This document shows positions 1 to 64,000 of a DNA stretch of 64,000 bases, one piece after another. Position 1 is the stretch's first letter. The number at the start of each line of letters is the position of its first letter. The stretch covers positions 64,521 to 128,520 of the forward strand of contig DATION010000006.1 of the NCBI GenBank assembly GCA_035473115.1, written 5' to 3'. Both the position numbers and the translations under genes were made by a program. The notes beneath the pieces are model-generated. The model searched no databases and was not told the DNA's origin. It saw nothing but the letters and a program-made list of their open reading frames with translations. Source of the DNA: Candidatus Udaeobacter sp. (GTDB taxonomy: Bacteria; Patescibacteriota; Patescibacteriia; Magasanikbacterales; GWA2-37-8).

Positions 1-318
1 ATCAGCAGTTTATCTGGCGGTGAACGCACTCTTACTTCAATTGCTTTGATCTGCGCTATTTTAAGTTATAATCCATCACCGTTTGTAGTTTTAGATGAAG
101 TTGAAGCGGCGCTTGATGAAGCCAACACTCGTCGGTTTGCCGAAATTGTTACCGAGCTTTCTTCGCAATCTCAATTTATTATTATTACTCACAATCGCGT
201 AACTATGCACGCGGCTGATGCTTTGTATGGAGTAGTAATGGGCAATGAAGGTATCTCTAAACTTTTGAGTGTTAAACTGGAAGAGGTGCCAAAATATACA
301 ACTGAAACTGAAGCTTAA
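1..318 (+). CDS. smc: Chromosome segregation protein SMC, C-terminal fragment (5' end outside window)
   Basis: The reading frame is open from base 1. The translation carries the ABC signature LSGGERTL and the Walker-B/D-loop [11 protein letters not shown], followed by the SMC C-terminal tail. The stop codon is at 316-318. Confidence 0.8.
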
Positions 319-371
319 GTTTAATTTTTAAAATTAAAAAAATGACTCAAGAGTTTGAGTTATTTTTTTAT

Positions 372-397
372 AAAACAAAAAGGGCGTTGGTACGCCC
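372..397 (-). terminator. Rho-independent terminator downstream of kup (minus strand)
   Basis: Hairpin GGGCGT-tggt-ACGCCC at 382-397. On the minus strand it is followed by a U-run, the reverse complement of aaaacaaaaa at 372-381. Confidence 0.5.
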
Positions 398-438
398 TAC
401 TAACCGCTTGCGCGGTTAGATTTTTAGAAAGGTGCTAT

Positions 439-2403
439 TTATGGAGAGATCCTCACGTCTCCTTTTTTCCCGATATGAATTGGGATTATTTCTTTGACCA
501 ACCGTTTCACTTGCGGTCCCAATCCAAAATACATATAGGCCGGAGCCGATATTTTCAGTATCAATGAGAACAGTCGTGCTGCCAATCTGAAGAAGGGATT
601 TTTTGCTTCATTGATAAAGAACTCTTCGCCTACGACCAGGTCGCCGTCACGATGGATGAATTGTGCTTCAACCTCTTTTCCCATCTCAGGCTCTCTCATG
701 TAGCCAAAGTTAGTAATGATTGATTTGATCACGCATCCATCTTTTTGGTAGAGGATTACCTTTTCTGTATGGTAATAACTCGGGTTATTGCTTCGCAAAA
801 CTGTCACAAAGGTAATTGCTTCCGGTACTTTCCCATGCCGTTCAATATGTAGTTGCAGAGTTAATGGCACCAGGTCTTCCAGTCTACGAACCGGATTTGA
901 TGTCAAGAAGAGCTGGTGGTTGCCGACTGATTTTTTTGAGCCAATCAGATCTGCAGCCATTTGGACAGTGAAACGCGGTCTCGTGCTTGTGCTGTAGCTG
1001 CTGGTGAAAGCCTTGAGCATCAAATTTTCTCTTCCCCATTGCCAAACGTACATAAGAGTAAAGAGACAAATTGCGATCAGAATTGGCACATAACCACCGT
1101 TCCAGAACTTCAATGTGTTGGCTCCGAAGAAAGCAAGGTCGACCGATGCGAACAAAATACAAATTGGCACAGCGACCTTTGGCTTCCAGTTCATGCGATC
1201 TATCGCTACCTGCATAAAGGCGATCGTTGTAATCGCCATTGTTCCAGTCACGGCAATACCATAGGCCGCAGCCAGAGCGCTGGATGTTTCAAATTTCTGG
1301 ACTAGTAAGATACAGCCGATGAACAGAGTCCAGTTGATGAAGGGGATATAGATCTGTCCTTCATGATCAGCGTTGGTATGCTTTATCTTGAGGCGTGGAA
1401 ATAATCCAAGTGAGATAGCTTGCCTTGTGAGAGAGAACGCGCCCGAAATCAAAGCCTGGCTGGCAATGACTGTCGCCGCAGTAGCCAGGATCACCATCGG
1501 GATTAGCAGGTCTTTTGGAACAATAGCGTAAAACAAGTTATTTCCGTTGTCGGCTGTTGCCGAGAGTAGATGAGCACCTTGTCCAAAGTAGTTCAGTAGA
1601 AGACTTGGGTATACAACCGCGAACCAAGCCGTACGAATTGGCTTGGCACCAAAGTGACCCATGTCAGCATAGAGCGCTTCACCGCCTGTAATGCATAGAA
1701 CAACACTTCCAAGAATGATCCAAGTATGGCTGCCATGGTTCACACAAAACTGAATTGCGTACCACGGATTAACAGCTTGAATAATTTCTGGGTGCTTCGT
1801 AATTTGCACCAGCCCAAGCCCACCAATAACTAGAAACCAAACAACCATCACTGGCTTGAACAGGTTGCCCACCCTATCAGTGCCCCAACGCTGGATAGCA
1901 AAGAGGCCAAATAGAGTGAGGTAGGTTAATGGGATGATATATGGATGGAAAGCTTTGCTTGAAACTTCCAAGCCTTCCCAAGCAGAAAGAACAGAAATCG
2001 CCGGCGTGATCATGCCGTCTGCATACAACAGGCAGGCACCGAGCACAATCAAACTGGGTAGAATTACCTTCACCCATTTGGAGGATCGTTTTGGAATTAC
2101 AGTTTTATCGCTACTGTTATTTCCGTTGCCATTCTTGAGCAAAGCTAGCAAGGCAAAGATTCCACCTTCACCTTTGTTGTCTGCGCGCATGACGAGGTAA
2201 ATGTATTTCATCGTCACGATGATTGCTAGAGCCCAAAAAAACAAGCTGAGCATGCCGAAAACATTCTCGGTACTTAGTTTTCCACCAAGCGAATTCTTAG
2301 TCTCGTTCAAGGCGTAGAGTGGCGACGTGCCGATATCCCCAAAGACAACCCCAACGGTCGCAAGAGTCATACCAACAAGATCGCTACCATGCTTCTTTGT
2401 CAT
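439..2403 (-). CDS. kup: KUP/HAK/KT family potassium uptake transporter
   Basis: 672-aa minus ORF with the Kup signature GVVFGDIGTSPLYAL and about 12 transmembrane helices. The likely true start is the internal Met (MTKKHG...) at 2403, preceded by AAGGAAA 5 nt upstream. The ORF track starts at 2457. Confidence 0.9.
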   Translation of the reverse strand: MTKKHGSDLVGMTLATVGVVFGDIGTSPLYALNETKNSLGGKLSTENVFGMLSLFFWALAIIVTMKYIYLVMRADNKGEGGIFALLALLKNGNGNNSSDKTVIPKRSSKWVKVILPSLIVLGACLLYADGMITPAISVLSAWEGLEVSSKAFHPYIIPLTYLTLFGLFAIQRWGTDRVGNLFKPVMVVWFLVIGGLGLVQITKHPEIIQAVNPWYAIQFCVNHGSHTWIILGSVVLCITGGEALYADMGHFGAKPIRTAWFAVVYPSLLLNYFGQGAHLLSATADNGNNLFYAIVPKDLLIPMVILATAATVIASQALISGAFSLTRQAISLGLFPRLKIKHTNADHEGQIYIPFINWTLFIGCILLVQKFETSSALAAAYGIAVTGTMAITTIAFMQVAIDRMNWKPKVAVPICILFASVDLAFFGANTLKFWNGGYVPILIAICLFTLMYVWQWGRENLMLKAFTSSYSTSTRPRFTVQMAADLIGSKKSVGNHQLFLTSNPVRRLEDLVPLTLQLHIERHGKVPEAITFVTVLRSNNPSYYHTEKVILYQKDGCVIKSIITNFGYMREPEMGKEVEAQFIHRDGDLVVGEEFFINEAKNPFFRLAARLFSLILKISAPAYMYFGLGPQVKRLVKEIIPIHIGKKGDVRISP

Positions 2404-2720
2404 TGTGTTTCCTTTGTACTGATTGTTTGTGCTTAGATTATCCGTATTATTTTTCACCCAACGAAAGGCAGGCTTCTCTTTCCCCCTCCTTTTTATTAGG
2501 AAGACAAAAAAGAACCTTTCCTTTGTTGTAGAAGTCTGTCTTGCAGTTAGGTGAATAATTGTCGAACAAACTAAGTATTTTGTTAATGAGCGCCGCCAAT
2601 CGGATATTTACCAAATAACCGATGCTATATTTTATATATGGTTATAGTAGTATGTCAGTACATTTAAAAATTTGCGCCATCCGGTTTTTTCGCGATAGGT
2701 TATTGTAGCAGTTATTTATG

Positions 2721-2749
2721 TTGACAAAATAGATTAAGTATAGTAAAAT
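2721..2749 (+). promoter_or_regulatory. Sigma70-like promoter upstream of rpsP
   Basis: TTGACA (2721-2726), a 17-nt spacer, then TAAAAT (2744-2749), about 55 nt upstream of rpsP. Confidence 0.45.
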
Positions 2750-2804
2750 GCCAAAGCTCTCGGAATCACAAAATTTATTTATCTTTTATCAATCACATTA
2801 ATTT

Positions 2805-3146
2805 ATGTTGACTATTCGTTTACAAAGATTAGGAAAAAAGAATGCTCCGACTTATCGTTTGGTTATCTCAGAAAAAGCTAGAGACACCCAAGGAAACAAT
2901 TTAGAAATTTTAGGCAGTTTTAATCCGCATTTGAAAGAAGGCGGTTTAGTGCCAAACATAGAGCGCATTAAATACTGGTTAGAAAAAGGCGCACAGACTT
3001 CAAATACCGTACATAACTTATTTTTGAAAGCCGGCATTATCGGCGGAGAAAAGAAAAAGAAATCAGTTTATATCTCTACAGACCGAGCTGCCAAATTGGC
3101 CGAAAAAGCCAAATCAGCCGCTCCAAAAGAAGAAGCTGCAGCTTAA
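2805..3146 (+). CDS. rpsP: 30S ribosomal protein S16
   Basis: N-terminal MLTIRLQRLGKKNAPTYRLV is the canonical S16 start. Confidence 0.9.
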   Translation: MLTIRLQRLGKKNAPTYRLVISEKARDTQGNNLEILGSFNPHLKEGGLVPNIERIKYWLEKGAQTSNTVHNLFLKAGIIGGEKKKKSVYISTDRAAKLAEKAKSAAPKEEAAA

Positions 3147-3343
3147 TGTTTGACTGAGATTTTCAGATTTGATATTATTGTAAGTAAGGAGCAGAACTGG
3201 TAGTCGCTTCAAGTGACAATGGTCGACAGTCTGCCAATTATAGAAAACAAAATGCGTATTTAGAAATGAAGTTTATAACTTTATTTAGACAAACAAAGCA
3301 AATATGAAAAAACATTTTCATATTTGATTCAATCTTAGAAATT

Positions 3344-3661
3344 ATGGAAGCAGATCAACAGTTTATCGAAATGTTAGTTAAAGCAATTGTTAACAACCCG
3401 GAAGATGTAAAAACAGAACGCACTATCGACGAAAGAGGAGTTTTAATAACTCTAACCGTTAATCCAGCTGATATGGGTTATGTGATTGGCCGCGAAGGTC
3501 AAACAGCTCGTTCTATGCGCACTTTGCTTAAGATCGTTGGTGCTAAGCACAACGCTCGCGTTAATTTAAAGATTAACGAACCAGCCGGCGGCCGAGCTCC
3601 TCGCCCAGCGCAAATGGATAACCAAATGGTTGATACTAGCGCAGTAGATTTGAACATCTAA
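3344..3661 (+). CDS. KH-domain RNA-binding protein (YlqC/UPF0109-like), the usual rpsP neighbour
   Basis: Contains VIGREGQTARSMRTLLKIVG, a KH GXXG motif. Positional conservation next to rpsP. Confidence 0.85.
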   Translation: MEADQQFIEMLVKAIVNNPEDVKTERTIDERGVLITLTVNPADMGYVIGREGQTARSMRTLLKIVGAKHNARVNLKINEPAGGRAPRPAQMDNQMVDTSAVDLNI

Positions 3662-3682
3662 TAAAATACAAATAAAACTAAA

Positions 3683-3716
3683 CCACTCTTGGGAAACTGA
3701 GGGTGGTTTTGTTTTT
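3683..3716 (+). terminator. Intrinsic terminator after the KH gene
   Basis: Stem CCACTC/GAGGGTGG (3683-3707) followed by TTTTGTTTTT. Confidence 0.45.
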
Positions 3717-3719
3717 ACA

Positions 3720-3748
3720 TTGACAAAAACTAAGAAGTGTGCTATATT
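3720..3748 (+). promoter_or_regulatory. Strong sigma70-like promoter with extended -10 driving the GC-rich cupin gene
   Basis: TTGACA (3720-3725), a 17-nt spacer ending in TGc, then TATATT (3743-3748). Confidence 0.5.
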
Positions 3749-3839
3749 CAATGGTTGTTTTTATATTGGTTGGGCGAAAATTGAGGTTAGAAAAACTTTA
3801 GTTTTAGCCCAAACAATAACAACCGGGCGAAGGAACATC

Positions 3840-4301
3840 ATGGAGAAGCGTAAATTGAGTCCCGAAGAAGTTGCCTTCCTGGGCATGAGTACGAATCACG
3901 AGCAGATGCCAAATGCGGAGTATCGTCTCCGCCTCATGTGTGCGGATGGTAGTGGTTACATTCGCACCGTCGCTGGTCCCAAGGGTGAGTGGCAGAACAG
4001 CCACTACCACACGGGTGTCCGCGAGTTCATCGCTGTCCAGACCGGCTGGATAGCGATCGCTGAGTTCCGCGATGGCCAACTCGTCATCAGAGTGCTCAGC
4101 GCTGGTGCGTTCATTGTCTCCGAGCCGAACGTGCACCACAACGTGTACATGTCGGCGAGGACAGTCACTCATTGCGTGAAGTTTGGTGACACGGCGGCGG
4201 AGAAGGCCAGCGGCAAGGCCGACTGGCACGCGAGCCATGAGGTAGACAGGCTCACCAAGCACCTCCCCGAGGATGAAATCCTGTCAATCGCCGTGGAGTA
4301 G
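3840..4301 (+). CDS. Cupin-fold protein on a GC-rich, probably horizontally acquired, segment
   Basis: The sequence is visibly GC-richer than its flanks from about 3840 to 4380. Start MEKRKLSPEE at 3840 is preceded by AAGGAA. The HYHTGVREFIAVQTGW...NVHHNVY pattern resembles cupin metal-binding motifs. The ORF track starts at 3720 inside the promoter and is not believed. Confidence 0.55.
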   Translation: MEKRKLSPEEVAFLGMSTNHEQMPNAEYRLRLMCADGSGYIRTVAGPKGEWQNSHYHTGVREFIAVQTGWIAIAEFRDGQLVIRVLSAGAFIVSEPNVHHNVYMSARTVTHCVKFGDTAAEKASGKADWHASHEVDRLTKHLPEDEILSIAVE

Positions 4302-4343
4302 TAGGTAGGTTTGGAATCATCCGAACCAACCTCATATTGTCCC

Positions 4344-4377
4344 GACCTGTCGCGCGTGCGGCGGGTCTGTGTTTTTT
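4344..4377 (+). terminator. Intrinsic terminator closing the GC-rich insert
   Basis: 10-bp GC-rich stem (4344-4367) followed by TGTGTTTTTT. Confidence 0.5.
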
Positions 4378-4421
4378 AAAAAACATATTGTATAATGATT
4401 AAGAAATAAAAGTTTTGTTAT

Positions 4422-5006
4422 ATGAATGAAAGTTTCAGCGGTTTTTATGGCTTAGTAATTTTGCCAGATGCGGTTACTGTTGAACGTGTTCGTTCGTTGG
4501 TTAAACAGTTGGCTCCAAAGGTTGAATTCCAAACAGAAATTCCTCATGTTACTTTGTTTCAAGGACAGATGAAAGACTTGCCTGTAGCAGAGGTAAAGAA
4601 ATTATTAAAAAAATTAGAAAGTTTGCGCGGTAAACAATTTAATTTAGATAAGTTAGAAATTTTTGCTGGGGAGTACCTTTTTTGGGATGTTAAAAATACC
4701 GTAGAATTACAAAAAGCTCATGAAGTAGCTCTAGATATGGTAAAGTATGTAAATCCAGACAGGCTTAAATTGGCACCACATGCGTCGCTAAATTTAACAG
4801 ACAAGCAAATGGAGAGTGTAAAAAAGTATGGCCATCCGCTTTCTGGGAGTGCATATTTACCGCATATTACTATAGCTGCTGATTCAAAATCGTTTTCTTT
4901 GCCAGCCGGGTTTACAGAATTGCCTGGTAGGTTTACAGTTGATTCAGTCCAGTTTAGCGAGATGGGTAAAAACGGCCGAGTGGAAAATTTAATTGAAATA
5001 AAATGA
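4422..5006 (+). CDS. 2H phosphoesterase superfamily protein (LigT-like 2'-5' RNA ligase / cyclic phosphodiesterase)
   Basis: Two H-x-T-x motifs (PHVTLF and PHITIA) with the right spacing in a protein of about 190 aa. Confidence 0.7.
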   Translation: MNESFSGFYGLVILPDAVTVERVRSLVKQLAPKVEFQTEIPHVTLFQGQMKDLPVAEVKKLLKKLESLRGKQFNLDKLEIFAGEYLFWDVKNTVELQKAHEVALDMVKYVNPDRLKLAPHASLNLTDKQMESVKKYGHPLSGSAYLPHITIAADSKSFSLPAGFTELPGRFTVDSVQFSEMGKNGRVENLIEIK

Positions 5007-5719
5007 AATTTAATATCCTGACAATCTTTCCTAATTTTTTTGAAAGCTTTAAAAATGAAGCTTTAATTTTACGCGCGCAGAAAAAGAAATTGATTTCTAT
5101 AACTACAAATAATTTGCGGGACTACGCCGAAGATAAGCGCGGCACAGTTGATGATCGGCCGTATGGAGGAGGGGCTGGTATGGTTTTAATGTTTATGCCG
5201 ATTTACAAAGCAGTGCAAAAAATAAAAGCTAAATTGAAAACCCCAAAGGGGTCCCTTCGGGATAAAAAGTCTAAGATTAAAGTAATTGTTTTTAATCCTA
5301 AAGGTAAAAAATTTACTCAAGAAATGGCTCGCGAGTGGTCTAAACTCGATCAATTAATTATGATTTGCGGTCGCTATGAAGGTATAGATGAACGAGTTAT
5401 GACTGAAGTGGCTGATGAAGAAATTTCTATTGGTGACTATGTTTTATTTGGCGGGGAAGTACCGGCGATGGTAATTATGGAAGCGGTCACGAGATTGTTG
5501 CCAGGTGCTATTGGCAAACAGGAATCTCTTAAAGACGAATCATTTAAAGATGCCGGAGAAATGGGTCAGGAACAATTAATTAAATTTATTGAATACCCGC
5601 ATTACACTCGGCCGGAAGTTGTGGTTGTAAAAAGAAAAAAAGTTAAAGTACCAGATGTTTTGCTTTCCGGTGATCATAAGAAAATCGAGGAGTGGAGGAG
5701 GCAAAATTCTCAGGGTTAA
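5003..5719 (+). CDS. trmD: tRNA (guanine37-N1)-methyltransferase TrmD
   Basis: MKFNILTIFPNFF start, GGGAGMV and CGRYEGIDERV motifs. ATGA overlap with the upstream gene. Confidence 0.9.
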   Translation: MKFNILTIFPNFFESFKNEALILRAQKKKLISITTNNLRDYAEDKRGTVDDRPYGGGAGMVLMFMPIYKAVQKIKAKLKTPKGSLRDKKSKIKVIVFNPKGKKFTQEMAREWSKLDQLIMICGRYEGIDERVMTEVADEEISIGDYVLFGGEVPAMVIMEAVTRLLPGAIGKQESLKDESFKDAGEMGQEQLIKFIEYPHYTRPEVVVVKRKKVKVPDVLLSGDHKKIEEWRRQNSQG

Positions 5720-5761
5720 AAAAGGCCAATTTTATCCCCAATTTACGCACAATCCAGGCTC

Positions 5762-5790
5762 TTGACGGAAATTTGGTCTTGTGTTAATAT
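5762..5790 (+). promoter_or_regulatory. Candidate rRNA promoter
   Basis: TTGACG (5762-5767), a 17-nt spacer ending in TGT, then TAATAT (5785-5790), about 370 nt upstream of the 16S 5' end. Confidence 0.4.
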
Positions 5791-6157
5791 TTAGAAGCTA
5801 AAAACATAATAAATTTTTGCAAACCAAGTACCTCAAAATTAACGGTTCTCAAGTAAGTCCAAAAAGGAAACTACTTGCCTCGCTTAGCGAGGGGAAGAGA
5901 AAAGAGCAATCAAGATTTGATTTCTCTTTTTTCTTTCTAATCAGGTATTAGGAAGAAAAAAGTTTTCCAACAATTCAAAGATTGGAAAGGCACGTTGACA
6001 ACATAAATGTGACAAAGACCACACTTCAAAATTAACTTCGGTTAATGGAGAAGTACCCAAGTCTATTCTAAAAAAACTCGAGTTATTTCGAGTATAAATA
6101 AAAAATAAATCTATAATGATAACTTGTTCAGATTGAACAAATATTAAACTCTTTTTA

Positions 6158-7684
<1,527 letters not shown>

Positions 7685-7812
7685 GGAGATACTCAGTCGA
7701 AAGACTGTGAATTTCTGTCGAGCATACTGATTTATCAGTATTGCGCCTCAACTTCGGTTGAGGACTGAAAGGATAGACCGGTCTTTGTCACATTTATGAA
7801 GTCAATGCAAAA

Positions 7813-7835
7813 AATTCGCTTATGGCGAATTTTTT
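7813..7835 (+). terminator. Hairpin with U-run after 16S (terminator or processing site)
   Basis: AATTCGC-ttatg-GCGAATT followed by TTTTT. Confidence 0.4.
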
Positions 7836-7887
7836 GTTGACTAAGTTTTATTTTACTATTATATTATTCGGTAGGAGGAACCAAAAA

Positions 7888-8064
7888 ATGCTTTTCAGGA
7901 TGAACCCTTTAAAAAACTCGAGATTGATATTGGCCATTTTGGAGAGGCTTCCCGGTCCAGTGATACTGTCATTGGTAGTTTTTCTGGAAGCCTTAGACAG
8001 AGGGCAAAGTATTTGTGCCGGAGTAAGAAGAGCCAAACAGGCTATGAGTTTGAAAAAAAAGTAG
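7888..8064 (+). CDS. Small hypothetical protein (58 aa) with its own promoter and Shine-Dalgarno sequence
   Basis: TTGACT (7837-7842), 17 nt, TATATT (7860-7865). AGGAGG (7873-7878) lies 9 nt before ATG 7888. One hydrophobic segment. The ORF track's longer version starts at 7822. Confidence 0.3.
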   Translation: MLFRMNPLKNSRLILAILERLPGPVILSLVVFLEALDRGQSICAGVRRAKQAMSLKKK

Positions 8065-8341
8065 TTTTCACCTAGAGGTATAGTGAGTGAGAGTGATTGA
8101 TCATTTAGAAGTTGGTAGACCAAATTTGGCAGGTAGCGAGCATACTCCGCCAATTGTACGGCTTGGCAGAGGTAAAATGCCTACCTTCGTAGTCGCCCGA
8201 TCACGAGGCATAAATCGTGAAGTCACAAAAACAATCTTAGTAAATAAGGTTGTTTTTGTTTGAAAATAACAGCAAATCAGGCCTTGATTTTTTAAGGCAA
8301 TCTGTTATACTTGATTTTACTAAAAAAGTTTTGTATAATCA

Positions 8342-8415
8342 GGGCAATTAGCTCAGTTGGTTAGAGCGTTACATTGACATTGTAAAGGTCAGAGGTTCGA
8401 ATCCTCTATTGCCCA
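8342..8415 (+). tRNA. tRNA-Val (anticodon GAC)
   Basis: Cloverleaf folded by hand: acceptor GGGCAAT/ATTGCCC, anticodon stem TTACA/TGTAA, loop TTGACAT, T-loop TTCGAAT. No encoded CCA. Confidence 0.9.
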
Positions 8416-8566
8416 CTTATGGGTTCCCAAGAGCCTTTATAGCCATTTTATGGCAAGTTTACTTTATTAAGATTTAAATTTTCTTGCAAAATGAATATTC
8501 ATTATGATATGCTAAAGGCAAAATTAAACTAGCGTATTATAATATTAACGATATAATTATATTTAT

Positions 8567-9838
8567 ATGGAGAAAGGACTAATAACATCAACTCCAGAAT
8601 CCACCAAGGAAGAACCAGTTGAGACCGAGACTGAAGCTGAAGCTAAGGCTAAGGAGAGTGAAGAAAAAAAACCGGCTAAAGCCTCGGGAGTTAATAGAAT
8701 TTTGGGAAGAATGGAAATCGCTTATAACCAGTTTTGGGTGAATAGACATGAAAAAAAAGCTGTTCAGCTTAAAAATAAAATAGATGGCTCTGATTTAAAA
8801 ATCAGAGCGCTTGAGCAATCTAAGCAAGAAATAGCGTTGGCCATTGGAGATTTAAAAGCGCAGAATATTCCGGGCAGTGAAACATTAAAATTAAAAATCA
8901 AGGCTATAGATCAGGAAATAACTGGTTTTTCAAACACAAGAGATGCAGTCCAGAGTAAACTTGAAGAAAGAGAAAATAAAGCAAAATTATACACAAACAA
9001 GAGAGATAGAGTAGCCGACAAGCTCATTGGCCATTATGATGAAAAACTTGAGCCGATGGAAGAGGAATTAGAAAATCTACAGACCTGTAAAGATCAGGTA
9101 GATCTGGTTATGGCTGTAACGGAAGCAAAACACGGTGAGCAGTTAGAAAAACTAAATAACATTAAAAAAAGAAAAACACAATTAGAAAATGCTTTGCGCA
9201 CGACAGGGATGTCGGAAAAACAGGTTCAAAAATTTGAGGCAGTAAAAGCATTGACAGATCTTTTGGTCCAAGGACGTGAAAAGGTAAGGTTGGAGTGGGA
9301 TGATTTAATGCAAAGAAAAGCAAGAATAAATGAAAAAATTGCAGATGTTGATGCTAAAGCTAATCCTTATAGAGATAAGCGGGAAAAGTTTGCTAGAGTA
9401 AAGGCAGGAAGACCGGTTAGCATGGAAGTGGCAACAAGACAAAGAGTGTCTGAGTTTAAAGGCACAGAAGAAGCAACATCACACACCAGAACAGAAAGTT
9501 CCGAGGAAAAACCTTCCGGTGTATATGAAACATCTCCGATGGAAGCCAAAGTAGCAGAATCTATAGAAAAAGATAAAGAACGACGGACAGCCTCGGATTA
9601 TATTTCCGGTTGGAATACTTATCTTCAGAAAAAATACGGTGGCGACCTGCTGGCAACAGAGACAGTCAACTCAAAAGATTTTTTAAGTTCAACTCGTCTA
9701 TCGTCCGATTATAAACTGGACTTCAAAGATTTTAAAAATATTTTGACAAGGTATTACAAGCTCAAAAAGATGCCCGCAGATAAGCTGAATGCTGATATTG
9801 ATAAGTTCTTTGCCGACACAATAAAGGTCCAGAAATAA
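8567..9838 (+). CDS. Hypothetical K/E-rich coiled-coil protein
   Basis: 423-aa ORF with long heptad-like charged stretches. No recognisable catalytic motif. Confidence 0.55.
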   Translation: MEKGLITSTPESTKEEPVETETEAEAKAKESEEKKPAKASGVNRILGRMEIAYNQFWVNRHEKKAVQLKNKIDGSDLKIRALEQSKQEIALAIGDLKAQNIPGSETLKLKIKAIDQEITGFSNTRDAVQSKLEERENKAKLYTNKRDRVADKLIGHYDEKLEPMEEELENLQTCKDQVDLVMAVTEAKHGEQLEKLNNIKKRKTQLENALRTTGMSEKQVQKFEAVKALTDLLVQGREKVRLEWDDLMQRKARINEKIADVDAKANPYRDKREKFARVKAGRPVSMEVATRQRVSEFKGTEEATSHTRTESSEEKPSGVYETSPMEAKVAESIEKDKERRTASDYISGWNTYLQKKYGGDLLATETVNSKDFLSSTRLSSDYKLDFKDFKNILTRYYKLKKMPADKLNADIDKFFADTIKVQK

Positions 9839-9861
9839 TAAATTTATTTTGATTAAAAAAT

Positions 9862-10137
9862 ATGACAGCAGATCTAAATCAAGCAAATACTAAAAGTGCT
9901 CAAGGTGTGAATGCGCAGCTTAATGATTTGTTAAAAGATGCAAAAAACCTTAATCGAGAAATAGATAAAACTAATAGTGAAGCAAATAAAAATATTGATG
10001 GCATTGAAGCGGTAGTTGATAGATCGGTAAATAAAATCACACGGATTTATTCTGACTTGGACGCGATAGAAGAAAATGCCGGAGACGAACTCGACAAACT
10101 TGTGCTTCAACGCACGAAAGACTTGGCTGACGAGTAG
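9862..10137 (+). CDS. Hypothetical small coiled-coil protein
   Basis: 91-aa ORF, charged and helical, ending immediately before tRNA-Ile. Confidence 0.45.
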   Translation: MTADLNQANTKSAQGVNAQLNDLLKDAKNLNREIDKTNSEANKNIDGIEAVVDRSVNKITRIYSDLDAIEENAGDELDKLVLQRTKDLADE

Positions 10138-10147
10138 ACTTAAAAGA

Positions 10148-10221
10148 GGGCATGTAGCTCAGATGGTTAGAGCGCGTCACTGATAATGACGAGGTCCCAA
10201 GTTCGATTCTTGGCATGCCCA
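10148..10221 (+). tRNA. tRNA-Ile (anticodon GAT)
   Basis: Acceptor GGGCATG/CATGCCC, anticodon stem CGTCA/TGACG, loop CTGATAA, T-loop TTCGATT. Followed by hairpin CGACGCTCAGCGTCG. Confidence 0.9.
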
Positions 10222-10397
10222 CGACGCTCAGCGTCGTTTTTGGCATATTTAGCGTGCCACTACGATAATTTTTAAGACCTGTTTATGACATGGTTTATTG
10301 TTGTTCATTTTCAGCATAGACTATTTGCCAAATATAAAAATTTAGTATATAATCCCATTTTAGATAGCTTTGAATTTTCAATAAAATAACTTATTTT

Positions 10398-11000
10398 ATG
10401 GCAGAGGAACAAAAAGATTTATTTAAACAAAAATTACTCTCATCTCTGGCTAGTGCCGGCATATTTTTTCTTGAATTAGTAAAAGTGGCGGCTTTGGCAG
10501 GGATTACTATTGGTATTATAAGGTACGCTTTGTTTAAGCCTTTTTATGTCAAAGGCGCATCCATGGAACCAAATTTTTTTGATAAAGAATATTTAATTAT
10601 TGACGAGTTAACTTATAGATTCCGCCCGGCTCAGCGCGGCGAGGTAATCGTATTCAAATATCCGGAAAACCCGAAAGAATATTTTTTAAAAAGAATAATC
10701 GGTTTGCCCGGAGAGAGAATAAAAGTTTCTGATGGACAGATAACTATTTACAATCAGGCTCATCCGGAAGGAATGGTTTTGGATGAACCATATCTGCCAA
10801 AAGATCTGCTGACTGTCGGTGAAAAAATTACTACCATCAGCGAAAATCAGTATTTTGTTTTGGGAGATAATCGCCCTAATAGTTTTGATTCCAGACGTTT
10901 TGGCGCGATTGATAAAAATTTAGTGGTCGGACGAGTATTTTTTAGAGGCCTGCCGTTTAATAGAGCGGAAATAATTCCTGAACCAAAATTGAATATTTAA
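10398..11000 (+). CDS. lepB: Signal peptidase I
   Basis: N-terminal TM helix, GASMEP (catalytic Ser box), RIIGLPGE, GDNRPNSFDSR. Confidence 0.85.
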   Translation: MAEEQKDLFKQKLLSSLASAGIFFLELVKVAALAGITIGIIRYALFKPFYVKGASMEPNFFDKEYLIIDELTYRFRPAQRGEVIVFKYPENPKEYFLKRIIGLPGERIKVSDGQITIYNQAHPEGMVLDEPYLPKDLLTVGEKITTISENQYFVLGDNRPNSFDSRRFGAIDKNLVVGRVFFRGLPFNRAEIIPEPKLNI

Positions 11001-11034
11001 TTTTTAAAATTTAGGAATCAGTAAAATAAAAATT

Positions 11035-12438
11035 ATGGCTAAGAAAAAAATTGAGAAGAAAAAGTTTGTTAAAAAAGCAAAAACTGAAAAAGTAAAATCC
11101 AACGCCGAAATTTCGGCTGCCAGCGGCGGCAACAAAAAAGCCTATTCTTTGCTGCGCGGTATGCACGATGTTTTGCCGCGTGAAGAAAAGTATTGGAAAA
11201 ATTTATACCACACCATAGAGAATTTGGCCGAGCATTTTCAGTTTGGCCGTATTGAGACTCCGTTACTAGAAGAAGCCAGTCTGTTTATTCGTTCTATCGG
11301 TAAAGGAACCGATGTGGTTGATAAAGAAATGTATATTTTTGAAGATCGAGACGGCAATAAAGTAACCCTTCGTCCGGAAAATACTGCCGCTGTAGTGCGC
11401 GCTTACATTATGCACGGCATGTGGAACATGACTCAGCCGGTAAAAATGTGGTATTGGGGGCCAATGTTTAGATATGATCGCCCGCAAGCCGGCCGATATA
11501 GACAATTTAACCAGTTAGGCTTTGAAACCTTAGGTGACGCTGACCCGGTAGTAGATGCTGAGTTAATTTTGATTGCCCATAATTTTTATAAAGATTTAGG
11601 TTTGCCGGTAGAAATTCATATCAACAGTATCGGCATGCCGGAAGAAAGACAAAAGTATAAAGCCGCTTTGGTAGAGTATTACCGCAGCAAGCGCAGTTAT
11701 TTGTGTGATGATTGCAAACAAAGATTAAACAAAAATCCGCTGCGTCTTTTGGATTGCAAACAAGAAAGATGTCAGCCGATAAAAGAAGAAGCGCCGCAAA
11801 TTATTGATTGGCTGGAAGAAGAATCCAAAAATCATTTTATGAAAGTTTTGGAATATTTGGATGAATTGTCTGTGCCTTATGTTCTAAAATCAACTTTAGT
11901 GCGCGGATTGGATTATTACACCAGAACTGTTTTTGAAGTTTTCCCGGCAGTGGGGGATGTAGAGTCTCTTGGCGCTCAGAGCGCTTTGGGCGGCGGCGGC
12001 AGATATGACTTGTTGGTTCAAGAAATGGGCGGTCGGCCAACTGCGGCAGCTGGATTTTCTTTGGGAATCGAAAGAGCGGTTTCGGCTTTAAAACAGTATA
12101 TGGACGCCAACCAAATCAAACCATTGGCGCAAAAGTTTGATGCTTATATGGCTCAATTAGGCGATCAAGCTCGCCGTCGAGCCTTAAAAACAATCAATGA
12201 GCTGCGCAGTTCCGGCTTAAAAGTTGATTATAATTTTTCTAAAAATTCTCTAAAGAGCCAGCTAGAAGCAGCCAATAGTCTGCAGGTTCCTTATGCTTTG
12301 ATTCTTGGCCAAAAAGAAGTTCAAGATAGCACCATTATTATTCGGGATATGGAGTCCGGCGTACAAGAAATTGTTGATCAAAAGAAGGTAGAGAGTGTGC
12401 TCAAAAAGAAGCTGTCTAGGTTTGACGAGACCAAATAA
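11035..12438 (+). CDS. hisS: Histidyl-tRNA synthetase
   Basis: LRGMHDVLP, RFIRSIGKGTDVVDKEMYIFEDRDGNKVTLRPENTA and RYDRPQAGRYRQF are class II HisS motifs. C-terminal anticodon-binding domain present. Confidence 0.9.
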   Translation: MAKKKIEKKKFVKKAKTEKVKSNAEISAASGGNKKAYSLLRGMHDVLPREEKYWKNLYHTIENLAEHFQFGRIETPLLEEASLFIRSIGKGTDVVDKEMYIFEDRDGNKVTLRPENTAAVVRAYIMHGMWNMTQPVKMWYWGPMFRYDRPQAGRYRQFNQLGFETLGDADPVVDAELILIAHNFYKDLGLPVEIHINSIGMPEERQKYKAALVEYYRSKRSYLCDDCKQRLNKNPLRLLDCKQERCQPIKEEAPQIIDWLEEESKNHFMKVLEYLDELSVPYVLKSTLVRGLDYYTRTVFEVFPAVGDVESLGAQSALGGGGRYDLLVQEMGGRPTAAAGFSLGIERAVSALKQYMDANQIKPLAQKFDAYMAQLGDQARRRALKTINELRSSGLKVDYNFSKNSLKSQLEAANSLQVPYALILGQKEVQDSTIIIRDMESGVQEIVDQKKVESVLKKKLSRFDETK

Positions 12439-12495
12439 TAAAGGTATAATTCAAGTTATTAGTTAAAACTTAATTTAAGAAAGTGAGGTGGAAAT

Positions 12496-12735
12496 ATGTC
12501 GGAAGTAAAACGAAAGAAAAATGAATCCTTTGAAGCTTTTTTACGGCGCGTAAAGAAGCGTTGGCAGCAATCCGGCAAAATGTTGCAAGTTAAAAAAATT
12601 CAATTTTACGAACGTCCAAAAAATAAAAATATGCGCAAAAAAAGCGCTTTGCACCGTTTAGCCGTATCACAGAAGATTGAATACATGAAGAAAGTTGGTT
12701 TAATGCCAGAGGAAACAAAACGATTTGGAAAATAA
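12496..12735 (+). CDS. rpsU: 30S ribosomal protein S21
   Basis: MSEVKRKKNESFEAFLRRVKKR...FYERP matches the S21 N-terminus. GGTGG 7 nt upstream. Confidence 0.8.
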   Translation: MSEVKRKKNESFEAFLRRVKKRWQQSGKMLQVKKIQFYERPKNKNMRKKSALHRLAVSQKIEYMKKVGLMPEETKRFGK

Positions 12736-12765
12736 AATTACTTAATATTTTTACTCCATTGTCCC

Positions 12766-14808
12766 ATGCTTCAATGGAAGCCTAAAAAATATCAAACAGC
12801 AGCCATTAAAGCCGCTATCATAACGACAGTTATTTTGTTAGCGGTTTTTTGGTTTGCGGGCGCTACAGCAGTCCGTGCCCAAGGGATAGAAGATCCAAGT
12901 AGCAGCTTGCAAACCGGAGTTACTATTATTGGTCAGCCGCTAGGGTTAACTTCAACCGATATCCGGGTGGTAGTGGCCAATATTATCAGGGTAGCTTTGG
13001 GAATTTTAGGCATAGTGCTGGTAGTACTGGTGCTTTATGCCGGTTATTTATGGATGACTGCCGGTGGCAATGAAGACCAAATAAGCACAGCCAAGCAATT
13101 TATGGTTAATGCAGCTATCGGTTTGGCAATTATTCTTAGCGCTTATGCAATTGTCAGTTTTGTGATTAGTAAATTAGTCGGGGCCACTACCGGTACAAGT
13201 ACGCTTAACCCAGAAAATTTAGCTGCCCCAGCATCGCAAAATTTTCAAGGCAGCGGCGCTTTGGGACAGATTATAAAAGACCATTACCCAACCAGAGATC
13301 AAACTCAAGTTCCGCGCAATACCAGAATCGTGATAACTTTTCGTCGGCCGGTTAAAGTTGATAGTTTTGTAGATGATACAACTGGCGACGGTATTTTTGG
13401 AAACTGCCGAACTACTGTAGAAAATTGGTACAATGATTGTGATCATGTTAAAAACTTTAACGATAATTTAATAAATATTAAGCGTTTTGATAATAATGAA
13501 AAAATTTTTGGCGCTGTAGCTTTGGCAGCCAGCAGCACCGAAAATGGAGTTTCCGGAGTTTACACTATTGTCATTAAGCCGATTACCGACCCAAGCAGCG
13601 CTAGTGGGGGCTATCTTGGCAGTCCAACCGAATTAATAAGTTATGCCGTGCATCTGGGTTCCGGTTTATTAATAGATGATCCCGCCAATGGTAATCCATC
13701 TGTTTTTGCCGCCAGAATTTTGGGAAATAATTATTATGAATGGAAGTTTACCAATAGTTCGGCTCTAGACACAGCTCCGCCCGTTGTCAGTAATGTATTC
13801 CCGGCTGAAGGCGCGGTGGAAAGTAAAAATACTATTTTACAGGTTAATTTTAGTGAACCAATTGATCCGACCGGCATTCAGGGGAAATTTAATAGCACAG
13901 CCGAATCATATTATGTTTTAGACGGTCAAAATATTTTCTTAAAATCAGACAACAGTCTTTTGCCACCAGGTAGCTTTAATTTAACTAATGGTTATCGTAC
14001 TCTGGAATTTGCTCCGGCCAAAGAATGCGGTAAAAACGCCTGCGGCCAGAAAATTTATTGTTTGCCGGTCTGTGATAAAGCGGGTGCGAACTGCAATCAA
14101 GATAATTATAAAGTTTTATTGCGCGCTGCCAAAACTATCAGCGCGGGTTCGTTTGATGCTCAGCCATTTTCTGGTATAGCCGATTTATCCGGTAATGCTT
14201 TGGACGGCAATAAAAATAATACTCCTAATACTGCGCCAACCAGTTTGCCAGTTTTCCCAAATCAGGAGCAGCCGGATAACTATTTTTGGAATTTTAAAAT
14301 TTCCGATCAGATCGACGCATCCAGTCCTTTTGTGCAAACAATTTTGCCTGGCCAAGACGCATCAAATGTAGTGCGCGATCAGGAGCTAAGTTTAATATTC
14401 TCCAAAAGAATGCGAGCCGATTCCATGTATAGTATAAATATTGAAGAAAAACCGACTCAAGAAGTGCCGATTTGGAAAGTGCCATTTAGTGTTTTTGATA
14501 ATAGTAACAAAACTTATACCCGTTTAAATCATGGTCCATTTTTGGACGCTTCCCGACAGTATTATTACCCAATTCTGGATTCCAATATCCAAGATCTGCA
14601 TTTTAATTGTTTTTATCCGGGCAAAGGCCCAAACCGGCCTGTTGATCCGGGTACAATGGTATCACCGGATTGTACCGATACTAATCCGCAAAATTGCTGC
14701 CAAGTTATTACAACCCAAAACCAGTCTTTTTGCTGCAATGGAATTGTGGGTACCAAAATAGCTGACACGGCCACTTGTTTAAATTATTTAAAAACAAATA
14801 GTTTGTGA
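12766..14808 (+). CDS. Large secreted surface protein 1 (680 aa): VirB2/TrbC-like N-terminal module, Ig-like domains, Cys-rich C-terminus
   Basis: Signal peptide, then LGLTSTDIRVVVANIIRVALGILG, two hydrophobic helices separated by MTAGGNEDQ, a bacterial Ig-like segment (DTAPPVVSNVFPAEG...NFSEPIDP), and a Cys-rich tail. Confidence 0.8.
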   Translation: MLQWKPKKYQTAAIKAAIITTVILLAVFWFAGATAVRAQGIEDPSSSLQTGVTIIGQPLGLTSTDIRVVVANIIRVALGILGIVLVVLVLYAGYLWMTAGGNEDQISTAKQFMVNAAIGLAIILSAYAIVSFVISKLVGATTGTSTLNPENLAAPASQNFQGSGALGQIIKDHYPTRDQTQVPRNTRIVITFRRPVKVDSFVDDTTGDGIFGNCRTTVENWYNDCDHVKNFNDNLINIKRFDNNEKIFGAVALAASSTENGVSGVYTIVIKPITDPSSASGGYLGSPTELISYAVHLGSGLLIDDPANGNPSVFAARILGNNYYEWKFTNSSALDTAPPVVSNVFPAEGAVESKNTILQVNFSEPIDPTGIQGKFNSTAESYYVLDGQNIFLKSDNSLLPPGSFNLTNGYRTLEFAPAKECGKNACGQKIYCLPVCDKAGANCNQDNYKVLLRAAKTISAGSFDAQPFSGIADLSGNALDGNKNNTPNTAPTSLPVFPNQEQPDNYFWNFKISDQIDASSPFVQTILPGQDASNVVRDQELSLIFSKRMRADSMYSINIEEKPTQEVPIWKVPFSVFDNSNKTYTRLNHGPFLDASRQYYYPILDSNIQDLHFNCFYPGKGPNRPVDPGTMVSPDCTDTNPQNCCQVITTQNQSFCCNGIVGTKIADTATCLNYLKTNSL

Positions 14809-14834
14809 CCTTTATAAAAAATAAAAAAATAATA

Positions 14835-17800
14835 ATGCTGGCTCTGTTTGCAGTTTTGCTGACTGGCAGTTTATTTTTTGTTAAAGATTTTTCTTTGGCG
14901 CAAACTACCAGCACAGTTGACTTAGGTTTGTCTCCGGTCGGTCCAGCTCTTGGCTTGCCGTCCACTGATATTCGTTTGGTAGTGGCCAGAATTATTCGGG
15001 TAGCTTTTGGAGTGCTTGGCACCTTAGCATTAGTTTTGATTCTTTATGCTGGTTATTTATGGATGACGGCGGGTGGCGATGAAGATAAAATTTCTCAATC
15101 CAAAAAAATAATTTTTAATGCCGCTATTGGTTTGGCCATAATTTTGTCGGCTTATGCCATTGCTACTTTTGTTATTAATAAATTAGTGGAAGCTACCACT
15201 GGCAATGTTGGCGGCACGGGCCAAAATGGCGGGCCGGGTGATAATCCATTTTTGCCGCCGGGAATTTTTTATATTGACAGCTTGCCGCAAGGTGGACAGA
15301 TGTGTGTCAGGAATGTTCATTTAGCAGTTAGCTTTAATAGAGATGTTGATTTTCTTACTTTAAACGACAATATAGTAGTAACGAAAAAAAATAGTAATGT
15401 TCCGGAACCGGGAGAATGGGAATTGTTAAGCGACACCACTGCTTCTTTTGCGCCAAAAGGCGATTGTGGCAGCGGTCCGGCAGATTGTTTGGCGCCATCT
15501 ACGGATTATGTTTTGCACTTTACTAATCCGAGCGCAATTAAAACCAAAGACGGTAAGGCTACTTTAAATTGTTCGGTTAAAGCCGGTTGTGGTGATGTGC
15601 AGTTTACTACCGGTGAAGGAGTTGATCGGGAACGGCCGCAAATAAAAATAGAGCCGATTGCTGATGATTTATTGCGCGTCGGTTCAGTAGTGCCGGTAGT
15701 AGTAAGCTATACCGATGATAATGGTGTGCAAAAAATCGATCTATTTTCTGATAATTTTTTCTTTGGCAGCCAAGCGATTGCCGGTTGTCATAAGACCGGT
15801 TCAGTTACCGTTAACTGGCCGACTGTTAATATTTCCAGCGGTCAGCATATTTTAAAAGCTGATGGCTATGACTGGTCAGCTCTTAAAGACAGCACCAGCA
15901 CCAGTGTAAGTTTATTACCACAGCATTGTTTTGATAATTCTTTGCAGACAGATTTAGGGGAAGTTAAGGTTGGTCCGCCGGCTTGCGGCGGTGAATGTGG
16001 CGGATGCGCCGGTTCAAGCTGTTCCAACAATAGTCAGTGCGCCAGCGGTTTTTGTGATCAAACTGTAGGAAAATGTGTAGATAAAATGCGGATTAGCGGC
16101 GTGTCTCCATTGTCCGGAGGGCCGGGAACCTTTGTTTCAATCTCCGGAAATTATTTTGGCAATGTTCCGGGTAAAGTTTTTATCGGTTCTGTGCAAGCTC
16201 CTCTGGCTGATTGCGGATTTGGCGCTTGGAAACCATGGCAGATAATTGTCGAAGTTCCAGCTGGCGGAGTTAGCGGTCCGATCTCAGTAGAAACAGCTGC
16301 CGATACTGCGGGAAATAAATTTACTGACGCGACCAATGATAATTTTGGTCCGGTAATTAGTGATTTTCAAGTTAATAGTACTATTCGTCCTGGTTTATGT
16401 AATATAGTTCCGGAAAATGGCTTGCCCGGAGCTGAAGTTAGTCTGACAGGTAAGCGTTTCGGAATTAGTACGGGTCAGGTATTTTTTGGTGAGCAGAGTT
16501 CTTTGGTAAGTCCGATTAATTGGACAGATAGTTTTATCAAAGCCAGAGTACCGCTCTTGTCTGCCGAGCCAGTTGGAGTAAAAGTTGTCCAAAATAACTT
16601 AGAAAGTAATAGTGTTAAATTTTTTGTTAATCAAGGTTTGAGCGGTACGGTTCCGTTTGTTTCCAGTGTTACTCCGGACCAAGGAGGTAGGGGAGAATAT
16701 ATTACAATTACCGGCAATAACTTTGGCAGTCAATTGGGCAGAGTTTCGTTTGCAGAAAATATCAATGGTCAGCCCGGAGAAGCCATTGACGGCGATTTTG
16801 CTTTTCCGCCCGGATGCCAAACTACCTGGACAGACAAACAGATTATCGTAAAGTTTCCAGTACTTAAAGGCACTGTCGGCAAATCTTATTTTGTGCAAGT
16901 CCGTCCGGCTGATGCTTCGCTAGGTTGGAGTCCGATTGGTCCTGTTTTTAACTTATCAACTGCCGCTGCCACACCTGGTATCTGTAGTATCGATCCTGTT
17001 TCCGGACCTGTGCCTTTTGCTCTCAACGCTCCGGATATGCAGATTATTGGCGAGAATTTTGGTTCATCTCCACAAGTTTATTTTTGGGCGGTAAATGGTT
17101 CGGCTAATTCCGTGTCCGGCAGAATTTTGGCCACCACCACCGCTATTACAACTTTAGGAGTTGGACAAGTTATTCATACTCGTCCGCCGGCTGGCACGAT
17201 GAGTGGTCCGGTGGTAGTAGTGCGAACTCCGGAAAACAAAATGAGCAATTCGCAAAATTTTTCGGTAGTAAATTGTGTTAAAAATAATAATACTTGCGCC
17301 AACCCTAACACTCATTGTTGTTTGACCGGAGTTGAGTCCGGAGCTTGTAAACCAAATAACGAGCTATGTGAAGGAGAAACTTTGTCTGCCGGTTATATTT
17401 GGCGTTTTAGTACCAAAGACATTCCTAAAGTTCCGCGAGTGGTAGAAAGATGTGATAATAACACTGATCTTGGTTTGAATCTGCCTAGCCCTTCGCCAAG
17501 CGCGGCTTGGGATGGAAATGCTGGCGGAGCTCACCATAACGTTTGTCGTTCCGCCGACTTAACGGTTGAGTTTAATCTGCCAACTATAAATAAAATTTCT
17601 CGTTCTAATTTGGTGGTCAACGAATGTGACGCTAATGGCGCAGATGAAACTAATAGAACTTGTAACGTTGTCGGACAAGTCATTCTTAGCGGTACCGGAG
17701 ATTTTATTCCGCAGCCAAGCACCGAAAATAACGTTTATTTAAAATTAAGTCCAAACAGCAGTTATAACAACGGCAAATGGAAAGATAATACCTGGTATCA

Positions 17801-20800
17801 AGTAGTATTGCGTTCTGGAATTACAGCCGGATCCGGCACCAGCACGGCGTTTTTAGCCAAAGATATTCCTTGCGGCGGCGATTCAGCTTACTGCTTTGTA
17901 TTTAGATCTGGGGCGGAAGATTGTCAGATGAAACAGGTTATTATTACTCCTTACAGTTATTTTACTTCGGTTTTGGAAGCACCGATGAAGCACAGATCTT
18001 TTGTCGGAGATGAAGGTGAAGATGTAGTTTATAATGGCAATGGTTTGAGCACACAGCATTGTATAGTTATGGATACTGCCGGTTTTAGTTGGGCCTGGGG
18101 CACAAAAAATAAATATTATGCAGATATTTTTTCTGCGAATAATTCGGTAGCGAAAGTTTCAGCTTTAGCTAATACCGTAGGAGTTGGTTTAACTAATCCA
18201 AATAATGCTGTTAACATTACCGCTACCGCTACTCTGGGTTCTGCTAACTATCTTGGCAGCAGTCCGTTAGTGATAGATTTAAATAATCCGGAAGTCGTTG
18301 ATTTTTGGCCAAATTGTTTGGCAGCCTGTACTGACGCCGAAGTGGGAGTTCGGTTTAATACGACCATGTCTAATAAAAACTTGCCTAGCGGTCCGGTAAA
18401 ATTATTTAAATGTAATGATGAAAATTGTTTGGATGTTACGGCCGTGCCAGGATTTTTGGATGTTGTTTTAGATAGTGCTGCCAATTATACAGTTTTGAAA
18501 ATTGCTAATTCTGGTTCCGGCTCCTTAGAATTATTGCCAAATACAGTTTATAAAGTAGTACTTTCTAATACTACCACCAATATAAATTCGCCGGCTCTAT
18601 TATGGTCCGCCGCCAAGTTGGGCGATCCGACCACTTTTTCCAAGCCGTATAGGAAAGAGTTTAGCTGGCGGTTTAAAACTAAAGCAGATAAATGTAAAAT
18701 CAGCCGAGTGGAAGTCTCTCCGCAGAGTTTTTTTGCTGAATTTATAAATGATAAAGAAGTGTACACGGCTCAGCCTTTTTCTTCGCCGGATAGTTGTAAT
18801 CCACGTGGACAAAAATTAAATCCTTGGATGGTTAGTTGGAATTGGAGTTCGTCTCTGCCAGTAGTAGCACAAGTCACAACCTTTAGCACCAAAGGCAATA
18901 ATTCTTATTGCACTTTAGATTGTATTCGTAAAGGCAGCAGTGTAGCAATTGGAACTGCTCCGGTTCCTGTTTGTGGAAATGGCATTGTTGAAGCTGGTGA
19001 AGATTGCGACACGCCAAACAAAAATGCCGGCTGTGGTCTGAACTGTTTGCGTCTTGGAAATACAACAGCCACTTGCGGCAACGGCATAGTTGAACCAAAT
19101 TTAGGAGAAACTTGTGATGGCGGTGATGCTTCCTCGACAGTTGGTTGCAGCAGTGTCTGTTTACGTTCCGGTTCATCTCAAAATACACCAGCTACTTCTG
19201 TTAATGCTTCTATTTGTGGTAATGGTTCGGTTGGCAGCGGTGAAGACTGTGATTTAGGAATAGCCGCTTCGGCAACTTTGCCGACTTCAGCTATGGGTTG
19301 TGCCAAAAATTGTCTGCATCTGGGAACAGCTTTATCTAATAATTGGTGTTTTAATAACAGTGTTTCTTTCGGCGGGTTTTCGGAAGCAGAATTTAATACC
19401 GCCTGTAAAGGAGCTATTAGTCAGTGTGGAGATGGTGTAACTAGCCCAGATGAAGATGCCGGCTGTGATTTGGGTGGCGGCAATAAATCAGCCAAGTGTA
19501 ATGATTTTTGTCTAAATAATACTAGCGTCAACTCAGAATGTGTGGCTGGTGATCCAGGTTGTGATCAAAACAGTCAGCATTTAGGTTCGTCTTTGCTCTA
19601 TAACAACCCTTCATCATGCGGAGATGGCCAAGTAGGAATAGGTGAAGACGCTTTTTGTGAAACTAATTTACCTAATACGCATGTTGGTTTTAATCCTTGG
19701 TCCTTGGTAACAGGAGTTGGTATGGGCAGTACTAGCGGTGTTCCGCCAACTCAACAGACAGATATCAGCGCCAATACTTCTCAACAAACTATCGGCGGTT
19801 CAATTGGTGATAAAGGGAAGTTTATTATTCCTTGCGGTTTCAAAACTGATCAGCAATGTCAAGCCAGATTAGGCAATGATTGGGGAGTAGGAGATAATGG
19901 CTGCTGCAGTTTGCGTCCAAAACTATTAAAAGTTTTCCCTGGCAGCACCAGCACAGTCCAAGCCAATGTTTGCCCTAACACTTCAATTAAAGCTACCTTT
20001 GATCAAGAGATTGATGAGAATAGTTTAAGAGATAATATCATAGTAGCTCGGGGGTTAGGAACTTCTTCCACTGCCAGTTGTGTTGGCACTCAAGATGTTT
20101 CCGATTTAGTGGCGCTTAACTTGCAAAATAATTTACCATGGTACAAAAAGATTTTTGCAACTGTCAGCAATTTCTTTAAAAATCTATTTGGCCAAGATGC
20201 TGATGCTTCACACACAGCCACTCAATCGGTCAAATGGTGTGCGGGAGAAGATTCGGGTCGAGCTGAAATTACGGTTGTCAGCAGCACGCTTAATACGATT
20301 ACTTTCAAATTAGAAAAACCATTAGCTTTTGATACGGATTATTTTGTGGCACTCAAAGATGGAATTCGCAGCAAGCAGGGAATAAGTATTGGCAAAGATA
20401 ATACTACCGGCAAACCATTAAGTTGGAAGTTTATTACCGGAACAAAAATTTGTGAGATTGATAACATGTCGGTCGACGCGCCTCAAGTTTATTTAAATAA
20501 ATTTGGCGCTACTTCCACTTTGAACGCCCATGTTTATAATGTAAATGGCGCTGAAATTCAGTCTTTACCGGGTTATTATGCCTGGGATTATTTCTGGCAG
20601 CCGGTTTCCAATCCGTATGTAAATTTACAAGCGGTATCTTCATCTTTGAATAATATTTCTGCTCAGAATCACAATGGTGAAATTGATCTGCGCGCTTCGG
20701 CCATTATTACCAGCAATATTTATTCTTCTCAGTCCGGCGTGGCCGCTACCGGTAAATCTCATGCGATTGTTTTCTTATGCGAAAATCCTTGGCCGCCAAA

Positions 20801-21572
20801 AGATCTTTATTTAAACGGCGCCGGACCATATATTATTTTCCCTTACGAAGATAAAGTTGGCAACAATGACGGTTTTGATTTAGTGTCCAATTCATTTAAT
20901 AATACTTTATTGCCGGCCTCTCCTGCTGGCGGTTACTTTAATTTCCGTTCTTATTATTGTGCCGACAGCGGCAGCTTTGGCACAACCGATGATTTGCCGT
21001 ATTTGCGTCCAGCCGTGCAAGTCTCAAATTCAGTTGTCGCCGATAGTCCGACTTCCAGTTTAAAGAGATTTATTTTCACCAATGACAAAAATAATGATGC
21101 TATCGGTATTGCCGTCTTCTCTAATCCAAACCACTTAACAGTGGCCCAGTGGTTTGCCAATGATCAGGCTTTGGGCGGAAGAGGATTTAGCGGCAATATG
21201 CAAACTACCAAAATAGATGGTTATGATGCCTTAACCGACGGTAATAATATTTATGTAGATGCGCTCAACTATTCCGATATTCCGCCGCATAATATCTATT
21301 CCAATATTTATCTCTTTAGCATCAGCGCCAATGCTCAGCCGGAAACTAGAAAAGTGTTTGAGCAGATGATGCAAAATTTAAGTTTCAATGTCAACCTGAC
21401 CAATTACGGTTACTGCGGACAGACAATGGCTAATCCGGGGGCATCAACTACCTGTCAAACCGATTTAGATTGTTCGGGAGGAGAAGTCTGTTCGGTGCAG
21501 ATAGATAAGCTAAAAAGAAATTATCGCCGCTTAAGAGATCTGAATGAAATTCAAAGTTTATTGGGTTTATAA
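14835..21572 (+). CDS. Giant surface protein 2 (~2245 aa): the same N-terminal module, IPT/TIG-like repeats, Myxococcus-type cysteine-rich repeats
   Basis: The N-terminal ~130 aa are paralogous to protein 1 (LGLPSTDIRLVVARIIRVAFGVLG ... MTAGGDEDK ...). At least four IPT/TIG-like units (ISGVSPLSGGPGTFVSISGNYFG and similar). About 6-7 CGNGxVExGEDCD repeats. Track start GTG 14805 overlaps the upstream stop. ATG 14835 is preferred. Confidence 0.85.
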   Translation: MLALFAVLLTGSLFFVKDFSLAQTTSTVDLGLSPVGPALGLPSTDIRLVVARIIRVAFGVLGTLALVLILYAGYLWMTAGGDEDKISQSKKIIFNAAIGLAIILSAYAIATFVINKLVEATTGNVGGTGQNGGPGDNPFLPPGIFYIDSLPQGGQMCVRNVHLAVSFNRDVDFLTLNDNIVVTKKNSNVPEPGEWELLSDTTASFAPKGDCGSGPADCLAPSTDYVLHFTNPSAIKTKDGKATLNCSVKAGCGDVQFTTGEGVDRERPQIKIEPIADDLLRVGSVVPVVVSYTDDNGVQKIDLFSDNFFFGSQAIAGCHKTGSVTVNWPTVNISSGQHILKADGYDWSALKDSTSTSVSLLPQHCFDNSLQTDLGEVKVGPPACGGECGGCAGSSCSNNSQCASGFCDQTVGKCVDKMRISGVSPLSGGPGTFVSISGNYFGNVPGKVFIGSVQAPLADCGFGAWKPWQIIVEVPAGGVSGPISVETAADTAGNKFTDATNDNFGPVISDFQVNSTIRPGLCNIVPENGLPGAEVSLTGKRFGISTGQVFFGEQSSLVSPINWTDSFIKARVPLLSAEPVGVKVVQNNLESNSVKFFVNQGLSGTVPFVSSVTPDQGGRGEYITITGNNFGSQLGRVSFAENINGQPGEAIDGDFAFPPGCQTTWTDKQIIVKFPVLKGTVGKSYFVQVRPADASLGWSPIGPVFNLSTAAATPGICSIDPVSGPVPFALNAPDMQIIGENFGSSPQVYFWAVNGSANSVSGRILATTTAITTLGVGQVIHTRPPAGTMSGPVVVVRTPENKMSNSQNFSVVNCVKNNNTCANPNTHCCLTGVESGACKPNNELCEGETLSAGYIWRFSTKDIPKVPRVVERCDNNTDLGLNLPSPSPSAAWDGNAGGAHHNVCRSADLTVEFNLPTINKISRSNLVVNECDANGADETNRTCNVVGQVILSGTGDFIPQPSTENNVYLKLSPNSSYNNGKWKDNTWYQVVLRSGITAGSGTSTAFLAKDIPCGGDSAYCFVFRSGAEDCQMKQVIITPYSYFTSVLEAPMKHRSFVGDEGEDVVYNGNGLSTQHCIVMDTAGFSWAWGTKNKYYADIFSANNSVAKVSALANTVGVGLTNPNNAVNITATATLGSANYLGSSPLVIDLNNPEVVDFWPNCLAACTDAEVGVRFNTTMSNKNLPSGPVKLFKCNDENCLDVTAVPGFLDVVLDSAANYTVLKIANSGSGSLELLPNTVYKVVLSNTTTNINSPALLWSAAKLGDPTTFSKPYRKEFSWRFKTKADKCKISRVEVSPQSFFAEFINDKEVYTAQPFSSPDSCNPRGQKLNPWMVSWNWSSSLPVVAQVTTFSTKGNNSYCTLDCIRKGSSVAIGTAPVPVCGNGIVEAGEDCDTPNKNAGCGLNCLRLGNTTATCGNGIVEPNLGETCDGGDASSTVGCSSVCLRSGSSQNTPATSVNASICGNGSVGSGEDCDLGIAASATLPTSAMGCAKNCLHLGTALSNNWCFNNSVSFGGFSEAEFNTACKGAISQCGDGVTSPDEDAGCDLGGGNKSAKCNDFCLNNTSVNSECVAGDPGCDQNSQHLGSSLLYNNPSSCGDGQVGIGEDAFCETNLPNTHVGFNPWSLVTGVGMGSTSGVPPTQQTDISANTSQQTIGGSIGDKGKFIIPCGFKTDQQCQARLGNDWGVGDNGCCSLRPKLLKVFPGSTSTVQANVCPNTSIKATFDQEIDENSLRDNIIVARGLGTSSTASCVGTQDVSDLVALNLQNNLPWYKKIFATVSNFFKNLFGQDADASHTATQSVKWCAGEDSGRAEITVVSSTLNTITFKLEKPLAFDTDYFVALKDGIRSKQGISIGKDNTTGKPLSWKFITGTKICEIDNMSVDAPQVYLNKFGATSTLNAHVYNVNGAEIQSLPGYYAWDYFWQPVSNPYVNLQAVSSSLNNISAQNHNGEIDLRASAIITSNIYSSQSGVAATGKSHAIVFLCENPWPPKDLYLNGAGPYIIFPYEDKVGNNDGFDLVSNSFNNTLLPASPAGGYFNFRSYYCADSGSFGTTDDLPYLRPAVQVSNSVVADSPTSSLKRFIFTNDKNNDAIGIAVFSNPNHLTVAQWFANDQALGGRGFSGNMQTTKIDGYDALTDGNNIYVDALNYSDIPPHNIYSNIYLFSISANAQPETRKVFEQMMQNLSFNVNLTNYGYCGQTMANPGASTTCQTDLDCSGGEVCSVQIDKLKRNYRRLRDLNEIQSLLGL

Positions 21573-21611
21573 GCAATCTATAATTAAAAATTAAGAATCA
21601 GCAAAAAATTG

Positions 21612-21620
21612 TGGTATAAT
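21612..21620 (+). promoter_or_regulatory. Extended -10 element (TGgTATAAT) 7 nt before the ATG of surface protein 3: possible leaderless transcript
   Basis: TGGTATAAT at 21612-21620, ATG at 21627, and no SD in between. Confidence 0.3.
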
Positions 21621-21626
21621 ATCTAT

Positions 21627-24600
21627 ATGTTGAAAAGAAAAAAAATACTCCTTTCTTTGTTAATAATAGTGGCAGCACTTAGTTTTTTAGTTTATCAAAA
21701 AGTCAGAGCTGCCAATGCCCCGGCTCTTAAAGAAGGAACTTATTTAACTGGCCAAACTCTAAGCGTCTGGCCATCATGGTCATTACTGAGCAATGCTCTT
21801 GGAGTTACTTTACCAACAGATCCTATCAATCAACTGGCTACAGCTGGGACTTGTGCCACTACTACCAACAGATTTTGTACAGCCGATAATCAGTGTCCGG
21901 CTGGTGAAGCCTGTGTTTTGCATGATCCGGAAACTGGCTGGAGTGTAGCTGATAGACGTTTTACCTTTGCTTGTTCCAAAGATTCTTATGCTTATCGCTA
22001 TTTTGCTTCCACCACGCCCGGCGCTTTTACAGTACGAGCTCACTTTGAAGATCCGGGGATTGCTCCGGGTAATTTCAATAGTTTTGTAGCCAGTTTTGTC
22101 AGTACTAGCATTGTTAAAATAAATGACAGCAGCGGTATCTGTAATTTTGATCAGGAAATTTCTTCTATCCAATCCGGTACTTGCGGCGATGGCAAATTAA
22201 ATTTAAACAAAGGCGAGCAATGTGACCCTCCGGGCAGAATTGAATACGCTAATGGCTGTGTGGGCAGTATTAAAAATTTAAATGTTTGCAGTAAAACTTG
22301 CCAGTGGACTCCATCTACAACGTTATGCAGTAATTTAAGTAAATGCGGCAACGGCTCGGTAGAGTTCGGAGAAACTTGCGATGACGGAAATTTAAATGGA
22401 AAGTATAATCACTGCAATACAACTTGTAATGGTGTTAGCGCTCTCGGAAAATGCGGCGACAACGTTTTGCAATCAGCTTATGAAGTTTGCGATCCGGGTA
22501 CACCGGGAAAAGAAAAGTATGCCACCAGTAAAGCAGCTTCTTGTAGTTGGGATTGTCAGAGTTTTGGCCCATACTGCGACGATAATACTGTTCAGTCTTC
22601 ATATGGAGAAGAGTGTGATGGTTCCCAAACTTGTTCGATCGATGGTAAACCAGGAACAAGGATTTGCAATGGCTGTTTGAAAAAAGATGATGATGCTGTG
22701 GCTTGGTGGCGCTTTGAGCAGCTAACAACTTCTGGACAAACAGGCCAGACAACTGATGGATCTATAAATGGTAATACTGCAACTTGCAGTATGGCAACTT
22801 GTCCTACAGTAGACAATGGAAAGTATGGTCATGATTTCATTTTTTCTAAAAATTCCGGCAATAGTAGCAATGCTAATGTAGATTCTTTTGCCGCCAATAA
22901 TGGTGATCCGGTGATAATAGATACTAACCCAGGTCCGTCTGGAAATACAACAAATTTAGTTGATCCTCATTTTTTAACTGTGTCTAATAGCCAGAGTCTT
23001 AATCCAATTAGTTCATTAACTGTTGAAGCCTGGATTTTTCCAACAGATATCAATGCTTTGTACCAGAGAATTATAGAAAAAGGCGGACCAGGAACAGGCA
23101 AAGGTTATGATTTAGAATTTAATTTATCTGCCACAGCTCATACGGTACGCTTTAATTTATGGAATGGAACACAAACTTCAGTAGATTCAAATAGTCAGAT
23201 CCCTCTTAATACCTGGACTCATATAGTTGGTACTTACACCAGAAGCGGCAACTCAAATATTATTAAGATTTATATTAACGGAGTTTTAGAAAATACAGTT
23301 ACAAACAGCAGTGCTGTGCCATCTATGGCCAAAGATGCGGGTAATTTAGCAATTGGCAAATCTGCCACCATTAGTGATAATTTTTTCTTTGGCAGCTTAG
23401 ACGAAGTAAAAATTTATAATCGCGCTTTATTAGCTTCCGAAGTGCAAAATAATTTTCAGAGCGGCTGGTTTTGCGCAGCTACTACTACTCCGGAAAGCTT
23501 GCCTGCCAGTGTTGGTAAATGCGGTGATGGTGTTATAAATATAAATGAAGTCTGTGATTCAGGCACAGGCAGTGTAGTAGATACAATCCCGGGTCCTTTA
23601 GGAACTCCAACAAGTCCGGGTATGTTCTCGATTAATTCAGCCGGCGGTAAAAAAATTACAGTTCATGAAAATGTTATTAGTACTACAGGTTGTTTTTCTG
23701 ATAACGCTACCGGTCGGGCGGCTTGTTCATCTAATTCTTGGGATTATAAAATTCCTTTTGATCAAGCGGGCAAGTATAGAGTTAAGTTTATTACTTCTAA
23801 TTACACTCAAAACTTAACTAGTAGTTCGTTTTCTAATGACCACTCCGAAGCTTTTTGTTCAGCTCCGGGTATTCAGCATCATATTGTAGTTTCTTTAGAC
23901 GGTGTAAAAGTAGGGGAGGACTGTGTGAATGCGGATTCTGCTCCTCAACATAGCCAGGCTTTTGATTTCAATATTAATTCATCAGGAAATCACACCTTAT
24001 CATTAGCTTGGGATAATGACTGGTATGCTCCTAATTTTTATGGCCCTAACTCAGCTGCTGATTCAAATATAAATATAAATAAAATTGAATTGATTCAAGG
24101 TGTCAGTAATGGCGAGCCTTGTGTACCAACTTATGGAAAGCCATGTGCTTATTGCGCAGCTGATTGTCAAAACACTATTGATGTTCAGCCTTTGCAGTAC
24201 TGCGGCAATGGAATTATTGAAGGCTCAGAAAGATGTGAAGTGGCCAATAATTTTATTTATAGCCCCACTTCTACTCCTGGTCGCACTGTGTCCACAAAAG
24301 ATGCGGCTTATAATGGCTACCGAGAATTAGCTTGCGCCAATGAGCCGGCTGCGCCTCATACTATAAATAAGGGTATCAAAACTTGCGCTAGCTGTGCTGC
24401 GGGCGTAGTTAGAAATTGTGTCAAATGTGGTCCTGATGTTAATGGCGTAAAAGTAAATGGCGGCATAATAAATGTTTTAGATAATCCGATCATAGATAAG
24501 GCTAGCAGTATTTCTCAAGATCCTCTTTTTATTAAAAAAGTTGCTGCTGGCGTTGGGCTTAGTTTGTCAGTCAGTTTATGCAAAAGCCCGGCTGGAGCAT

Positions 24601-26111
24601 TATTATGTTCAAGTTTAGTTGATCCGTTGTCGCCACTAGTGGCAGTTGCTCTAAAAAATATTAACTCAGATCCAATTTCTTATGTTCTGGGTGATTTACC
24701 AAGTAGTGGAGCCAATCCGGCGCTGCTTAGCAGTGATCCGGTATGTTCTGTCAGCGACACCTTTAATGATAAGTACCAGCTATATGTTAACAGCGATTGG
24801 ACTCGGCCATTAAATTTCCCGGTAGTGGCCGAACCGCAATCTTCACAGTATGATTTAGTTTTATCACCGGTTGTTTCTAAGACCAATCGTCCAAAAGATT
24901 TGCGAGTAGTGGTAAGCTGGATTGGTTCCGGTGATCTTTATAGTGGAGTTTTAAATCCATTTTTACCTAATCCGCAAACTGTTCCGCCAACTAGTCCGCA
25001 AATAGAAGGCGCTAACTTTTATGATGGTTCATCTTATCAATATGCTACAGGCGTAAATTATTATAATTCTCCGGATATCTTTAAAAAATTTGCTGTTTGG
25101 TATCATGGTTTTAATTTTACACCTGGCCAGACTATGAGTGAGGCTTTTACCCTTGATACTTCAGCTATGTCCGGCAATACCTATTCTTTTTATGTTCGTT
25201 CTCCAAGTTTCCCAATCAGAATCTTTAGAGGCACAGCCAAATTAAAAGCAGAGGTTTATTTGCCGGAAGATGATAATAATCAATATCATTTTGGCACGCC
25301 ACTAAAGACCTATTATCTTTCTTTTGCGACCCCTTCGGATAATCAAAATGCTCGTTATTGGCAAGTGTTTAATGTCAACCAACCACTACCATCTGCAGGT
25401 TTGGCAGCCTCAGATATTTTAGATATCAATGCCATAGTAAGCAGTCCGGATCGTTTTGTCTATAATAATCCGCTTATTCCTAATGCTACCTGCACAGACC
25501 TGGATTGGAGCAGATCGCCAAGCGCCACTCCTGCTTGCCCTGCATCCGGTTCATGGACTTATAACTGGACAAAGATAACCAATTGTGTCAATGGAGTAAA
25601 GCACCCGCCTGTAGAAGTGATAGCTTGTCCGATTTGCACAGCTGCTGACTGGGTCAGATCTCCGGCTACCAATCCGCCTACCTGTCCGCCATCCGGAGCT
25701 TGGACAATTAATTGGACAAAGATAGGAAATTGTACGGCTGGAGTTCAACATCAGCCTGTAGAAACTATTGGCTGCAAGCCATGCACAGATGCTGACTGGA
25801 CCAGTAGCCCTACCTATAATTCTAATTGTACTCAAGTTGGCACTGTTGTTTATACTTGGACAAAGATAGGGCAGTGCACTGGCGGTGTAACACATGTATC
25901 GCCTCAATCAGTTACCTGCAGAGCTTGTACAGGGGCTGATTATCAGAGATTCCCTGCCGTTGATCCGCCGTGTATTGAGCCGGAAGGTTGGCCAGTTACA
26001 TGGGTAAAAACAGCGAATTGTGCGGATGTAAATCGTCCTGTAGATTTATTTTGTAATTGCATACCAGATGAAAATGCGAGAAGGTATATTGTCAGATGTA
26101 GAGCAAATTAA
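21627..26111 (+). CDS. Giant surface protein 3 (~1494 aa): signal peptide, Cys-rich repeats, LamG/ConA-like domain, novel C-terminal Cys/Trp repeats
   Basis: MLKRKKILLSLLIIVAALSFLV signal/anchor. CGNGSVEFGETCDDGN-type repeats. LTVEAWIFPTD...WTHIVGTY...IKIYINGVLE matches the laminin-G_3 jelly-roll. Four ~41-aa repeats fill the last ~190 aa. Confidence 0.85.
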   Translation: MLKRKKILLSLLIIVAALSFLVYQKVRAANAPALKEGTYLTGQTLSVWPSWSLLSNALGVTLPTDPINQLATAGTCATTTNRFCTADNQCPAGEACVLHDPETGWSVADRRFTFACSKDSYAYRYFASTTPGAFTVRAHFEDPGIAPGNFNSFVASFVSTSIVKINDSSGICNFDQEISSIQSGTCGDGKLNLNKGEQCDPPGRIEYANGCVGSIKNLNVCSKTCQWTPSTTLCSNLSKCGNGSVEFGETCDDGNLNGKYNHCNTTCNGVSALGKCGDNVLQSAYEVCDPGTPGKEKYATSKAASCSWDCQSFGPYCDDNTVQSSYGEECDGSQTCSIDGKPGTRICNGCLKKDDDAVAWWRFEQLTTSGQTGQTTDGSINGNTATCSMATCPTVDNGKYGHDFIFSKNSGNSSNANVDSFAANNGDPVIIDTNPGPSGNTTNLVDPHFLTVSNSQSLNPISSLTVEAWIFPTDINALYQRIIEKGGPGTGKGYDLEFNLSATAHTVRFNLWNGTQTSVDSNSQIPLNTWTHIVGTYTRSGNSNIIKIYINGVLENTVTNSSAVPSMAKDAGNLAIGKSATISDNFFFGSLDEVKIYNRALLASEVQNNFQSGWFCAATTTPESLPASVGKCGDGVININEVCDSGTGSVVDTIPGPLGTPTSPGMFSINSAGGKKITVHENVISTTGCFSDNATGRAACSSNSWDYKIPFDQAGKYRVKFITSNYTQNLTSSSFSNDHSEAFCSAPGIQHHIVVSLDGVKVGEDCVNADSAPQHSQAFDFNINSSGNHTLSLAWDNDWYAPNFYGPNSAADSNININKIELIQGVSNGEPCVPTYGKPCAYCAADCQNTIDVQPLQYCGNGIIEGSERCEVANNFIYSPTSTPGRTVSTKDAAYNGYRELACANEPAAPHTINKGIKTCASCAAGVVRNCVKCGPDVNGVKVNGGIINVLDNPIIDKASSISQDPLFIKKVAAGVGLSLSVSLCKSPAGALLCSSLVDPLSPLVAVALKNINSDPISYVLGDLPSSGANPALLSSDPVCSVSDTFNDKYQLYVNSDWTRPLNFPVVAEPQSSQYDLVLSPVVSKTNRPKDLRVVVSWIGSGDLYSGVLNPFLPNPQTVPPTSPQIEGANFYDGSSYQYATGVNYYNSPDIFKKFAVWYHGFNFTPGQTMSEAFTLDTSAMSGNTYSFYVRSPSFPIRIFRGTAKLKAEVYLPEDDNNQYHFGTPLKTYYLSFATPSDNQNARYWQVFNVNQPLPSAGLAASDILDINAIVSSPDRFVYNNPLIPNATCTDLDWSRSPSATPACPASGSWTYNWTKITNCVNGVKHPPVEVIACPICTAADWVRSPATNPPTCPPSGAWTINWTKIGNCTAGVQHQPVETIGCKPCTDADWTSSPTYNSNCTQVGTVVYTWTKIGQCTGGVTHVSPQSVTCRACTGADYQRFPAVDPPCIEPEGWPVTWVKTANCADVNRPVDLFCNCIPDENARRYIVRCRAN

Positions 26112-26127
26112 TTTGTAAAAATAAAAT

Positions 26128-26523
26128 ATGGGAGTAAGTAAAAAAATTATAATTTTATTAGTTATTATCTTGCTGATCGGAGCTGGTTTCTTTGCTTATA
26201 AAATATTTTATCCACTACTAATCGGCAAAAAAATATCAGTCCCATTACCAGCGCCTACTCAGCAACAAATAAGAGAACAAGAGTTTGGCGAAGCTATAAA
26301 GAAAGCAGCTGCTTCTGACCAAGATCTGGATGGAATTTCTGATACTGAAGAAACGACAAAATATAAAACAGATCCGATGTCTGCAGATACAGATAATGAC
26401 GGCTTAACGGATTATCAGGAAATTTTTGTTTTTAAAACCGATCCTTTAAAAGCAGATTCCGATGGCGATAGTTTTAATGATGGTTATGAAGTTCGTCGCG
26501 GGACAAACCCTAATAAAGTCTAA
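26128..26523 (+). CDS. Small membrane-anchored protein with DxDxDG Ca2+-binding repeats (TSP type-3 / dockerin-like)
   Basis: N-terminal TM helix, then DQDLDGISDTEE, DTDNDGLTDYQE and DSDGDSFNDGYE. Confidence 0.7.
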   Translation: MGVSKKIIILLVIILLIGAGFFAYKIFYPLLIGKKISVPLPAPTQQQIREQEFGEAIKKAAASDQDLDGISDTEETTKYKTDPMSADTDNDGLTDYQEIFVFKTDPLKADSDGDSFNDGYEVRRGTNPNKV

Positions 26524-26550
26524 GCTTTATCATTCATTTTTGTAAATTGT

Positions 26551-27405
26551 ATGTTTGACGATCAAATGCAAAACTCGGGAACGCCTAAAAATTTACCGGT
26601 TGAGCCAACGGATATATTTGCTGGTGTGGAAAAAGATGGCGGCATATCGCCAATGACGCAAACACCAGATGCTTTGGCCGCCGGCTTGTTAAAGAAAAAA
26701 ACTGAACCTGCTAGTTCGCCATACGCATCAGTAGAAAATAATGGAATGATTTTTCAAAATGACAGCAAACTAAGCGCTCCAACAGTAGGAAAAATATTTT
26801 TATTTTTAGCAGCTTTCTTATTGCTAGGCGGTTTATTTTACGGCGGTTGGCGTTTTTATCAGAGCAAAAATGTTTCACCAGTTAATAATGTGCCGGCAGT
26901 TTCGCCAGTCAGTCAGCAGCCGGCTAACCAAAGTCCTGTTCCGCAAACTGTTAATAATACTACTAGCATAGCCGCCAGCAGCTCTCCTTCAACCAGTATT
27001 CCGGCGCAAATTAACAACGATCAAATTTTGTTTGGTCAAGGAGTAGATCGTGATAAAGATGGGTTAGATGACGTACGCGAAAAACAGTTAGGAACTGATC
27101 CTTTAAAATCAGACACAGATGGTGATGGTCTAAGCGATGGAGATGAAGTCATTATCTATAAAACTAATCCATTAGTTGCCGATACTGACGGAGACGGATT
27201 AAGTGATGGTGATGAAGCGCTAATTTGGCATTCTAATCCTTTAAATAAAGATACCGACGGTGACAGTTATCTTGATGGAGAAGAGATCAGAAATGGTTAT
27301 AGCCCAATCGGACCAGGCAAACTTTTTAGCAGTTCTTCTACAGCTTCCGGCAATACTACTTCTACACCTGGTGGAAAAAGCACATCATCAAGCCTTAAAA
27401 AATAA
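26551..27405 (+). CDS. Membrane-anchored protein with DxDxDG Ca2+-binding repeats (paralog 2)
   Basis: TM helix at about aa 80-100, a low-complexity S/P/N linker, then DRDKDGLDD, DTDGDGLSDGDE (x2) and DTDGDSYLDGEE. Confidence 0.7.
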   Translation: MFDDQMQNSGTPKNLPVEPTDIFAGVEKDGGISPMTQTPDALAAGLLKKKTEPASSPYASVENNGMIFQNDSKLSAPTVGKIFLFLAAFLLLGGLFYGGWRFYQSKNVSPVNNVPAVSPVSQQPANQSPVPQTVNNTTSIAASSSPSTSIPAQINNDQILFGQGVDRDKDGLDDVREKQLGTDPLKSDTDGDGLSDGDEVIIYKTNPLVADTDGDGLSDGDEALIWHSNPLNKDTDGDSYLDGEEIRNGYSPIGPGKLFSSSSTASGNTTSTPGGKSTSSSLKK

Positions 27406-27407
27406 TT

Positions 27408-28574
27408 ATGTTTGGAAAAAAAACAGGAATTGATTCTGAGAAAGATCTAGCGGGTCATTCACAGGCTGGGGATAGGAGTACTATCAATGTACAGACAATC
27501 CCGGCTGATTTTTATGGCGGAGTTAACCCGGTAGTTAAGTTCAAAAAAGTTGAAAAGGAAATAGCTTTAGGCTCAAAACCAAAGTTGACTGATTCAGAAA
27601 AGAAAATTTTTGATCAAAGTACTGCCGCGGGCAGCGGTTCAATTTTGCATCCGGCCAATATTTTTACTAGCAAAAAATATGCTTGGCTCGTTGGGTCCGG
27701 ACTTTTTATAGTGATTTTAGCCGGTGTTGGCGGGTATTATTATTGGCAGATTAAACAGCAGCAAACAAAAATTTTTTCTCCGCCTCAGCCTAAAATTAGT
27801 GTTACGACTTCCACAGAGTCTGTTCCGGAAACTGTTGTCGCCACAGATCAGCCGGTAGTTTCTCCAACCACCACTTTACCATCTTTGGCCGAAGCGCCAA
27901 TTGAATTTCCTTCATCTTTATTAGGGGATAGTCCGGATTTGGATAAAGATAATCTAACCGACGCGACGGAAGAATTGTTTGGTTCCGATCCAAGTAAATC
28001 AGATACTGATGAGGATACTTATAACGATGGGCATGAAGTTTTTTATTTATATAACCCGGTCGGCAAAGAGCCAAAAAAGGTTATTGATTCAGGCTATATC
28101 AAAGACTACGGCAATCCGTTGCTGGGTTATAAAATTTTTTATCCGGCAACTTGGGCTGTAGGCAATACAGATGAAACCTATCGTGATGTTTTATTTAGTT
28201 CTATAACCGGTGAAAATATAGAAGTAAGAGTCTTTGACAAGCAGCCAAACCAAACATTTTCTGATTGGTTTGCTTTGTACGCTCCAAACGAACGCTACCA
28301 AAATTTGGTTGATTTTCAAACCAGATTCGGAGAAAAGGGCAAGAGTCGAACTGATAATTTAGTTTATTATTTTACCGATAATAACCATGTGTATGTTTTG
28401 GTTTATCACACCACAGATTCTAACACGGTTAATTTTCGATCGGTTATGGTTATGATAGCTAGAAGTTTTAGATCAGCCGGGTTCGTGCCTTTAGAAAATT
28501 TAACACCGCCAAGTCAGGAAGCTAATTTGCCAGACGAAATGCCGTCAGCTGTGGTGAGCTCTAGTCTTAAATAG
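27408..28574 (+). CDS. Membrane-anchored protein with DxDxDG Ca2+-binding repeats plus a C-terminal globular domain (paralog 3)
   Basis: TM helix (AWLVGSGLFIVILAGVGGYYYW), then DLDKDNLTDATEE and DTDEDTYNDGHE, then an unassigned ~170-aa domain. Confidence 0.7.
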   Translation: MFGKKTGIDSEKDLAGHSQAGDRSTINVQTIPADFYGGVNPVVKFKKVEKEIALGSKPKLTDSEKKIFDQSTAAGSGSILHPANIFTSKKYAWLVGSGLFIVILAGVGGYYYWQIKQQQTKIFSPPQPKISVTTSTESVPETVVATDQPVVSPTTTLPSLAEAPIEFPSSLLGDSPDLDKDNLTDATEELFGSDPSKSDTDEDTYNDGHEVFYLYNPVGKEPKKVIDSGYIKDYGNPLLGYKIFYPATWAVGNTDETYRDVLFSSITGENIEVRVFDKQPNQTFSDWFALYAPNERYQNLVDFQTRFGEKGKSRTDNLVYYFTDNNHVYVLVYHTTDSNTVNFRSVMVMIARSFRSAGFVPLENLTPPSQEANLPDEMPSAVVSSSLK

Positions 28575-28579
28575 TCCTT

Positions 28580-29032
28580 ATGTTATCAATAGATTTTAAT
28601 AAACGGGTGCGTTGTTCATGGGCTAGAAAAGATATCGAAGCTATATTTAAAATAATTCAGAAGAAAGTAAAAATTAATTCTGCTAAAAATAATAAATCCG
28701 AGCCAATAGAATTAGAAATTAATATTGTTGATGATAAAGAAATTAAGGATTTAAATTTTAGATACAGAGGATTAAAAAAAGTTACCGATGTGCTTTCTTT
28801 TGCTTGGCAAGAAGATGGAATTATCAAAACTGATAGTCTGGGGCAGATATATATATGTTATCCGCAGATTGTGCGTCAGGCCAAAGAGCTGTCCATTAAA
28901 TCCAAAGAAGAATTTGTGAGAATGTTGGCGCATGGATTTTTACATATCATCGGCTATGATCATGTAAAAAAGAAGGATGCTGTTATAATGTTTGGAATTC
29001 AGGAAGAAATCGTCGCTGAATATTTTGCTTAA
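28580..29032 (+). CDS. ybeY: rRNA maturation endoribonuclease YbeY
   Basis: HGFLHIIGYDH metal-binding motif, about 150 aa. Confidence 0.85.
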   Translation: MLSIDFNKRVRCSWARKDIEAIFKIIQKKVKINSAKNNKSEPIELEINIVDDKEIKDLNFRYRGLKKVTDVLSFAWQEDGIIKTDSLGQIYICYPQIVRQAKELSIKSKEEFVRMLAHGFLHIIGYDHVKKKDAVIMFGIQEEIVAEYFA

Positions 29033-29041
29033 GAAGTTATT

Positions 29042-29407
29042 ATGTCTTTGCAGAGATTGGTAAAAAGTTTTGTGAACGCCATGCGTGGTTTAAAGCATGT
29101 TTTTAAGTCTGAGCAAAATTTTAGAATTCAGACAGTAGTCGGCCTGTTTGTTTTAATTGCCGCTTTTTATCTGCCGCTACGCAATTGGGAAGTGATTCTA
29201 GTTGTTTTACTAGTCTTATTAGTTTTGTTAGTAGAGATTTTAAATACTGTTTTTGAATATTTTAGCGATTTGCTTAAACCACGCCTGAATAGTTATGTCA
29301 GAATAATTAAAGATATTATGGCTGGAGCGGTCTTGCTGACGTCGATTGTTGCTTTAGTTATCGGAACGATAATTTTCTGGCCATACTTGGAAAATATCCT
29401 AAAATAG
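29042..29407 (+). CDS. dgkA: Diacylglycerol kinase / undecaprenol kinase family (DgkA)
   Basis: Three TM helices. VEILNTVFE resembles the DgkA core VEILNSAIE. Confidence 0.8.
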   Translation: MSLQRLVKSFVNAMRGLKHVFKSEQNFRIQTVVGLFVLIAAFYLPLRNWEVILVVLLVLLVLLVEILNTVFEYFSDLLKPRLNSYVRIIKDIMAGAVLLTSIVALVIGTIIFWPYLENILK

Positions 29408-29456
29408 TGCTATAATATGATAAATTTCTAGCAGCTGCTTTAGAGGGTAGATTTTA

Positions 29457-30725
29457 TTGCTTCAATGTTATATGAAAAATGGTCAAGGAAATTTAATTAG
29501 CGGCTTGGACATCGGATCAAATTCGGTGCGGATTGTGGTTGGCCAGCTGCAGGAAAAAGAAAATGGTAGTTCAGAACTGCAGATTTTGGGTGCGGCGGAG
29601 TTTTCTTCCGAGGGAGTGCAGAAGGGTGTCGTTAGCAGTATTGAAGACGTGGTTTCTTCTATCTCTGCGTGTTTAGAGAGAGTAGAGCGTATGGTGGGCG
29701 CGCCGGTAGATAGTGTTTGGGTAGGAATATCAGGCGTTAATATTTTATCTCAAAATAGCAAGGGCGTAGTAGCTGTTTCTAAAGCTAACAGTGAAATAAC
29801 CGAAGAAGATGTTAATCGAGCTGTGGAAGCGGCTAGATCAATTGCTACACCCTTAAATTACGAAGTTCTTCATGTTTTACCGCGGCATTACACTGTTGAT
29901 GGGCAAGTGGGTATAAAAGATCCGGTTTCTATGACTGGTATGCGTTTGGAAGTTGACACTCAGATAATCCTTGGTTCGTCTTCACAAATAAAAAATTTAA
30001 CTAAGGCTGTTTATCGAGCCGGTTTAGATATTGAAGATTTAGTTTTATTTATCCTTGCTACCGCCGAAGTGGCCGTTACTAAACGGCAAAAAGAGCTGGG
30101 AGTAATGGTGGTCAATTTAGGTGGATCCACAACCGGTATGGCTGTATTTGAAGAAGGCGAGCTACTGCACACGGCGATTTTGCCGATAGGTTCTCAAAAT
30201 ATTACCAATGATATCGCTATGGGGTTACGGGTTCCGCCGGAAGAAATTGCTGAACGAATAAAAATAGAATATGGTGATTGCCATCCCGATTTAATTTCCA
30301 AAAAAGATGAGATTGATTTGTTTGATGTCGGTTCTGCCGATCATCAAATGGTAAAGAAGAAATTTTTAAATGAAATAATTTCCGCTCGGGTGGAAGAAAT
30401 TTTACAAAAAGTTGATGATGAGTTGCGAAAAATTCAGCGTTCCGGATTATTACCAGCCGGTGTGGTCTTTACCGGCGCTGGTGCCAAGATTCCCGGCCTG
30501 GTAGATCTGGCAAAAAAGGTTTTGCGCTTGCCGGCAAGTTTGGGTTATCCGCTTAATGTGGTCAGTGTTACCGATAAAGTTAATGATTTGGGTTTTGCCA
30601 CGGCAGTTGGGCTGGTGAAGTGGGGAAGCGAAATGCAGGGATTTCATGAGCATAAATCTAGCGGAAAAAATATTAGCGCTGTTTCCGGTCAGGTTAAGAA
30701 GTGGCTAAAAACTCTGATTCCATAA
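29457..30725 (+). CDS. ftsA: Cell division protein FtsA
   Basis: GLDIGSNSVRIVVGQ actin-fold phosphate-1 motif and GGSTTGMAVF phosphate-2. Confidence 0.9.
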   Translation: MLQCYMKNGQGNLISGLDIGSNSVRIVVGQLQEKENGSSELQILGAAEFSSEGVQKGVVSSIEDVVSSISACLERVERMVGAPVDSVWVGISGVNILSQNSKGVVAVSKANSEITEEDVNRAVEAARSIATPLNYEVLHVLPRHYTVDGQVGIKDPVSMTGMRLEVDTQIILGSSSQIKNLTKAVYRAGLDIEDLVLFILATAEVAVTKRQKELGVMVVNLGGSTTGMAVFEEGELLHTAILPIGSQNITNDIAMGLRVPPEEIAERIKIEYGDCHPDLISKKDEIDLFDVGSADHQMVKKKFLNEIISARVEEILQKVDDELRKIQRSGLLPAGVVFTGAGAKIPGLVDLAKKVLRLPASLGYPLNVVSVTDKVNDLGFATAVGLVKWGSEMQGFHEHKSSGKNISAVSGQVKKWLKTLIP

Positions 30726-30865
30726 AACAAATTTTAGCTGTCAAATCTTTCTTGACAGTAAAATTTTTTAAATATAAACTATCTAACGGGGGCAGCTCCG
30801 TTATTTTGTTTAAAAACACTTTGAATACAAAATGTGTTCAATATAAATCAGTAATTTGTATTTGT

Positions 30866-32083
30866 ATGCCGCAAGTAAAACCAGACATCGAAACTTTTGC
30901 CAAAATAAAAGTTATTGGTATTGGCGGATCAGGAGGATCGGCAGTCAACCGCATGGTCGGCGGACGAATTCGCGGAGTTGATTTTATTGCTATGAATACT
31001 GATGTTCAAGCTTTGCATCATAGCGCCGCTCCCCAAAAACTTCATATCGGCAAAAGTGTTACCCGAGGTTTGGGAGCAGGTATGGACCCGGAAGTAGGTA
31101 AAAAAGCGGCTGAAGAAAGTCAGAATGAAATCAGAGACATGGTGAAAGATGCCGACATGGTTTTTATTACTTGTGGTTTAGGCGGCGGCACCGGATCCGG
31201 AGCTTCACCGGTTGTAGCTGGTGTAGCCAAAGAAGCCGGAGCTTTAACAATTGCCGTTGTCACCAAGCCGTTTGCTTTTGAAGGTCCGCAAAGAAGAGAT
31301 ATTGCCGAGAAAGCTTGGGAACAACTGGCTCGCAATGTTGACGCGATTATTACCATTCCAAATGACCGAGTTCTGCAGATAGTCGATAAAAAAACAACGC
31401 TTTTAGAATCTTTTAAAATTGTTGACGATGTTTTGCGCCAGGGCGTGCAGGGTATTGCCGAATTAATTACTATTCCAGGACTAATCAATGTTGACTTTGC
31501 TGATGTCAAAACAATTATGCGTGATGCCGGTTCGGCTTTAATGGGCATTGGCATCGGTACCGGAGAAAATAAAGCTATTGATGCGGCCAAATCGGCCATC
31601 TCCAGTCCGTTGTTGGAGCTCTCAATTGACGGAGCCAGAGGCATCTTATTTACCGTTACTGGCGGTCCGGATATGACTATGAGTGAAGTAAGCGATGCTG
31701 CCAAGATAGTTACCAGTTCAGCCGCTGAAGATGCCAAAATAATTTTTGGTGCCACCATAGACGAGACTATGACTGGCAATATCCGTATTGCGGTTATCGC
31801 TACGGGTTTTGAGGAGCGTCGTCCTAGTCTGTCTGCTTCTGAAGACGAACAAACTGCCCAATCATTTTTTTCCGGCGGCAATAAGTATGTGCCGAGCAGC
31901 TTTATGAGAAAAGTGCAAAAAGATGAAGAGGAAGAAGAAAAAAAGTTTAAACAGATTATTTACAACAATAACACTTCTGCTCAAACACCAAAAAATCCGC
32001 CAGCTCAACCTGCTAAAGACAAGAGTAATGGTGATGAAGAATTGGAAATACCGGCTTTTATCAGAAAAAAAATGGGCATTTAA
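30866..32083 (+). CDS. ftsZ: Cell division protein FtsZ
   Basis: IKVIGIGGSGGSAVNRM, the GGGTGSG tubulin signature and NTDVQAL. Start chosen at MPQVKP 30866. The ORF track's 30701 start overlaps ftsA and a hairpin/promoter region. Confidence 0.9.
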   Translation: MPQVKPDIETFAKIKVIGIGGSGGSAVNRMVGGRIRGVDFIAMNTDVQALHHSAAPQKLHIGKSVTRGLGAGMDPEVGKKAAEESQNEIRDMVKDADMVFITCGLGGGTGSGASPVVAGVAKEAGALTIAVVTKPFAFEGPQRRDIAEKAWEQLARNVDAIITIPNDRVLQIVDKKTTLLESFKIVDDVLRQGVQGIAELITIPGLINVDFADVKTIMRDAGSALMGIGIGTGENKAIDAAKSAISSPLLELSIDGARGILFTVTGGPDMTMSEVSDAAKIVTSSAAEDAKIIFGATIDETMTGNIRIAVIATGFEERRPSLSASEDEQTAQSFFSGGNKYVPSSFMRKVQKDEEEEEKKFKQIIYNNNTSAQTPKNPPAQPAKDKSNGDEELEIPAFIRKKMGI

Positions 32084-32093
32084 ACATAAAAAA

Positions 32094-32130
32094 CAATCCC
32101 GCCTTTTGCGAAAGGCGGGATTGTTTTTTT
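32094..32130. terminator. Strong bidirectional intrinsic terminator after ftsZ
   Basis: CAATCCCGCCTTTTGCGAAAGGCGGGATTG perfect stem flanked by an A-run and a T7 run. Confidence 0.7.
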
Positions 32131-32179
32131 GCCTATTTATTGGTATAGTAGACTTGTTGATTTATAGTTTAAACTAATT

Positions 32180-32632
32180 ATGCGCTGTCCAGTTTGTAAT
32201 AATAAAGAAATTAGTGTGGTAGATACTCGTCCTTCAGAAGATGGGTTGTCTATTCGCCGTCGGCGCGAATGTGATAAGTGTCAGTACCGTTTTTCAACCG
32301 TTGAAGAAATGGAATTATTGGATGTAATTGTGGTAAAAACCGACGGCCATCGAGAAAGCTATATGCGCGACAAAATAGAGAGCGGTATAAAAATGGCTTT
32401 GACTAAACGTTCATATACCAGAGACAGCTTTCATCGTTTAATGCATTCCATTGAGCGCGATATCCAAAAAAAGAAGTCTAAAGAAATATCCAGCAAGGAA
32501 CTTGGTGAGATTGTTATTAAACATTTGCGCGGCTTTGATAAAGTAGCTTACATCAGATTTGCCAGTGTCTACCGAGATTTTAGAGATGTACGTACATTTG
32601 AAAAAGAACTAAAAAAATTAGCAACTAAATAA
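32180..32632 (+). CDS. nrdR: Transcriptional repressor NrdR
   Basis: MRCPVCNNKEISVVDTRPSEDGLSIRRRRECDKC zinc ribbon plus ATP-cone. Confidence 0.9.
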   Translation: MRCPVCNNKEISVVDTRPSEDGLSIRRRRECDKCQYRFSTVEEMELLDVIVVKTDGHRESYMRDKIESGIKMALTKRSYTRDSFHRLMHSIERDIQKKKSKEISSKELGEIVIKHLRGFDKVAYIRFASVYRDFRDVRTFEKELKKLATK

Positions 32633-32636
32633 ATTT

Positions 32637-33029
32637 ATGTTTAAACATAAACCAGCTGTTTTTGCCGAAACTGTTTCTGAAGGCAAAGCAGTGTCCAGCC
32701 AAGATGTAAAGCCGGAGCCAGACCTAAAAGAATTGATGGAAAAAAACCTAAAATGGTCTCAGATTATTTATGAGCAGAATCGTAAAATAAATAATAAGCT
32801 TTTATGGTCGGCGATCGCGGATTGGCTAAGACTTTTAGTGCTGGTTGTGCCGATAGTTTTGGCGTTTTTATTTCTGCCGCCATGGCTTAAAGGTTTTTGG
32901 TCTCGTTACGGGGATTTGTTAGTTAAAACTTCTGTTACTAGTACCAGACAAAATTCTTTGGAAAATTTATTAAAATTATTTAATTTAGACCCAGCTAAAC
33001 AGGAACAGCTAAAGACTTTGCTTAAATAG
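32637..33029 (+). CDS. Hypothetical membrane protein
   Basis: 130-aa ORF with one central TM segment. No motif recognised. Confidence 0.45.
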   Translation: MFKHKPAVFAETVSEGKAVSSQDVKPEPDLKELMEKNLKWSQIIYEQNRKINNKLLWSAIADWLRLLVLVVPIVLAFLFLPPWLKGFWSRYGDLLVKTSVTSTRQNSLENLLKLFNLDPAKQEQLKTLLK

Positions 33030-33072
33030 ACTCTTTTTAACGAACGGTTGTTCGGATAATTTTGTTAATGTT

Positions 33073-34512
33073 ATGTTCAAAAAAACAAAAATTTGCGCCA
33101 CTATTGGTCCGGCTTCTTCGGATTTGGCCACGCTTACCGATATGGTAAAAGCGGGGATGAATATTGCCAGACTAAATTTTTCTCACGGTGATTATTTAAG
33201 TCATGCAGAAATTATAAAAAATATCAGGCAAGTTGAAGCCATTACGGCAGAGCCGGTGGCTATCATGCAAGATTTGCAGGGGCCAAAAATAAGAGTGGGT
33301 GCTTTGCCCGAAGCTGGCGTGGCTATTAAAGTTGGCCAAGAGATAGTTTTTGATACTTCTTTAACCGAATATAAAGGCAAAGAGATCCCTTTGGATTATC
33401 CTGATCTGCATAAATTTATTGAACCTGAGCAAAGAATTTTAGTAGATGACGGTCATATTGAAGTAAGAGTAAAAAATGTGTCCGGCACAAAAATAATTGG
33501 TGAAGTTGTGGAAGGATCAACTATACTTTCGCACAAAGGATTAAATTTACCGGATAGTGATTTGAACATAGAAACTTTAAGCGAAAAAGATAAAAAAGAT
33601 TTAAAATTTGGCGTGGAGCAGGGGGTAGATTTAGTAGCCTTGTCTTTTGTGCGTTCGGCCAAAGATATGCTTGACCTTAGATTTTTAGTTAAACAATTTG
33701 AAACCGAGTTAGGCATAAAAAATGAGCAGCCCATACGTTTAATCGCCAAAATAGAAAGGCATGTGGCGGTAGACAATCTGGAAGAAATTCTGGATGTGGC
33801 CGATGGTATTATGGTGGCGCGCGGAGATTTAGGTCTAGAAATGCTAGCTGCCGAAGTCCCGTTAGTGCAGAAAAAAATGATTGATTCAGCTAATACTCAT
33901 GCCAAACCGGTAATTGTGGCTACCCAAATGCTTGATTCTATGCGCGAAAATAGACGTCCGACTCGCGCCGAGGTAAGCGATGTAGCTAATGCAGTTATTG
34001 ATCATGCTGATACCTTAATGCTGTCCAATGAAACAGCTACAGGCAAACATCCGGTTTTGGTGATAGAAACTATGGCTGATATTATTGCCAGTACCGAAAA
34101 ATCTCATTATGATGATACAGCTTTGCCTACAATTCACAAAAGCGGCGCCACCTCAGAAGTAGCTATTACCGAACTTTCCAGAATTTTAGCCGAAGAAGTA
34201 AAAGCCAAAATAATTTTGGCGGCTTCTATTTCCGGAGAGACAGGCCGGCTCATCAGCCATGTGCGTCCGCCTCTGCCAATACTAGTTGGTACTCGCAGTC
34301 AGAGAGTGCAAAGACAATTAAATTTGTCTTGGGGAGTGGTGCCGTTTATTTTGGAACCTTGCAACAGCATTGAAGAATTGGTAGAACGATCAATCGCCTA
34401 TATTAAAAAGAACAAAATCGCCAAAAATGGTGACCAGATGGTGGTAGTAGCGGGCGAGCCGGTCGGGCAGGCGGGGAATGTAAATTTGGTTGAGGTGCGA
34501 GAAATAAAATAA
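33073..34512 (+). CDS. pyk: Pyruvate kinase
   Basis: TKICATIGPASS, MNIARLNFSHGD and MVARGDLG motifs. Confidence 0.9.
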   Translation: MFKKTKICATIGPASSDLATLTDMVKAGMNIARLNFSHGDYLSHAEIIKNIRQVEAITAEPVAIMQDLQGPKIRVGALPEAGVAIKVGQEIVFDTSLTEYKGKEIPLDYPDLHKFIEPEQRILVDDGHIEVRVKNVSGTKIIGEVVEGSTILSHKGLNLPDSDLNIETLSEKDKKDLKFGVEQGVDLVALSFVRSAKDMLDLRFLVKQFETELGIKNEQPIRLIAKIERHVAVDNLEEILDVADGIMVARGDLGLEMLAAEVPLVQKKMIDSANTHAKPVIVATQMLDSMRENRRPTRAEVSDVANAVIDHADTLMLSNETATGKHPVLVIETMADIIASTEKSHYDDTALPTIHKSGATSEVAITELSRILAEEVKAKIILAASISGETGRLISHVRPPLPILVGTRSQRVQRQLNLSWGVVPFILEPCNSIEELVERSIAYIKKNKIAKNGDQMVVVAGEPVGQAGNVNLVEVREIK

Positions 34513-34516
34513 GCCT

Positions 34517-35284
34517 ATGGATAAAAGTAAATTTTTAGAAGTTGCAATTGAAGCTGCAAAAAATGCAGAAAAAATTATCATGAAGCATTATTCTAATGAT
34601 TTAACTTGGCAAACAAAACCAGATTTTTCTCCGGTAAGTATAGCAGATACTGAAGCTGAAAAAGTTATTATCAAAACAATCAAAGAGTACTTTCCCGACC
34701 ATAGTTTTCTCGGTGAAGAGTATGGAAGCGATAATATATCTTCAAAGTACCAATGGGTTATTGATCCAATTGATGGAACCAGAAATTATGTCCGTAAGAT
34801 TCCTTTGTTTGCAACGCAGATTGCTTTGATAGAAAACGGAGAAATAATTTTGGGAGTCTCAAACGCGCCGGCAATGAATGAAATTATTTTTGCTGAAAAG
34901 GGGAAAGGTGCATTTTTAAATGGGTCAAAAATTAGTGTTTCAGAGGTTAAAAATTTATCCGAATCGTATGTTAGTTTTGGTGGAGTAAAACATTTTAAAA
35001 ATTACGGTTATTTGCAATGTCTTTTAAAGCTTGCTGAAAGTACAGGTGGGCAGCGAGGGTTTGGTGATGCCTGGAGCTTTCATTTATTGGCTCAAGGCAA
35101 AATTGATATTATTGTTGAAGCTAAGATAAAAATATGGGATATTGCCGCTTTAGTAATTATAATAGAAGAAGCTGGAGGCAAGGTGACAGATATTAATGGT
35201 AATAAAATAACAGTAAGCAGTACTTCAATAATTGCTACCAATAACTATCTGTATAATTCAGTTTTAGAAATTTTTAAGAAATAA
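34517..35284 (+). CDS. Inositol monophosphatase family protein (SuhB-like)
   Basis: WVIDPIDGTRNY and FLGEE motifs. Confidence 0.85.
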   Translation: MDKSKFLEVAIEAAKNAEKIIMKHYSNDLTWQTKPDFSPVSIADTEAEKVIIKTIKEYFPDHSFLGEEYGSDNISSKYQWVIDPIDGTRNYVRKIPLFATQIALIENGEIILGVSNAPAMNEIIFAEKGKGAFLNGSKISVSEVKNLSESYVSFGGVKHFKNYGYLQCLLKLAESTGGQRGFGDAWSFHLLAQGKIDIIVEAKIKIWDIAALVIIIEEAGGKVTDINGNKITVSSTSIIATNNYLYNSVLEIFKK

Positions 35285-35285
35285 A

Positions 35286-35320
35286 AACAAAAAAGACAGC
35301 CAGTTTGGCAGTCTTTTTTG
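35286..35320. terminator. Bidirectional terminator between convergent IMPase and glyA
   Basis: AGACAGCC-agttt-GGCAGTCT with an A-run before and a T-run after. Confidence 0.5.
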
Positions 35321-35328
35321 TTTAGATT

Positions 35329-36576
35329 TTATTTTAACGTTGGGTAAAGCGGAAATTTTTTGGTTAATTCAATTACCTCCTGTCTAATATTGGCCAATTT
35401 ATTTTCATCCTGCCAATTAGTAATCGCTTCATCTATCCAGCCGGCAATTATTTTCATTTCTGTTTCTTTCATGCCACGAGTGGTCAGGGCTGGTGTGCCC
35501 AAACGAATACCAGATGGATCCATAGGCGAGCGTGGATCATCGGGAATCATATTTTTGTTTACAGTAATGCCAGCTTTATCCAAGGCAATTTGTGCTTCCT
35601 TACCAGAAACGCCTTTTGGAGTTACATCTATAAGCAGTAAATGATTATCTGAACCACCAAAACATAATTTATAGCCAAGTTGGTTGAATTCTGTTTCCAG
35701 AACTTTTGTATTCTTTTTTATCTGTTTAACATATTCTTTAAATTCCGGTTCCATCGCTTCTTTAAAAGCGATAGCTTTGGCGGCAATGTTATTTTCGTGG
35801 GGGCCGCCTTGAAATCCAGGGAAAACAGATTTATCTATATCTTTAGCAAATTTTTCTTTACACATAATCATGCCGCCGCGGGGGCCGCGCAGAGTTTTAT
35901 GAGTAGTGGTAGTGACAATATCAAAGATTGGTACCGGGTTATTCATTTCGCCGCCAGCGATCAGTCCGGCAATATGGGCAATGTCAGCCATAGTAATAGC
36001 GCCCACTTCATCAGCAATCGCTTTTATTTTTTCGTATTCAATTTCTCTTGAATACGCAGAGTAGCCGACCAAAATTATTTTTGGTTTATGTTCCAAAGCC
36101 ATTTGGCGCAAATTATCTAAATCAATTAGGCCTTCAGCATTGGTCTTGTAGCGGACAAAGTTGTAGATTTTGGCCATGTAAGTTACCGGATGGCCGTGAG
36201 TAAGATGGCCGCCATGAGATAAGTCCATGCCTAAAACGGTATCGCCAGGTTTGAGCAAAGCAAAATAAACTGCCACGTTAGCCGGAGCGCCAGAAAGAGG
36301 TTGGACATTTACATGTTCCGCGCCAAAAATTTGTTTAGCTCGGTCTATGGCTAATTGTTCAACTTCATCGATAAATTCACAACCGCCATAGTATCTTTTT
36401 CCCGGGTAGCCTTCGGAGTATTTATTTGTCAAAACTGAACCGAGAGCTTCCAGCACAGCAGGGGAGACAAAATTTTCGGAAGGGATCATTTCCAGTCCTT
36501 CTTCTTGGCGTTTTTGTTCGCGTTTGATGCTTTGGTAAATATCAGAATCAAAATCTTTTAAGTTTTGAGTGTGCAT
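35329..36576 (-). CDS. glyA: Serine hydroxymethyltransferase
   Basis: [35 protein letters not shown], and the PLP-lysine region [10 protein letters not shown]. Confidence 0.95.
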
Positions 36577-36618
36577 AAAAATAAATAAAAAGTTAGGTCG
36601 GTTTATTAAAATAAAAGT

Positions 36619-37005
36619 TTAGAGAGATCTAATTAGATCATATACATTTTGCGCGCAGTTATCAGGTAAATTATTTATATCATGCCAAGCCCAATCCACA
36701 GTATCTTTTCCTGGTTTTATTTCTCCGATTCTTTTTGCTAAATAGTGAATAAGAATAATGACTCGGCCATTTTGGTGCAACATTATTGGTTTGAGTGGTT
36801 TTATTATTTCTATTTTTATGCCCATTTCTTCGCCAACTTCACGGTGGCAGGCGTCTTCTAAGCTTTTATCAAACTCTTCTACTTCGCCGCCAGGGAACAT
36901 CCATGGTGTAATGCCGCCTTGTTTTTGTTCGCGGTTAAGCAAAACTTTGTTATCTTCTATTATAACCGGCCCGGAAGCAATAATGGAATTTAGTGGTAGC
37001 TGCAT
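36619..37005 (-). CDS. NUDIX hydrolase
   Basis: Nudix box GGEVEEFDKSLEDACHREVGEEMGI. Confidence 0.8.
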   Translation of the reverse strand: MQLPLNSIIASGPVIIEDNKVLLNREQKQGGITPWMFPGGEVEEFDKSLEDACHREVGEEMGIKIEIIKPLKPIMLHQNGRVIILIHYLAKRIGEIKPGKDTVDWAWHDINNLPDNCAQNVYDLIRSL

Positions 37006-37018
37006 ACTATTTATAGTA

Positions 37019-38704
37019 CTATTTTTTCAAATTCTTTACCATATAGGTATTTTCCAGCTTATAGCCGAATTTTTTGTAGTATTCCCGGACGCCTACGCCA
37101 GAAATAACAGCCAGTTGATAGGCTTTATTTTGGCGGCAAATTTTTTCGGCTTCCGCAATCAGTTTTCTGCCCATGCCAATATGCTGGCTGGCGCCTTTAG
37201 ATTTTTTGCCAATATTAATCAACTGTCCGTAAGTATGCAGTTCGCGAATAAAAGCTGGATAGCCCATTTTATCCAAAGCAGCGGCGCTAATACCTTCACT
37301 CGGCAAGCCTTTATATTGGATTATTTTTTCTTTAGTTTTATCTTTTGTTAAAACACGCAAACGGCAAAAAGCATAGACAATATCACGGTTTTTATCTTCA
37401 AAACTCAAAAAGTATTCTTTACCGCCGCTAGCTTCGTATTCATCCACAAATAGTTTTGGTTTATGATTAAAACCTTCCTCAAAATGTTGATGGCCAACTT
37501 CTCGGCAGCGCAAACAATTGCATTTTAGGCCTTCTTTTTTCATTTCGTCCTGGATTACTTGGCGTAAATTGGTCATGGTGTTGCCGGCTTGGATATGATG
37601 GCCGGGAATGTCGCGAATCAAACGAGAGATGCGGACATATCTTGGCACCTTGGCTTTAAATTTTTTAAGTATGTTTATCAATTCGCGGTCTGAATAAGTT
37701 TTGTATTCACCTCGTTTTAGCCAATCATAAAGTTCGGAAGTTTTAATAACTGTACAGGGGTAAATTTTAATCATGTCTGGGCGGTACTGGGGTTCGTCAA
37801 AAATTTCCAGCATCATTTTTAAATCTGTTTTGGGGGTGGCTCCAGGCAGCTGAGGCATTAAATGAAAGTCTACTTTAAATCCATAATCTTTCAGCATACG
37901 AGTAGCTTGTTTGACTGCGCCAACACCATGGCCGCGCTTAGTTATCTGGAGAATTTTTTCGTTAGTGTGCTGTACGCCCAGTTCTAGTCTGGTTGTGCCC
38001 ATTTCGCGCATAGCGGCAATTGTACCTTTGTTGATAAAATCGGGTCGAGTTTCGATAGTTAAACCAATGATACGATGCTTAGCTGTTTCATTTCTTTTTT
38101 GAATTTTAAAGCTAAGTTTACGCAGTTCATCCAAAGGAAGCATTTCATCAACTTGGCTATTTTCAAATTTGGCATTATTGCAAGCTTCAAAACATCTGGC
38201 AATAAACCAGTATTGGTATTTAATCGGATAAGAATTCCAAGTGCCACCTTTGATAATTAATTCCACTTTATCAGTTGGGTGGCCATTGTTTTTTAAAGCC
38301 AGCAATCGTTGGAAAACTTGTTGGTAGGGATCAAAAGCTAAGCCTAAAGCGCGAGCTGCCGCTGGTTCATCAGCCAGGTAACTTTTTGGCATACGGGCTT
38401 CGGTCGGGCAATAAATACATTTGCCAGGGCAGGGAAATGGTTTGGTCAGAACAGTTATTATGCTGACGCCGGACAAGCTGCGCACTGCTCGGCGCATAAG
38501 TATTTTTTCTAAAGCTGGACTTTTTTTAATCTTGTGCTGCTTGAGTAATTTATGATATGATTTGAGCAGTTCAGGCTTGGTGGGAATGTTTGTTTGATGA
38601 TTTTTTTCTTGACGTAAAATATTTCTTAAGGTATCGCCAAAATCTCCCGCTGTTTGCGGAAGATTAGCCAAAAGCTGCTTGATCATTGAATCAGTAATAG
38701 ACAT
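37019..38704 (-). CDS. Elp3-family radical SAM + GNAT acetyltransferase (tRNA wobble uridine cm5U-type modification enzyme homolog)
   Basis: CPGKCIYCP radical-SAM cluster motif in Elp3 context. C-terminal GNAT motif QHIGMGRKLIAEAE. 561 aa matches Elp3 size. Confidence 0.8.
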   Translation of the reverse strand: MSITDSMIKQLLANLPQTAGDFGDTLRNILRQEKNHQTNIPTKPELLKSYHKLLKQHKIKKSPALEKILMRRAVRSLSGVSIITVLTKPFPCPGKCIYCPTEARMPKSYLADEPAAARALGLAFDPYQQVFQRLLALKNNGHPTDKVELIIKGGTWNSYPIKYQYWFIARCFEACNNAKFENSQVDEMLPLDELRKLSFKIQKRNETAKHRIIGLTIETRPDFINKGTIAAMREMGTTRLELGVQHTNEKILQITKRGHGVGAVKQATRMLKDYGFKVDFHLMPQLPGATPKTDLKMMLEIFDEPQYRPDMIKIYPCTVIKTSELYDWLKRGEYKTYSDRELINILKKFKAKVPRYVRISRLIRDIPGHHIQAGNTMTNLRQVIQDEMKKEGLKCNCLRCREVGHQHFEEGFNHKPKLFVDEYEASGGKEYFLSFEDKNRDIVYAFCRLRVLTKDKTKEKIIQYKGLPSEGISAAALDKMGYPAFIRELHTYGQLINIGKKSKGASQHIGMGRKLIAEAEKICRQNKAYQLAVISGVGVREYYKKFGYKLENTYMVKNLKK

Positions 38705-38707
38705 ATT

Positions 38708-39421
38708 ATGCTAGGCAAAGATACAGCTGAGATTATACATAAAACCCGGGAAGATTACAACCGGATAGCCAAACATTTTTCTGTTACTAGAGAATATGCT
38801 TGGCCGGAGTTTAAATATTTTAGCAGCTTTATAAAAGATGGCCAAAATATTCTAGATTGGGGTTGCGGCAACGGACGAATGGTTTTTTGTTTGCAAGGTA
38901 AAAAAGTAAAGTATTACGGCCTAGATCAAAGCAGCGGATTGATTAAAATAGCCAGAAAAAAGTTTGCCAATGAGGTAAAAAACGGGGTCGTAAATTTTGT
39001 TTGTACAGGATCACGAGATAAAAAATTTCCGGCAAGTTTTTTTGATCTGGTATTTATAATTGCTGCTTTATTTCATCTCCCTGATGAGCAAAGCCGGTTG
39101 GCACTTTTGCAGAAAATTCATAAAGAAATGAAGGTTGGTGGTCAACTGGTGGTAATGGTTTGGAACTTAGCTAGCGACTGGGCCAAAGTAAAAGCCAAAA
39201 AAAGCTGGGAAAAAATAGGGGAGAATGACTTTTTGATTCCTTGGAAAAATCCCGAAGGTGAAGTATTGGCCGAAAGATACTATCATCACTTTACTCCACA
39301 GGAGTTAAAAAACTTATTGGTTAAAGCCGGGTTTAAAGTAAAAAAATTAAAGTTTATGAAAAACGGCACTTGGACAGATGATAAGGGTGGCCAAAATTTA
39401 ATCGCGGTAGCTGTTAAATAA
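38708..39421 (+). CDS. Class I SAM-dependent methyltransferase (Trm9-like candidate)
   Basis: ILDWGCGNGRMVF (motif I) and DLVFIIAALFHL (post-II). Divergent from elp3 with a 3-bp gap. Confidence 0.75.
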   Translation: MLGKDTAEIIHKTREDYNRIAKHFSVTREYAWPEFKYFSSFIKDGQNILDWGCGNGRMVFCLQGKKVKYYGLDQSSGLIKIARKKFANEVKNGVVNFVCTGSRDKKFPASFFDLVFIIAALFHLPDEQSRLALLQKIHKEMKVGGQLVVMVWNLASDWAKVKAKKSWEKIGENDFLIPWKNPEGEVLAERYYHHFTPQELKNLLVKAGFKVKKLKFMKNGTWTDDKGGQNLIAVAVK

Positions 39422-39445
39422 AAGGTAGTCTTTGTAAATTTAAAA

Positions 39446-39481
39446 CCCGTCGCCTGACTGGGAATTAGTCTTGGCGACGGG
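39446..39481 (-). terminator. Rho-independent terminator, minus-strand orientation
   Basis: CCCGTCGCC...GGCGACGGG stem. On the minus strand it is followed by GUUUUAAAUUU. On the plus strand there is no U-run. Confidence 0.5.
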
Positions 39482-39526
39482 GGACAGAAGAGCCGTTTGT
39501 TTCGTGGTAGGGAAGCGCTAGCAGGC

Positions 39527-39955
39527 TTAGGATACAATTTGTAACCGTACTAGACAGAAAGTCGCGCTCCATAGCAGTTCTTCTGGTAACTTCATGTGGC
39601 ACCACCAAGGATTTGATTCTTGGTAGTTCATTGCTCGGATGAGCCCATCGTTGCTCCATAAAGGAAAAATAAAGCTAAATGGTTGGAGATCTTCGGGAAT
39701 TTGATCTCTATGCCGGAAAAGGAGCTGGCCGCTTCCTCGTCCCATATCCGCGCTAACCGCTCTTCCACGATTGATCAGTGTTTCCGTGCTGATGGCGCGT
39801 TCGGTTTTGGCATGGGCGTCATAGACGTCACATGTTATTGCCACGCCATCCGGTGTCCTGAGAAGGAAGCTTGCGAAGATCCTTGGAATGGCAATCGGGG
39901 GAATAGTTGGCAAGGGCGGTTTTTTTTGAGTTCGGACAGCTTTGCTTGTTTGCAT
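39527..39955 (-). CDS. Hypothetical protein on a second GC-rich island (coding status uncertain)
   Basis: GGAGGA lies 6 nt before the ATG on the minus strand, and the terminator above lies after the stop. The island is GC-rich enough that ORFs are open in several frames. Plus ORF 39683-40015 is the alternative. Confidence 0.3.
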   Translation of the reverse strand: MQTSKAVRTQKKPPLPTIPPIAIPRIFASFLLRTPDGVAITCDVYDAHAKTERAISTETLINRGRAVSADMGRGSGQLLFRHRDQIPEDLQPFSFIFPLWSNDGLIRAMNYQESNPWWCHMKLPEELLWSATFCLVRLQIVS

Positions 39956-40059
39956 GACGGATTTCCTCCGGTTGTTAAAAACAATTGTGCCGAAGCTGTA
40001 ATAGTTGTATCATAAAAGGTAATCTTGTCAAAGGTTTAAAGTTTTAATGTTTTTGTTTT

Positions 40060-40980
40060 ATGTCTGCTCAAACGTATCTTTGGATTTTGTTCGCGGCCAT
40101 CATTGTTATTTTTTTGGCGTTGGATTTGGGTTATTTTAATCGGAAAAGCCACAAGATAGAATTAAAGCCGGCTTTAAACCAGTCTTTGTTTTGGATAGGA
40201 ATTTCTTTAGCATTTAGTTTTTTAATTTTTATTTTTCTTAGCAAAGAGTTATCGGCGGAGTTTTTAAGCGCTTATATAACGGAAAAAATGTTGTCGGTAG
40301 ACAATCTGTTTGTAATCATGTTGATTTTTAGTTATTTTAAATTGGAAGAAAAGTATCATCATCGGGTATTATTTTGGGGGATAATGGGCGCTATAGTTTT
40401 TCGAGCCATATTTATTAGCGCTGGTTCTTATTTAGTGAGCCAGTTTCATTGGATATTATATATTTTTGGCGGCTTACTGGTATATACGGGGGTTAAATTA
40501 TTAGGCGACAAAAAAGAGGAACATGTTGATTTTAGCAATAATAAAATAATTAAATTTGCGCAGAAAATTCTGCCTTTTTCCGCCAATCATCATGAGGGAA
40601 AGTTTTTCCTTAAAGAAAATGGCAAACTGTTTTTTTCTTCGCTTTTTTTAGTAATGATTCTGGTAGAGGTAACTGATATTGTCTTTGCGACTGATTCTAT
40701 TCCGGCAGTGTTTTCTATATCGCAAAATTCATTTATAGTTTTTACTTCCAATATTTTTGCTATTATGGGTCTGAGGGCTCTGTTTTTTCTGATCGAAAAT
40801 ATCTTGCGCCGTTTCCATCACCTGCAAAAAGGTCTGGCCTTTATACTTTTATTCATCGGTTTAAAGATGCTGCTGGGTATATTTGGTTTAGAAATATCTT
40901 CTTTTATATCTTTTGCAGTCATTATGCTGGCTTTGGCGACATCGATGATTTTGTCGGCAATTTTTCCGAAAAAAATTTAA
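40060..40980 (+). CDS. TerC family integral membrane protein
   Basis: MLSVDNLFVIMLIF plus a repeated D-N-containing TM pattern typical of TerC/Alx. Confidence 0.85.
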   Translation: MSAQTYLWILFAAIIVIFLALDLGYFNRKSHKIELKPALNQSLFWIGISLAFSFLIFIFLSKELSAEFLSAYITEKMLSVDNLFVIMLIFSYFKLEEKYHHRVLFWGIMGAIVFRAIFISAGSYLVSQFHWILYIFGGLLVYTGVKLLGDKKEEHVDFSNNKIIKFAQKILPFSANHHEGKFFLKENGKLFFSSLFLVMILVEVTDIVFATDSIPAVFSISQNSFIVFTSNIFAIMGLRALFFLIENILRRFHHLQKGLAFILLFIGLKMLLGIFGLEISSFISFAVIMLALATSMILSAIFPKKI

Positions 40981-41029
40981 GCTGGTTTAGGGGTTGACTT
41001 TTATCTAAAATAAGAGTACAATAGCCTGC

Positions 41030-41698
41030 TTGAGATTTAACTCATTTATAGAAATTATGAAAAATTTTCATCGAGGCGACAAGTCTGGCGGCGGCAGAGA
41101 TCATAAAGGTTTTGGCAAGAGAAATTCCGGCGGCCATGGCTTTGGCGGTGGCAATAGGGGTTTTGGCGGCAGAGACGGTGAAAGACCAAATATGATGTTT
41201 AAGGCGGTCTGCAGCCAGTGCGGCAAAGATTGCCAATTGCCTTTTAAACCAAATGGCAACCGACCAGTTTTTTGCAGCACCTGTTTTGAAATCCAAAAAA
41301 ATGAAAACCCCGACAGATCAGAAAGAAAGAGTTTCAGTAAGCCTAAATTTGAGGATAAAAAATTGTTTGAAGCGGTTTGCGGCAACTGCGGCGATAACTG
41401 TTTAGTGCCGTTTCGTCCGTTTCCTGGCAAGCCAGTTTTTTGCAAGAAATGTTTTGATAAAGATGATAAGGTTGTAAATCATACTATTGTTAAAACTGAT
41501 AATAGTAATAATAAAAATTTCGAACAGCTTAAATCTGAGATTGAAATGATTAATATCAAGCTGGATAGAATTTTGCGAGAGCTGACCCCCAAAGAAGATC
41601 GTGAAGAAATCGAAGAAGAAGTTGAAGAAATCGTAAAAGAAGCTCCTAAAAAAACTGCTAAACCTTCCAAAAAATCAACTGCCAAAAAGAAAAAATAA
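41030..41698 (+). CDS. Gly/Arg-rich (RGG-like) protein with two CxxC...CxxCF zinc-ribbon repeats and a Lys-rich tail
   Basis: GFGGGNRGFGGRDGERP low-complexity N-terminus. Two copies of AVCxxCGxxCxxPFxPxxxxPVFCxxCF. KKSTAKKKK tail. Confidence 0.6.
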   Translation: MRFNSFIEIMKNFHRGDKSGGGRDHKGFGKRNSGGHGFGGGNRGFGGRDGERPNMMFKAVCSQCGKDCQLPFKPNGNRPVFCSTCFEIQKNENPDRSERKSFSKPKFEDKKLFEAVCGNCGDNCLVPFRPFPGKPVFCKKCFDKDDKVVNHTIVKTDNSNNKNFEQLKSEIEMINIKLDRILRELTPKEDREEIEEEVEEIVKEAPKKTAKPSKKSTAKKKK

Positions 41699-41710
41699 GA
41701 TATAATAAAA

Positions 41711-41742
41711 ACACTGTTCTACTTGGAGCGGTGTTTTTGTTT
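41711..41742 (+). terminator. Intrinsic terminator
   Basis: ACACTGTTCT...GGAGCGGTGT stem followed by TTTTTGTTT. Confidence 0.5.
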
Positions 41743-41773
41743 AAGTTGCATAAAATATGCTAAAGTATAATAT

Positions 41774-42031
41774 ATGAAAAATTCTTATACAGTTTATATT
41801 GTCGAATGCGCGGACAAGACTCTTTATACTGGCTGGACTAATGATTTAAGCAAAAGAATTTACGCGCATAATAACTCGGCTACGGGAGCCAAATATACCC
41901 GAGGCCGCCGCCCCGTAAAGTTGGTATATAAAGAAGTTGTGCCGAGTTTAAAAGCTGCTCTAAAAAGAGAAGCTGCTATTAAACGATTGTCTCGGAAAGA
42001 AAAAATGGTGTTAGTTGGATTTGTTTGTTGA
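41774..42031 (+). CDS. GIY-YIG domain protein (small stand-alone, UPF0213/YhbQ-like)
   Basis: YTVYIVEC...LYTGWTNDLSKRIYAHN GIY-YIG core. 85 aa. Confidence 0.75.
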   Translation: MKNSYTVYIVECADKTLYTGWTNDLSKRIYAHNNSATGAKYTRGRRPVKLVYKEVVPSLKAALKREAAIKRLSRKEKMVLVGFVC

Positions 42032-42103
42032 CGTTTTTATTTAGGTGTATAATGTTATTCAAGGGGAGGGTCGAACCTTTTTTAAACAACTAAAATAATT
42101 TAT

Positions 42104-42400
42104 ATGTCATTAAATTGGAAAATAATCTTGCCGATTATCGTCCTTGTTATCGGGGTCGGCGCGGTAATAAAATATAAAAATAGTTATCCAAGGCCAGCAG
42201 CAGAAAATTTGCAAACCCAGCAGCAGGAATCAGAAGAAAAATATTCATACGACCAGAATTCGCCGCCGCTCACCGACGCGGAAATAAACGCTTTTGTGAA
42301 GGCTGCCAGCATTGAATCGGCTGTTGAGACTGAAGAAGAAAAAGATAGTGTGTTAGTAACTTCGGATAATCAAGCTTTAAATAATTTTAATAATTTATAG
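42104..42400 (+). CDS. Hypothetical small membrane-anchored protein
   Basis: N-terminal TM helix, then an acidic tail. Confidence 0.4.
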   Translation: MSLNWKIILPIIVLVIGVGAVIKYKNSYPRPAAENLQTQQQESEEKYSYDQNSPPLTDAEINAFVKAASIESAVETEEEKDSVLVTSDNQALNNFNNL

Positions 42401-42461
42401 TTTTAGAGAAAGTTCTTTAATAGTATTTTCTCAGCAAGCTATAGCATAAGACATAATATAT

Positions 42462-43601
42462 ATGTACCATCAAGTCTCCAAAAGGGCAGTCGGTTTAGCA
42501 ATGACATTTGCTTTGTTGGCCAATGTGGCAGCATTGCCTGTTTTAGCCGAAGAAACAGGTTCTGCTTCTACTGTGGTAAAAACCAGATCAGAAGTTAATT
42601 TTTGTACTCGTTTAGAACAGTCTTCTACCAAACTAGACAGTAACATGGCTGATCGAACAAAAAAATTAGACGATCAATCTAATTTAAGAAATACTAATTT
42701 AGAAAAAAATCGCTCTGATCGCGATGAAAAGTTAACTGAACAGAGATCTAATTCTGATAAAAATGTTGCTGAGCGTTACGCTAAAATGGAAGGCAAAGCA
42801 AAAAATGATGCTCAAAGAATCGCTCTAGAAAATTTCCATACAGCCATGCTAGCTGCTCTTAACACCAGAAAAGCGGCTTTTGATGCTGCTCGGACCACTT
42901 TTCGAGCCGGTATAGATGAAGCGATTGCTGCTCGCAAAGCTGCTATACAGTCTGCCGTAAGATCTTTCCAGACAGCTTTAAAAGATGCTGAAACAAAAGC
43001 TAAAGCTGATTGTGCGGGTGGAGTTGCTCCGGCAACTGCTAAGACCAATTTTGAAACTGCTGTCAAAACTGCTCGGGAAAAATTTGCGGCTGATCGCAAA
43101 GCGGTAGAAAGATTAGGTGTTAATTTAAAAACATTAACTGACGCGCGCAAAACAGCTCTAGACAAAGCTCGGGCTGACTTTAAAGCTGCCGTTGAAAAAG
43201 CTACTAAAGACCTAAAAGCTGCTTTGCTGGCAGCTAGACCAGTTAAAACAATTAATAAAGATGGTGATCACAAGACAACAACAACTGTTAGAAATGACGA
43301 CAATCAAAAAACAGAAGAACCTAAAGAAGTTAAGCCGGAACATGAACCTAAAAAGGTTGCCTTACAAATTGTCGGCTCTGCTTTTCAACCACTAAGTCAA
43401 TCTGTGGTCAAAGGCGATACGGTTGTTTGGACAAACAATGATTCTGTACCTCACACTGTAACGGCGGCTGACGGATCATTTGATAGTGGCACTATCTCTC
43501 CGGGAGCTTCTTATAGTCACACTTTTACTTCAGTTGGAACTGTTAGTTATTCTTGCGCGTTTCATCCTTCAATGCATGGCAGTGTAACTGTAACTGAGTA
43601 G
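42462..43601 (+). CDS. Secreted Ala/Lys-rich coiled-coil protein with C-terminal type-1 copper (cupredoxin/plastocyanin-like) domain
   Basis: Signal peptide and a ~230-aa amphipathic helical region. C-terminal domain with Cu ligands H (VPHTVTA) and C-x2-H-x4-M (YSCAFHPSMHG). Confidence 0.75.
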   Translation: MYHQVSKRAVGLAMTFALLANVAALPVLAEETGSASTVVKTRSEVNFCTRLEQSSTKLDSNMADRTKKLDDQSNLRNTNLEKNRSDRDEKLTEQRSNSDKNVAERYAKMEGKAKNDAQRIALENFHTAMLAALNTRKAAFDAARTTFRAGIDEAIAARKAAIQSAVRSFQTALKDAETKAKADCAGGVAPATAKTNFETAVKTAREKFAADRKAVERLGVNLKTLTDARKTALDKARADFKAAVEKATKDLKAALLAARPVKTINKDGDHKTTTTVRNDDNQKTEEPKEVKPEHEPKKVALQIVGSAFQPLSQSVVKGDTVVWTNNDSVPHTVTAADGSFDSGTISPGASYSHTFTSVGTVSYSCAFHPSMHGSVTVTE

Positions 43602-43614
43602 TAAATTTACAGTT

Positions 43615-46047
43615 ATGTTTATAGCCCGCCTGAAACAATCGCTAAATATTAAATATTTCATGGCGGGCTATTTGTGCCTGTTGGTATTATTGGCATCTTT
43701 TTACTTTAAAGACTTGGTAATTTTTGCGGATGGAATTTTATTGGTAGCGCTTTATACTGGTTTTGATCTTTTATGGACCTATGCCCGAGACCGAGTCTGG
43801 TATTTGCCGACATCAGCTTGGATATCCGGTTTTGTTTTAACAATTGGCGCTTTTCCTAAACCGCCGCTGTTAGTTTTAATCGTTCTTCCTTTACTGGCCG
43901 TAGCTTCAAAACAGCTGCTGCATTTTGGTAAAAATCGTCATTTGTTTAATCCGGCTGCTTTTGCTTTGGCAGTAATAAGTTTGTTTAATCCAGCTGTTTC
44001 TTGGTGGGCCGTGGCCGGAGCAGTATTGCCTACAATTGCCGGTCTGCAAAAATTAGATTTGGGAATGTGGTTGTTTTTGTTTACATTTTTTGCGGCTCTA
44101 ATTATTTTGTGGAAACAAAATCGTTGGCATATTACTTTGCCTTTTTTATTTTCTTATGCTTTTTTTATCGGAGTGTTTTCTTTGGTTAACGGCGTAGTTT
44201 TGGGCAGGTTGCCGAATGTCCTTTTTTTTCAGATAGCCAATGGCGCAGTTCTTTTCTTTTCTACGGTAATGGTGATTGAGCCGATTACTTCAACTTTTTC
44301 AACTAAGCGGCAGGAAATATTATATGGAGCGATGGTTGGTCTGGCAGCTGTAGTGATAATTTATTTTTCTCGTAAGTTTAATTTGGTTAATTTAGACCCG
44401 TTGGTTTTTGGACTTTTAAGTGGAAATTTAATAGCCGGACTTATGTTTTTGCCGGCCCGAAAATTAGCTAAGAATTCATCTGTTAAAAAAGGCTGTTCAA
44501 GTTGTGTTGATTGCAGTTGCAAAGAAGCTGCGCCGGCAAAAATTTCCAGAGAGCCCTCTTATTGGTTTAGAGATGTGCCGGACCAAAATCGGTTTCCGGT
44601 TTTACAAGGTGATAAAGAATTTGATGCCGTAATTGTGGGTGGCGGTATTGCCGGTGTAGCGGTGGCATATTTTTTGGCAAAAAATGGCTTGAGCGCGGCG
44701 GTGCTTGAAGCCGGCACTATCGGCAGCGGTGATTCCAGCTATACTACCGCTTGCGCTACTCGTTTTCTTGATTCGGTTGATGCCAGTTTAAAAGCTTGGG
44801 AAAGCAGCGCCGAAGCTATCGCGATGCTGAAAAAAATAGTTGAAGAAGAGAATATAGATTGCGATTGGCAAGATGTTGATACGATCTGTTTTTCTCGGGA
44901 AACAGATAAAAAATCTTTGAATAATTTTTTGGCCACAGCGCAAAAATTTCAATCTAAGGACAGCTCAATTGAATATTTAGTTAAAGATGAAGCCAGCGCT
45001 TCGGTTGGTGTTCCCGTATCGGCAGCTTATCAAAAAAAATCCGCTGAAGGCATGTTTCATATGCGCAAGCTTTTAATGGCTTTGGCAGAAAGAGCAATAA
45101 AAAACGGAGCTTTATTTTTTGAAGATAGCGAGGCTACTAATTTTACTTTTGGTGATCAGGTCGTAGTTAAAACAAAAAAGGGGGGTATCAAGGCAAAATG
45201 GCTTATTGTCGCCACTGGTTTGCCGCCAGTAAAGTTTTTTCCGGCAGTTAGCAAATTGCTGCGCAGTGCAGTTAGTTATGTTATTGATGTAAAGTTTGCA
45301 GAAAAACCGCCGTTTGCTAAAGCATTTTTTTGGGATGATCAAGATCCATACCATTATTTTCGTTCAGTTGCTGAAAATGAATTTATTTTGGGCGGTGAAG
45401 ATTGGAAAACAAATAGCTCTAAGCCGGATTTAAATCCGCATTTGCAATTGGAAAAATGGTTTAAAAATCTTGTTGGCAGACAGGCATCGTTTAAAGTAGT
45501 TAATAGTTGGCAAGGTTCACTTTTTTATACGCCAGATACTTTGCCTCTGGTCGGGCCTCATCCGAAATACGGAAAAAATATTATTTTTTTAACTGGCTGG
45601 GCTGGGAACGGCACAGCGCAAGGTGTTTTTGCGGCTAGTATGGCAGTTAGTATTATTCAGAAAAAAAATAATCCTTATTATCATCTGTTTGCCTGCGATC
45701 GCAAGTTGTCTTGGCCAGTTGAAAATAATTCAGGTAATTTGTCTGTTTTAGCAAGTGTTGAGACTGGCGCGCTGGCAAAAGAATATTTAGAAAATAAAGG
45801 CAAAATTTTGGAAGTGGCCGGGCAAAAATTAGCGGTGATAAAAACTAACGGGAAGATCAAAGCTTTTTCAGCTCTCTGTCCACACCTTGGCTGTGCTGTT
45901 GGCTGGAATGACACCGAAAACACTTGGGATTGCCCTTGCCACGGGTCACGTTTTGAGTCTGATGGTTCACTTAAGAATGGTCCGGCTAAACGCGGGCTTG
46001 ATCCGGTGGAAATTAAGCTAGAAAATGATCAGATTAAAATTGTTTAA
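43615..46047 (+). CDS. Three-module membrane redox protein: RnfD/NqrB-like polytopic domain + FAD-dependent oxidoreductase + Rieske [2Fe-2S] domain
   Basis: [12 protein letters not shown] and [25 protein letters not shown] resemble the RnfD motifs GQNPFNPAM and [31 protein letters not shown] Cys cluster. [22 protein letters not shown] Rossmann motif. CPHLGC...CPCHGS Rieske motif. Confidence 0.75.
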   Translation: [810 protein letters not shown]

Positions 46048-46148
46048 AGTTGAAATTTTCTATTGAAAAAACTTTCATCCCAATGTAACCTACAGTAGGT
46101 TGAAAGCCATATCTTTATTCATTAGATAACCAATAATTTTGAACCAAT

Positions 46149-47012
46149 ATGGAAAGTTTGTGCGCAGTATGTGGGAAAAATCATCCTACCGGAGCATGTG
46201 TTGACCAGTCAAGAAAAGAAGTAGAGCAAAACGCTGAGCGTCGTTTGCCAGGAATTAACAAAACAGAAGGTAGAGGGGGATTAAAAGGACTTCTTAATAA
46301 AGATAAAAAACTTTTAACTGTATTGGACGTTTTACAGATGGATGCAATTGCAGAAAACACCCAGCGAGATTCAGATGCTATGCTTAGAGCGCAAGAGGCG
46401 GAAACAGAAAGAAAACAAAGAATGTATAAGCGTGGTCCAGAGAATAATTCTGCCGAAATAAAAGAGCAGAACCTTCAGGCTTTTGTTGCCACTCATGAGC
46501 CTTGGCTGATTGCCAAAAAAGATAGCGCAGGCATAGATACCCATGATTTATTGGTAAGATTGGGGCTTGAACCAAAGCCAGCCGGATCAGATTTTAAGGC
46601 ATTTGCTAAGCTGTTTTATGAAATTGAGCCTCCAGCAGGCTGGTCTAAAACCACTGATAATTATGATACTGAAGTCAGAGATGAAGATGGTAATATAGTT
46701 TTGGAACAGTTTTTTAAAGGCGCATTGTCAGGTATGAAAGCAGAATTAAAAACTTTATCACCTGTCAGTGAGTCCACACAAGAAATTAAAGCTAGAAAAT
46801 TACCAAAGAATTTTGTTGACAGACTGGCGGCTTTGGAAAAAATGAAGAATGACAAGCAGGATCAGGAATTATATAAAATCACAATCGGCAGATTAGCAGA
46901 GATGGCCGCAGGTAGGCTAGAAGCCGGGTTTAAAACCGGTGCTTATAACGGCTGGCAAGAGGCAGATTTTTTGGAATTGCTAAAACAGCTAGGAGAAGAG
47001 CGGGTTGGGTAA
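46149..47012 (+). CDS. Hypothetical protein with N-terminal CxxC...C motif
   Basis: 287-aa ORF, CAVCGKNHPTGAC. No other motif recognised. Confidence 0.45.
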   Translation: MESLCAVCGKNHPTGACVDQSRKEVEQNAERRLPGINKTEGRGGLKGLLNKDKKLLTVLDVLQMDAIAENTQRDSDAMLRAQEAETERKQRMYKRGPENNSAEIKEQNLQAFVATHEPWLIAKKDSAGIDTHDLLVRLGLEPKPAGSDFKAFAKLFYEIEPPAGWSKTTDNYDTEVRDEDGNIVLEQFFKGALSGMKAELKTLSPVSESTQEIKARKLPKNFVDRLAALEKMKNDKQDQELYKITIGRLAEMAAGRLEAGFKTGAYNGWQEADFLELLKQLGEERVG

Positions 47013-47045
47013 AAGCAGAGATGAATTTGAAAGTGCAATTAGGGC

Positions 47046-47074
47046 ATTGACAAAAAGGTCATTTTGTGGTATGA
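47046..47074 (+). promoter_or_regulatory. Consensus sigma70-like promoter with extended -10 for the cold-shock gene
   Basis: TTGACA (47046-47051), a 17-nt spacer ending in TGG, then TATGAT (47069-47074). About 80-nt leader. Confidence 0.6.
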
Positions 47075-47152
47075 TATATTCATCAAAAATCTCCCAGGTG
47101 GAAAAATAGTCGACTCCTACCGGCGATTAATTTATTCATTATATTTTTTATT

Positions 47153-47353
47153 ATGACAGGTGTTATAAAAACATTAGTTGTAGAAAAGAATTTTGGTTTC
47201 ATCACTCCAGATGACGGTTCGAAAGATATCTTCTTTCACGCTACCGCTTTGAGTGGTATCCAATTTTCTGAATTAAGACAAGGTGACAGAGTGTCATTTG
47301 ACGTTGAAGATTCAGAAAAAGGCCCTCGCGCTGCAAACGTTGTTCGCGCTTAA
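47153..47353 (+). CDS. cspA: Cold-shock domain protein
   Basis: GFGFITPDDGSKDIFFHATAL (RNP1 and RNP2 motifs), 66 aa. Confidence 0.9.
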   Translation: MTGVIKTLVVEKNFGFITPDDGSKDIFFHATALSGIQFSELRQGDRVSFDVEDSEKGPRAANVVRA

Positions 47354-47371
47354 TAGGTCTAAATCTACAAA

Positions 47372-47402
47372 CAAAAAATCCTCTTTAGAAGAGGATTTTT
47401 TG
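47372..47402. terminator. Bidirectional terminator between csp and the convergent YcnI-like gene
   Basis: ATCCTCTT-cta-AAGAGGAT with an A-run before and a T-run after. Confidence 0.6.
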
Positions 47403-47413
47403 TTGTTTTTTTA

Positions 47414-48079
47414 TTAAGCTTTCTTTGTTTTTATTAGGGCAGTTAAAGCTATTAAGGTAGCAATAACGCTGAGCCAAATTGCTATATTTGTTTTTAAGTT
47501 CTCTGAGGTAGTGTTTGAGTTGACAGAGGTCGTAGGCGTTAAGTCATCGATCACTTCTGTTTTTGAGAATGGTCCAAACTTAGAAAAATCCATTTTATCA
47601 TTACTGTTTTTAGTTTGGGTTTGGTTGGGGTCTTGGTCCCAAGAAATTACTGTGCCGTCCGCGTAGGTCTGATAGACCTTCCAATTTAAAACAGTTGGCT
47701 GGCTTGGCACTTTGGCGCTAAAGACAAATTCATCACGCTGATCGGCAGGAACTCTGCCGCCACTCCAAATTATCTCGGTTATTTTTTGTTCATCAACCAT
47801 CCTACCGTCATCATCTTTGGTTTTGTTTCCCGTGATCTGTTTTTTGAGTTCAATTTTCCAGCCCGGTTTTACATTAGGCATGATAAAGCTTAAGCCTTCA
47901 GGCAAAACCAGACGAACTTTAGTGGTAGCCACCGGTTTTTCTGATGGAATTCCTAAATTAAAAGTTTGAAATTTGCCAATTCCAGCTGTATTTGGTTTTA
48001 CCACCGCGTGGGCCATGGCTTGGTTAGCAAAGAGTAATGATGCTGCTAGAATTCCCAGTCCAACTATTTTTTTATTCAT
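47414..48079 (-). CDS. YcnI-like (DUF1775) secreted copper-binding protein with C-terminal TM anchor
   Basis: Signal peptide ...ANQAMA then HAVVKPNTAGIGKFQTFNLGIPSEK, resembling the DUF1775 N-terminus HVxVxP...Y/FQTFxxRVPNEK. His is the first mature residue. C-terminal helix IAIWLSVIATLIALTALI. Confidence 0.6.
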   Translation of the reverse strand: MNKKIVGLGILAASLLFANQAMAHAVVKPNTAGIGKFQTFNLGIPSEKPVATTKVRLVLPEGLSFIMPNVKPGWKIELKKQITGNKTKDDDGRMVDEQKITEIIWSGGRVPADQRDEFVFSAKVPSQPTVLNWKVYQTYADGTVISWDQDPNQTQTKNSNDKMDFSKFGPFSKTEVIDDLTPTTSVNSNTTSENLKTNIAIWLSVIATLIALTALIKTKKA

Positions 48080-48083
48080 ACTT

Positions 48084-48623
48084 TCATTTATTAGTAAATA
48101 TCTTTTTTGTTAAATATATTATAGCTCCTAACATTACAGTAGTTGCCGCATAAAATAACCAGTTTATTTGGGCAGATGATTTTACTGCGGTAGAATCTTT
48201 ATCTAATCGAATGTCATAGGCTAAGTTAAAACTTTGAAAACTGTTGGTTTGGATTGGAGTGCCGGTAAGTTTAATAGTGTAAATTCCTTTATGCGGAAAA
48301 GTATAGGTAATTGCCGGGGCAAAAATACCTTTATAGGATGATCTGCTTTTGGAAAGAGGGGAGGAAAATATTATTTTATTAGTGGTTAAGTCTGTAATAG
48401 AAGCAATACAATTACAGTTATCCGGTACAAATGTTTTTTTGGCATCAGTAATTAAAAATAGCAGATCGGCCGGCTGGCCAACTATTGGGTCATCATCGGG
48501 GTTGATATGCAGCAGTGCATAAATTGAACCGTCGGCCATTAGCTCATGAGCTTGAGCGGGGGAGCAAAGAAAAAATAAACTTGCCCATAACAAAACTATG
48601 AAAGTGGTAAGTTGTTTATGCAT
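48084..48623 (-). CDS. Secreted protein with His as first mature residue (His-brace/CopC-like candidate) and C-terminal TM anchor
   Basis: Signal peptide ...CSPAQA then HELMADGSIYALLH. CNC pair. C-terminal helix. Confidence 0.45.
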   Translation of the reverse strand: MHKQLTTFIVLLWASLFFLCSPAQAHELMADGSIYALLHINPDDDPIVGQPADLLFLITDAKKTFVPDNCNCIASITDLTTNKIIFSSPLSKSRSSYKGIFAPAITYTFPHKGIYTIKLTGTPIQTNSFQSFNLAYDIRLDKDSTAVKSSAQINWLFYAATTVMLGAIIYLTKKIFTNK

Positions 48624-48637
48624 ATGGTAATTTTATA

Positions 48638-48660
48638 ATCTACTACAAATTGTAGTAGAT
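48638..48660. promoter_or_regulatory. 23-bp perfect palindrome (operator candidate) in the divergent intergenic region
   Basis: ATCTACTACAA-A-TTGTAGTAGAT, 11-bp arms, located 15 bp upstream of the start of the minus gene 48084-48623. Contains TACAaatTGTA. Confidence 0.5.
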
Positions 48661-48778
48661 ATTTCAAAGTCTGTCAAAATATTTTATCCCCAATATTTTA
48701 TTTGCACCTAAATGGCTTGCTCTTTCGTATATTTATATAGTATAATATTAGCTATAATAATTAAACTTAATATTTTAT

Positions 48779-49216
48779 ATGAAGGCTAAAAAGATAATTC
48801 TCTCGGTTTTTTTGGTTTTGGTCGTGGCTGCTTATGCTGTTTATCAGCGTTTAGGCGGTTCATCTCAGTCTAATACTCGTACTACAGAAACAAACACCAA
48901 TACTAATACAAACAACAATCAAAATAATCAGGTTGCCTATAAAGACGGCGAATATACCGGAACTGACGCAGACACGATTTTTGGCAAAGTACAAGTTTCT
49001 GTATTGGTTAAAGATGGCAAAATTGTCGATGTTAAATTTTTAGATTTTCCTAAGGATCAGCTTACTTCCAAAAGTATCAGTAATCACTCTTTGCCTATTT
49101 TAAAGACCGAAGTGATTGCCGCTCAAAATGAGAATGTTGATATTGTTTCCGGAGCTACCCAGACTAGCGAAGGCTTTAAACAATCTTTGGCTTCAGCTTT
49201 AGTAAAAGCAAAATAA
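48779..49216 (+). CDS. Secreted FMN-binding domain protein (flavinylation substrate)
   Basis: N-terminal TM/signal, T/N-rich linker, FMN_bind domain YKDGEYTGTDADTIFGKVQVSVLVKDGKIVDVKFL...VDIVSGATQTSEG with the S-G-A-T flavinylation motif. Confidence 0.8.
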   Translation: MKAKKIILSVFLVLVVAAYAVYQRLGGSSQSNTRTTETNTNTNTNNNQNNQVAYKDGEYTGTDADTIFGKVQVSVLVKDGKIVDVKFLDFPKDQLTSKSISNHSLPILKTEVIAAQNENVDIVSGATQTSEGFKQSLASALVKAK

Positions 49217-49230
49217 GTAGAATAAATTTT

Positions 49231-49977
49231 GTGCTCAAACAAACCAGACTGTTAATGGGCATGCCTATTACCGTAGAAATTTGCGATTTGTCCGCTAATT
49301 CAGAAGCGGTAGATAAAGTTTTTGATTACTTTGATTACGTGGACAAAAAATTCAGTACTTATAAAGACGATAGCGAGATAAGCGGAATTAATAATGGAAA
49401 AATTCGGGAGAAAGATTATAGCGCTGACATGAAAGAGGTTTTTGGGCTTTGCGAGCAGACAAAAAAAGAAACAAACGGATATTTTGATATCCAGTTGAAA
49501 AATAAAACATACGACCCGTCAGGCTTGGTAAAAGGCTGGGCAGTTTATAATGCCGCCGAAATTTTACGTAAACTTGGCTTTAATAATTTTTACGTCGAAG
49601 CCGGAGGTGATATTCAGGTGAGTGGCCAAAATAGCCAAGGCCAAAATTGGCGTATTGGCATCCGCCATCCTTTTAATGAATCGCAAATAATCAAGACTGT
49701 CTCGTTAAGTAGCGAAGGCGTAGCCACTTCCGGAACTTATATTCGCGGCCAGCATATCTATAACCCATACGATGACAAAAAACCGATTACGGAAATTGTC
49801 AGTTTGACCGTCATCGGGCCAAATATTTATGAAGCTGATCGGTTTGCTACAGCGGCTTTCGCTATGGGCAAAAAGGGGATTAATTTTATTGAAAGTTTAA
49901 AAAATTTAGAAGGGTATATGGTGGACAAAGACGGTGTGGCTACTATGACCAGTAATTTTGAAAAATATTTAGCTTAG
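49231..49977 (+). CDS. apbE: FAD:protein FMN transferase (ApbE family)
   Basis: LMGMPITVEI, FSTYKDDSEISGIN, GGDIQVSG and VATSGTYIRGQHIYNP are ApbE hallmarks. Confidence 0.85.
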   Translation: MLKQTRLLMGMPITVEICDLSANSEAVDKVFDYFDYVDKKFSTYKDDSEISGINNGKIREKDYSADMKEVFGLCEQTKKETNGYFDIQLKNKTYDPSGLVKGWAVYNAAEILRKLGFNNFYVEAGGDIQVSGQNSQGQNWRIGIRHPFNESQIIKTVSLSSEGVATSGTYIRGQHIYNPYDDKKPITEIVSLTVIGPNIYEADRFATAAFAMGKKGINFIESLKNLEGYMVDKDGVATMTSNFEKYLA

Positions 49978-49993
49978 TGAGTGTTTAAATTAT

Positions 49994-51514
49994 ATGCTTA
50001 AATTCATTGATCAATTCCTGAATCGGATCACGATGTATCGGTTGGTTCTTTATTATGTATCCGGTCTGTGGGTGATCGCATTTATTTTCAGTTTATTGCA
50101 CATTTTGCCGCATGCGCCGTTTGATTTGTTAGTCTCGGCTATAATTATTCACGCTGTCGGTTTTTTAGTTAATGCTATTTTTGCTCGTATTTTTCAGGTT
50201 CCCAGCAATCTGGAATCAGTATATACGACCGGCTTTATTCTGGCTCTCATTATTTCTCCGGCCCAGCCGTTTAGCCGGCTGTTGTTTTTGGGTTTAGCCG
50301 CAACTCTGGCTATGGCTTCAAAATATATTATTGCGATTAATAAAAAGCATCTGTTTAACCCGGCAGCTTTTGCCATCGCATCTGCAGCTATTGTCGCCGG
50401 ACAATCAGCCAATTGGTGGGTGGGCAATCTGTATATGGCGCCATTTGTTCTGCTCGGAGGATTTTTAATGGTCAAAAAATTGCGCCGCTGGGATTTGGTT
50501 TTAAGTTTTTTTGTAGTCGCTATTGCTGTTATCTCAACCTCTTTCTTTTTAAAGAAAAGCGATATGATGCTGATATTAAAAGAGGTTCTGTTTTATTCGC
50601 CGATGTTCTTTTTTGCCTGTGTGATGCTTACCGAACCGATGACTACACCGCCATCGAGAAACTTAAGAATAATTTATGGCGCTTTGACCGGTTTTTTGTT
50701 TGCTCCGTTTATGCATCTGGGGTCAATTTATTCAACGCCCGAATTAGCTCTTTTGGCCGGTAATATTTTTGTGTATATTGTCAGCCCAAAGTATAAATTA
50801 ATTTTAGAATTAAAAGAAAAAGTTTTAATTGCTCCGGATGTGTATGATTTTTTGTTTAAGCAAGATAAAAAAATGGTATTTAAGCCGGGCCAGTATATGG
50901 AATGGACTTTAGGGCATGAAGACCAGGATTCCAGAGGTATGAGACGGTATTTTACAATTGCTTCTTCTCCGGCCGAAGAATATTTAAGAATGGGTGTAAA
51001 ATTTTATCCTAATGCCAGCAGTTTTAAAAAATCTATCTTGCATCTGGAACCAGGCGACAAGATTATTGCTTCTCAACTGGCCGGTGATTTTGTTTTGCCT
51101 AGTAATAAAGATAAAAAATTAGTTTTTATAGCCGGCGGTATTGGCATTACTCCTTTTCGGAGCATGGTAAAAGATCTTTTGGATAGAAAAGAAAAAAGAG
51201 ATATAATTTTGATTTATTCAAACTACAGACCAGTCGATATCGTTTATCGAGATGTTTTGGATCAGGCCGAGCGAGAACTGGGAATTAAAACAATTTATAC
51301 GGTGACAGATTTGGCATCTTGTCCGGATGATTGGCCATGTGAACGAGGTTTTATTGATGAACAAAAAATTATGCGTTTAATCCCGGATTATAAAGAAAGA
51401 ACTTTTTATCTATCCGGTTCTCATTCAATGGTAGTTGCGTTTGATGAAAATCTGCGCAAGATAGGAATTAAAAAAATGCAGATTAAAAAAGATTTTTTCC
51501 CTGGGTTTGTTTAA
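49994..51514 (+). CDS. RnfD/NqrB-like membrane domain fused to an FNR-type FAD/NAD(P)H oxidoreductase domain
   Basis: KHLFNPAAFAIAS and VMLTEPMTTPPSRNLRIIYGALTGF (RnfD-like). C-terminal RRYFTIASSP (RxYS FAD motif) and FIAGGIGITPFRSM (NAD-binding). Confidence 0.75.
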   Translation: MLKFIDQFLNRITMYRLVLYYVSGLWVIAFIFSLLHILPHAPFDLLVSAIIIHAVGFLVNAIFARIFQVPSNLESVYTTGFILALIISPAQPFSRLLFLGLAATLAMASKYIIAINKKHLFNPAAFAIASAAIVAGQSANWWVGNLYMAPFVLLGGFLMVKKLRRWDLVLSFFVVAIAVISTSFFLKKSDMMLILKEVLFYSPMFFFACVMLTEPMTTPPSRNLRIIYGALTGFLFAPFMHLGSIYSTPELALLAGNIFVYIVSPKYKLILELKEKVLIAPDVYDFLFKQDKKMVFKPGQYMEWTLGHEDQDSRGMRRYFTIASSPAEEYLRMGVKFYPNASSFKKSILHLEPGDKIIASQLAGDFVLPSNKDKKLVFIAGGIGITPFRSMVKDLLDRKEKRDIILIYSNYRPVDIVYRDVLDQAERELGIKTIYTVTDLASCPDDWPCERGFIDEQKIMRLIPDYKERTFYLSGSHSMVVAFDENLRKIGIKKMQIKKDFFPGFV

Positions 51515-51529
51515 TTTTTTCAGCTGCCA

Positions 51530-52108
51530 ATGAATACTGATTCAGATGAAAAATTAGTAGCTTTGTATCTGCAGGGAGATGAATCTGCTTTGCGAATTTT
51601 AGTACAAAAATATACCAGTGGTCTTTATAACTTTACGGCTCAGTTTGTCGGTTACGGACAAAACGCCGAAGACGTAGCTCAAGAAGCTTTTATAAAAGCT
51701 TGGAAAAGTTTATCTAAATTTGATTTGACTAAAAAATTTAAACCGTGGCTTTATCAAATTGCCAGAAATTCGGCAATTGATTTTTTACGTCAGCGCAAAT
51801 TAACTATTTCTTTGTCTGATACTTTGGCCGATGATGAAACCAAAAATGAAGCGGATTACTTGGTAGATCCGGCGCCCTTGCCGCTAGCGCAATCAATAAA
51901 TTTGGAAACAAAAGAAGCTGTACAAAATTTAATTAAGTCTTTGCCGTTAATTTATGGCACAGTACTAAAATTATATTACCTAGAAGAGTTTTCTTTGCCA
52001 GAAATTGCCCAAGTTTTAGGGGAACCTTTAGATACGATCAAGAGCCGTCATCGCCGCGCTCTGCTAAGATTAAGAAAATTAACCGCTGAATCTAAATTGT
52101 TTAGCTAA
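51530..52108 (+). CDS. ECF-type RNA polymerase sigma factor (sigma-70 regions 2 and 4)
   Basis: VQKYTSGLYNF...AEDVAQEAFIKAWK (region 2) and LPEIAQVLGEPLDTIKSRHRRALLRLRK (region 4). Confidence 0.85.
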   Translation: MNTDSDEKLVALYLQGDESALRILVQKYTSGLYNFTAQFVGYGQNAEDVAQEAFIKAWKSLSKFDLTKKFKPWLYQIARNSAIDFLRQRKLTISLSDTLADDETKNEADYLVDPAPLPLAQSINLETKEAVQNLIKSLPLIYGTVLKLYYLEEFSLPEIAQVLGEPLDTIKSRHRRALLRLRKLTAESKLFS

Positions 52109-52155
52109 GCCTGATGCTGCACCTTAAATGCTTTTATTAGCGTACTATTAAGTAT

Positions 52156-52587
52156 ATGGACAAGTTTGAGCAAATTATCCGTTCTGCCATAAGTAGTGAA
52201 AGCGTTGCCAGCCAGCCGCCTGGTTTTTTGGCTGAAAAAATACTAATAGCTATTGAAAATAAGAGACGTTTTTATGTTTTGGCTAAGTTGATAATCTATA
52301 GTTTTAGTACGCTATTTTTTTTAGTCGGTTTGATATTGATTTGGCAGGCAGAAAAAATAAATATTATAAATTCGCCGGCTGTTAATTTATTGTCTTTACT
52401 GTTTAGCGATTTTGCGGTGGTTGTTAGTTATTGGCAAGATTACGCCTTATCTTTGATAGAATCTTTTCCGGTTGTGTCGGTGGTTGCCGTGGCCGTTTTT
52501 GTTTGGGCAGTCTGCGCTTCTCTGTGGATGACCGTACGAACTTATTTTTTATTTACTCATCGTTTTATTAAACGCATTCAAGCTTAG
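52156..52587 (+). CDS. Putative membrane anti-sigma factor
   Basis: Immediately downstream of the ECF sigma gene. Cytoplasmic N-terminus followed by TM helices. Confidence 0.4.
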   Translation: MDKFEQIIRSAISSESVASQPPGFLAEKILIAIENKRRFYVLAKLIIYSFSTLFFLVGLILIWQAEKINIINSPAVNLLSLLFSDFAVVVSYWQDYALSLIESFPVVSVVAVAVFVWAVCASLWMTVRTYFLFTHRFIKRIQA

Positions 52588-52609
52588 CTTTAATTTTAAA
52601 ATACTATAT

Positions 52610-53068
52610 ATGACTAATGACATAAAAAAAATTATTGGGACCAAAGCGGTTAAAATATCCTTAACAATTTTTGCCGCGCTGATTGTAATCATAATTATAT
52701 TCTGGTTTGGTATGTTGGTAGGATTCCGAAAAGCTTCTTTTAGCTATCAATGGGGGAAAAATTACCGTAATCTTTTTGAAGCCAAATCAGAACATAAATT
52801 TTCCCGTGAATTGCGGGGTCGAGGTTTTTTTGACGCTCATAGCGCCGTTGGTTCAGTCATTAAAGTTGATACTAGCACATTAATTATCAAAGGCGATGAT
52901 AATATTGAAAAAAATATTTTTATTAGCGACCGCACCGTAATTCGCCGAGGCCAAGACAGTGTTATGTTCAATGATCTCAAAGCTGATGACAGAGTTGTTG
53001 TGCTGGGTGTACCTAGCAGTACTGGCCAGATTGAAGCCAGATTAATTAGGGTTATTTCTAAACCATAA
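52610..53068 (+). CDS. Hypothetical secreted protein with a conserved ~70-aa beta-rich C-terminal domain (paralog of 57074-57514)
   Basis: N-terminal TM anchor. C-terminal GSVIKVDTSTLIIKGDD...DLKADDRVVVLG...GQIEARLIRV aligns to the C-terminus of ORF 57074. Confidence 0.45.
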   Translation: MTNDIKKIIGTKAVKISLTIFAALIVIIIIFWFGMLVGFRKASFSYQWGKNYRNLFEAKSEHKFSRELRGRGFFDAHSAVGSVIKVDTSTLIIKGDDNIEKNIFISDRTVIRRGQDSVMFNDLKADDRVVVLGVPSSTGQIEARLIRVISKP

Positions 53069-53087
53069 ATTATTTAGATATATTACT

Positions 53088-54893
53088 ATGGTTCATAAAA
53101 TTGTTGATTGGCTTAAAAAGCATAAAATTTTAGCTCTTGTCTTATTCGTTGCATTACTTTTGGGTGGTAATTATATTTATAAAAAAATAAAAGGAAACGC
53201 TAGTCTGACTAGTTATGTTTTGGGTACAGTAACAAAAGGAACTCTGATTAATTCCGTTTCCGGCAGCGGCCAAGTTTCGGTAACTGATCAGGTTGATGTT
53301 AAATCAAAAGTGAGCGGAGAAGTGACCAGTGTTTCGGTTGCGCTTGGACAGGATATATCCGTCGGCACCATTTTGGCGTCAGTAGATGCTCGTGACGCGC
53401 AGCGGGCAGTGCGTAATGCGCAAACTGATTTGCAAACTGCCAAGCTTGAGCTGGACAAATTACTTGCGCCGACCGATGAGCTGACTTTATTGCAAGCAGA
53501 GAATTCTTTGGCGCAGACAAAAGAGTCAGAACAAAAATCCGAAGATGATCTAAAAAAAGCGTATGAAGATGGTTTTAACACTATTTCTAATGCTTTTTTA
53601 TCTTTGCCTGCCGTTATGACTGGTGTGCAAGATATACTTTTTGCTAACTCTTTTAATTTTAGCCAAGCTAATATAGATTTTTATGCCGGCGCGGTTAAAA
53701 GTTACGATGACAGAGTAACTCAATATCGCGATGACGCTTATGATAAATACCAAACAGCTCGCGCGGCTTATGATAAAAATTTTGATGATTATAAATCGGT
53801 CACTAGATTTTCTGATACCAGCACTATTGAAAAAAATATTACTGAAACTTATGACACTACAAAATTAATTTCCGAAGCTGTAAAAAGCGCTAATAATTTA
53901 ATTCAATTTTATCAAGATAGATTGACTGAGCATAATCTTAAACCTAGTTCAATTTCTGTTACTCATATTTCTAGTCTCAATTCTTATACTGGCACTGCCA
54001 ACAATCACCTTTCCAATTTGTTGGCTATAAAACAGACGATTAAAAATTCTCAGGATTCTATTTTAAATGCCCAGAGAACTATCGCGGAAAAAGAGTTGTC
54101 ATTGGATAAGATAAAAAATGGTCCAGACGATTTGGATATTCGGGCCAAACGAATAGCTGTCCAGCAGAAAGAAGACGCACTGGTTTCTACTCAGCAAGCT
54201 TTGGCAGATCATTATATCCGCGCGCCATTTGCCGGCATAGTTGCCAAATCAGATTTAAAAAAAGGGGATTCAATTTCTTCCGGCAGCGCAGTGATTACTT
54301 TGATAACCAAGCAGCATACCGCGCAAATTTCTTTAAACGAGGTTGATGCCGCCAAAATTAAAGTCGGCCAAAAAGTGAATGTAACCTTTGATGCTATTGA
54401 TGGTCTAAGTATTTCCGGCCAAGTTGCCGAAGTCGATACTATTGGCTCTGTTTCTCAGGGAGTAGTTACTTATAATGTTAAAATTGTTCTTGATACCCAA
54501 GATGATAGAATAAAATTGGGAATGAGTGTCAGTGCCGCTATTATTACCGATATTAAGCAAGATGTTCTTATTGTGCCAAGCAGCGCGGTAAAAACTCAAA
54601 ATGGGGTAAGCTATGTTGAACAGCTTGATCAAACAATTCAAAACCCAAGCAGTCAAGGTGTCACTTCAGCCGTTGCTCCGCACGAGCAGATGGTTCAAGT
54701 CGGTGCCTCTAACGATACTCAGACGGAAATAATTTCCGGCCTTAAAGAAGGTGATCAGATCATAGTTAGAACTATCGCTGCTTCTGCAGCCAAACCGGCA
54801 ACTACTCAGGCGCCAAGTTTATTTGGCGGCGCTGGAGGAGGTAATAGGAATTTTGGCGGCGGAGGTGGAGCTAGAGTTCCAGCAGGGAGATAA
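53088..54893 (+). CDS. Efflux periplasmic adaptor (HlyD/MacA-type membrane fusion protein) with Gly-rich C-terminal tail
   Basis: N-terminal TM anchor, long coiled-coil, biotinyl-like and beta-barrel segments (RAPFAGIVAKSDLKKGD, VIVPSSAV). Ends in GGAGGGNRNFGGGGGA. Confidence 0.75.
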   Translation: MVHKIVDWLKKHKILALVLFVALLLGGNYIYKKIKGNASLTSYVLGTVTKGTLINSVSGSGQVSVTDQVDVKSKVSGEVTSVSVALGQDISVGTILASVDARDAQRAVRNAQTDLQTAKLELDKLLAPTDELTLLQAENSLAQTKESEQKSEDDLKKAYEDGFNTISNAFLSLPAVMTGVQDILFANSFNFSQANIDFYAGAVKSYDDRVTQYRDDAYDKYQTARAAYDKNFDDYKSVTRFSDTSTIEKNITETYDTTKLISEAVKSANNLIQFYQDRLTEHNLKPSSISVTHISSLNSYTGTANNHLSNLLAIKQTIKNSQDSILNAQRTIAEKELSLDKIKNGPDDLDIRAKRIAVQQKEDALVSTQQALADHYIRAPFAGIVAKSDLKKGDSISSGSAVITLITKQHTAQISLNEVDAAKIKVGQKVNVTFDAIDGLSISGQVAEVDTIGSVSQGVVTYNVKIVLDTQDDRIKLGMSVSAAIITDIKQDVLIVPSSAVKTQNGVSYVEQLDQTIQNPSSQGVTSAVAPHEQMVQVGASNDTQTEIISGLKEGDQIIVRTIAASAAKPATTQAPSLFGGAGGGNRNFGGGGGARVPAGR

Positions 54894-54938
54894 AAATAGT
54901 TAAGACTGTATATATCTACGGATGTAAACTCATTCTTT

Positions 54939-55649
54939 ATGATTGAAATAAAAAATGTTGTAAAGACATATAAAAGCGGTGATGGCACGGAATTTCAAGC
55001 CTTAAAAGGTGTCAGTTTTAAAATTGAAGATGGAGAGTTTGTGGCCATTATGGGGCCATCCGGGTCAGGAAAATCAACTTTGATGCATATTCTTGGCGCT
55101 TTAGATACGCCGACAAGCGGCAGTTATTTTCTTGATAATAAAGACATGTCTGCGCTTTCTGAAGATGAACTGGCTGATATTCGCAAAGGAAAGATCGGAT
55201 TTGTTTTTCAAGCTTTTAATCTTTTACCGCGAGCTACAGTGCTGCGTAATGTTATGTTGCCATTAGTATATAATGGAGTTCATCATACCGAGAGGCAAGA
55301 ACGGGCGGAAGCTGCTTTAAAGGCTGCCGGACTAGATGAAAGCCGCTTTCACAATCTTTCCAATCAGCTTTCCGGAGGACAGATTCAGCGTGTGGCTATT
55401 GCCAGAGCTTTGGTAAATAATCCAGCACTAATTTTGGCCGATGAACCAACCGGAAATCTTGATACCAAAACCGGAGAAATAGTTTTGGGTACATTTCAAA
55501 AACTTAATTTGGAACAAGGCCGAACAATTGTTCTGATTACCCACGAACCGGATGTGGCGCAACACGCGCAGCGGATTATTTTTATTAAAGACGGCCAGAT
55601 TTTGAGTGATTCTAAAAATCATACGCAAAAAATAATTAAGAATTTATAG
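54939..55649 (+). CDS. ABC transporter ATP-binding protein (MacB/LolD-type)
   Basis: GPSGSGKSTL Walker A, LSGGQIQRVAIARAL signature and ILADEPTGNLD Walker B. Confidence 0.9.
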   Translation: MIEIKNVVKTYKSGDGTEFQALKGVSFKIEDGEFVAIMGPSGSGKSTLMHILGALDTPTSGSYFLDNKDMSALSEDELADIRKGKIGFVFQAFNLLPRATVLRNVMLPLVYNGVHHTERQERAEAALKAAGLDESRFHNLSNQLSGGQIQRVAIARALVNNPALILADEPTGNLDTKTGEIVLGTFQKLNLEQGRTIVLITHEPDVAQHAQRIIFIKDGQILSDSKNHTQKIIKNL

Positions 55650-55663
55650 TATTTAAAATTATT

Positions 55664-56887
55664 ATGACACCAGCTGATTTACTAGAAGAAACTTATTCTG
55701 CTCTATCCTCAAATAAGGCTAGATCTTTTTTAACAATTTTAGGAATAGTTATCGGGATTGGATCAGTAATTGCTATGATATCTATTGGCCAAGGAGCCCA
55801 GACATCTATCTCGGACCGAATTCAATCCATTGGTTCTGATTTGGTTATGATTACTCCCGGAGCGCAGCGTGGAATTGGCGCTCAAGTCAGTTCTGGCCGC
55901 GGCGCGGCGCGTACTCTTACTCAAGAAGATGCCGATGCCGTGGCGAAAGAAATAAGCACAGCCAAAGCTGTGGCTCCGGAAATTTCTGGTCGTTATCAAG
56001 TAACTGCCAAAGGAAAAAATACCAACACCTCTGTGGTTGGTGTTTCGCCAACTTATCCCAGTGTTAGAAATTTAGAAGTAGATCAAGGTTCATTTGTTTC
56101 CGATCAGAACTTGCTTAGCCTTTCCAAAGTGGCGGTGCTTGGCCCGACAGCCCGTGATGATCTTTTCGGAGCCGATGCGGATGCTATCGGACAAGTAATT
56201 CGCATTAAAAATATTGAATTTAAAATTATTGGTATTACTAAACCAAAAGGCGGCAGTGGTTTTGGCAGCCAAGATGATATGATTTTTATTCCGCTTACCA
56301 GCGCGCAGCGGTTTTTGGCTGGTGAAAATTATGTCACAACCATAAGTGTGCAAGCAATCAGCTCGGATTCTATGTCTGAGACGCAGCAGCAAATTACCGA
56401 CTTGTTATTAGCGCGTCATCATATTTCTGATCCGCAATCAGCTGATTTTAGTACGTTAAATCAGGCTGATATTATTGCTACAGCCTCAAGCATTACTGGA
56501 ACATTTACTATTTTATTAGCAGCTGTAGCCGGGATATCGCTAGTAGTAGGTGGGATTGGCATTATGAATATGATGCTAACAACAGTTACAGAAAGAACCA
56601 GAGAGATCGGTTTGCGCAAAGCCATTGGCGCTAAACGTTCTGAAATTAATCTGCAATTTCTGATTGAAGCGATAATGTTAACCTGTATTGGAGGATTGGT
56701 TGGTGTAATACCAGGCTGGTCAGTTTCGTTTGGCATCAGTTATTTGGGAATTTTGCAGACTAGTGTTTCTTTATATTCTGTTTTGTTGGCTTTTGGAGTT
56801 TCGGCCGCAATCGGGATTATTTTTGGCTATTTTCCGGCGCGACGCGCAGCTGGTCTTAATCCGATTGAAGCTTTACGTTACGAATAA
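55664..56887 (+). CDS. ABC transporter permease (MacB/FtsX-like)
   Basis: N-terminal TM, large periplasmic domain, and a C-terminal 3-TM FtsX domain with GxGIMNMML. Confidence 0.85.
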   Translation: MTPADLLEETYSALSSNKARSFLTILGIVIGIGSVIAMISIGQGAQTSISDRIQSIGSDLVMITPGAQRGIGAQVSSGRGAARTLTQEDADAVAKEISTAKAVAPEISGRYQVTAKGKNTNTSVVGVSPTYPSVRNLEVDQGSFVSDQNLLSLSKVAVLGPTARDDLFGADADAIGQVIRIKNIEFKIIGITKPKGGSGFGSQDDMIFIPLTSAQRFLAGENYVTTISVQAISSDSMSETQQQITDLLLARHHISDPQSADFSTLNQADIIATASSITGTFTILLAAVAGISLVVGGIGIMNMMLTTVTERTREIGLRKAIGAKRSEINLQFLIEAIMLTCIGGLVGVIPGWSVSFGISYLGILQTSVSLYSVLLAFGVSAAIGIIFGYFPARRAAGLNPIEALRYE

Positions 56888-56944
56888 ACTTATTTATTAA
56901 TTTATATATAATATATTAAGTATAAAGGTTCCACCGTATATATT

Positions 56945-57073
56945 CTCATTCATTCGGAAATACTAAAATACATTTTAGTATTATCCTCATTCATATTGAA
57001 TATATTAAAATATAATCTTATTCATTCGGAAATATTTTAGCTCGCTAAAATATTTCACTCATTCATTTCGATT
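56945..57073 (+). repeat. Direct repeats (cTcATTCATTCGGAAATA x2 plus a partial third copy) interleaved with two AT-rich palindromes, upstream of ORF 57074
   Basis: Copies at 56945-56962 and 57017-57034, partial copy at 57056-57073. Palindromes TACTAAAAT-ac-ATTTTAGTA (56962-56981) and AAATATTTTA-gctcgc-TAAAATATTT (57030-57055). Confidence 0.4.
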
Positions 57074-57514
57074 ATGAAAAAAATGTTGCCAGTGGTTGTT
57101 GTTTTATTGGTTTTAATAGGTGGAGGATCTTTTTATGGCGGTATGAAATATGCTGACAGCAAAAGAGCAGCTAGTTTTGCAGCCACTAGAAATAGTGGCG
57201 GGTTTAGGAATGCTACCGGAACATTTGGCGGTGGGCGTGGCGCAGCCGCGGGTCGTGGGGGAATGGGCGGTTTTGCTACCGGAGAAATAATTTCTAAAGA
57301 TAATAATAGTGTAACAATAAAATTACGTGATGGCGGCTCACAGATTGCTTTCTTTTCCAGCTCCACACAGGTTATGAAATCAGCTACCGGATCAGTGGAT
57401 GATTTAAAGGCCGGCGAAAATGTAATGATAGCTGGCAGCGCTAATTCAGATGGCAGTGTTACCGCTCAAAATATCCAGTTGCGTCCGGCTATGGCCACTT
57501 CTTCCGCTAAATAA
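57074..57514 (+). CDS. Hypothetical secreted Gly-rich protein (paralog of 52610-53068 C-terminal domain)
   Basis: Signal/TM, GGGRGAAAGRGGMGGF low-complexity region, then C-terminal GEIISKDNNSVTIKLRDGG...DLKAGENVMIAG...AQNIQL. Confidence 0.5.
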   Translation: MKKMLPVVVVLLVLIGGGSFYGGMKYADSKRAASFAATRNSGGFRNATGTFGGGRGAAAGRGGMGGFATGEIISKDNNSVTIKLRDGGSQIAFFSSSTQVMKSATGSVDDLKAGENVMIAGSANSDGSVTAQNIQLRPAMATSSAK

Positions 57515-57582
57515 TTAATAAATAAGCAAACAAAAAGAGCATTTGAAGTGAATGCTCTTTTTGTGGTATGATTTAATAAAGT

Positions 57583-57951
57583 ATGCCAAAAATAAATCTA
57601 GACAAAGCCTTGATAGAAAAAATAATTAATAAAGCCGAAGCTTTTATTAGTATGCCCAATGGGCTTACAGTTGAGGCAGCTTTTAATAAGGCAGTAACAA
57701 TATTTTTGGGAGATAAACATGGGGCTTGGGGTGAATATAAAAAAATTGCAAAAGGAATTTATTTAAATAGACAGAAGGAGTTAAAAGAAATAAGGGATAG
57801 ATCTTTATTAGATGGAGCCAGGGATGCCGCTTTGGCACGCCGAGATGCGGAAGTAGAAGAAGCTGAAAATAATAATGAAGATTTATCACATTTAAAAGGT
57901 CGAAGAGAAAGAGAAAATATTGCGGAATTTCCTAGACACACTCGAAAATAA
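57583..57951 (+). CDS. Hypothetical charged helical protein
   Basis: 122-aa ORF. No motif recognised. Confidence 0.4.
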   Translation: MPKINLDKALIEKIINKAEAFISMPNGLTVEAAFNKAVTIFLGDKHGAWGEYKKIAKGIYLNRQKELKEIRDRSLLDGARDAALARRDAEVEEAENNNEDLSHLKGRRERENIAEFPRHTRK

Positions 57952-57976
57952 AAAATAATTTATTATAATTTAATAT

Positions 57977-58471
57977 ATGGAAAAAATAGAAAAGAAAAAA
58001 ATTTTATATATAATAGGAGGGGTTATTTTGTTAGGTGTTATTATCTATGCTGTTTTTGTCAACTTAAAGAAATCTGGTAATGATCAAAATATTCCAGCAA
58101 ATAGCGAACCTGTATCTAGCGGCGAACCAACAGGTAATACTCCAGGCGGCACCGCAAGCAAGCCCGCTTCCGGAACTTCAAAACCAGCTGCTCGATCTTA
58201 TTTAGATGCTTTAAAAATTTATAGAACATCCGGCTATTATTTTCAATTTTCCGGCTGCAGCGGCAAGCCAGGTTCTTTAACTTTAAAAAAAGGAGTCGAG
58301 TTTATGTTAGATAACAGAGATGGCGTAAATCATAAAATAGTGGTTGAAGGCGGACAGACATTTAGTATTGGAGCTTACGGTTTTGCTATCGCTACAGCTC
58401 CATCGGCCATTGGTACCCACCATATAACTTGCGACGGCGGTGGATCAGCTTCTATTTTAGTGCAAAAATAA
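57977..58471 (+). CDS. Hypothetical membrane-anchored protein
   Basis: N-terminal TM helix, S/T/P/G linker and a globular C-terminal domain. Confidence 0.45.
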   Translation: MEKIEKKKILYIIGGVILLGVIIYAVFVNLKKSGNDQNIPANSEPVSSGEPTGNTPGGTASKPASGTSKPAARSYLDALKIYRTSGYYFQFSGCSGKPGSLTLKKGVEFMLDNRDGVNHKIVVEGGQTFSIGAYGFAIATAPSAIGTHHITCDGGGSASILVQK

Positions 58472-58488
58472 TTTATATAAAAATTAGC

Positions 58489-58520
58489 AAAACAGCTCTG
58501 GCTAGAGCTGTTTTGTATTT
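58489..58520. terminator. Intrinsic terminator hairpin
   Basis: AACAGCTCT-ggct-AGAGCTGTT followed by TTGTATTT. Confidence 0.45.
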
Positions 58521-58554
58521 GCCAAACGATTGTTTTTTTAGTAAAATAACTGCC

Positions 58555-58857
58555 ATGTCTATATCCATTGAAGAGGTAAAAAAGATCGCTCAACTGGCTA
58601 GAATTAAGCTAGAACCGGAAGAGGAAAAGCATTATGCCGAAACTATTTCGGTTGTTTTGGATTATATTAAAATTTTAAATGAGGTTGATACGACTGGAGT
58701 TGAGCAAACTTACCAAGTGACTGGTTTGGCAGATGTTGTTCGTCAGGATGAGCCAAGTGATTCTATTTTTAAAAAGGAATTAATGGCTCAAATGCCAGAA
58801 GTGCAAAATGATGAATTGGTTGTGCCGGAAGTGTTTGCCGAAGTAGAGGAGTCATAA
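58555..58857 (+). CDS. gatC: Asp/Glu-tRNA amidotransferase subunit C
   Basis: MSISIEEVKKIAQLARIKLEPEE is the typical GatC start. The ORF track's 58429 start ignores the terminator. M at 58555 chosen. Confidence 0.85.
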   Translation: MSISIEEVKKIAQLARIKLEPEEEKHYAETISVVLDYIKILNEVDTTGVEQTYQVTGLADVVRQDEPSDSIFKKELMAQMPEVQNDELVVPEVFAEVEES

Positions 58858-58862
58858 TTTTT

Positions 58863-60281
58863 ATGCTAAATGAACTAACAATTAAAGAAGCCGCTGAAGG
58901 TTTAAAAAATAAAAAGTTTACGTCTGTGGAATTGACACAGGCTTGTTTGGATAGAATTAAAACAAGAAATAAAGATATAAACGCTTTTATTACTGTTTGT
59001 GAAGAATCCGCTTTGGCAGAAGCAAAAGTTGCCGACGCTTTGCTTAAAAGCGGCCAGGCCGGCCCTTTGACCGGTATTCCATTTTCCGTAAAAGATGCTA
59101 TCTGCACAGCTGAAGTGCGCTCTACCGCCGCGGCAAAAATTTTAGATAATTATGTGCCGCCGTTTAATGCCACAGTAATTGAAAGAATTAGAAAACAAGG
59201 GGGTATATTGGTTGGCAAAAATAATTGCGATGCTTTTGGTCATGGCGCCAGCAACGAAAATAGCATGTATGGTCCGGTGCGTAATCCACATGATTTATCC
59301 AAAGTTGCCGGCGGGTCATCCGGAGGTTCAGCCGCGGCTGTGGCCGACAATATGTGCCTTTATTCTATTGGCGAAGATACGGGCGGTTCTATTCGCCAGC
59401 CGGCCAGTTTGTGCGGAGTGGTAGGTTTGCGTCCCAGCTATGGCCGCAATTCGCGTTATGGAATTATGCAGATGGCCGCTTCATTGGATACAGTGGGTCC
59501 GGTAACTAAAACAGTTTATGATGCTGCTTTGGTGATGGAACAGATTGCTGGTAAAGATTCTTTGGATGCCACCACAGCTGACAGCCCAGTGCCAAATTAC
59601 AGTCAAGAAATTGAAGCCAAAATTGCCGGTATGCGTATTGGCGTGCCGCGGGAATATTTTGAACTGGAAGGTTTAGACGATGAAGTAAGAAAAATAACCG
59701 AACAGCAGATCGCTAAGTTAAAAGACTTAGGCTGTAAAATTGAAGAAGTAAGTTTGCCATACACCAAATATGCTGTGGCTGTTTATTATATAACAGTTCC
59801 CAGTGAAGACAGTTCAAGCTTAGCCAGAATGGATGGTATTAGATATGGTGTCAGAGCCAAAGGCAAAGATCTTTATGATTTATATGCCAGTTCGCGCACT
59901 CAGGGATTCCCCGAAGAAGTAAAGCGTCGCATTTTGATCGGCACTTACGCTTTGTCGGCCGGATACTATGACGCTTATTATAAAAAAGCGGCTGCTGTCC
60001 GCACTTTAATAAACAAAGATTTTACAGATGTCTTTAAAAAAGTTGACGCGCTAATTACTCCTACCTCTCCGTTTACCGCTTTTGGTATTGGTGAGAAAAA
60101 AGACAATGCGCTGGCTTTGTATTTGGCCGATATCATGGTCAGTCCGGCCTCAATTGCCGGTGTGCCAGCAATTTCGGTTAATGCTGGAGTTTTAAATGGC
60201 TTACCGGTTGGTATACAAATTATCGGTCCAAGACTAAAAGAAGAAACAATAATGAGAGTTGGGCACTGGTTGGAAAAATAA
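58863..60281 (+). CDS. gatA: Asp/Glu-tRNA amidotransferase subunit A (amidase signature family)
   Basis: GGSSGGSAAAVA amidase signature and catalytic Ser-cisSer-Lys region. Confidence 0.9.
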   Translation: MLNELTIKEAAEGLKNKKFTSVELTQACLDRIKTRNKDINAFITVCEESALAEAKVADALLKSGQAGPLTGIPFSVKDAICTAEVRSTAAAKILDNYVPPFNATVIERIRKQGGILVGKNNCDAFGHGASNENSMYGPVRNPHDLSKVAGGSSGGSAAAVADNMCLYSIGEDTGGSIRQPASLCGVVGLRPSYGRNSRYGIMQMAASLDTVGPVTKTVYDAALVMEQIAGKDSLDATTADSPVPNYSQEIEAKIAGMRIGVPREYFELEGLDDEVRKITEQQIAKLKDLGCKIEEVSLPYTKYAVAVYYITVPSEDSSSLARMDGIRYGVRAKGKDLYDLYASSRTQGFPEEVKRRILIGTYALSAGYYDAYYKKAAAVRTLINKDFTDVFKKVDALITPTSPFTAFGIGEKKDNALALYLADIMVSPASIAGVPAISVNAGVLNGLPVGIQIIGPRLKEETIMRVGHWLEK

Positions 60282-60304
60282 AAATAAAATTTAAATAAAT
60301 AATT

Positions 60305-61672
60305 ATGCCTAAAAATTCAAGCTTAAAAGAAGATTCTCTGTCCAAAGCTGAAGAGGCGGAAAATTTATCAACTGCTGTTACCAGCAGCGCCGGCGCGGTG
60401 GTAAATTACCGTGATAGTTGGAGAATTTTTAGAATCATCAGTGAGTTTGTGGAAGGCTATCAATTTTTGGCTGATTTAAAAAAAGAAGTTACAATTTTGG
60501 GCTCAGCCCGTATTCCCAGAAATAATAAATATTATAAAATCGCCGAGGATTTGGGTTATTTATTGGGAAAAAATGGTTTTACCACCATCACCGGCGGTGG
60601 CCCGGGGATTATGGAAGCAGCTAATAAAGGCGCGTTTGAAGGCGGCGGGCCATCTGTAGGTCTTAATATTCAGTTGCCGTTTGAACAGCGCATCAATCCA
60701 TACGTAAATAAATCAATCGCTTTTTATTATTTTTTCAGCCGTAAAGTAATTCTAACTTCACCGGCTAATGCGTTTGTATTTTTTCCAGGCGGTTTTGGTA
60801 CCTTAGACGAATTTTTTGAAGTGGTTGATAATATGGAAATTGGCTATATGCCAAAAGTACCGATAATTCTGGTTGATAGTGAATTTTGGAATCCGATTGT
60901 CAGTTTTTTGAAAGCCAAATCATCTCGGGAAGTTCATTCTGTGAGCGAAGAAGAGATAGACAGATGGCATATTGTCGATACTGCTAAGGAAGCCTTTGAG
61001 TTTATTAAAGATACTCCGGATGCGCCCCATGTTTGCGAACCAGGTTCTCATAGTCTGTATTGTGAAGGCGGATTGGAATGGAACATTTTTCGGGTAATGG
61101 CTGAATTAGTGGACGGTTTTGAATTTTTAACCAAAACATCTCGAGGAGTTACAGTTTTGGGCACAAAGAGTTTGTTAGCCGGCACGCCTTATTACAACGC
61201 CGCTTACGAAACCGGTAAAATTTTGGCGCAAAATCAGTTTGCCACGATCACCGGCGGCGGGCCAGGGATTATGGAGGCAGCCAATAAAGGCGCGTTTGAA
61301 AAAGGCGGCGTCAGTTTGGGTATAAATATGCGCGTTGAAAAAGGGGAAAGAGTAAATAATTATATTACCAAATCAATTGGCTTCTTTTTTCCATTTGTAC
61401 GCAAATTAATTATTACTACGCCTTCGGAAGCGTTTATCTATTTCCCGGGCGGCTTTGGCACGCTGCACCAATTGTTTGAAATGCTTACTTTGCAAGAAAC
61501 AAAAAAAATTGAACCAATTACCACGTTGCTTTATGGTAAAGATTTTTGGCAGCCGCTGGCCGATATTATTCATAACTTACGCTATAAATTTAAAACTATC
61601 AGTCAGATTGATGAAGACTCTCTAAAGATTATTAATGATCCGCAAGAAATTTTGCCTTATCTAAAAAAGTAA
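60305..61672 (+). CDS. Tandem duplicated LOG-family (TIGR00730) Rossmann-fold protein
   Basis: ITGGGPGIMEAANKGAFEGGG and PGGFGTLDE occur twice, at about aa 95-175 and 315-390. Confidence 0.8.
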   Translation: MPKNSSLKEDSLSKAEEAENLSTAVTSSAGAVVNYRDSWRIFRIISEFVEGYQFLADLKKEVTILGSARIPRNNKYYKIAEDLGYLLGKNGFTTITGGGPGIMEAANKGAFEGGGPSVGLNIQLPFEQRINPYVNKSIAFYYFFSRKVILTSPANAFVFFPGGFGTLDEFFEVVDNMEIGYMPKVPIILVDSEFWNPIVSFLKAKSSREVHSVSEEEIDRWHIVDTAKEAFEFIKDTPDAPHVCEPGSHSLYCEGGLEWNIFRVMAELVDGFEFLTKTSRGVTVLGTKSLLAGTPYYNAAYETGKILAQNQFATITGGGPGIMEAANKGAFEKGGVSLGINMRVEKGERVNNYITKSIGFFFPFVRKLIITTPSEAFIYFPGGFGTLHQLFEMLTLQETKKIEPITTLLYGKDFWQPLADIIHNLRYKFKTISQIDEDSLKIINDPQEILPYLKK

Positions 61673-61675
61673 CGC

Positions 61676-62470
61676 ATGATTCCTTTTTTTCAGTTTCAAA
61701 CTATTGCTCTTGGACCAGTCACTATTTATGTTTGGGGGCTTTTGGTATCTTTGGGAGTGATTTCCGCTATAACCTTTTCTTATTTTTTGGCCAAGAAGTA
61801 TCTGCTTTCCGGAGAGGTAATTTTGGATATGGCTATTTGGGTGCTGCTCGGCGCGTTTATTATGGCGAGGATTTTTTATGTTTTATTTTACAATCCGGTA
61901 TACTTTGTAGATAATCCAATGGAAATAATTAAAATATGGAATGGAGGATCTTCGTCACTGGGCGGGTTTGTAGGCGCAGCGGCCAGTTTATGGCTGTTTG
62001 CCAAAAAAAGACATTTTAGTTTTAAGGAATTACTGCCATACTTTGATGTGGCTGCGCTGGGGTTTTGGTTGGGTTGGGGAATTGGCCGTATTGGTTGTTT
62101 TTTGATTCATGATCACCCTGGCACGCTTACACATTTTATCTTGGGTGTGAAATTTCCAGATGGTGTACGGTTTGATTTAGGTCTAATGGAATCAATTTTA
62201 GGTTTTGTTTTATTTATTATTTTTGCTTTATTGTTTAAAAAATTAGTCAAAACTCGTTTTGGGTTGGTGGCTAGCCGTTCGATAATTGGTTATGCAGCTG
62301 CTCGGTTTTTGTTGGATTTTTTGCGAGCCACGCCCGATTTTCCGGGCGGCGATGTGCGCTACTGGGCTTTAACACCAGCGCAATGGGGGATGATAGCTGT
62401 AATAATTGGGTTGACTTTGGTGTCTGTTTTGGGTAAGATGATGAAACAGAAAAACGGAGAGGTCGCATAG
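61676..62470 (+). CDS. lgt: Prolipoprotein diacylglyceryl transferase
   Basis: GLLVSLGVI N-terminus and the GWGIGRIGCFLIHDHPG Lgt signature. The 3' end overlaps tRNA-Ser by ~16 nt. Confidence 0.85.
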   Translation: MIPFFQFQTIALGPVTIYVWGLLVSLGVISAITFSYFLAKKYLLSGEVILDMAIWVLLGAFIMARIFYVLFYNPVYFVDNPMEIIKIWNGGSSSLGGFVGAAASLWLFAKKRHFSFKELLPYFDVAALGFWLGWGIGRIGCFLIHDHPGTLTHFILGVKFPDGVRFDLGLMESILGFVLFIIFALLFKKLVKTRFGLVASRSIIGYAAARFLLDFLRATPDFPGGDVRYWALTPAQWGMIAVIIGLTLVSVLGKMMKQKNGEVA

Positions 62471-62539
62471 TGGCCTAGTGCGTACGCTTGGAAAGCGTAT
62501 ATATCGAAAGGTATCGAGGGTTCGACTCCCTCCCTCTCC
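62455..62539 (+). tRNA. tRNA-Ser (anticodon GGA), long variable arm
   Basis: Acceptor GGAGAGG/CCTCTCC, anticodon stem TACGC/GCGTA, loop TTGGAAA, variable arm TATATCGAAAGGTAT, T-arm GAGGG-TTCGACT-CCCTC. Confidence 0.85.
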
Positions 62540-62690
62540 GCAGCAAAACAAAGTGAAGCGAATAAGATAGTTTACGCAACCAAACTGTTTTGGTTGCGTA
62601 TGGGAGGAGAACGCCGGAGCCATGTCCGCTCGCGCGGATGGTGAGGCGGTGGCTAACCCGAGTCCTGCTTAGCGGGACGAGAGGTGAAGC

Positions 62691-62712
62691 CGACTCCCTC
62701 CCTCTCCGCAGC
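62691..62712 (+). repeat. 22-bp exact direct repeat of the tRNA-Ser 3' end (CGACTCCCTCCCTCTCCGCAGC; first copy 62522-62543)
   Basis: Direct comparison of the two copies. They are separated by a 147-bp GC-rich segment containing the hairpin GCAACCAAA-ctgt-TTTGGTTGC. Confidence 0.6.
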
Positions 62713-62720
62713 GAAATTAA

Positions 62721-62748
62721 AAAAGAACCCATTATGGGTTCTTTTTTA
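62721..62748. terminator. Bidirectional intrinsic terminator
   Basis: GAACCCA-tta-TGGGTTC flanked by AAAAAA and TTTTTT. Confidence 0.6.
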
Positions 62749-62761
62749 ATTCGTATTCTAT

Positions 62762-64000
62762 CTAAGCATTTGGATCACCATTTACCGGCGGAACTGTTGT
62801 AGGGGCAGTACTGCCAACACTTACATAGAAGTAAGTCTCGCCGTCAGCGCTATCAAAGGTTAATGAACCGTTACTGTCTGTATTAACATTCATAGTTCGG
62901 CTTACAGCGCCTTGAGCATTGGTTACAGATACTACATAAGCTGCGCTAGGTACAAGGTCATTAACTAAGTGTTTGTGAGTTCCAGCGGAAGGCAAAGCAT
63001 ACTGTACATTACCACCAAAGGTTCGATCAAAGGCTGCAAATAATGTTGCCCACAAAGTACCATTAGCAGAAACCTCTGTACCCTGAACATTTCTATCCAC
63101 AGATTTGATTAATTTTGCTGTGGTCATTGAACCAACGCTGCTGGCCGAAGCTTGGAAGACATGTAAGAATACATCCTTTGTATTGCCAGAAGTTGTTTCT
63201 TGGTAGTTGGTAGAAACAATTCCATCTTGTCCATTTAATTGGCTAGTAACCGGAGCAGCGCTAGGAGCAAGCAGAGGCTGCATAAATAGGGTACTGGTGC
63301 CAACTGTAGTAGACCAGATGCCACCTTGATTATTAAGAGGACCGCCAAAGTTCAAGTTAAATATTTTCTTTACGCCAGCGTTAGCTGTCTGAATTTGATC
63401 AAAGACAACGATCTTGTCTGGACGTAGGAATACAACTGAGCGCAAGCCCTGAGTGACAGAATTGGAAACTCCGTCATTATTTGTATAGGCAGGAGCGATA
63501 TCGGCTTTACCATAGGTGAATAGTCCATTTTCCATTCGTTTGGTGATTTGAGAGTTTTGATCCCACCAACCAGCCTGACCAGGAGGGTAAACAGAATGGT
63601 TACCAAATCCGCGATCATCAATACCAATGGTGTTGTGCCATGGTAGCGTGTCGCTATCGCCATATGCGCCAGCGTCTCGTAGTAAGTCTTTACCAGCACG
63701 GTTAATTTCTATATGTCCGGCATCCATATGTTGATGGGCAGCTACAACGTCGTTAGAAGCGAGAGACATCCAAACCGCATTGGTACTCCAGTCAGAGCGA
63801 GAGAATATTGGGCTCTGAACTTTTCCTAGGAATGATAATGGATATGAATTGCGGTAATCAGTTACACTGCCCATTGGATTTTCACCAAGTTCTTGCAAGA
63901 GTTTGCCAGCAAATGGAGCGGTAGGATTGTTTGGCAAGTATTGGCGCAGTGCTTTCAAACCAGTATCAATTGGAGTAGCTGGAGCAGGAGACCAGTCACC
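62762..64000 (-). CDS. Heparinase II/III-like polysaccharide lyase family protein, C-terminal part (likely continues beyond the window)
   Basis: AAHQHMDAGHIEINRAGKDLL resembles the H-x-H-x-D-A-x-S-F region of heparinase II/III-like/alginate-lyase domains. That domain is normally preceded by an alpha-toroid domain not present here. The track's Met at 63958 may be internal. Confidence 0.45.
   Translation of the reverse strand, partial: GDWSPAPATPIDTGLKALRQYLPNNPTAPFAGKLLQELGENPMGSVTDYRNSYPLSFLGKVQSPIFSRSDWSTNAVWMSLASNDVVAAHQHMDAGHIEINRAGKDLLRDAGAYGDSDTLPWHNTIGIDDRGFGNHSVYPPGQAGWWDQNSQITKRMENGLFTYGKADIAPAYTNNDGVSNSVTQGLRSVVFLRPDKIVVFDQIQTANAGVKKIFNLNFGGPLNNQGGIWSTTVGTSTLFMQPLLAPSAAPVTSQLNGQDGIVSTNYQETTSGNTKDVFLHVFQASASSVGSMTTAKLIKSVDRNVQGTEVSANGTLWATLFAAFDRTFGGNVQYALPSAGTHKHLVNDLVPSAAYVVSVTNAQGAVSRTMNVNTDSNGSLTFDSADGETYFYVSVGSTAPTTVPPVNGDPNA

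What the first reader, a model, noticed from the sequence alone, without database searches (positions are those of the whole stretch)
3683..4380. GC-rich foreign cupin gene with its own promoter and terminator inserted into the rpsP-KH-(rimM)-trmD ribosomal operon
Between the KH-domain gene and trmD, where rimM normally sits, lies a ~550-bp segment whose base composition is obviously GC-richer than everything around it. The segment encodes a cupin-like protein. It is bracketed by a near-consensus extended -10 promoter (TTGACA-17-TGcTATATT) and a GC-rich terminator. It is followed by a 2H phosphoesterase gene before trmD resumes, and no rimM is present. This looks like a horizontally acquired cassette that displaced rimM.
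Basis: seen in the sequence. Interest (0 to 1): 0.55.

Follow-up and report, generated by a model that had tools for sequence, protein, structure and literature searches.

The report
GC-rich cupin cassette with conserved leader
A small enzyme gene with about 60% GC sits in its own promoter-to-terminator unit inside a 40% GC candidate-phyla-radiation (CPR) bacterial genome, and the same unit is found, still GC-rich, in a dozen related lineages, so it is an old, exchangeable gene cassette and not a fresh insertion.

Summary
Window 3840-4301 encodes a 153-aa metal-type cupin with GC 0.58 and GC3 0.73. That GC3 lies 7.8 SD above the 49 other window ORFs. A KH-gene terminator, a TTGACA-17-TGcTATATT promoter and a GC-rich terminator bracket it. 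A 2H phosphoesterase gene and trmD follow.

- The organism is Magasanikbacteria-like (CPR). rimM is nearly absent from all CPR, so nothing was displaced.
- The cupin is not a recent one-off. Twelve further CPR-type loci carry it, at 50-74% amino-acid identity to the window copy. All have AT-rich flanks, and 11 of the 12 have GC3 of 0.67-0.91.
- Four-fold sites are at or near saturation in many copy pairs, including those involving the most divergent copies.
- In other phyla the same family has host-like GC.

All but one of the copies carry a conserved, AT-rich 5' leader of about 85 nt. The leader has a 21-bp hairpin (94% of cells paired, 7 compensatory pairs) and matches no Rfam family.

A genome whose flanks are 97% identical to one cupin-bearing relative has a GC-rich NUDIX gene in the same slot instead. 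That gene has a homologous promoter, leader and terminator.

So this is one member of a family of insulated, swappable GC-rich cassettes. Why the GC-richness persists is unresolved.

The parts
3680..3716 (+). Terminator hairpin after the KH gene plus its T-run. It forms the left edge of the insulated unit.
   Evidence: Terminator scan: 13-pair stem and T-run. The sequence is conserved in L003, L074 and L081. A similar hairpin precedes the cassette in L001, although the upstream gene there is different.
3720..3748 (+). Sigma-70-type promoter with an extended -10: TTGACA, 17 nt, TGcTATATT.
   Evidence: 11 of 12 matches, TG present. The pattern TTGACAAAA...TGnTATAnT is conserved across 12 cassette loci.
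3753..3839 (+). 5' leader of about 85 nt. It holds a 21-pair hairpin (arms 3767-3789 and 3793-3815), a C/A-rich linker (3811-3824), GGGC (3825-3828) and the Shine-Dalgarno sequence GAAGGA (3829-3834).
   Evidence: RNAalifold gives 21 pairs, 7 of them with compensatory changes. 94.3% of cells are paired, 0 of 500 shuffles reach the observed score, and slid controls give 28-56%. Conserved G.U pairs make the structure specific to the sense strand. The single-sequence fold has z = -3.4. The covariance model R1 finds the leader only upstream of cupin or NUDIX-A cargo, including the untrained locus L062. No Rfam family matches.
3840..4301 (+). GC-rich CDS for a 153-aa single-domain cupin. The predicted metal site is His55/His57/Glu62 plus His100.
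   Evidence: H55, H57 and E62 are invariant and H100 nearly invariant in 38 homologues.
4302..4377 (+). GC-rich 3' UTR (GC 0.58) ending in an intrinsic terminator (stem 4344-4367, then a T-run).
   Evidence: L003 (cupin cargo) and L081 (NUDIX cargo) share 38 nt of terminator sequence at 92% identity.
4389..4396 (+). Extended -10 element TGTATAAT that probably restarts transcription for the 2H-trmD genes.
   Evidence: Read directly from the sequence. Conserved in L001/L002 and, in weaker form, in L003/L004. The promoter scan did not flag it because there is no -35 hexamer, so this is an inference.
4422..5006 (+). AT-rich 2H (LigT-like) phosphoesterase gene, a recurrent neighbour of the cupin.
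   Evidence: Pfam 2_5_RNA_ligase2, 29.7 bits. A 2H gene also lies next to the cupin in L072 (68% identical to the window protein) and upstream of it in L006.
5003..5719 (+). trmD, the right-hand housekeeping flank.
   Evidence: NCBIfam TrmD equivalog, 275 bits. The best named relatives are Candidatus Magasanikbacteria at 83-84% identity.

Best explanation
The segment is one copy of an old, self-contained expression cassette that circulates among Magasanikbacteria-like CPR genomes.

How it works (steps 1-4):
1. The upstream KH gene ends at its own terminator.
2. A near-consensus extended -10 promoter starts a transcript at about 3755. Its first 60 or so nucleotides fold into a conserved 21-pair hairpin. 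The promoter and terminators are consensus matches conserved across loci, and the hairpin is supported by covariation. The transcription start is inferred.
3. The hairpin probably protects the 5' end. It also probably holds the U-rich/GCCC 3' arm away from the GGGC-Shine-Dalgarno region, leaving the C/A-rich linker and ribosome-binding site open. This step is inferred.
4. A 153-aa metal-binding cupin is translated, and the transcript ends at a GC-rich terminator. A TGnTATAAT element then restarts transcription of the 2H phosphoesterase and trmD genes. The restart is inferred.

Evolution:
- The cupin came from outside the CPR long ago, and its leader has diverged along with it.
- Whole cassettes, with either cupin or NUDIX cargo, are exchanged or differentially lost in the recombination-prone region between the KH gene and the 16S rRNA gene.
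- The GC-rich composition of the ORF and 3' UTR is being held in place, most likely by selection acting on the transcript. It is not a remnant of recent transfer. This point is inferred and is the weakest step.

Enzyme function:
- The substrate is unknown.
- Repeated adjacency to 2H phosphoesterase, NUDIX, inositol monophosphatase (IMPase) and haloacid-dehalogenase-type (HAD) phosphatase genes suggests work on nucleotide-derived or sugar-phosphate metabolites. Confidence in this is low.
For: Recurrence:
- Twelve further CPR-type loci carry the cupin: L001, L003, L060, L072-L074, L076, L077, L080, L007, L006, L062.
- Flanks have GC 0.34-0.47. The gene has GC 0.55-0.64 and GC3 0.67-0.91, apart from L062 at 0.49/0.54.
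- In nine of them the gene lies next to KH and/or trmD.

The family has no intrinsic GC bias:
- In 50 or so Bacillales, Vibrionaceae, Weissella and other loci the gene's GC follows the host within about 0.05.
- GC1, GC2 and GC3 regress on flank GC with r = 0.71-0.84. The CPR copies look as if they lived in a genome of roughly 60-75% GC.

Age:
- For many cupin pairs, identity at four-fold sites in conserved codons is close to the value expected from composition. Examples: window-L003 0.35 against 0.34, window-L007 0.33 against 0.32.
- Even so, A stays at 0-11% and C at 25-60% at those sites.
- Between L081 and L085 the flanking TrmD and S16 are near saturation (0.32 against 0.27, 0.37 against 0.32). 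The syntenic NUDIX gene still has GC3 0.62 and 0.80.
- In a neighbour-joining tree most CPR cupins cluster together.

Cassette behaviour:
- L003 and L081 are 96.8% identical in DNA through S16, KH, the terminator and the -35 element. They then diverge completely (cupin against NUDIX).
- They match again over 38 nt of the terminator. Both cargoes have homologous leaders.
- L006 and L062 carry the leader-cupin unit in unrelated contexts.
- Other GC-rich, promoter-bearing NUDIX genes flank trmD in L001 and L085.

Leader structure.

No phage or plasmid source was found.
Against: - No transcript data exist. The transcription start, leader function and restart promoter are all inferred.
- The anti-Shine-Dalgarno alternative helix is 81% paired but shows no significant covariation (35 of 500 and 179 of 500 shuffles reach the observed values).
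- Selection on the transcript was not demonstrated. I could not polarise substitutions, because all outgroups are saturated.
- GC1 and GC2 are also raised, which fits a mutational or ancestry signal as well as selection.
- GC3 varies from 0.54 to 0.91 among copies. That spread could reflect different residence times after import.
- Some pairs are not saturated (window-L001 0.72, L003-L074 0.67, L007-L080 0.82 four-fold identity).
- The tree is neighbour-joining without support values, and one GC-rich-genome sequence (L079) groups with the L007/L080 subclade.
- Many contigs are 1-5 kb, so contexts are incomplete.
Confidence: 0.5

Rival explanations
1. Repeated recent import. Each AT-rich lineage received its leader-cupin (or leader-NUDIX) cassette recently from an unsampled GC-rich reservoir, such as GC-rich CPR relatives. 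The cassettes diverged in that reservoir, and GC-richness simply has not yet decayed in the recipients.
For: - Cassette phylogeny disagrees with host markers. L003 and L007 hosts are close (S16 89%, KH 95%) but their cupins are 47% identical. Window-L003 has S16 76% and cupin 63%.
- Cargo is swapped between genomes whose flanks are 97% identical.
- L007 and L080 show a mosaic pattern, with the first 131 nt identical and then 12% divergence.
- All three codon positions look like those of a GC-rich genome.
- GC3 ranges from 0.54 to 0.91, as graded amelioration would give.
Against: - All 13 leader-bearing or CPR-type copies retrieved sit in AT-rich flanks. None sits in a GC-rich genome.
- The only GC-rich-flank relative, L079, is 52% identical and has no leader in the 44 nt available upstream.
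- The leader itself is AT-rich (GC 0.31-0.38) and has diverged together with the cargo.
- Nothing was found in viral contigs, phages or mobilisable plasmids.
Confidence: 0.25
2. GC-biased gene conversion. The KH-trmD-16S neighbourhood recombines often, and biased repair drives the exchanged segment toward G and C.
For: - Recombination in the region is evident: the cargo swap, two trmD allele types only 52% identical in otherwise close genomes, and the mosaic cupin.
- GC is raised at all codon positions and in the 3' UTR.
Against: - Flanking genes that are also exchanged stay AT-rich, for example trmD type A/B with GC3 0.25-0.43.
- The GC boundary is sharp, at the ribosome-binding site and at the terminator.
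- From general knowledge, not tested here: reported bacterial conversion effects are a few percent of GC3, not 0.33 rising to 0.8.
Confidence: 0.1
3. One reading: a single recent horizontal insertion that replaced rimM in this genome.
For: Atypical GC and codon usage. Own promoter and terminator. No rimM in the locus.
Against: - rimM is nearly absent from all CPR.
- The same cassette is present in 12 other lineages at 50-74% identity to the window copy, with four-fold sites near saturation in many pairs.
- Relatives without the cupin also lack rimM.
Confidence: 0.03
4. An integron-like gene cassette, with the conserved hairpin acting as an attC recombination site.
For: - Single-ORF modules are exchanged at one locus.
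- The hairpin arms contain GTTGGGC and GCCCAAC-like cores, which resemble the attC R' and R'' consensus.
Against: - The hairpin lies 5' of the ORF, inside the transcript.
- The core order is GTTRRRY...RYYYAAC, the reverse of attC.
- Conserved G.U pairs indicate an RNA structure.
- Each cassette has its own promoter.
- No integrase gene appears in any locus.
Confidence: 0.03
5. Assembly chimera: GC-rich reads from another organism were joined into a CPR contig.
For: The MAG carries an implausible NCBI taxon label, Candidatus Udaeobacter.
Against: - The same junctions, leader and terminator recur in independent assemblies from NCBI, ENA, JGI and Logan.
- These include a 754-kb contig.
Confidence: 0.01

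Closest known systems
Horizontally acquired 'alien' genes and genomic islets, recognised by atypical GC and expected to ameliorate (Lawrence-Ochman model; cited from general knowledge)
   Same: Composition and codon usage are far from the host's. Distribution among close relatives is patchy. The protein family is centred in other phyla.
   Different: - The unit is only about 0.65 kb with one gene.
- There is no integrase, tRNA target or flanking direct repeat.
- It carries host-like AT-rich expression signals that co-evolve with it.
- The atypical composition has outlasted near-saturation of synonymous sites in many lineages.
Integron gene cassettes with attC sites
   Same: Single-ORF modules with different cargo occupy one chromosomal slot, and each carries a conserved imperfect palindrome.
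   Different: The palindrome is a transcribed 5' leader, its core order is reversed, each module has its own promoter and terminator, and no IntI is present. Defining features were tested and not met.
5' UTR stabiliser or translational-switch hairpins, such as the ompA 5' stem-loops, the Bacillus aprE leader and RNase III processing sites in phage leaders (from general knowledge)
   Same: A long hairpin starts close to the 5' end of the mRNA, followed by an unstructured linker and a strong ribosome-binding site. The stem is long enough (21-23 bp) to be an RNase III substrate.
   Different: It is a new sequence family with no Rfam match. It is shared by two unrelated cargo genes. No cleavage or stability data exist.
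Small single-domain metal cupins of Pfam Cupin_2: KdgF, Ni-quercetinase QueD, Thermococcus phosphomannose isomerase, DddK
   Same: Same jelly-roll barrel (Foldseek probability 1.00, TM 0.5-0.63) and the HxH...E...H ligand pattern.
   Different: Identity is 12-20%. The match is below the Pfam gathering score. No solved relative is found by sequence. A family-specific N-terminal helix and C-terminal helices are present, with invariant W51, Q52, D128 and W129. No activity is assigned.
The bacterial rpsP-(KH)-rimM-trmD-rplS ribosomal operon
   Same: rpsP, a KhpA-type KH gene and trmD occur in that order.
   Different: rimM and rplS are absent. Each gene appears to have its own promoter and terminator. 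Accessory cassettes are interposed, and a 16S rRNA gene follows trmD.

Membership tests
Cupin superfamily (Pfam Cupin_2, PF07883) | Score at or above the Pfam gathering threshold | tested here: not met
   18.8 bits against a cut-off of 27.2, E = 0.0013. Some homologues do carry the precomputed PF07883 hit.
Cupin superfamily (Pfam Cupin_2, PF07883) | Conserved jelly-roll beta-barrel fold | tested here: met
   AlphaFold pLDDT 95.3 and pTM 0.86. 521 PDB matches at E <= 0.001, the best 50 nearly all cupin-fold proteins.
Cupin superfamily (Pfam Cupin_2, PF07883) | Motif 1 G(x)5HxH(x)3-4E(x)6G and motif 2 G(x)5PxG(x)2H(x)3N, which supply the metal ligands | tested here: met
   Motif 1 is exact at G49...H55-Y-H57...E62...G69. 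Motif 2 is degenerate (G89...P96-N-V-H99-H100-N101). H55, H57 and E62 are invariant and H100/N101 nearly invariant in 38 sequences. Metal binding itself was not tested.
Recently transferred, non-ameliorated gene | Absent from relatives, or near-identical to a donor, with little synonymous divergence among copies | tested here: not met
   Present in 12 related loci. Four-fold-site identity is close to the composition expectation for many pairs. The closest relative from a GC-rich genome is only 52% identical.
Integron gene cassette | attC 3' of a promoterless ORF with R'' (RYYYAAC) ... R' (GTTRRRY) order, plus an intI/attI platform | tested here: not met
   The hairpin is 5' of the ORF with the reverse core order. 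The cassette has its own promoter. No integrase is present in the loci examined.
Mobile genetic element (IS, transposon or genomic island) | Terminal inverted repeats or target-site duplications, and a transposase or integrase | tested here: not met
   Only short, low-identity repeats lie around the cassette. No recombinase ORF lies in the locus.
Structured cis-regulatory 5' leader RNA | A conserved secondary structure, supported by covariation, upstream of the regulated genes | tested here: met
   21 pairs, 7 with changes on both sides, 94.3% paired, 0 of 500 shuffles as high, slid controls 28-56%. Found upstream of two unrelated cargo genes.
Structured cis-regulatory 5' leader RNA | An alternative pairing that masks or exposes the ribosome-binding site | tested here: inconclusive
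   The 3' arm (UUUUAGCCC) is complementary to GGGC(U/G)AGGAG and pairs in 81% of cells, but the sequences barely vary, so covariation is not significant.
Known Rfam families | A match at the gathering score | tested here: not met
   There is no gathering-level hit in the window other than 16S rRNA and tRNAs. In the permissive scan the only match over the leader is an unrelated sRNA on the minus strand at 21.9 bits against a gathering score of 48, E = 2.4.
RimM (functional replacement) | RimM / PRC-barrel domains, or a lineage in which rimM was lost only where the cupin is present | tested here: not met
   No RimM or PRC Pfam hit. rimM is nearly absent throughout CPR. Relatives that lack the cupin also lack rimM at the locus.
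Anti-phage defence system component | A match to PADLOC models | tested here: not met
   No hit for the cupin, the 2H protein or three NUDIX cargo proteins.

The most novel reading that the evidence does not exclude
The GC-richness is not a fading trace of transfer. It is an actively maintained property of a previously undescribed class of insulated, leader-controlled single-gene cassettes, with cupin, NUDIX and possibly HAD- or IMPase-type cargo. CPR bacteria exchange these cassettes around trmD and the 16S gene. On this reading, selection on the transcript keeps a gene of about 60% GC inside a 40% GC genome for longer than it takes synonymous sites to saturate. That selection could favour resistance to AU-directed RNases, mRNA longevity, or decoding by rare tRNAs that depend on m1G37 methylation (made by TrmD). 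In support of the tRNA idea, 8 of 9 Leu codons are CUN against 31% in host genes.
Probability: 0.35. Interest if true: 0.8.

Novelty: new variant of a known kind. Interest (0 to 1): 0.62.

Why it matters
- Atypical GC is routinely read as evidence of recent horizontal transfer. Here a gene keeps a donor-like composition at all three codon positions across a whole clade of AT-rich, genome-reduced bacteria, alongside AT-rich control signals that co-evolve with it. Either composition can be held far from the genomic equilibrium by selection on an mRNA, or CPR bacteria draw on an unseen GC-rich gene pool. Both alternatives are testable, and both bear on how HGT is dated.
- The analysis also yields a new conserved 5' leader RNA motif shared by unrelated enzyme genes, which points to a small regulon.
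- It identifies a recombination hot spot next to trmD and the 16S gene where accessory enzymes are swapped between near-identical strains.
- The cargo enzymes (cupin, NUDIX) and their recurrent neighbours (2H, IMPase and HAD-type phosphatases) may mark a nucleotide or sugar-phosphate salvage function relevant to the dependent lifestyle of these organisms.

Tried and rejected
- The longer homologues of about 300 aa carry no informative second domain.
- Bacillales gene neighbourhoods of the family are heterogeneous and uninformative.
- The GTDB genome scan returned no CPR relative closer than 51% identity. The JGI metagenome scan added two CPR-type loci, L060 and L062.
- Cluster look-up returned no organism names for the nearest non-CPR relatives.
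- The antisense 152-aa ORF (3804-4262) is rejected as a gene. That antisense frame has 0-2 stops across the 13 copies, with stops in 5 of them. It stays mostly open as a side effect of avoiding A at third codon positions.
- The integron attC reading is rejected because of position, core order, the cassette's own promoter and the absence of an integrase.
- Phage and plasmid reservoirs: no matches in IMG/VR by protein or leader pattern. There were none in the phage collection and only two distant megaplasmid hits.
- PADLOC defence models gave no hit.
- Literature searches found no description of GC-rich cassettes in Patescibacteria.
- I considered polarising substitutions between GC-to-AT and AT-to-GC. 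I abandoned it because outgroups are saturated and GC-rich, which would bias the inference.
Full report
**1. What is in the window**

The locus reads as follows:
- rpsP, 2805-3146
- a KhpA-type KH-domain gene, 3344-3661
- a terminator hairpin, 3680-3709
- the promoter TTGACA-17-TGcTATATT, 3720-3748
- an untranslated leader of about 85 nt
- a 153-aa ORF, 3840-4301
- a GC-rich terminator, 4344-4367, followed by a T-run
- a 2H (LigT-like) phosphoesterase gene, 4422-5006
- trmD, 5003-5719
- a 16S rRNA gene starting at 6151

The consensus scans found both terminators and rated the promoter at 11 of 12 matches with an extended -10. GC climbs from 0.33-0.43 to 0.55-0.60 across 3800-4400 and then drops back. 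The ORF has GC 0.58 and GC3 0.73. The other 49 window ORFs average GC3 0.330 (sd 0.052, maximum 0.49), so the cupin sits at z = +7.8.

Codon choice is the reverse of the host's:

| Codon | Use in the cupin | Use in host genes |
|---|---|---|
| CTC (Leu) | 6 of 9 | 3% |
| AAG (Lys) | 6 of 7 | 21% |
| TTC (Phe) | 4 of 5 | 12% |

One correction: the ORF starts at 3840, not at the TTG at 3720.

**2. The protein**

- Pfam Cupin_2 matches only weakly, at 18.8 bits against a cut-off of 27.2.
- The AlphaFold model built on 38 homologues is confident, with pLDDT 95.3.
- Its Foldseek matches are cupins: Ni-quercetinase, oxalate decarboxylase, KdgF and a Thermococcus phosphomannose isomerase. Probability is 1.00, TM 0.5-0.63 and identity 12-20%.
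- Cupin motif 1 is exact. His55, His57 and Glu62 are invariant and His100 nearly invariant in the family.
- No solved structure is related by sequence.
- The family is modest in size, with 360 clusters at 50% identity. Its function is unknown.

**3. The organism, and rimM**

The window's TrmD is 83-84% identical to proteins named Candidatus Magasanikbacteria. Hits further down the list are from other Patescibacteria. The NCBI label on this MAG, Candidatus Udaeobacter, is therefore probably a binning or labelling error.

[quoted passage not shown] Magasanikbacteria genomes that carry a different gene in this slot also lack rimM there. The cupin did not displace rimM.

**4. The cupin is not a one-off**

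The closest homologues, at 50-74% identity to the window copy, lie on contigs with the same neighbourhood.

| Locus | Arrangement |
|---|---|
| L003, L004 | S16, KH, cupin |
| L001, L060, L074, L078 | cupin, trmD |
| L077 | KH, one gene, cupin |
| L080 (a 754-kb contig), L007 | S16, KH, IMPase (opposite strand), cupin, trmD |
| L072 | cupin, 2H |
| L006, L062 | the unit in other contexts |

Sources.

In 11 of the 12 the gene has GC 0.55-0.64 and GC3 0.67-0.91, against flanks of 0.34-0.47. L062 is the exception at GC 0.49 and GC3 0.54.

The family has no intrinsic need for G and C. In about 50 loci from Paenibacillus, Bacillus, Photobacterium, Weissella and others, the gene's GC follows the host within roughly 0.05. 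GC1, GC2 and GC3 all regress on flank GC with r = 0.71-0.84. By that regression the CPR copies look as if they lived in a genome of roughly 60-75% GC.

**5. The composition has persisted**

- For many pairs of CPR cupins, identity at four-fold sites within conserved codons is close to what base composition alone predicts. Window-L003 is 0.35 against 0.34, window-L007 0.33 against 0.32, and window-L074 0.39 against 0.34.
- Closer pairs are not saturated: window-L001 0.72, L003-L074 0.67, L007-L080 0.82.
- Even so, A stays at 0-11% and C at 25-60% at those sites in every copy.
- L081 and L085 give the cleanest case. They carry a syntenic GC-rich NUDIX gene in the same slot. Their flanking trmD and rpsP are near saturation at four-fold sites (0.32 against 0.27, and 0.37 against 0.32), yet the NUDIX gene keeps GC3 0.62 and 0.80.
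- A neighbour-joining tree places most of the CPR cupins in one cluster. L007 and L080 form a sister group, together with one sequence from a GC-rich genome (L079). The tree has no support values.

A simple two-state decay toward GC3 of about 0.3 predicts roughly 0.5-0.65 after that much change. That estimate is my own approximation. Most copies are well above it.

**6. A conserved leader**

The DNA between the promoter and the start codon is AT-rich (GC 0.31-0.38) and is conserved among the cassettes. It folds into a 21-pair hairpin, at window 3767-3789 paired with 3793-3815.

- Seven pairs show compensatory changes.
- 94.3% of cells form standard pairs.
- None of 500 column shuffles reaches the observed covariation.
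- Shifting the partner columns drops pairing to 28-56%.
- Several positions are conserved G.U pairs. These would be mismatches on the other strand, so the structure belongs to the sense RNA.

A C/A-rich linker follows, then GGGC and a GGAG-type ribosome-binding site. With the 5' arm removed, the 3' arm (UUUUAGCCC) is predicted to pair with GGGC(U/G)AGGAG. That would make the hairpin an anti-anti-Shine-Dalgarno element. This alternative helix is too conserved in sequence to give significant covariation, so I treat it as an inference.

No Rfam family matches. A covariance model of the leader found it only upstream of cupin or NUDIX-A cargo, including one locus not used in training (L062, 65 bits). 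It found no other copy in the 64-kb window.

**7. Cargo swapping**

L003 (cupin) and L081 (a Magasanikbacteria genome, GCA_017991415.1) have 100% identical KH proteins. Their DNA is 96.8% identical from rpsP through the KH terminator to the -35 hexamer. Homology then stops. It resumes for 38 nt at the cassette terminator at 92% identity.

Between those two points L081 carries its own version of the -10 element, a homologous leader hairpin, and a 249-aa NUDIX gene with GC 0.57. L085 has the same arrangement.

Other GC-rich genes flank trmD:
- In L001 a NUDIX-like gene (weak Pfam match, 15 bits) at 4116-4880 on the minus strand has GC3 0.86 and its own TTGACAAAAG-type promoter and terminator.
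- In L085 a NUDIX gene at 6859-7578 on the minus strand has GC3 0.80.
- L062 has further GC-elevated genes after the cupin. Read by eye from the ORF translations, these look HAD- and IMPase-like; I did not scan them against Pfam.

The neighbourhood is unstable in other ways too:
- trmD exists as two forms only about 52% identical, in hosts whose S16 and KH are 89% and 95% identical.
- Cupin relationships disagree with host-marker relationships.
- L007 and L080, about 91% identical in DNA overall, have cupins with 26 nonsynonymous and 14 synonymous codon differences, after 131 identical nucleotides at the start.

**8. Interpretation**

The best account is an ancient, insulated expression cassette, one of a family with cupin or NUDIX cargo, that is exchanged or differentially lost in the KH-trmD-16S region of these CPR genomes.

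Three explanations remain for the persistent GC-richness.
- Selection on the transcript, which I favour at about 0.5 including the cassette description. The GC-rich zone covers the ORF and the 3' UTR but not the leader, and every one of the 13 copies lies in an AT-rich genome.
- Repeated import from an unsampled GC-rich pool, at about 0.25. This is supported by the phylogenetic incongruence, the raised GC1 and GC2, and the spread of GC3 values.
- GC-biased conversion at a recombination hot spot, at about 0.1. This is weakened by the AT-rich, equally exchanged trmD and by the sharp boundaries.

Phage and plasmid sources found no support. Neither did an integron-like mechanism: the palindrome is in the wrong place and orientation, each cassette has its own promoter, and no integrase is present. 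A chimeric assembly is excluded by the many independent assemblies.

**9. Function**

No test here assigns a substrate. A 2H phosphoesterase lies next to the cupin in three different arrangements: window, L072 and L006. IMPase, NUDIX or apparently HAD-type genes lie next to it in others. That pattern suggests metabolism of nucleotide-derived or sugar-phosphate compounds. This is an inference from gene neighbourhood only. Bacillales contexts gave no hint.

**10. Limits**

- Many contigs are short.
- Context look-ups and collection scans were capped.
- The tree is distance-based, and substitution direction could not be inferred.
- No expression data exist.
- The literature library held nothing on GC-rich cassettes in Patescibacteria. 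That is weak evidence of novelty.

Noticed in passing
window 439-2457 (minus strand): A Kup-type K+ transporter gene with raised GC (0.457, GC3 0.49) lies between SMC and rpsP in this lineage only. In L003, L007 and L081, SMC is followed directly, or after one small ORF, by rpsP. It looks like a second, separate insertion.
   Followed up: partly
window 5003-5719; L001 3393-4034; L007 6763-7434; L081 6001-6699: trmD occurs as two forms only about 52% identical to each other. Type A is in window, L081 and L085. Type B is in L001, L060, L007 and L080. The hosts' S16 and KH proteins are 89% and 95% identical, so the essential gene itself appears to have been replaced.
   Followed up: partly
L081 5130-5879; L085 5103-5885 and 6859-7578 (minus); L001 4116-4880 (minus); L062 5696-8520: Other GC-rich single genes lie in AT-rich flanks around trmD. 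They include three kinds of NUDIX or NUDIX-like protein and genes in L062 that look HAD- and IMPase-like by eye (not scanned against Pfam). Where sequence was inspected (L081, L085 NUDIX-A, L001) each has its own promoter and terminator. The cupin is therefore one of a set.
   Followed up: partly
window 3709-3722 and 3755-3768; L077 1190-1310: A 14-nt direct repeat, TTGTTTTTAYATTG, flanks the cassette promoter. In L077 a promoter occupies the place of the leader's 5' arm, so that transcript would lack the hairpin.
   Followed up: no
window 4389-4396: An extended -10 element (TGTATAAT) with no clear -35 lies directly after the cassette terminator. It is conserved in L001/L002 and more weakly in L003/L004. 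It is a likely restart promoter for the 2H-trmD genes.
   Followed up: no
window 3147-3343: The rpsP-KH spacer is 197 nt here, against 95 nt in L003. It contains a promoter-like TTGACT-17-TATTAT preceded by TG (3150-3178). No Rfam family matches.
   Followed up: no
window 6151-10222: The 16S rRNA gene (6151-7682) is not followed by a 23S gene. tRNA-Val (8342-8416), a 423-aa Glu/Lys-rich ORF (8567-9838) and tRNA-Ile (10148-10222) come next, so the rRNA operon is split.
   Followed up: no
whole window (source record): NCBI names the identical proteins as Candidatus Udaeobacter sp. (Verrucomicrobiota). The TrmD relatives and gene order are Magasanikbacteria-like (CPR). This is a probable mis-binning or mislabelling of the MAG. 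L006 and L007 are labelled 'uncultured Gammaproteobacteria', and L007 carries the CPR-type locus.
   Followed up: partly
L007 5995-6474 compared with L080 6001-6480: Two genomes about 91% identical in DNA have cupins that differ at 26 nonsynonymous and 14 synonymous codons. All differences lie after nucleotide 131. This suggests a recombination mosaic or relaxed or diversifying selection.
   Followed up: partly
window 3804-4262 (minus strand): A 152-aa antisense ORF overlaps the cupin gene. The same antisense frame is nearly stop-free in all 13 copies but is interrupted in 5. I judge it a by-product of avoiding A at third codon positions.
   Followed up: yes

What the first reader, a model, noticed from the sequence alone, without database searches (positions are those of the whole stretch)
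37019..39421. Bacterial Elp3 homolog divergently paired (3-bp gap) with a class-I methyltransferase: possible complete cm5U-to-mcm5U wobble pathway
ORF 37019-38704 has the Elp3 radical-SAM cluster motif (CPGKCIYCP) and a C-terminal GNAT fold. Elp3 catalyses cm5U formation on tRNA wobble uridines in eukaryotes and archaea and is patchy in bacteria. Head-to-head with it, start codons only 3 bp apart, is a SAM methyltransferase (ILDWGCGNGRMVF) of the size and motif pattern of Trm9, the enzyme that methylates cm5U to mcm5U. The tight pairing suggests functional coupling. The 3-bp divergent gap also means both promoters must lie inside the partner's coding sequence, or one start is misassigned.
Basis: partly seen in the sequence, partly recalled or inferred. 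Interest (0 to 1): 0.55.

Follow-up and report, generated by a model that had tools for sequence, protein, structure and literature searches.

The report
Bacterial Elp3–Trm9 wobble-uridine gene pair
An uncultivated (CPR/Patescibacteria-type) bacterium carries, back to back, the two enzymes that eukaryotes and archaea use to build the tRNA wobble modification mcm5U, and the pairing is kept in nearly every relative examined, so this pathway very probably operates in a bacterial lineage where it has not been described.

Summary
ORF 37019-38704 (-) is a full-length Elp3. ORF 38708-39421 (+) is a class I methyltransferase, and the two ATGs are 3 bp apart.

- The methyltransferase's best solved relative is Yarrowia Trm9 (profile E 4e-24).
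- All eight residues whose mutation inactivates yeast Trm9 are present and conserved in 65 homologues.
- Elp3 lies divergently next to the methyltransferase in 64 of 64 informative methyltransferase-centred loci, and in 22 of 25 Elp3-centred CPR-type loci. These include distant CPR lineages whose flanking genes differ.
- It scores far below the curated cut-offs for UbiE and CmoM.

The tiny gap is ancestral: 51 of 65 loci have start codons -12 to +16 bp apart. The Elp3 promoter sits inside methyltransferase codons 9-18 (TTGTAA, 17 nt, TATAAT). It is visible as the strongest synonymous-codon anomalies in that gene.

No methyltransferase promoter, Trm112 partner or MnmEG status could be established. 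A NUDIX hydrolase recurs beside the pair and is fused to the methyltransferase in some relatives.

The chemistry is inferred, not shown. Verdict: a new bacterial member of a known pathway, of moderate interest.

The parts
37019..38704 (-). Elp3 homologue (561 aa): radical-SAM domain, KAT/GNAT domain and an extended basic N-terminus (residues 1-~70, 15 K/R and 6 D/E in the first 75)
   Evidence: TIGR01211 ELP3 545 bits against cut-off 350. PDB 6iaz E 6e-120 and 5l7j E 1e-117, with 5l7j starting only at query residue 70. The N-terminus is conserved from residue 1 in relatives.
38408..38431 (-). Radical-SAM [4Fe-4S] cysteine motif C92-x3-C96-x2-C99 (CPGKCIYC)
   Evidence: Read directly from the sequence. 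Aligned to the cluster cysteines of MinElp3.
37058..37186 (-). KAT-domain acetyl-CoA-binding segment (QHIGMGRKL ... REYYKKFGY, residues 507-549)
   Evidence: Pfam Acetyltransf_10 at residues 506-549. Aligned to QHMGYGRML...REYYRKLGY of MinElp3.
38708..39421 (+). Trm9-like class I SAM methyltransferase (237 aa). Predicted reaction: cm5U34 to mcm5U34 methyl ester.
   Evidence: Best PDB sequence hit is YlTrm9 5cm2_Z. AF2 model pLDDT 92.8. Foldseek against 5cm2_Z gives E 1e-14 and TM 0.81 on the target. Residues R28, D73, H123, W152, W179, R190, Y192 and N230 correspond to ScTrm9 R29, D72, H116, W145, W168, R241, Y243 and N271.
38852..38875 (+). SAM-binding motif I (LDWGCGNG, residues 49-56)
   Evidence: Sequence. 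Invariant in the alignments.
38702..38710 (.). Head-to-head junction: CAT (Elp3 start, - strand), ATT, ATG (MTase start)
   Evidence: In 51 of 65 related loci the two starts lie -12 to +16 bp apart, and the commonest arrangement is CATATG.
38732..38737 (-). Predicted -10 hexamer TATAAT of the Elp3 promoter, encoded by MTase codons I9-I10 (ATT ATA)
   Evidence: Promoter scan, 10 of 12 matches. ATTATA in 44 of 62 orthologues. I10 is ATA in 83%, against 5-19% at the other conserved Ile columns. This is the strongest synonymous anomaly among 85 conserved columns.
38755..38760 (-). Predicted -35 hexamer TTGTAA of the Elp3 promoter (MTase codons D16-Y17-N18), with a 17-nt spacer
   Evidence: Y17 is TAC in 90%, against 18-24% at the other conserved Tyr columns (rank 2). 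N18 is AAC in 72%, against 10-31% (rank 4).
36619..37005 (-). NUDIX hydrolase (128 aa), 13 bp downstream of Elp3 on the same strand. Possible accessory; role unknown.
   Evidence: Pfam NUDIX E 1e-14. Present downstream of Elp3 in 23 of 68 loci. MTase-NUDIX fusion proteins P0146 and P0175 also lie divergent to Elp3.

Best explanation
The two genes encode a two-step tRNA wobble-uridine pathway of the eukaryotic/archaeal type in a CPR (Patescibacteria, Magasanikbacteria-like) bacterium. Elp3 acts alone, without Elp1,2,4-6. It uses its radical-SAM cluster, SAM and acetyl-CoA to place a carboxymethyl group on C5 of U34, giving cm5U. The adjacent Trm9 orthologue then uses SAM to methyl-esterify that carboxylate, giving mcm5U; this would become mcm5s2U if a thiolase is present elsewhere in the genome. 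The genes are transcribed divergently from a control region with essentially no intergenic DNA. The Elp3 promoter (TTGTAA, 17 nt, TATAAT) lies inside MTase codons 9-18. It would start an Elp3 mRNA with a short leader that lacks a Shine-Dalgarno (SD) sequence, about 21 nt here and about 8 nt in many relatives, in a genome that uses almost no SD sequences. What is shown: family membership of both proteins, conservation of the Trm9 active-site residues, near-universal divergent adjacency, and synonymous-site constraint exactly at the two promoter hexamers. What is inferred: the chemistry, the tRNA substrates, the transcription start, and whether a Trm112-like partner is needed.
For: Elp3: TIGR01211 545 bits against cut-off 350. 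Full-length alignment to solved Elp3s with an intact CX3CX2C motif and acetyl-CoA motif. It has an archaeal-type extended basic N-terminus, which DmcElp3 lacks and which is needed for tRNA binding (PMC6367351). MTase: YlTrm9 is the top PDB hit (E 4e-15; profile E 4e-24). The equivalents of ScTrm9 R29, D72, H116, W145, W168, R241, Y243, N271 and Y18 are present and invariant or near-invariant in 65 homologues. hhalign gives 99.9% probability, E 7e-37, to the MTases that flank archaeal-type Elp3. Linkage: divergent Elp3 in 64 of 64 informative MTase loci, including Komeili-, Paceibacter- and Moranbacteria-type lineages with 30% MTase identity. 22 of 25 CPR-type Elp3 loci carry the MTase. The flanking genes are not kept in the distant lineages, whereas the pair is. 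Promoter. SD-less genome: 1 of 44 genes.
Against: No modification chemistry can be observed here. Fold search alone does not single out Trm9: METTL6 ranks marginally higher. Neither Pfam nor NCBIfam holds a Trm9-specific model, so no curated cut-off could be applied. ScTrm9 H115 is Phe in this protein, although it is His in many homologues and H115A is nearly wild type. Eukaryotic and archaeal Trm9 need Trm112, and no Trm112-like ORF was found in the DNA held; this covers only a small part of each genome. No promoter for the MTase was found. Half of the loci with a wide gap keep ATTATA too, so the motif is not strictly tied to the tight junction. All loci are related, so counts of loci are not independent events.
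Confidence: 0.75

Rival explanations
1. The methyltransferase is a generic small-molecule (UbiE/MenG-like) or otherwise unrelated enzyme, and its adjacency to Elp3 is only synteny inherited within one clade.
For: Pfam reports only generic class I families, including Ubie_methyltran (E 2e-13). Many sources name homologues 'UbiE'. SHMT and pyruvate kinase are also conserved neighbours within the Magasanikbacteria-type clade.
Against: UbiE equivalog models score 48 bits or less against cut-offs of 216-378. Trm9 is the best PDB hit by 16 bits. The residues that bind cm5U in Trm9 are conserved. The pair persists where the flanks do not, and similar MTases flank archaeal Elp3. CPR bacteria generally lack quinone biosynthesis (general knowledge, not tested here).
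Confidence: 0.05
2. The methyltransferase does work with Elp3 on tRNA, but the end product is not plain mcm5U. It might act on a different Elp3-derived intermediate, on a thiolated substrate only, or as part of a three-enzyme route that includes the recurrent NUDIX hydrolase.
For: Archaea with Elp3 make other derivatives, and the step leading to ncm5U is still unknown (PMC6367351; PMC3110198, listed). NUDIX is linked to the pair by neighbourhood (23 of 68 loci) and by fusion to the MTase. H115, proposed to read O4 of U34, is Phe here.
Against: The full set of residues placed around the cm5U carboxylate and the uracil ring in the Trm9 model is conserved. NUDIX is absent from two thirds of the loci.
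Confidence: 0.15
3. One start codon is misassigned, so a normal intergenic promoter region exists. For example, Elp3 might start at M69, as in the short Dehalococcoides enzyme.
For: DmcElp3 (5l7j) aligns only from query residue 70. There is no SD to mark either start.
Against: Elp3 residues 1-68 are conserved as protein from residue 1-3 in more than 55 loci and correspond to the basic N-terminus of archaeal Elp3 (PMC6367351). The MTase ATG is the only start upstream of the conserved Trm9 N-terminal helix. Abutting or overlapping starts recur in 51 of 65 loci.
Confidence: 0.07
4. The conserved ATTATA...TTACAA in MTase codons 9-18 is not a promoter. It reflects constraints on the MTase mRNA itself, such as an A/U-rich, unstructured start region needed for SD-less initiation.
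For: The genome lacks SD sequences, so 5' coding regions may be under selection at the RNA level. 7 of 14 wide-gap loci keep ATTATA. No TSS data are available.
Against: The Y17 and N18 anomalies favour C-ending codons (TAC 90%, AAC 72%) against the gene's A/T preference. That creates the TTG of a -35 hexamer at exactly 17 nt from a perfect TATAAT. An A/U-richness constraint predicts the opposite.
Confidence: 0.15

Closest known systems
Eukaryotic Elongator (Elp3) plus Trm9-Trm112 pathway for mcm5U/mcm5s2U
   Same: The same two catalytic families in the same predicted order. The Trm9 residues R29, D72, H116, W145, W168, R241, Y243 and N271 are all conserved. Elp3 has the extended basic N-terminus.
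   Different: No Elp1,2,4-6. No Trm112 identified. Three of the six hydrophobic Trm112-contact residues of YlTrm9 map to N47, K68 and K106 here. The genes are physically paired. The host is bacterial. An extra beta-hairpin (residues 219-229) precedes the last strand of the MTase.
Archaeal Elp3 with Trm9 homologues (gene cluster in Sulfolobus solfataricus; Haloferax volcanii Trm9-Trm112)
   Same: Stand-alone Elp3 with a neighbouring Trm9-family MTase (PMC2584109; PMC6144793). MTases next to archaeal-type Elp3 in metagenome loci are homologous to this one (hhalign 99.9%).
   Different: The archaeal neighbours are much more divergent (profile scores 60-95 against 140-410 for CPR) and lack the TR motif (ScTrm9 R29). 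Their orientation and spacing vary. The strict head-to-head abutment and the embedded promoter are features of the CPR clade.
Dehalococcoides mccartyi Elp3 (DmcElp3), the reference bacterial Elp3
   Same: A bacterial, stand-alone Elp3 with the same domain architecture (5l7j E 1e-117).
   Different: DmcElp3 lacks the N-terminal about 70 residues and has weak tRNA binding and activity (PMC7663514). Reviews describe bacterial Elp3 as rare, and one confines it to Dehalococcoides. No Trm9 partner has been reported for it.
Bacterial wobble-U pathways: MnmE-MnmG (cmnm5U) and CmoA/CmoB/CmoM (mcmo5U methyl ester)
   Same: Same target position (U34). CmoM likewise methyl-esterifies a wobble-uridine carboxylate.
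   Different: Unrelated chemistry and enzymes for the first step. The CmoM model scores 22 bits against a cut-off of 366. Whether MnmEG is absent from this genome could not be tested; none lies in the 64-kb window.

Membership tests
Elp3 (TIGR01211; tRNA U34 carboxymethyl synthase) | Full-length match above the curated family cut-off | tested here: met
   545.3 bits against 350, residues 48-559 on model positions 34-522 of 522.
Elp3 (TIGR01211; tRNA U34 carboxymethyl synthase) | Radical-SAM cysteine triad for the [4Fe-4S] cluster | tested here: met
   C92, C96 and C99 (CPGKCIYC), aligned to the MinElp3 cluster motif.
Elp3 (TIGR01211; tRNA U34 carboxymethyl synthase) | C-terminal KAT/GNAT domain with an acetyl-CoA-binding Q/RxxGxG motif | tested here: met
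   QHIGMGRKL at residues 507-515 aligned to QHMGYGRML of 6iaz. Pfam Acetyltransf_10 at 506-549 is weak, E 0.003.
Elp3 (TIGR01211; tRNA U34 carboxymethyl synthase) | Extended basic N-terminus used for tRNA binding (archaeal/eukaryotic type) | tested here: met
   Residues 1-~70 are present, with 15 K/R and 6 D/E. They are conserved in relatives and align to MinElp3 from residue 52. The feature is described in PMC6367351.
Elp3 (TIGR01211; tRNA U34 carboxymethyl synthase) | cm5U34 formation on tRNA | not testable with these tools
   Needs biochemistry or LC-MS.
Trm9 / ALKBH8-MTase family (cm5U to mcm5U) | Class I SAM-MTase fold with motif I and the acidic residue at the end of beta2 (ScTrm9 D72) | tested here: met
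   AF2 pLDDT 92.8 with a Rossmann-like strand order. LDWGCGNG and D73 are invariant.
Trm9 / ALKBH8-MTase family (cm5U to mcm5U) | Closest characterised relative is Trm9 rather than another MTase family | tested here: met
   5cm2_Z is the top hit of 177,635 PDB sequences: E 4e-15 with the single protein and E 4e-24 with the profile, 16 bits above the next hit. By fold alone it ranks second after METTL6.
Trm9 / ALKBH8-MTase family (cm5U to mcm5U) | Residues essential for ScTrm9 activity: R29, H116, W145, W168, R241, Y243, N271 (plus Y18 and H115) | tested here: met
   R28, H123, W152, W179, R190, Y192, N230 and Y17 are present and invariant or at least 90% conserved in 65 homologues. H115 is F122 here, but His in many homologues. 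The N230 assignment rests on the MAFFT alignment and the position of the last beta-strand.
Trm9 / ALKBH8-MTase family (cm5U to mcm5U) | Obligate Trm112 partner | tested here: inconclusive
   No Trm112-like ORF in the window or the roughly 160 loci held, but these cover only a small fraction of each genome. The interface mapping is mixed: V98, P108, F112 and D113 are kept, while N47, K68 and K106 replace hydrophobic residues.
Trm9 / ALKBH8-MTase family (cm5U to mcm5U) | Co-occurrence with the enzyme that makes its substrate (Elp3) | tested here: met
   64 of 64 informative MTase loci and 22 of 25 CPR-type Elp3 loci.
Trm9 / ALKBH8-MTase family (cm5U to mcm5U) | Match to a curated Trm9-specific family model | tested here: inconclusive
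   Neither Pfam-A nor NCBIfam returned a Trm9-specific model; only generic MTase families hit. IMG/KEGG labels one homologue TRM9.
Trm9 / ALKBH8-MTase family (cm5U to mcm5U) | Methyl esterification of cm5U34 | not testable with these tools
   Needs an enzyme assay or complementation of trm9-delta yeast.
UbiE/MenG quinone C-methyltransferases | Score above the equivalog cut-off | tested here: not met
   Best hit 47.7 bits against cut-off 216; the other models score 24-44 bits against 158-420.
CmoM (cmo5U methyl esterase-forming MTase) | Score above the equivalog cut-off | tested here: not met
   21.7 bits against 366.
Sigma-70-type promoter (for Elp3, embedded in the MTase ORF) | -35 and -10 hexamers at 17-nt spacing, conserved beyond what coding requires | tested here: met
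   TTGTAA, 17 nt, TATAAT: 10 of 12 matches. The synonymous anomalies rank 1, 2, 4 and 8 among 85 conserved columns and fall exactly on the hexamers.
Sigma-70-type promoter (for Elp3, embedded in the MTase ORF) | Mapped transcription start | not testable with these tools
   No transcriptome data are available.

The most novel reading that the evidence does not exclude
CPR bacteria run a self-contained wobble-uridine module of archaeal/eukaryotic type that has displaced the bacterial MnmE-MnmG route. In it, the Trm9 orthologue works without Trm112, because its partner-binding surface has been partly made hydrophilic, and a NUDIX hydrolase is a third, so far unrecognised component (a neighbour in about a third of loci, fused to the MTase in others, and also found beside archaeal pairs). 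The module is wired by promoters embedded in coding sequence at a zero-length divergent junction.
Probability: 0.25. Interest if true: 0.72.

Novelty: new member of a known kind. Interest (0 to 1): 0.56.

Why it matters
A 2020 review presents Elp3 in bacteria as a curiosity of Dehalococcoides with no evidence of xcm5U derivatives (PMC7663514). A 2017 review states that no bacterial homologue of the Trm112-dependent methyltransferases could be detected (PMC5372719).

A conserved Elp3-Trm9 pair across many Patescibacteria would mean three things:
- mcm5U-type decoding is not restricted to archaea and eukaryotes.
- There would be small, stand-alone enzymes for mechanistic work. Elp3 here has a full tRNA-binding N-terminus, and the Trm9 may be soluble without Trm112.
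- The pair would be a marker for gene exchange between CPR bacteria and archaea.

The junction is also a clean natural example of a promoter maintained by synonymous-site selection inside a partner gene. The claim is directly testable by heterologous expression, which matters because these organisms are uncultivated.

Tried and rejected
- Cluster look-up of distant profile hits gave almost no names and no taxonomy.
- Search for an MTase promoter inside Elp3. Hexamer scans anchored on Elp3 codons gave only weak, scattered peaks. The first 75 Elp3 codons show no synonymous-codon outlier. No MTase promoter is claimed.
- Trm112. A motif scan of all small ORFs in the window and loci found nothing. 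No small conserved ORF accompanies the pair. Genome-wide absence cannot be concluded.
- MnmE/MnmG. None was found among ten of the larger ORFs of the window.
- NUDIX substrate. PDB sequence searches return only generic MutT, Ndx1 and Nudix-1 hits. The fused and the free NUDIX share only the Nudix box.
- The 620-bp G+C-rich stretch 39440-40060. There is no Rfam family, no Pfam or PHROG hit for its ORFs and no similarity to any locus. Fold z-scores are -1.9 (+ strand) and -3.0 (- strand). It remains unexplained.
- Literature searches for Elp3 in Patescibacteria/CPR or for a bacterial Trm9 found nothing relevant.
Full report
**1. The observation**

The window holds ORF 37019..38704 on the minus strand (561 aa) and ORF 38708..39421 on the plus strand (237 aa). 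The junction reads cat-att-atg at 38702-38710, so the two ATGs are separated by 3 bp. CPGKCIYC is at 38408-38431 (C92/C96/C99), and ILDWGCGNGRMVF is residues 48-60 of the methyltransferase (MTase).

The window is bacterial. It has a bacterial 16S rRNA gene and genes for FtsA, FtsZ, GatA and HisRS. Its closest relatives are labelled Candidatus Magasanikbacteria, Patescibacteria or Parcubacteria. Other labels look like binning or placeholder errors. These are 'Ca. Udaeobacter' for the identical protein and 'uncultured Gammaproteobacteria' for many MAGs.

**2. Elp3**

- The 561-aa protein scores 545 bits against TIGR01211 ELP3, whose cut-off is 350.
- It aligns over its whole length with the solved Elp3 of Methanocaldococcus infernus (E 6e-120) and Dehalococcoides mccartyi (E 1e-117).
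- The radical-SAM triad is intact, as are the Cys-rich CNCLRC segment and the acetyl-CoA motif QHIGMGRKL.
- Unlike DmcElp3, which aligns only from residue 70, it carries a basic N-terminal extension of about 70 residues. This is the archaeal/eukaryotic type that the literature links to tRNA binding (PMC6367351; PMC7663514).
- The extension is conserved from residue 1-3 in more than 55 related loci. This supports M1 as the start.

**3. The methyltransferase is a Trm9 orthologue**

Pfam and NCBIfam give only generic class I families. The UbiE, MenG, CmoA/B and CmoM models all score far below their cut-offs.

Against all PDB sequences the best hit is the Trm9 subunit of the Yarrowia lipolytica Trm9-Trm112 complex, 5cm2_Z. 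The single protein gives E 4e-15 over residues 27-229. A 65-sequence profile gives E 4e-24 and 88 bits, against 72 bits for the next hit.

Letoquart et al. 2015 (PMC4678810) identified eight ScTrm9 residues whose alanine substitution abolishes or strongly reduces activity, and proposed that Y18 contacts the cm5U carboxylate. The equivalents here are listed below. All are invariant or at least 90% conserved in 65 homologues.

| ScTrm9 | This MTase |
|---|---|
| R29 | R28 |
| D72 | D73 |
| H116 | H123 |
| W145 | W152 |
| W168 | W179 |
| R241 | R190 |
| Y243 | Y192 |
| N271 | N230 |
| Y18 | Y17 |

Only H115 differs, being F122 here. It is His in many homologues, and H115A is nearly wild type.

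An AlphaFold model has pLDDT 92.8. It shows the expected fold plus an extra hairpin (residues 219-229) before the last strand, which begins at N230. Foldseek finds Trm9 second (E 1e-14, TM 0.81 on the target), just after METTL6. Fold alone is therefore not discriminating.

**4. Co-occurrence**

- A scan of one genome per species with the MTase profile gave 71 true relatives.
- In every locus with enough upstream DNA, Elp3 lies divergently next to the MTase: 64 of 64. L068 has 956 bp upstream and resembles L071, whose gap is 941 bp.
- This holds for Komeilibacteria-, Paceibacterota-, Parcubacteria- and Moranbacteria-labelled genomes. There the MTase is only about 30% and Elp3 40-48% identical to the window.
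- In those distant lineages the flanking genes (SHMT, pyruvate kinase) are mostly not retained.
- Starting instead from Elp3 in metagenome contigs, 22 of 25 CPR-type Elp3 genes with upstream DNA have the divergent MTase.
- More distant Elp3 loci include demonstrably archaeal ones, with archaeal GluRS and CCA enzyme. Several carry a weaker Trm9-like MTase nearby that is homologous to the CPR family (hhalign 99.9%, E 7e-37). This matches the known archaeal clustering (PMC2584109).

**5. The junction and its promoter**

- Across 65 loci the distance between the two start codons is -12 to +16 bp in 51. The commonest arrangement is CATATG, and distant lineages have CATG overlaps.
- Fourteen loci have 64-1059 bp, some with palindromic inserts. 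The tight junction is therefore ancestral.
- A promoter scan finds TTGTAA (38760-38755), a 17-nt spacer and TATAAT (38737-38732) on the Elp3 strand, inside the MTase ORF.
- In a codon alignment of 62 non-identical orthologues, these hexamers coincide with the strongest synonymous-codon anomalies of the gene, shown in the table below.
- The C-ending preferences at Y17 and N18 run against the gene's A/T bias and create the TTG of the -35 hexamer. This argues against a simple A/U-richness constraint.
- The distance from the -10 hexamer to the Elp3 ATG is 27 nt here and clusters at 15 and 25-29 nt elsewhere. That implies leaders of about 8 or about 20 nt.
- The genome has essentially no SD sequences, 1 of 44 genes, so such short SD-less leaders are the norm.
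- The reciprocal search found no conserved promoter for the MTase inside Elp3.
- ATTATA is kept in 37 of 48 tight loci and in 7 of 14 wide-gap loci, a weak contrast.

| MTase codon | Preferred codon at this column | Same codon at other conserved columns of that residue | Rank among 85 columns |
|---|---|---|---|
| I10 | ATA in 83% | 5-19% | 1 |
| Y17 | TAC in 90% | 18-24% | 2 |
| N18 | AAC in 72% | 10-31% | 4 |
| I9 | ATT in 96% | 47-80% | 8 |

**6. Mechanism proposed**

Elp3 alone converts U34 to cm5U using SAM and acetyl-CoA. The Trm9 orthologue then methyl-esterifies it to mcm5U. Divergent transcription from overlapping control sequences couples the two genes physically. The family assignments, the conserved residues, the linkage and the embedded Elp3 promoter signal are shown. 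The chemistry, the substrates, the transcription start and any partner proteins are inferred.

**7. Open points**

- Trm112. No Trm112-like ORF occurs in the DNA held, which is uninformative at genome scale. I mapped the YlTrm9-Trm112 interface onto the alignment. V98, P108, F112 and D113 are kept, but N47, K68 and K106 stand where hydrophobic contacts lie. This is a hint of independence, not a test.
- MnmE/MnmG. Their status is unknown.
- NUDIX. A NUDIX gene follows Elp3 here and in 23 of 68 loci. Two MTase clusters are MTase-NUDIX fusions, and both sit divergent to Elp3. NUDIX also lies beside the MTase in loci L124 and L130, which carry more distant, possibly archaeal, Elp3 genes. Its substrate cannot be inferred.

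**8. Comparison and novelty**

The system works like the eukaryotic Elongator/Trm9 pathway and the archaeal Elp3/Trm9 pathway, and both proteins pass the membership features that could be tested.

What is new is the host and the breadth. A 2020 review confines bacterial Elp3 to Dehalococcoides and notes that no xcm5U derivative has been shown there. A 2017 review states that bacterial homologues of Trm112-partner MTases are undetectable. The searches found no paper on Elp3 or Trm9 in Patescibacteria.

Two points count against novelty. A 2026 paper already speaks of Elp3 in 'numerous bacteria'. Automatic annotation already calls a few homologues TRM9.

I rate it a new member of a known kind, with interest 0.56.

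Noticed in passing
window 36619-37005 (-); loci L160 4447-5580, L161 4162-5304; L124 3144-3575; L130 2309-2719: A small MutT-like NUDIX hydrolase follows Elp3 here and in 23 of 68 related loci. In two protein clusters (P0146, P0175) a NUDIX domain is fused to the C-terminus of the Trm9-like MTase, and both fusions sit divergent to Elp3. NUDIX genes also lie beside the MTase in loci L124 and L130, which carry more distant, possibly archaeal, Elp3 genes. It may be a third component of the module; its substrate is unknown.
   Followed up: partly
window 35329-36576 (-); 63 loci including L065, L095 and L160 621-1874: Serine hydroxymethyltransferase (glyA) is the most persistent further neighbour, downstream of Elp3 (and NUDIX) on the same strand, even in some distant lineages. 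It could be inherited synteny or a link to one-carbon/SAM supply.
   Followed up: partly
whole window (44 gene starts checked): Only 1 of 44 genes has a Shine-Dalgarno-like motif upstream, although the 16S 3' end keeps CCUCC (7670-7690). Several genes have TATAAT-like boxes 3-12 nt before the ATG, which suggests widespread leaderless or very short-leader mRNAs.
   Followed up: partly
window 39440-40060: A 620-bp stretch between the MTase and terC is G+C-rich (0.45-0.55 against about 0.36). It has no Rfam, Pfam or PHROG match and no similarity to any related locus. It holds a 142-aa ORF on the - strand (39527-39955) and a strong hairpin at 39447-39483, followed by a T-run on the - strand. The fold z-score is -3.0 on the - strand. 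It could be an acquired orphan gene or an unknown RNA.
   Followed up: partly
window 12766-26111 (+): Three consecutive large ORFs (680, 2255 and 1500 aa). Two of them (680 and 2255 aa) carry N-terminal T4SS-pilin-like and Ig-like (Big_5, TIG) domains; the third (1500 aa) carries a laminin-G domain. These are giant surface proteins of the kind typical of CPR bacteria.
   Followed up: no
window 6151-10222: The 16S rRNA gene is followed by tRNA-Val(GAC), a 423-aa ORF with no family match (8567-9838) and tRNA-Ile(GAU). No 23S gene lies in the remaining 54 kb, so the rRNA operon is unlinked or interrupted.
   Followed up: no
L010, L037, L044 junctions: In loci where the Elp3-MTase gap is 64-90 bp, the extra DNA consists of short palindromic or repeated units (for example GTTACGTG repeats in L037). 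This suggests secondary insertion of small repeats into an ancestrally zero-length junction.
   Followed up: no
window 43615-46047 (+) and 41030-41698 (+): An 810-aa fusion of an RnfD/NqrB-like membrane domain, an FAD-dependent oxidoreductase and a Rieske domain. Also a 222-aa protein with a Gly/Arg-rich N-terminus and two treble-clef zinc fingers.
   Followed up: no
records behind L001-L063 and P0001: Taxonomic labels of close relatives conflict (Magasanikbacteria, Patescibacteria, 'uncultured Gammaproteobacteria', 'Ca. Udaeobacter') despite 50-100% protein identity. The last two labels are probably pipeline or binning artefacts.
   Followed up: no

What the first reader, a model, noticed from the sequence alone, without database searches (positions are those of the whole stretch)
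43615..46047. Unusual three-module fusion: RnfD-like membrane domain + DAO-type FAD oxidoreductase + Rieske 2Fe-2S domain, paralogous to the ApbE-operon protein
The N-terminal ~290 aa are a paralog of the membrane domain of ORF 49994 ([12 protein letters not shown] versus [13 protein letters not shown], and [25 protein letters not shown] versus VMLTEPMTTPPSRNLRIIYGALTG). They are followed by a 4-Cys cluster (CSSCVDCSC), a Rossmann FAD-binding oxidoreductase domain ([12 protein letters not shown]) and a C-terminal Rieske motif (CPHLGC...CPCHGS). FAD-oxidoreductase-Rieske fusions are known as soluble proteins. An RnfD-like membrane domain in front is, as far as I know, not described. Two paralogous RnfD-like domains fused to different redox partners within 8 kb point to a modular membrane electron-transfer system.
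Basis: partly seen in the sequence, partly recalled or inferred. Interest (0 to 1): 0.7.

Follow-up and report, generated by a model that had tools for sequence, protein, structure and literature searches.

The report
Membrane flavoprotein wired to a copper protein
The gene is a real fusion of an RnfD-like membrane domain, an FAD enzyme and a Rieske iron-sulfur domain, and across ultra-small (CPR) bacteria these parts almost always sit beside a secreted blue copper protein, which suggests a previously undescribed wire carrying electrons out of cells that lack a normal respiratory chain.

Summary
ORF 43615-46047 (+) encodes 810 aa: a 10-helix NqrB/RnfD-like membrane domain, a DAO-family FAD domain and a bc1/b6f-type Rieske domain. 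Its membrane domain is paralogous to that of ORF 49994 (BLASTP E 2e-10).

The interpretation needs correcting in three ways.
- ORF 49994 with ApbE and FMN_bind is the already published "NQR/RNF-like" system.
- The "4-Cys cluster" is not conserved.
- The likely partner of the target is not the ApbE operon. It is the secreted type-1 copper cupredoxin gene that ends 13 nt upstream (42462-43601).

Among 79 distinct RnfD-like loci, almost all with CPR/Patescibacteria record titles, a cupredoxin lies within 2.5 kb in 9 of 11 DAO-fused loci. The same holds for 24 of 52 standalone and 7 of 16 FNR-fused loci. Of 41 gene pairs, 30 are on the same strand with a gap of 60 nt or less. Rieske and DAO also occur as separate adjacent genes. 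One relative fuses the membrane domain to a CuA-like cupredoxin.

Best reading (inferred): a quinone- and cytochrome-independent conduit running from cytoplasmic FAD to Rieske, to flavin in the RnfD-like domain, to external copper. The substrate, the membrane cofactor and the terminal acceptor are unknown. I rate it a new variant of a known kind, of moderately high interest.

The parts
42104..42400 (+). Small ORF (98 aa, one N-terminal hydrophobic helix) upstream of the cupredoxin gene. Possible first gene of the operon.
   Evidence: ORF list. It is conserved at the same position in the Parcubacteria locus L001 (tblastx 53% identity). A ~104-aa family recurs in 9 loci of the closest clade. Function unknown.
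42462..43601 (+). Secreted cupredoxin protein (379 aa): signal peptide, a ~260-aa Ala/Lys-rich helical spacer and a C-terminal type-1 copper domain. Proposed extracytoplasmic electron acceptor of the target.
   Evidence: Pfam Copper-bind (E 9e-7) and Cupredoxin_1 at aa 293-377. The N-terminus is hydrophobic, and the ligand pattern is PHTV ... C-A-F-H-P-S-M, i.e. C-x2-H-x2-M. The gene ends 13 nt before the target with no terminator between them. Orthologues sit immediately upstream of the target homologue in L001 (61% identity) and in L003, L004, L006, L010, L011, L041 and L043.
43338..43598 (+). Type-1 copper cupredoxin domain of ORF 42462 (aa 293-379).
   Evidence: It is 54% identical over 80 aa to the 146-aa lipoprotein cupredoxin that precedes a standalone RnfD-like gene in L007.
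43615..46047 (+). Target ORF, 810 aa: RnfD-like membrane domain + DAO-type FAD oxidoreductase + Rieske [2Fe-2S] domain.
43648..44448 (+). NqrB/RnfD-like membrane domain (aa ~12-278), about 10 helices, both ends cytoplasmic. It lacks the flavinylated-Thr loop.
44494..44520 (+). Cys-rich linker CSSCVDCSC (aa 294-302). Non-conserved accessory feature in a low-confidence linker.
   Evidence: C-x2-C-x-C occurs in about 10 of 20 homologues and is absent in the rest. pLDDT is below 50 for aa 280-322.
44623..45642 (+). DAO-family FAD-dependent oxidoreductase domain (aa 337-676), cytoplasmic.
   Evidence: Pfam DAO E 8.6e-45. The nearest solved relatives are glycine oxidase ThiO and sarcosine oxidase beta. 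All NCBIfam equivalog scores are far below their cut-offs.
45781..46044 (+). Rieske [2Fe-2S] domain (aa 723-810) with bc1/b6f-type boxes CPHLGC and CPCHGS.
   Evidence: Pfam Rieske E 9.1e-15. The best PDB matches are small soluble Rieske proteins and b6f PetC. The domain is a separate 81-97-aa gene without signal peptide in split versions.
47370..47404 (.). Terminator-like hairpin (16 bp stem) that separates the cupredoxin/target transcription unit from the ApbE cluster.
48779..49216 (+). FMN_bind (NqrC/RnfG-like) protein with the flavinylation motif VSGATQTS. Part of the neighbouring, already described NQR/RNF-like system.
   Evidence: Pfam FMN_bind E 2.8e-9. The motif is seen in the translation.
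49231..49977 (+). ApbE flavin transferase of the neighbouring system.
   Evidence: Pfam ApbE E 6.6e-43.
49994..51514 (+). Paralogue: RnfD-like membrane domain + FNR-type FAD/NAD(P)H reductase (506 aa). This is the published 'NQR/RNF-like' subunit.
   Evidence: Pfam PF03116 at 38.2 bits plus NAD_binding_1 at E 1.4e-13. It matches the definition in PMC8238504.

Best explanation
The target is the fully fused form of a four-part, CPR-specific transmembrane electron conduit. The parts are a cytoplasmic flavoprotein dehydrogenase (here DAO-type FAD), a cytoplasmic Rieske [2Fe-2S] carrier, an NqrB/RnfD-like 10-helix membrane module, and an extracytoplasmic cupredoxin (here the type-1 copper protein encoded 13 nt upstream).

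Proposed path: an unknown substrate is oxidised at the FAD. Single electrons pass to the Rieske cluster. They cross the membrane through the RnfD-like domain, most likely on non-covalently bound flavin(s), by analogy with the riboflavin/FMN pair of RnfD/NqrB. They then reduce Cu(II) of the tethered cupredoxin, which hands them to an unidentified terminal acceptor.

Shown: the domain architecture, the homology, the inside location of DAO and Rieske, the outside location of the cupredoxin, and the genetic coupling of the modules.

Inferred: the direction of flow, flavin as the membrane cofactor, the substrate and the terminal acceptor.
For: (1) Architecture and homology.
(2) Topology. The segments before helix 1 and after helix 10 are K/R-rich. 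A relative (P0138) needs one extra transmembrane helix after the RnfD-like domain to place its fused cupredoxin outside. The FNR-fused paralogues need cytoplasmic NAD(P)H. Same-strand split Rieske genes encode 81-97 aa proteins with no hydrophobic N-terminus.
(3) Gene coupling. A cupredoxin lies within 2.5 kb in 9 of 11 distinct DAO-fused loci (7 of 8 with both flanks), 24 of 52 standalone loci and 7 of 16 FNR-fused loci. There are 41 distinct cupredoxin/RnfD-like pairs; 36 are on the same strand and 30 have a gap of 60 nt or less. Unsupervised clustering of neighbouring genes finds cupredoxin as the only widely recurrent extra family, in 48 loci.
(4) Fusion and fission. The modules occur as RnfD+DAO+Rieske, as RnfD+DAO with a separate Rieske (L005), as cupredoxin-RnfD-Rieske with DAO on the opposite strand (L013, L014), as RnfD-cupredoxin-DAO-Rieske as four genes (L064, Pfam-verified), and as RnfD+TM+CuA-like cupredoxin (P0138).
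(5) Of 41 partner cupredoxins, 39 have a signal or lipoprotein N-terminus. All partners of the DAO-fused type found in these loci keep the C-x2-H-x2-M copper loop.
(6) Interchangeable ends. FNR, DAO+Rieske or an OYE/FAD protein (L007) occur inside. Cupredoxin or ApbE-flavinylated FMN_bind occur outside; 12 of 15 FNR-fused loci have one or the other.
(7) Precedent. In RnfD the riboflavin exchanges electrons with a cytoplasmic Fe-S cluster of RnfC, and the outer flavin exchanges with an extracytoplasmic carrier (PMC12174285). The published NQR/RNF-like model proposes unidirectional outward flow and a non-covalent flavin site (PMC10979944).
(8) No His, Cys or Met is conserved across the membrane family: the invariant or ≥90%-conserved residues are N112, W130, P223, L267, A95, K99, P113, A114, F214, F215, M219 (a single Met; no conserved ligand pair), E222 and T225. 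This argues against a haem, Fe-S or copper wire and leaves flavin as the only precedent.
Against: - No cofactor of the membrane domain is demonstrated. The covalent-FMN Thr loop is absent.
- The AlphaFold models are only moderate (pLDDT 72 and 64, pTM 0.53 and 0.58), and I could not inspect inter-domain geometry.
- The terminal acceptor is unknown. No NirK or multicopper-oxidase-like ORF was found in any flank.
- One fused locus with full flanks (L005) has no cupredoxin nearby.
- About half of the standalone loci with flanks show none.
- The Rieske boxes carry the extra Cys pair typical of P-side high-potential Rieske proteins, which is odd for a cytoplasmic domain.
- The DAO substrate is unknown. 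The Arg of ThiO's G-L-R-P motif aligns to Leu.
- Loci were retrieved by peptide patterns, so the sample is biased towards relatives of this protein.
- Outward electron flow with cytoplasmic proton release would not by itself conserve energy.
Confidence: 0.55

Rival explanations
1. One reading: the target is a second input module of the neighbouring ApbE/FMN_bind system. Electrons from DAO-Rieske would cross its RnfD-like domain and reduce the flavinylated FMN_bind protein (48779), not the cupredoxin.
For: The ApbE/FMN_bind/RnfD-FNR cluster lies downstream of the target in the window (2.7 kb away), in L001 (0.5 kb away) and in L040 (0.5 kb away). This is the closest clade. The published AlphaFold-multimer model docks an NqrC-like FMN domain onto an RnfD-like subunit.
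Against: In the window the two units are separated by a terminator hairpin and a convergent gene pair. L004 belongs to the same clade and shows the same synteny, yet lacks the ApbE cluster while keeping the cupredoxin. FMN_bind/ApbE lie within 2.5 kb in only 2 of 11 DAO-fused loci and 0 of 52 standalone loci, against 9 of 11 and 24 of 52 for cupredoxin. In the FNR-fused loci sampled, cupredoxin (7 of 16) and ApbE/FMN_bind (5 of 16) appear as alternative neighbours; none has both.
Confidence: 0.15
2. Transporter-enzyme fusion: the RnfD-like domain has reverted to, or kept, the solute-channel function of its Amt/urea-transporter relatives. It would import an amine that the fused DAO enzyme oxidises. 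The Rieske would pass electrons to a cytoplasmic acceptor.
Against: This view does not explain the operonic coupling to secreted cupredoxin, CuA or FMN_bind redox proteins. It also does not explain why FNR, DAO+Rieske and OYE modules are interchangeable on the inside. The top structural and sequence matches are RnfD, not the transporters. F214 aligns with NqrB F338, one of the two Phe residues that the review describes as blocking a continuous channel.
Confidence: 0.08
3. Copper handling rather than respiration-like electron disposal: the module reduces Cu(II) to Cu(I) at the cell surface, or keeps a copper chaperone or cupredoxin reduced, for copper uptake or detoxification.
For: The window carries a YcnI/DUF1775 copper-binding protein (47414-48079) and a second secreted protein next to it whose mature N-terminus is probably a His (48084-48623). 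L001 carries CsoR-like, DUF305 and HMA/DsbD/cupredoxin genes about 9 kb downstream. Many partners of the more distant relatives have an H-[DN]-H motif and no Cys, so they are not classical electron-transfer cupredoxins. The published NQR/RNF-like clusters were linked to iron assimilation in a few cases.
Against: The YcnI pair is an insertion absent from the collinear L001 locus, and no copper-homeostasis family recurs among neighbours. The target's own partner has a complete type-1 site, a dedicated electron-transfer centre, and P0138 has a CuA-type site.
Confidence: 0.1
4. Inward flow: the cupredoxin is the donor and the Rieske-FAD part uses imported electrons to reduce a cytoplasmic substrate.
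For: RnfD/NqrB carry electrons inward, from the periplasmic FMN to the cytoplasmic side. Rnf is reversible.
Against: Type-1 copper and bc1-type Rieske centres are high-potential (established knowledge). Moving electrons from them to FAD, against a membrane potential that is negative inside, is uphill without an evident energy input. DAO-family enzymes are dehydrogenases or oxidases. FNR-fused paralogues with NAD(P)H as the obvious donor share the same cupredoxin partners.
Confidence: 0.05

Closest known systems
NQR/RNF-like system (Meheust et al. 2021, eLife, PMC8238504; Huang et al. 2024, PMC10979944)
   Same: It has an N-terminal NqrB/RnfD-like membrane domain without the flavinylated Thr, fused to a cytosolic flavoprotein reductase. 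It is proposed to carry electrons one way, outward. It is enriched in CPR. The window's ORF 49994 with 48779 and 49231 is a member of this system.
   Different: The target carries a DAO-type FAD domain plus a Rieske cluster instead of the FNR-type NAD(P)H module (PF00175). Its conserved extracytoplasmic partner is a type-1 copper cupredoxin rather than an ApbE-flavinylated FMN_bind protein. The eLife paper (PMC8238504) never mentions Rieske, cupredoxin or copper, and the 2024 preprint (PMC10979944) never mentions Rieske; it was not searched for cupredoxin.
RnfD / NqrB subunits of the Rnf and Na+-NQR complexes
   Same: Both have a 10-helix fold, the FNPA and (D/E)P-x-T-S motifs and one gate-Phe equivalent. 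Both sit between a cytoplasmic Fe-S or acceptor site and an extracytoplasmic redox carrier.
   Different: The target has no covalent-FMN loop. No RnfA/E/G/C/B or NqrA/C-F genes were seen beside it, and it is shorter. It is fused to its own dehydrogenase. Ion pumping is untested.
YhfW-type soluble FAD-oxidoreductase/Rieske fusions (Bacillus subtilis YhfW; P0024-P0026 here)
   Same: The order is DAO domain then C-terminal Rieske domain, with 28-30% identity over about 60% of the target. The function of YhfW is also unknown (PMC7317962).
   Different: Those proteins are about 506-512 aa and, given their length, lack the ~290-aa N-terminal membrane domain. They have no known cupredoxin link.
Cytochrome b6f / bc1 reducing plastocyanin, amicyanin-type or pseudoazurin carriers
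   Same: This is a functional analogy: a membrane complex containing a Rieske centre with the same CxHxGC / CPCHGS boxes delivers single electrons to a small blue copper protein on the outer side.
   Different: The target has no cytochrome b, cytochrome f/c1 or quinone sites. The Rieske is predicted to be on the cytoplasmic side, not the P side. The donor is a fused flavoenzyme rather than quinol.
NOX/FRE/MsrQ-type transmembrane reductases and NosR
   Same: The logic is the same: a cytoplasmic flavin/NAD(P)H module, a membrane wire and an extracytoplasmic metal or metalloprotein acceptor.
   Different: Those proteins use bis-haem or Fe-S/FMN membrane domains that are unrelated in fold to RnfD.

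Membership tests
NqrB/RnfD family (Pfam PF03116) | Significant sequence-profile similarity to the family | tested here: met
   32.8 bits against a gathering cut-off of 27.7. A family profile hits solved RnfD at E 8e-14 and NqrB at E 1e-9.
NqrB/RnfD family (Pfam PF03116) | 10-helix RnfD/NqrB fold | tested here: met
NqrB/RnfD family (Pfam PF03116) | Thr in an [S/T]GA[S/T] motif on the outer loop, carrying covalent FMN attached by ApbE | tested here: not met
   The target and 18 of its 19 aligned homologues have no such motif; P0015 has a lone TGAT in a different loop, taken as chance. The profile alignment to RnfD/NqrB skips the 44-73-residue loop that carries it. This agrees with PMC10979944 for RnfD-like subunits.
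NqrB/RnfD family (Pfam PF03116) | Encoded with RnfA/E/G/C/B or NqrA/C/D/E/F subunits | tested here: not met
   The annotated ORFs from 33 to 54.9 kb in the window include none. The called genes around homologues include none either. The rest of the genome was not examined.
NQR/RNF-like system (PMC8238504 definition) | [quoted passage not shown] | tested here: met
NQR/RNF-like system (PMC8238504 definition) | [quoted passage not shown] | tested here: not met
   The target has DAO plus Rieske instead. The paralogue ORF 49994 meets this feature.
NQR/RNF-like system (PMC8238504 definition) | Encoded within a flavinylation-associated (ApbE/FMN_bind) gene cluster | tested here: inconclusive
   In the window the cluster starts 2.7 kb downstream in a separate transcription unit. 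Across the family it lies within 2.5 kb in only 2 of 11 fused loci.
DAO family FAD-dependent oxidoreductases (PF01266) | Full-length DAO profile match with an N-terminal GxGxxG FAD Rossmann motif | tested here: met
   E 8.6e-45 over profile positions 1-349 of 353; GGGIAG at aa 342-347.
Glycine oxidase ThiO / sarcosine oxidase / pipecolate oxidase equivalogs (NCBIfam) | Score above the curated equivalog cut-off | tested here: not met
   ThiO 51.8 bits against 250.8. SoxB 42.9 against 529. AmaA 60.7 against 600. ThiO's W-A-G-L-R-P Arg aligns to Leu in the invariant W-Q-G-S-L-F. That this Arg binds the substrate carboxylate is from memory.
Rieske [2Fe-2S] domain (PF00355), bc1/b6f-type | C-x-H ... 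C-x-x-H ligands plus the second Cys of each box (CxHxGC / CPCHGS) | tested here: met
   CPHLGC at 755-760 and CPCHGS at 773-778. Pfam E 9.1e-15.
Cytochrome b6f PetC / bc1 Rieske subunit (NCBIfam equivalogs) | Score above cut-off and an N-terminal membrane anchor exported to the P side | tested here: not met
   PetC 62.5 bits against 250. bc1 Rieske 40.7 against 97.4. The domain is C-terminal to a cytoplasmic FAD domain.
Type-1 copper cupredoxin (partner ORF 42462) | Cupredoxin fold with His ... Cys-x2-His-x2-Met ligands and export signal | tested here: met
   Pfam Copper-bind/Cupredoxin_1. PHTV ... CAFHPSM and a hydrophobic N-terminus. Copper binding itself is not testable here.

The most novel reading that the evidence does not exclude
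The RnfD-like / Rieske / cupredoxin module, of which this gene is the fully fused form, is the unidentified 'non-classical' device that reduces plastocyanin-like cupredoxins in Patescibacteria. These bacteria lack complex III and often lack quinones. The module would then let them feed electrons from cytoplasmic flavoenzymes straight to copper enzymes such as NirK. The NqrB-like domain might also couple this flow to ion movement.
Probability: 0.25. Interest if true: 0.85.

Novelty: new variant of a known kind. Interest (0 to 1): 0.65.

Why it matters
CPR/Patescibacteria are usually described as fermenters without electron-transport chains. Yet many encode NirK and a single-domain 'plastocyanin', with no known way to reduce it. 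[quoted passage not shown]

The gene family found here is genetically coupled to cupredoxins in dozens of CPR lineages. It has the right topology and redox modules to be that link, so the question becomes directly testable.

It also widens the published NQR/RNF-like concept in two ways. There are new input modules (DAO+Rieske, OYE-type). There is a new output, copper instead of covalently bound flavin, so the RnfD fold would be a general, swappable transmembrane electron wire.

In practical terms, the membrane domain is missing from the precomputed Pfam domain lists of all but one of the 23 full-length relatives (PF03116 appears only for P0015). The proteins that carry a source name are called only 'FAD-dependent oxidoreductase', 'Rieske family iron-sulfur cluster-binding protein' or 'glycine/D-amino acid oxidase-like'.

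Tried and rejected
- A narrow profile of the N-terminal domain (A2) against PDB sequences gave no hit. A broader family profile (A3) was needed.
A2 was used instead.
- A Foldseek search of the full-length model against AFDB was unavailable. Model coordinates are not exposed, so I could not measure Rieske-to-membrane or FAD-to-Rieske distances.
- The 4-Cys cluster as a conserved Fe-S or metal site is rejected. It is absent from half the family and lies in a disordered linker.
- A covalent flavinylation site in the target is rejected.
- Assignment of the DAO domain to glycine, sarcosine or pipecolate oxidase equivalogs is rejected on score and on the missing Arg.
- A crude motif search for a terminal copper enzyme (ORFs of 250 aa or more with HCH plus HxH) across all 94 loci and the window found nothing relevant.
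- Clustering of neighbouring genes found no further conserved partner. Cupin_2 recurs only in three loci.
- Literature searches for RnfD/NqrB with cupredoxin or Rieske fusions found no description. The searchable library is limited to open-access papers.
- Caveat on my census: after three jackhmmer rounds the 'DAO' label drifted to other FAD Rossmann proteins, for example the OYE/pyr-redox protein of L007. DAO counts are therefore approximate. Key cases were re-checked with Pfam.
Full report
**Observation**

The window has an intact ORF at 43615-46047 (+) encoding 810 aa. Pfam finds three modules:
- NQR2_RnfD_RnfE at aa 20-252 (32.8 bits, gathering cut-off 27.7)
- DAO at aa 337-676 (E 8.6e-45)
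- Rieske at aa 723-794 (E 9.1e-15)

The fusion is not an artefact. About 20 homologues at 50-69% identity from four independent sources share the architecture, and 11 distinct fused loci were recovered.

**Host**

An identical protein is labelled 'Candidatus Udaeobacter sp.' in NCBI. However, the window is collinear, gene for gene, with a contig of Parcubacteria group bacterium Gr01-1014_13 (GatA 85%, Lgt 83%). Almost all relatives come from Patescibacteria/CPR MAGs. I therefore treat the host as a CPR bacterium.

**What is already known**

ORF 49994 combines an RnfD-like domain with an FNR-type NAD_binding_1 domain. The two genes before it are an FMN_bind gene carrying the flavinylation motif VSGATQTS and then ApbE. 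This matches the published definition of the 'NQR/RNF-like system': PF03116 N-terminal domain, PF00175 C-terminal domain, inside a flavinylation gene cluster. That system was reported in 127 genomes, mainly Actinobacteria and CPR (PMC8238504).

A follow-up paper showed that the flavinylated Thr is not conserved in these RnfD-like subunits. It proposed a non-covalent flavin site reached by the NqrC-like FMN (PMC10979944).

The eLife paper never mentions Rieske, cupredoxin or copper, and the 2024 preprint never mentions Rieske. The 2024 preprint was not searched for cupredoxin.

**Anatomy of the family** (alignment A1)

- The membrane domain is the most conserved part. Invariant features include F-G-K-N-R-H-x-F-N-P-A, the SWW motif, I-L-W-x-Q-x-x-x-H and the E-P-x-T-S motif.
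- The Cys run CSSCVDCSC is specific to this sequence. Close relatives have C-x2-C-x-C, and about half the family has no Cys there. The linker is disordered in the model (pLDDT below 50 for aa 280-322). It is not a core cofactor site.
- Six of the 20 aligned homologues end after the DAO domain. In the one such locus examined (L005), a separate 93-aa Rieske gene follows immediately. The Rieske is thus a constant functional partner, whether fused or not.
- The target and 18 of its 19 aligned homologues have no [ST]GA[ST] flavinylation motif; P0015 has a lone TGAT in a different loop, taken as chance.
- The profile alignment to RnfD/NqrB consists of two blocks. They skip the 44-73-residue outer loop that carries the covalent FMN.
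- E222 aligns with NqrB D346, and F214 aligns with NqrB F338. F338 is one of the two Phe residues that the RNF/NQR review describes as the channel constriction.

**Topology**

The model has about 10 long helices, as in RnfD/NqrB. Four lines of evidence place DAO and Rieske in the cytoplasm:
- The stretch before helix 1 (R5, K7, K13) and the stretch after helix 10 ([13 protein letters not shown]) are both K/R-rich, as expected for cytoplasmic ends.
- Relative P0138 has YSKRR after the domain, then one extra hydrophobic helix and a Pro/Thr linker before its fused cupredoxin.
- The FNR fusions must reach cytoplasmic NAD(P)H.
- The split Rieske genes on the same strand encode 81-97-aa proteins that start directly with the Rieske fold and have no hydrophobic N-terminus.

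**The unexpected partner**

A profile of the N-terminal domain was searched against 1.84 billion representative proteins and returned 770 hits. The nearest relatives are mostly standalone 250-290-aa membrane proteins. A few are ~505-aa FNR fusions. One (P0138) is fused to a cupredoxin domain with a CuA-type C-x3-C-x3-H-x2-M motif.

The best standalone relative (P0027) lies in the gene order OYE/FAD flavoprotein, cupredoxin, RnfD-like.

In the window, the gene that ends 13 nt before the target (42462-43601) encodes four parts:
- a signal peptide
- a ~260-aa Ala/Lys-rich helical spacer
- a C-terminal type-1 copper domain with the His of PHTV
- an amicyanin-like C-A-F-H-P-S-M copper loop

No terminator separates the two genes. 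The first strong hairpin is at 47370-47404.

**Census**

I collected loci by exact-protein look-up and by pattern scans of GTDB genomes and JGI metagenomes. I then searched their six-frame ORFs with the window's own modules. After removing duplicates there were 79 distinct RnfD-like loci.

| Class of RnfD-like gene | Distinct loci | Cupredoxin within 2.5 kb | Rieske (fused or within 2.5 kb) | FMN_bind/ApbE within 2.5 kb |
|---|---|---|---|---|
| DAO-fused | 11 | 9 (7 of 8 with both flanks) | 11 | 2 (2.7 kb away in the window itself) |
| Standalone | 52 | 24 (15 of 29 with flanks) | 16 | 0 |
| FNR-fused | 16 | 7 | 1 (L001, where the adjacent target homologue supplies it) | 5 |

Among FNR-fused loci with flanks, 12 of 15 have either cupredoxin or ApbE/FMN_bind.

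Further points from the census:
- Of 41 distinct cupredoxin/RnfD-like gene pairs, 36 are on the same strand and 30 are 60 nt or less apart.
- Unsupervised clustering of all neighbouring ORFs finds cupredoxin as the only widely recurrent extra family, in 48 loci.
- Of the 41 partners, 39 have a signal or lipoprotein N-terminus.
- All partners of the DAO-fused type found in these loci keep the C-x2-H-x2-M loop.
- Pfam confirms representative partners, split DAO genes (E 1e-51 to 1e-53) and a split Rieske gene.
- Gene orders include cupredoxin-RnfD-Rieske with DAO on the opposite strand (L013, L014), RnfD-Rieske-cupredoxin (L015), and RnfD-cupredoxin-DAO-Rieske as four separate genes (L064).

This repeated fusion, fission and shuffling of the same four modules is strong evidence that they work together.

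**Mechanism**

By analogy with RnfD, the outer FMN would exchange electrons with an extracytoplasmic carrier. The inner riboflavin, about 8 Å away, would exchange with a cytoplasmic Fe-S cluster of RnfC (PMC12174285).

I propose this path: substrate, then FAD (DAO domain), then Rieske [2Fe-2S], then flavin(s) held non-covalently in the RnfD-like domain, then Cu(II) of the tethered cupredoxin, then an unknown terminal acceptor.

No His, Cys or Met ligand pair is conserved across the membrane family. This argues against a haem, Fe-S or copper wire.

Outward direction is favoured for three reasons:
- DAO enzymes and FNR modules are electron sources.
- Type-1 copper and bc1-type Rieske centres are high-potential (established knowledge).
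- The published NQR/RNF-like model is also outward.

The steps that are shown are architecture, homology, topology and genetic coupling. Direction, the flavin cofactor, the substrate and the acceptor are all inferred.

The substrate is open. The nearest solved enzymes are glycine and sarcosine oxidases, but every NCBIfam equivalog score is far below its cut-off. The Arg of ThiO's G-L-R-P motif aligns to Leu. From memory, that Arg binds the substrate carboxylate.

**Weak points**

- No cofactor is demonstrated in the membrane domain.
- Model confidence is moderate, and I had no access to coordinates.
- L005 has no nearby cupredoxin.
- About half of the standalone loci show no cupredoxin.
- No terminal copper enzyme was found in any flank.
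- The Rieske boxes carry the Cys pair typical of P-side Rieske proteins.
- Locus sampling is biased by the peptide patterns used.

**Rivals**

Four alternatives are listed with their tests:
- an ApbE/FMN_bind partner, supported only by synteny in the closest clade
- a transporter-enzyme fusion
- a copper-handling role
- inward electron flow

**Significance**

A 2025 survey of Patescibacteria notes that NirK-bearing lineages encode a single-domain 'plastocyanin' but lack complex III. It concludes that an unidentified non-classical protein must reduce the cupredoxin (PMC12931201).

The module described here is a concrete candidate. I found no description of an RnfD/NqrB-like protein coupled to cupredoxin or to DAO+Rieske in the searchable literature.

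I classify it as a new variant of a known kind (the NQR/RNF-like conduit with new input and output modules). My interest score is 0.65.

Noticed in passing
window 42462-43601 (aa ~30-290): Between its signal peptide and its copper domain, the partner cupredoxin carries a ~260-aa Ala/Lys/Arg-rich, apparently all-helical spacer. The spacer is conserved (61% identity) in L001, L004 and L041-L044. Other clades use short 128-230-aa lipoproteins instead. It could act as a long tether that holds the copper domain far from the membrane.
   Followed up: partly
window 43615-46047 / P0001: The identical protein is labelled 'Candidatus Udaeobacter sp.' (Verrucomicrobia) in NCBI. The window is nevertheless collinear with a Parcubacteria contig (GatA 85%, Lgt 83% identity), and all relatives are CPR. 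The contig is probably mis-binned. Several relatives are likewise titled 'uncultured Gammaproteobacteria'.
   Followed up: partly
window 47414-48079 (-) and 48084-48623 (-): This is a YcnI/DUF1775 copper-binding protein plus an adjacent secreted protein with no Pfam hit. In both, a His follows the likely signal-peptide cleavage site (...AMA/HAV and ...AQA/HEL). Relative to the collinear L001 locus, the pair is inserted between the cold-shock gene and the FMN_bind gene. It may be a copper-handling pair.
   Followed up: no
loci L008, L020, L021, L024, L025, L028-L030, L032, L036, L037, L053, L062, L064, L072, L075: Many cupredoxin-fold partners of the more distant RnfD-like genes lack the type-1 Cys-His-Met loop. 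They carry a conserved H-[DN]-H-L-x-P-S motif instead. Pfam still calls them Cupredoxin_1 or Copper-bind. Their metal site and role are unknown.
   Followed up: partly
P0138 (385 aa, from the representative search): This protein is an RnfD-like domain followed by an extra transmembrane helix, a Pro/Thr linker and a cupredoxin domain with a CuA-type C-x3-C-x3-H-x2-M motif (Pfam COX2 E 2.8e-7). It is a Rosetta-stone fusion linking the membrane domain to an external copper centre.
   Followed up: partly
L007 580-2439: A 619-aa OYE (Oxidored_FMN) plus FAD/pyridine-nucleotide oxidoreductase sits directly upstream of cupredoxin and a standalone RnfD-like gene. It may be a third type of cytoplasmic input module.
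   Followed up: no
window 46149-47012 (+): This 287-aa ORF lies directly downstream of the target. Its N-terminus is C-x2-C...C, it has no Pfam hit, and it has no homologue in any of the 94 related loci. It looks like an insertion relative to L001.
   Followed up: partly
window 47144-47357 (+) and 47370-47404: A small cold-shock (CSD) gene has its own strong promoter-like site at 47047-47075. It is followed by a 16-bp-stem hairpin that looks like a bidirectional terminator shared with the convergent YcnI gene.
   Followed up: partly
L003 6377-6772, L005 5025-5423, L006 6796-7356: A small Cupin_2 protein recurs 0.6-3 kb upstream of the fused gene in three loci of the more distant clades. It is absent from the window's neighbourhood.
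   Followed up: no
window 12766-26111: These are very large ORFs (680, 2255 and 1500 aa). The first has T4SS-pilin-like and Ig-like domains. They are typical CPR surface proteins and unrelated to the finding.
   Followed up: no
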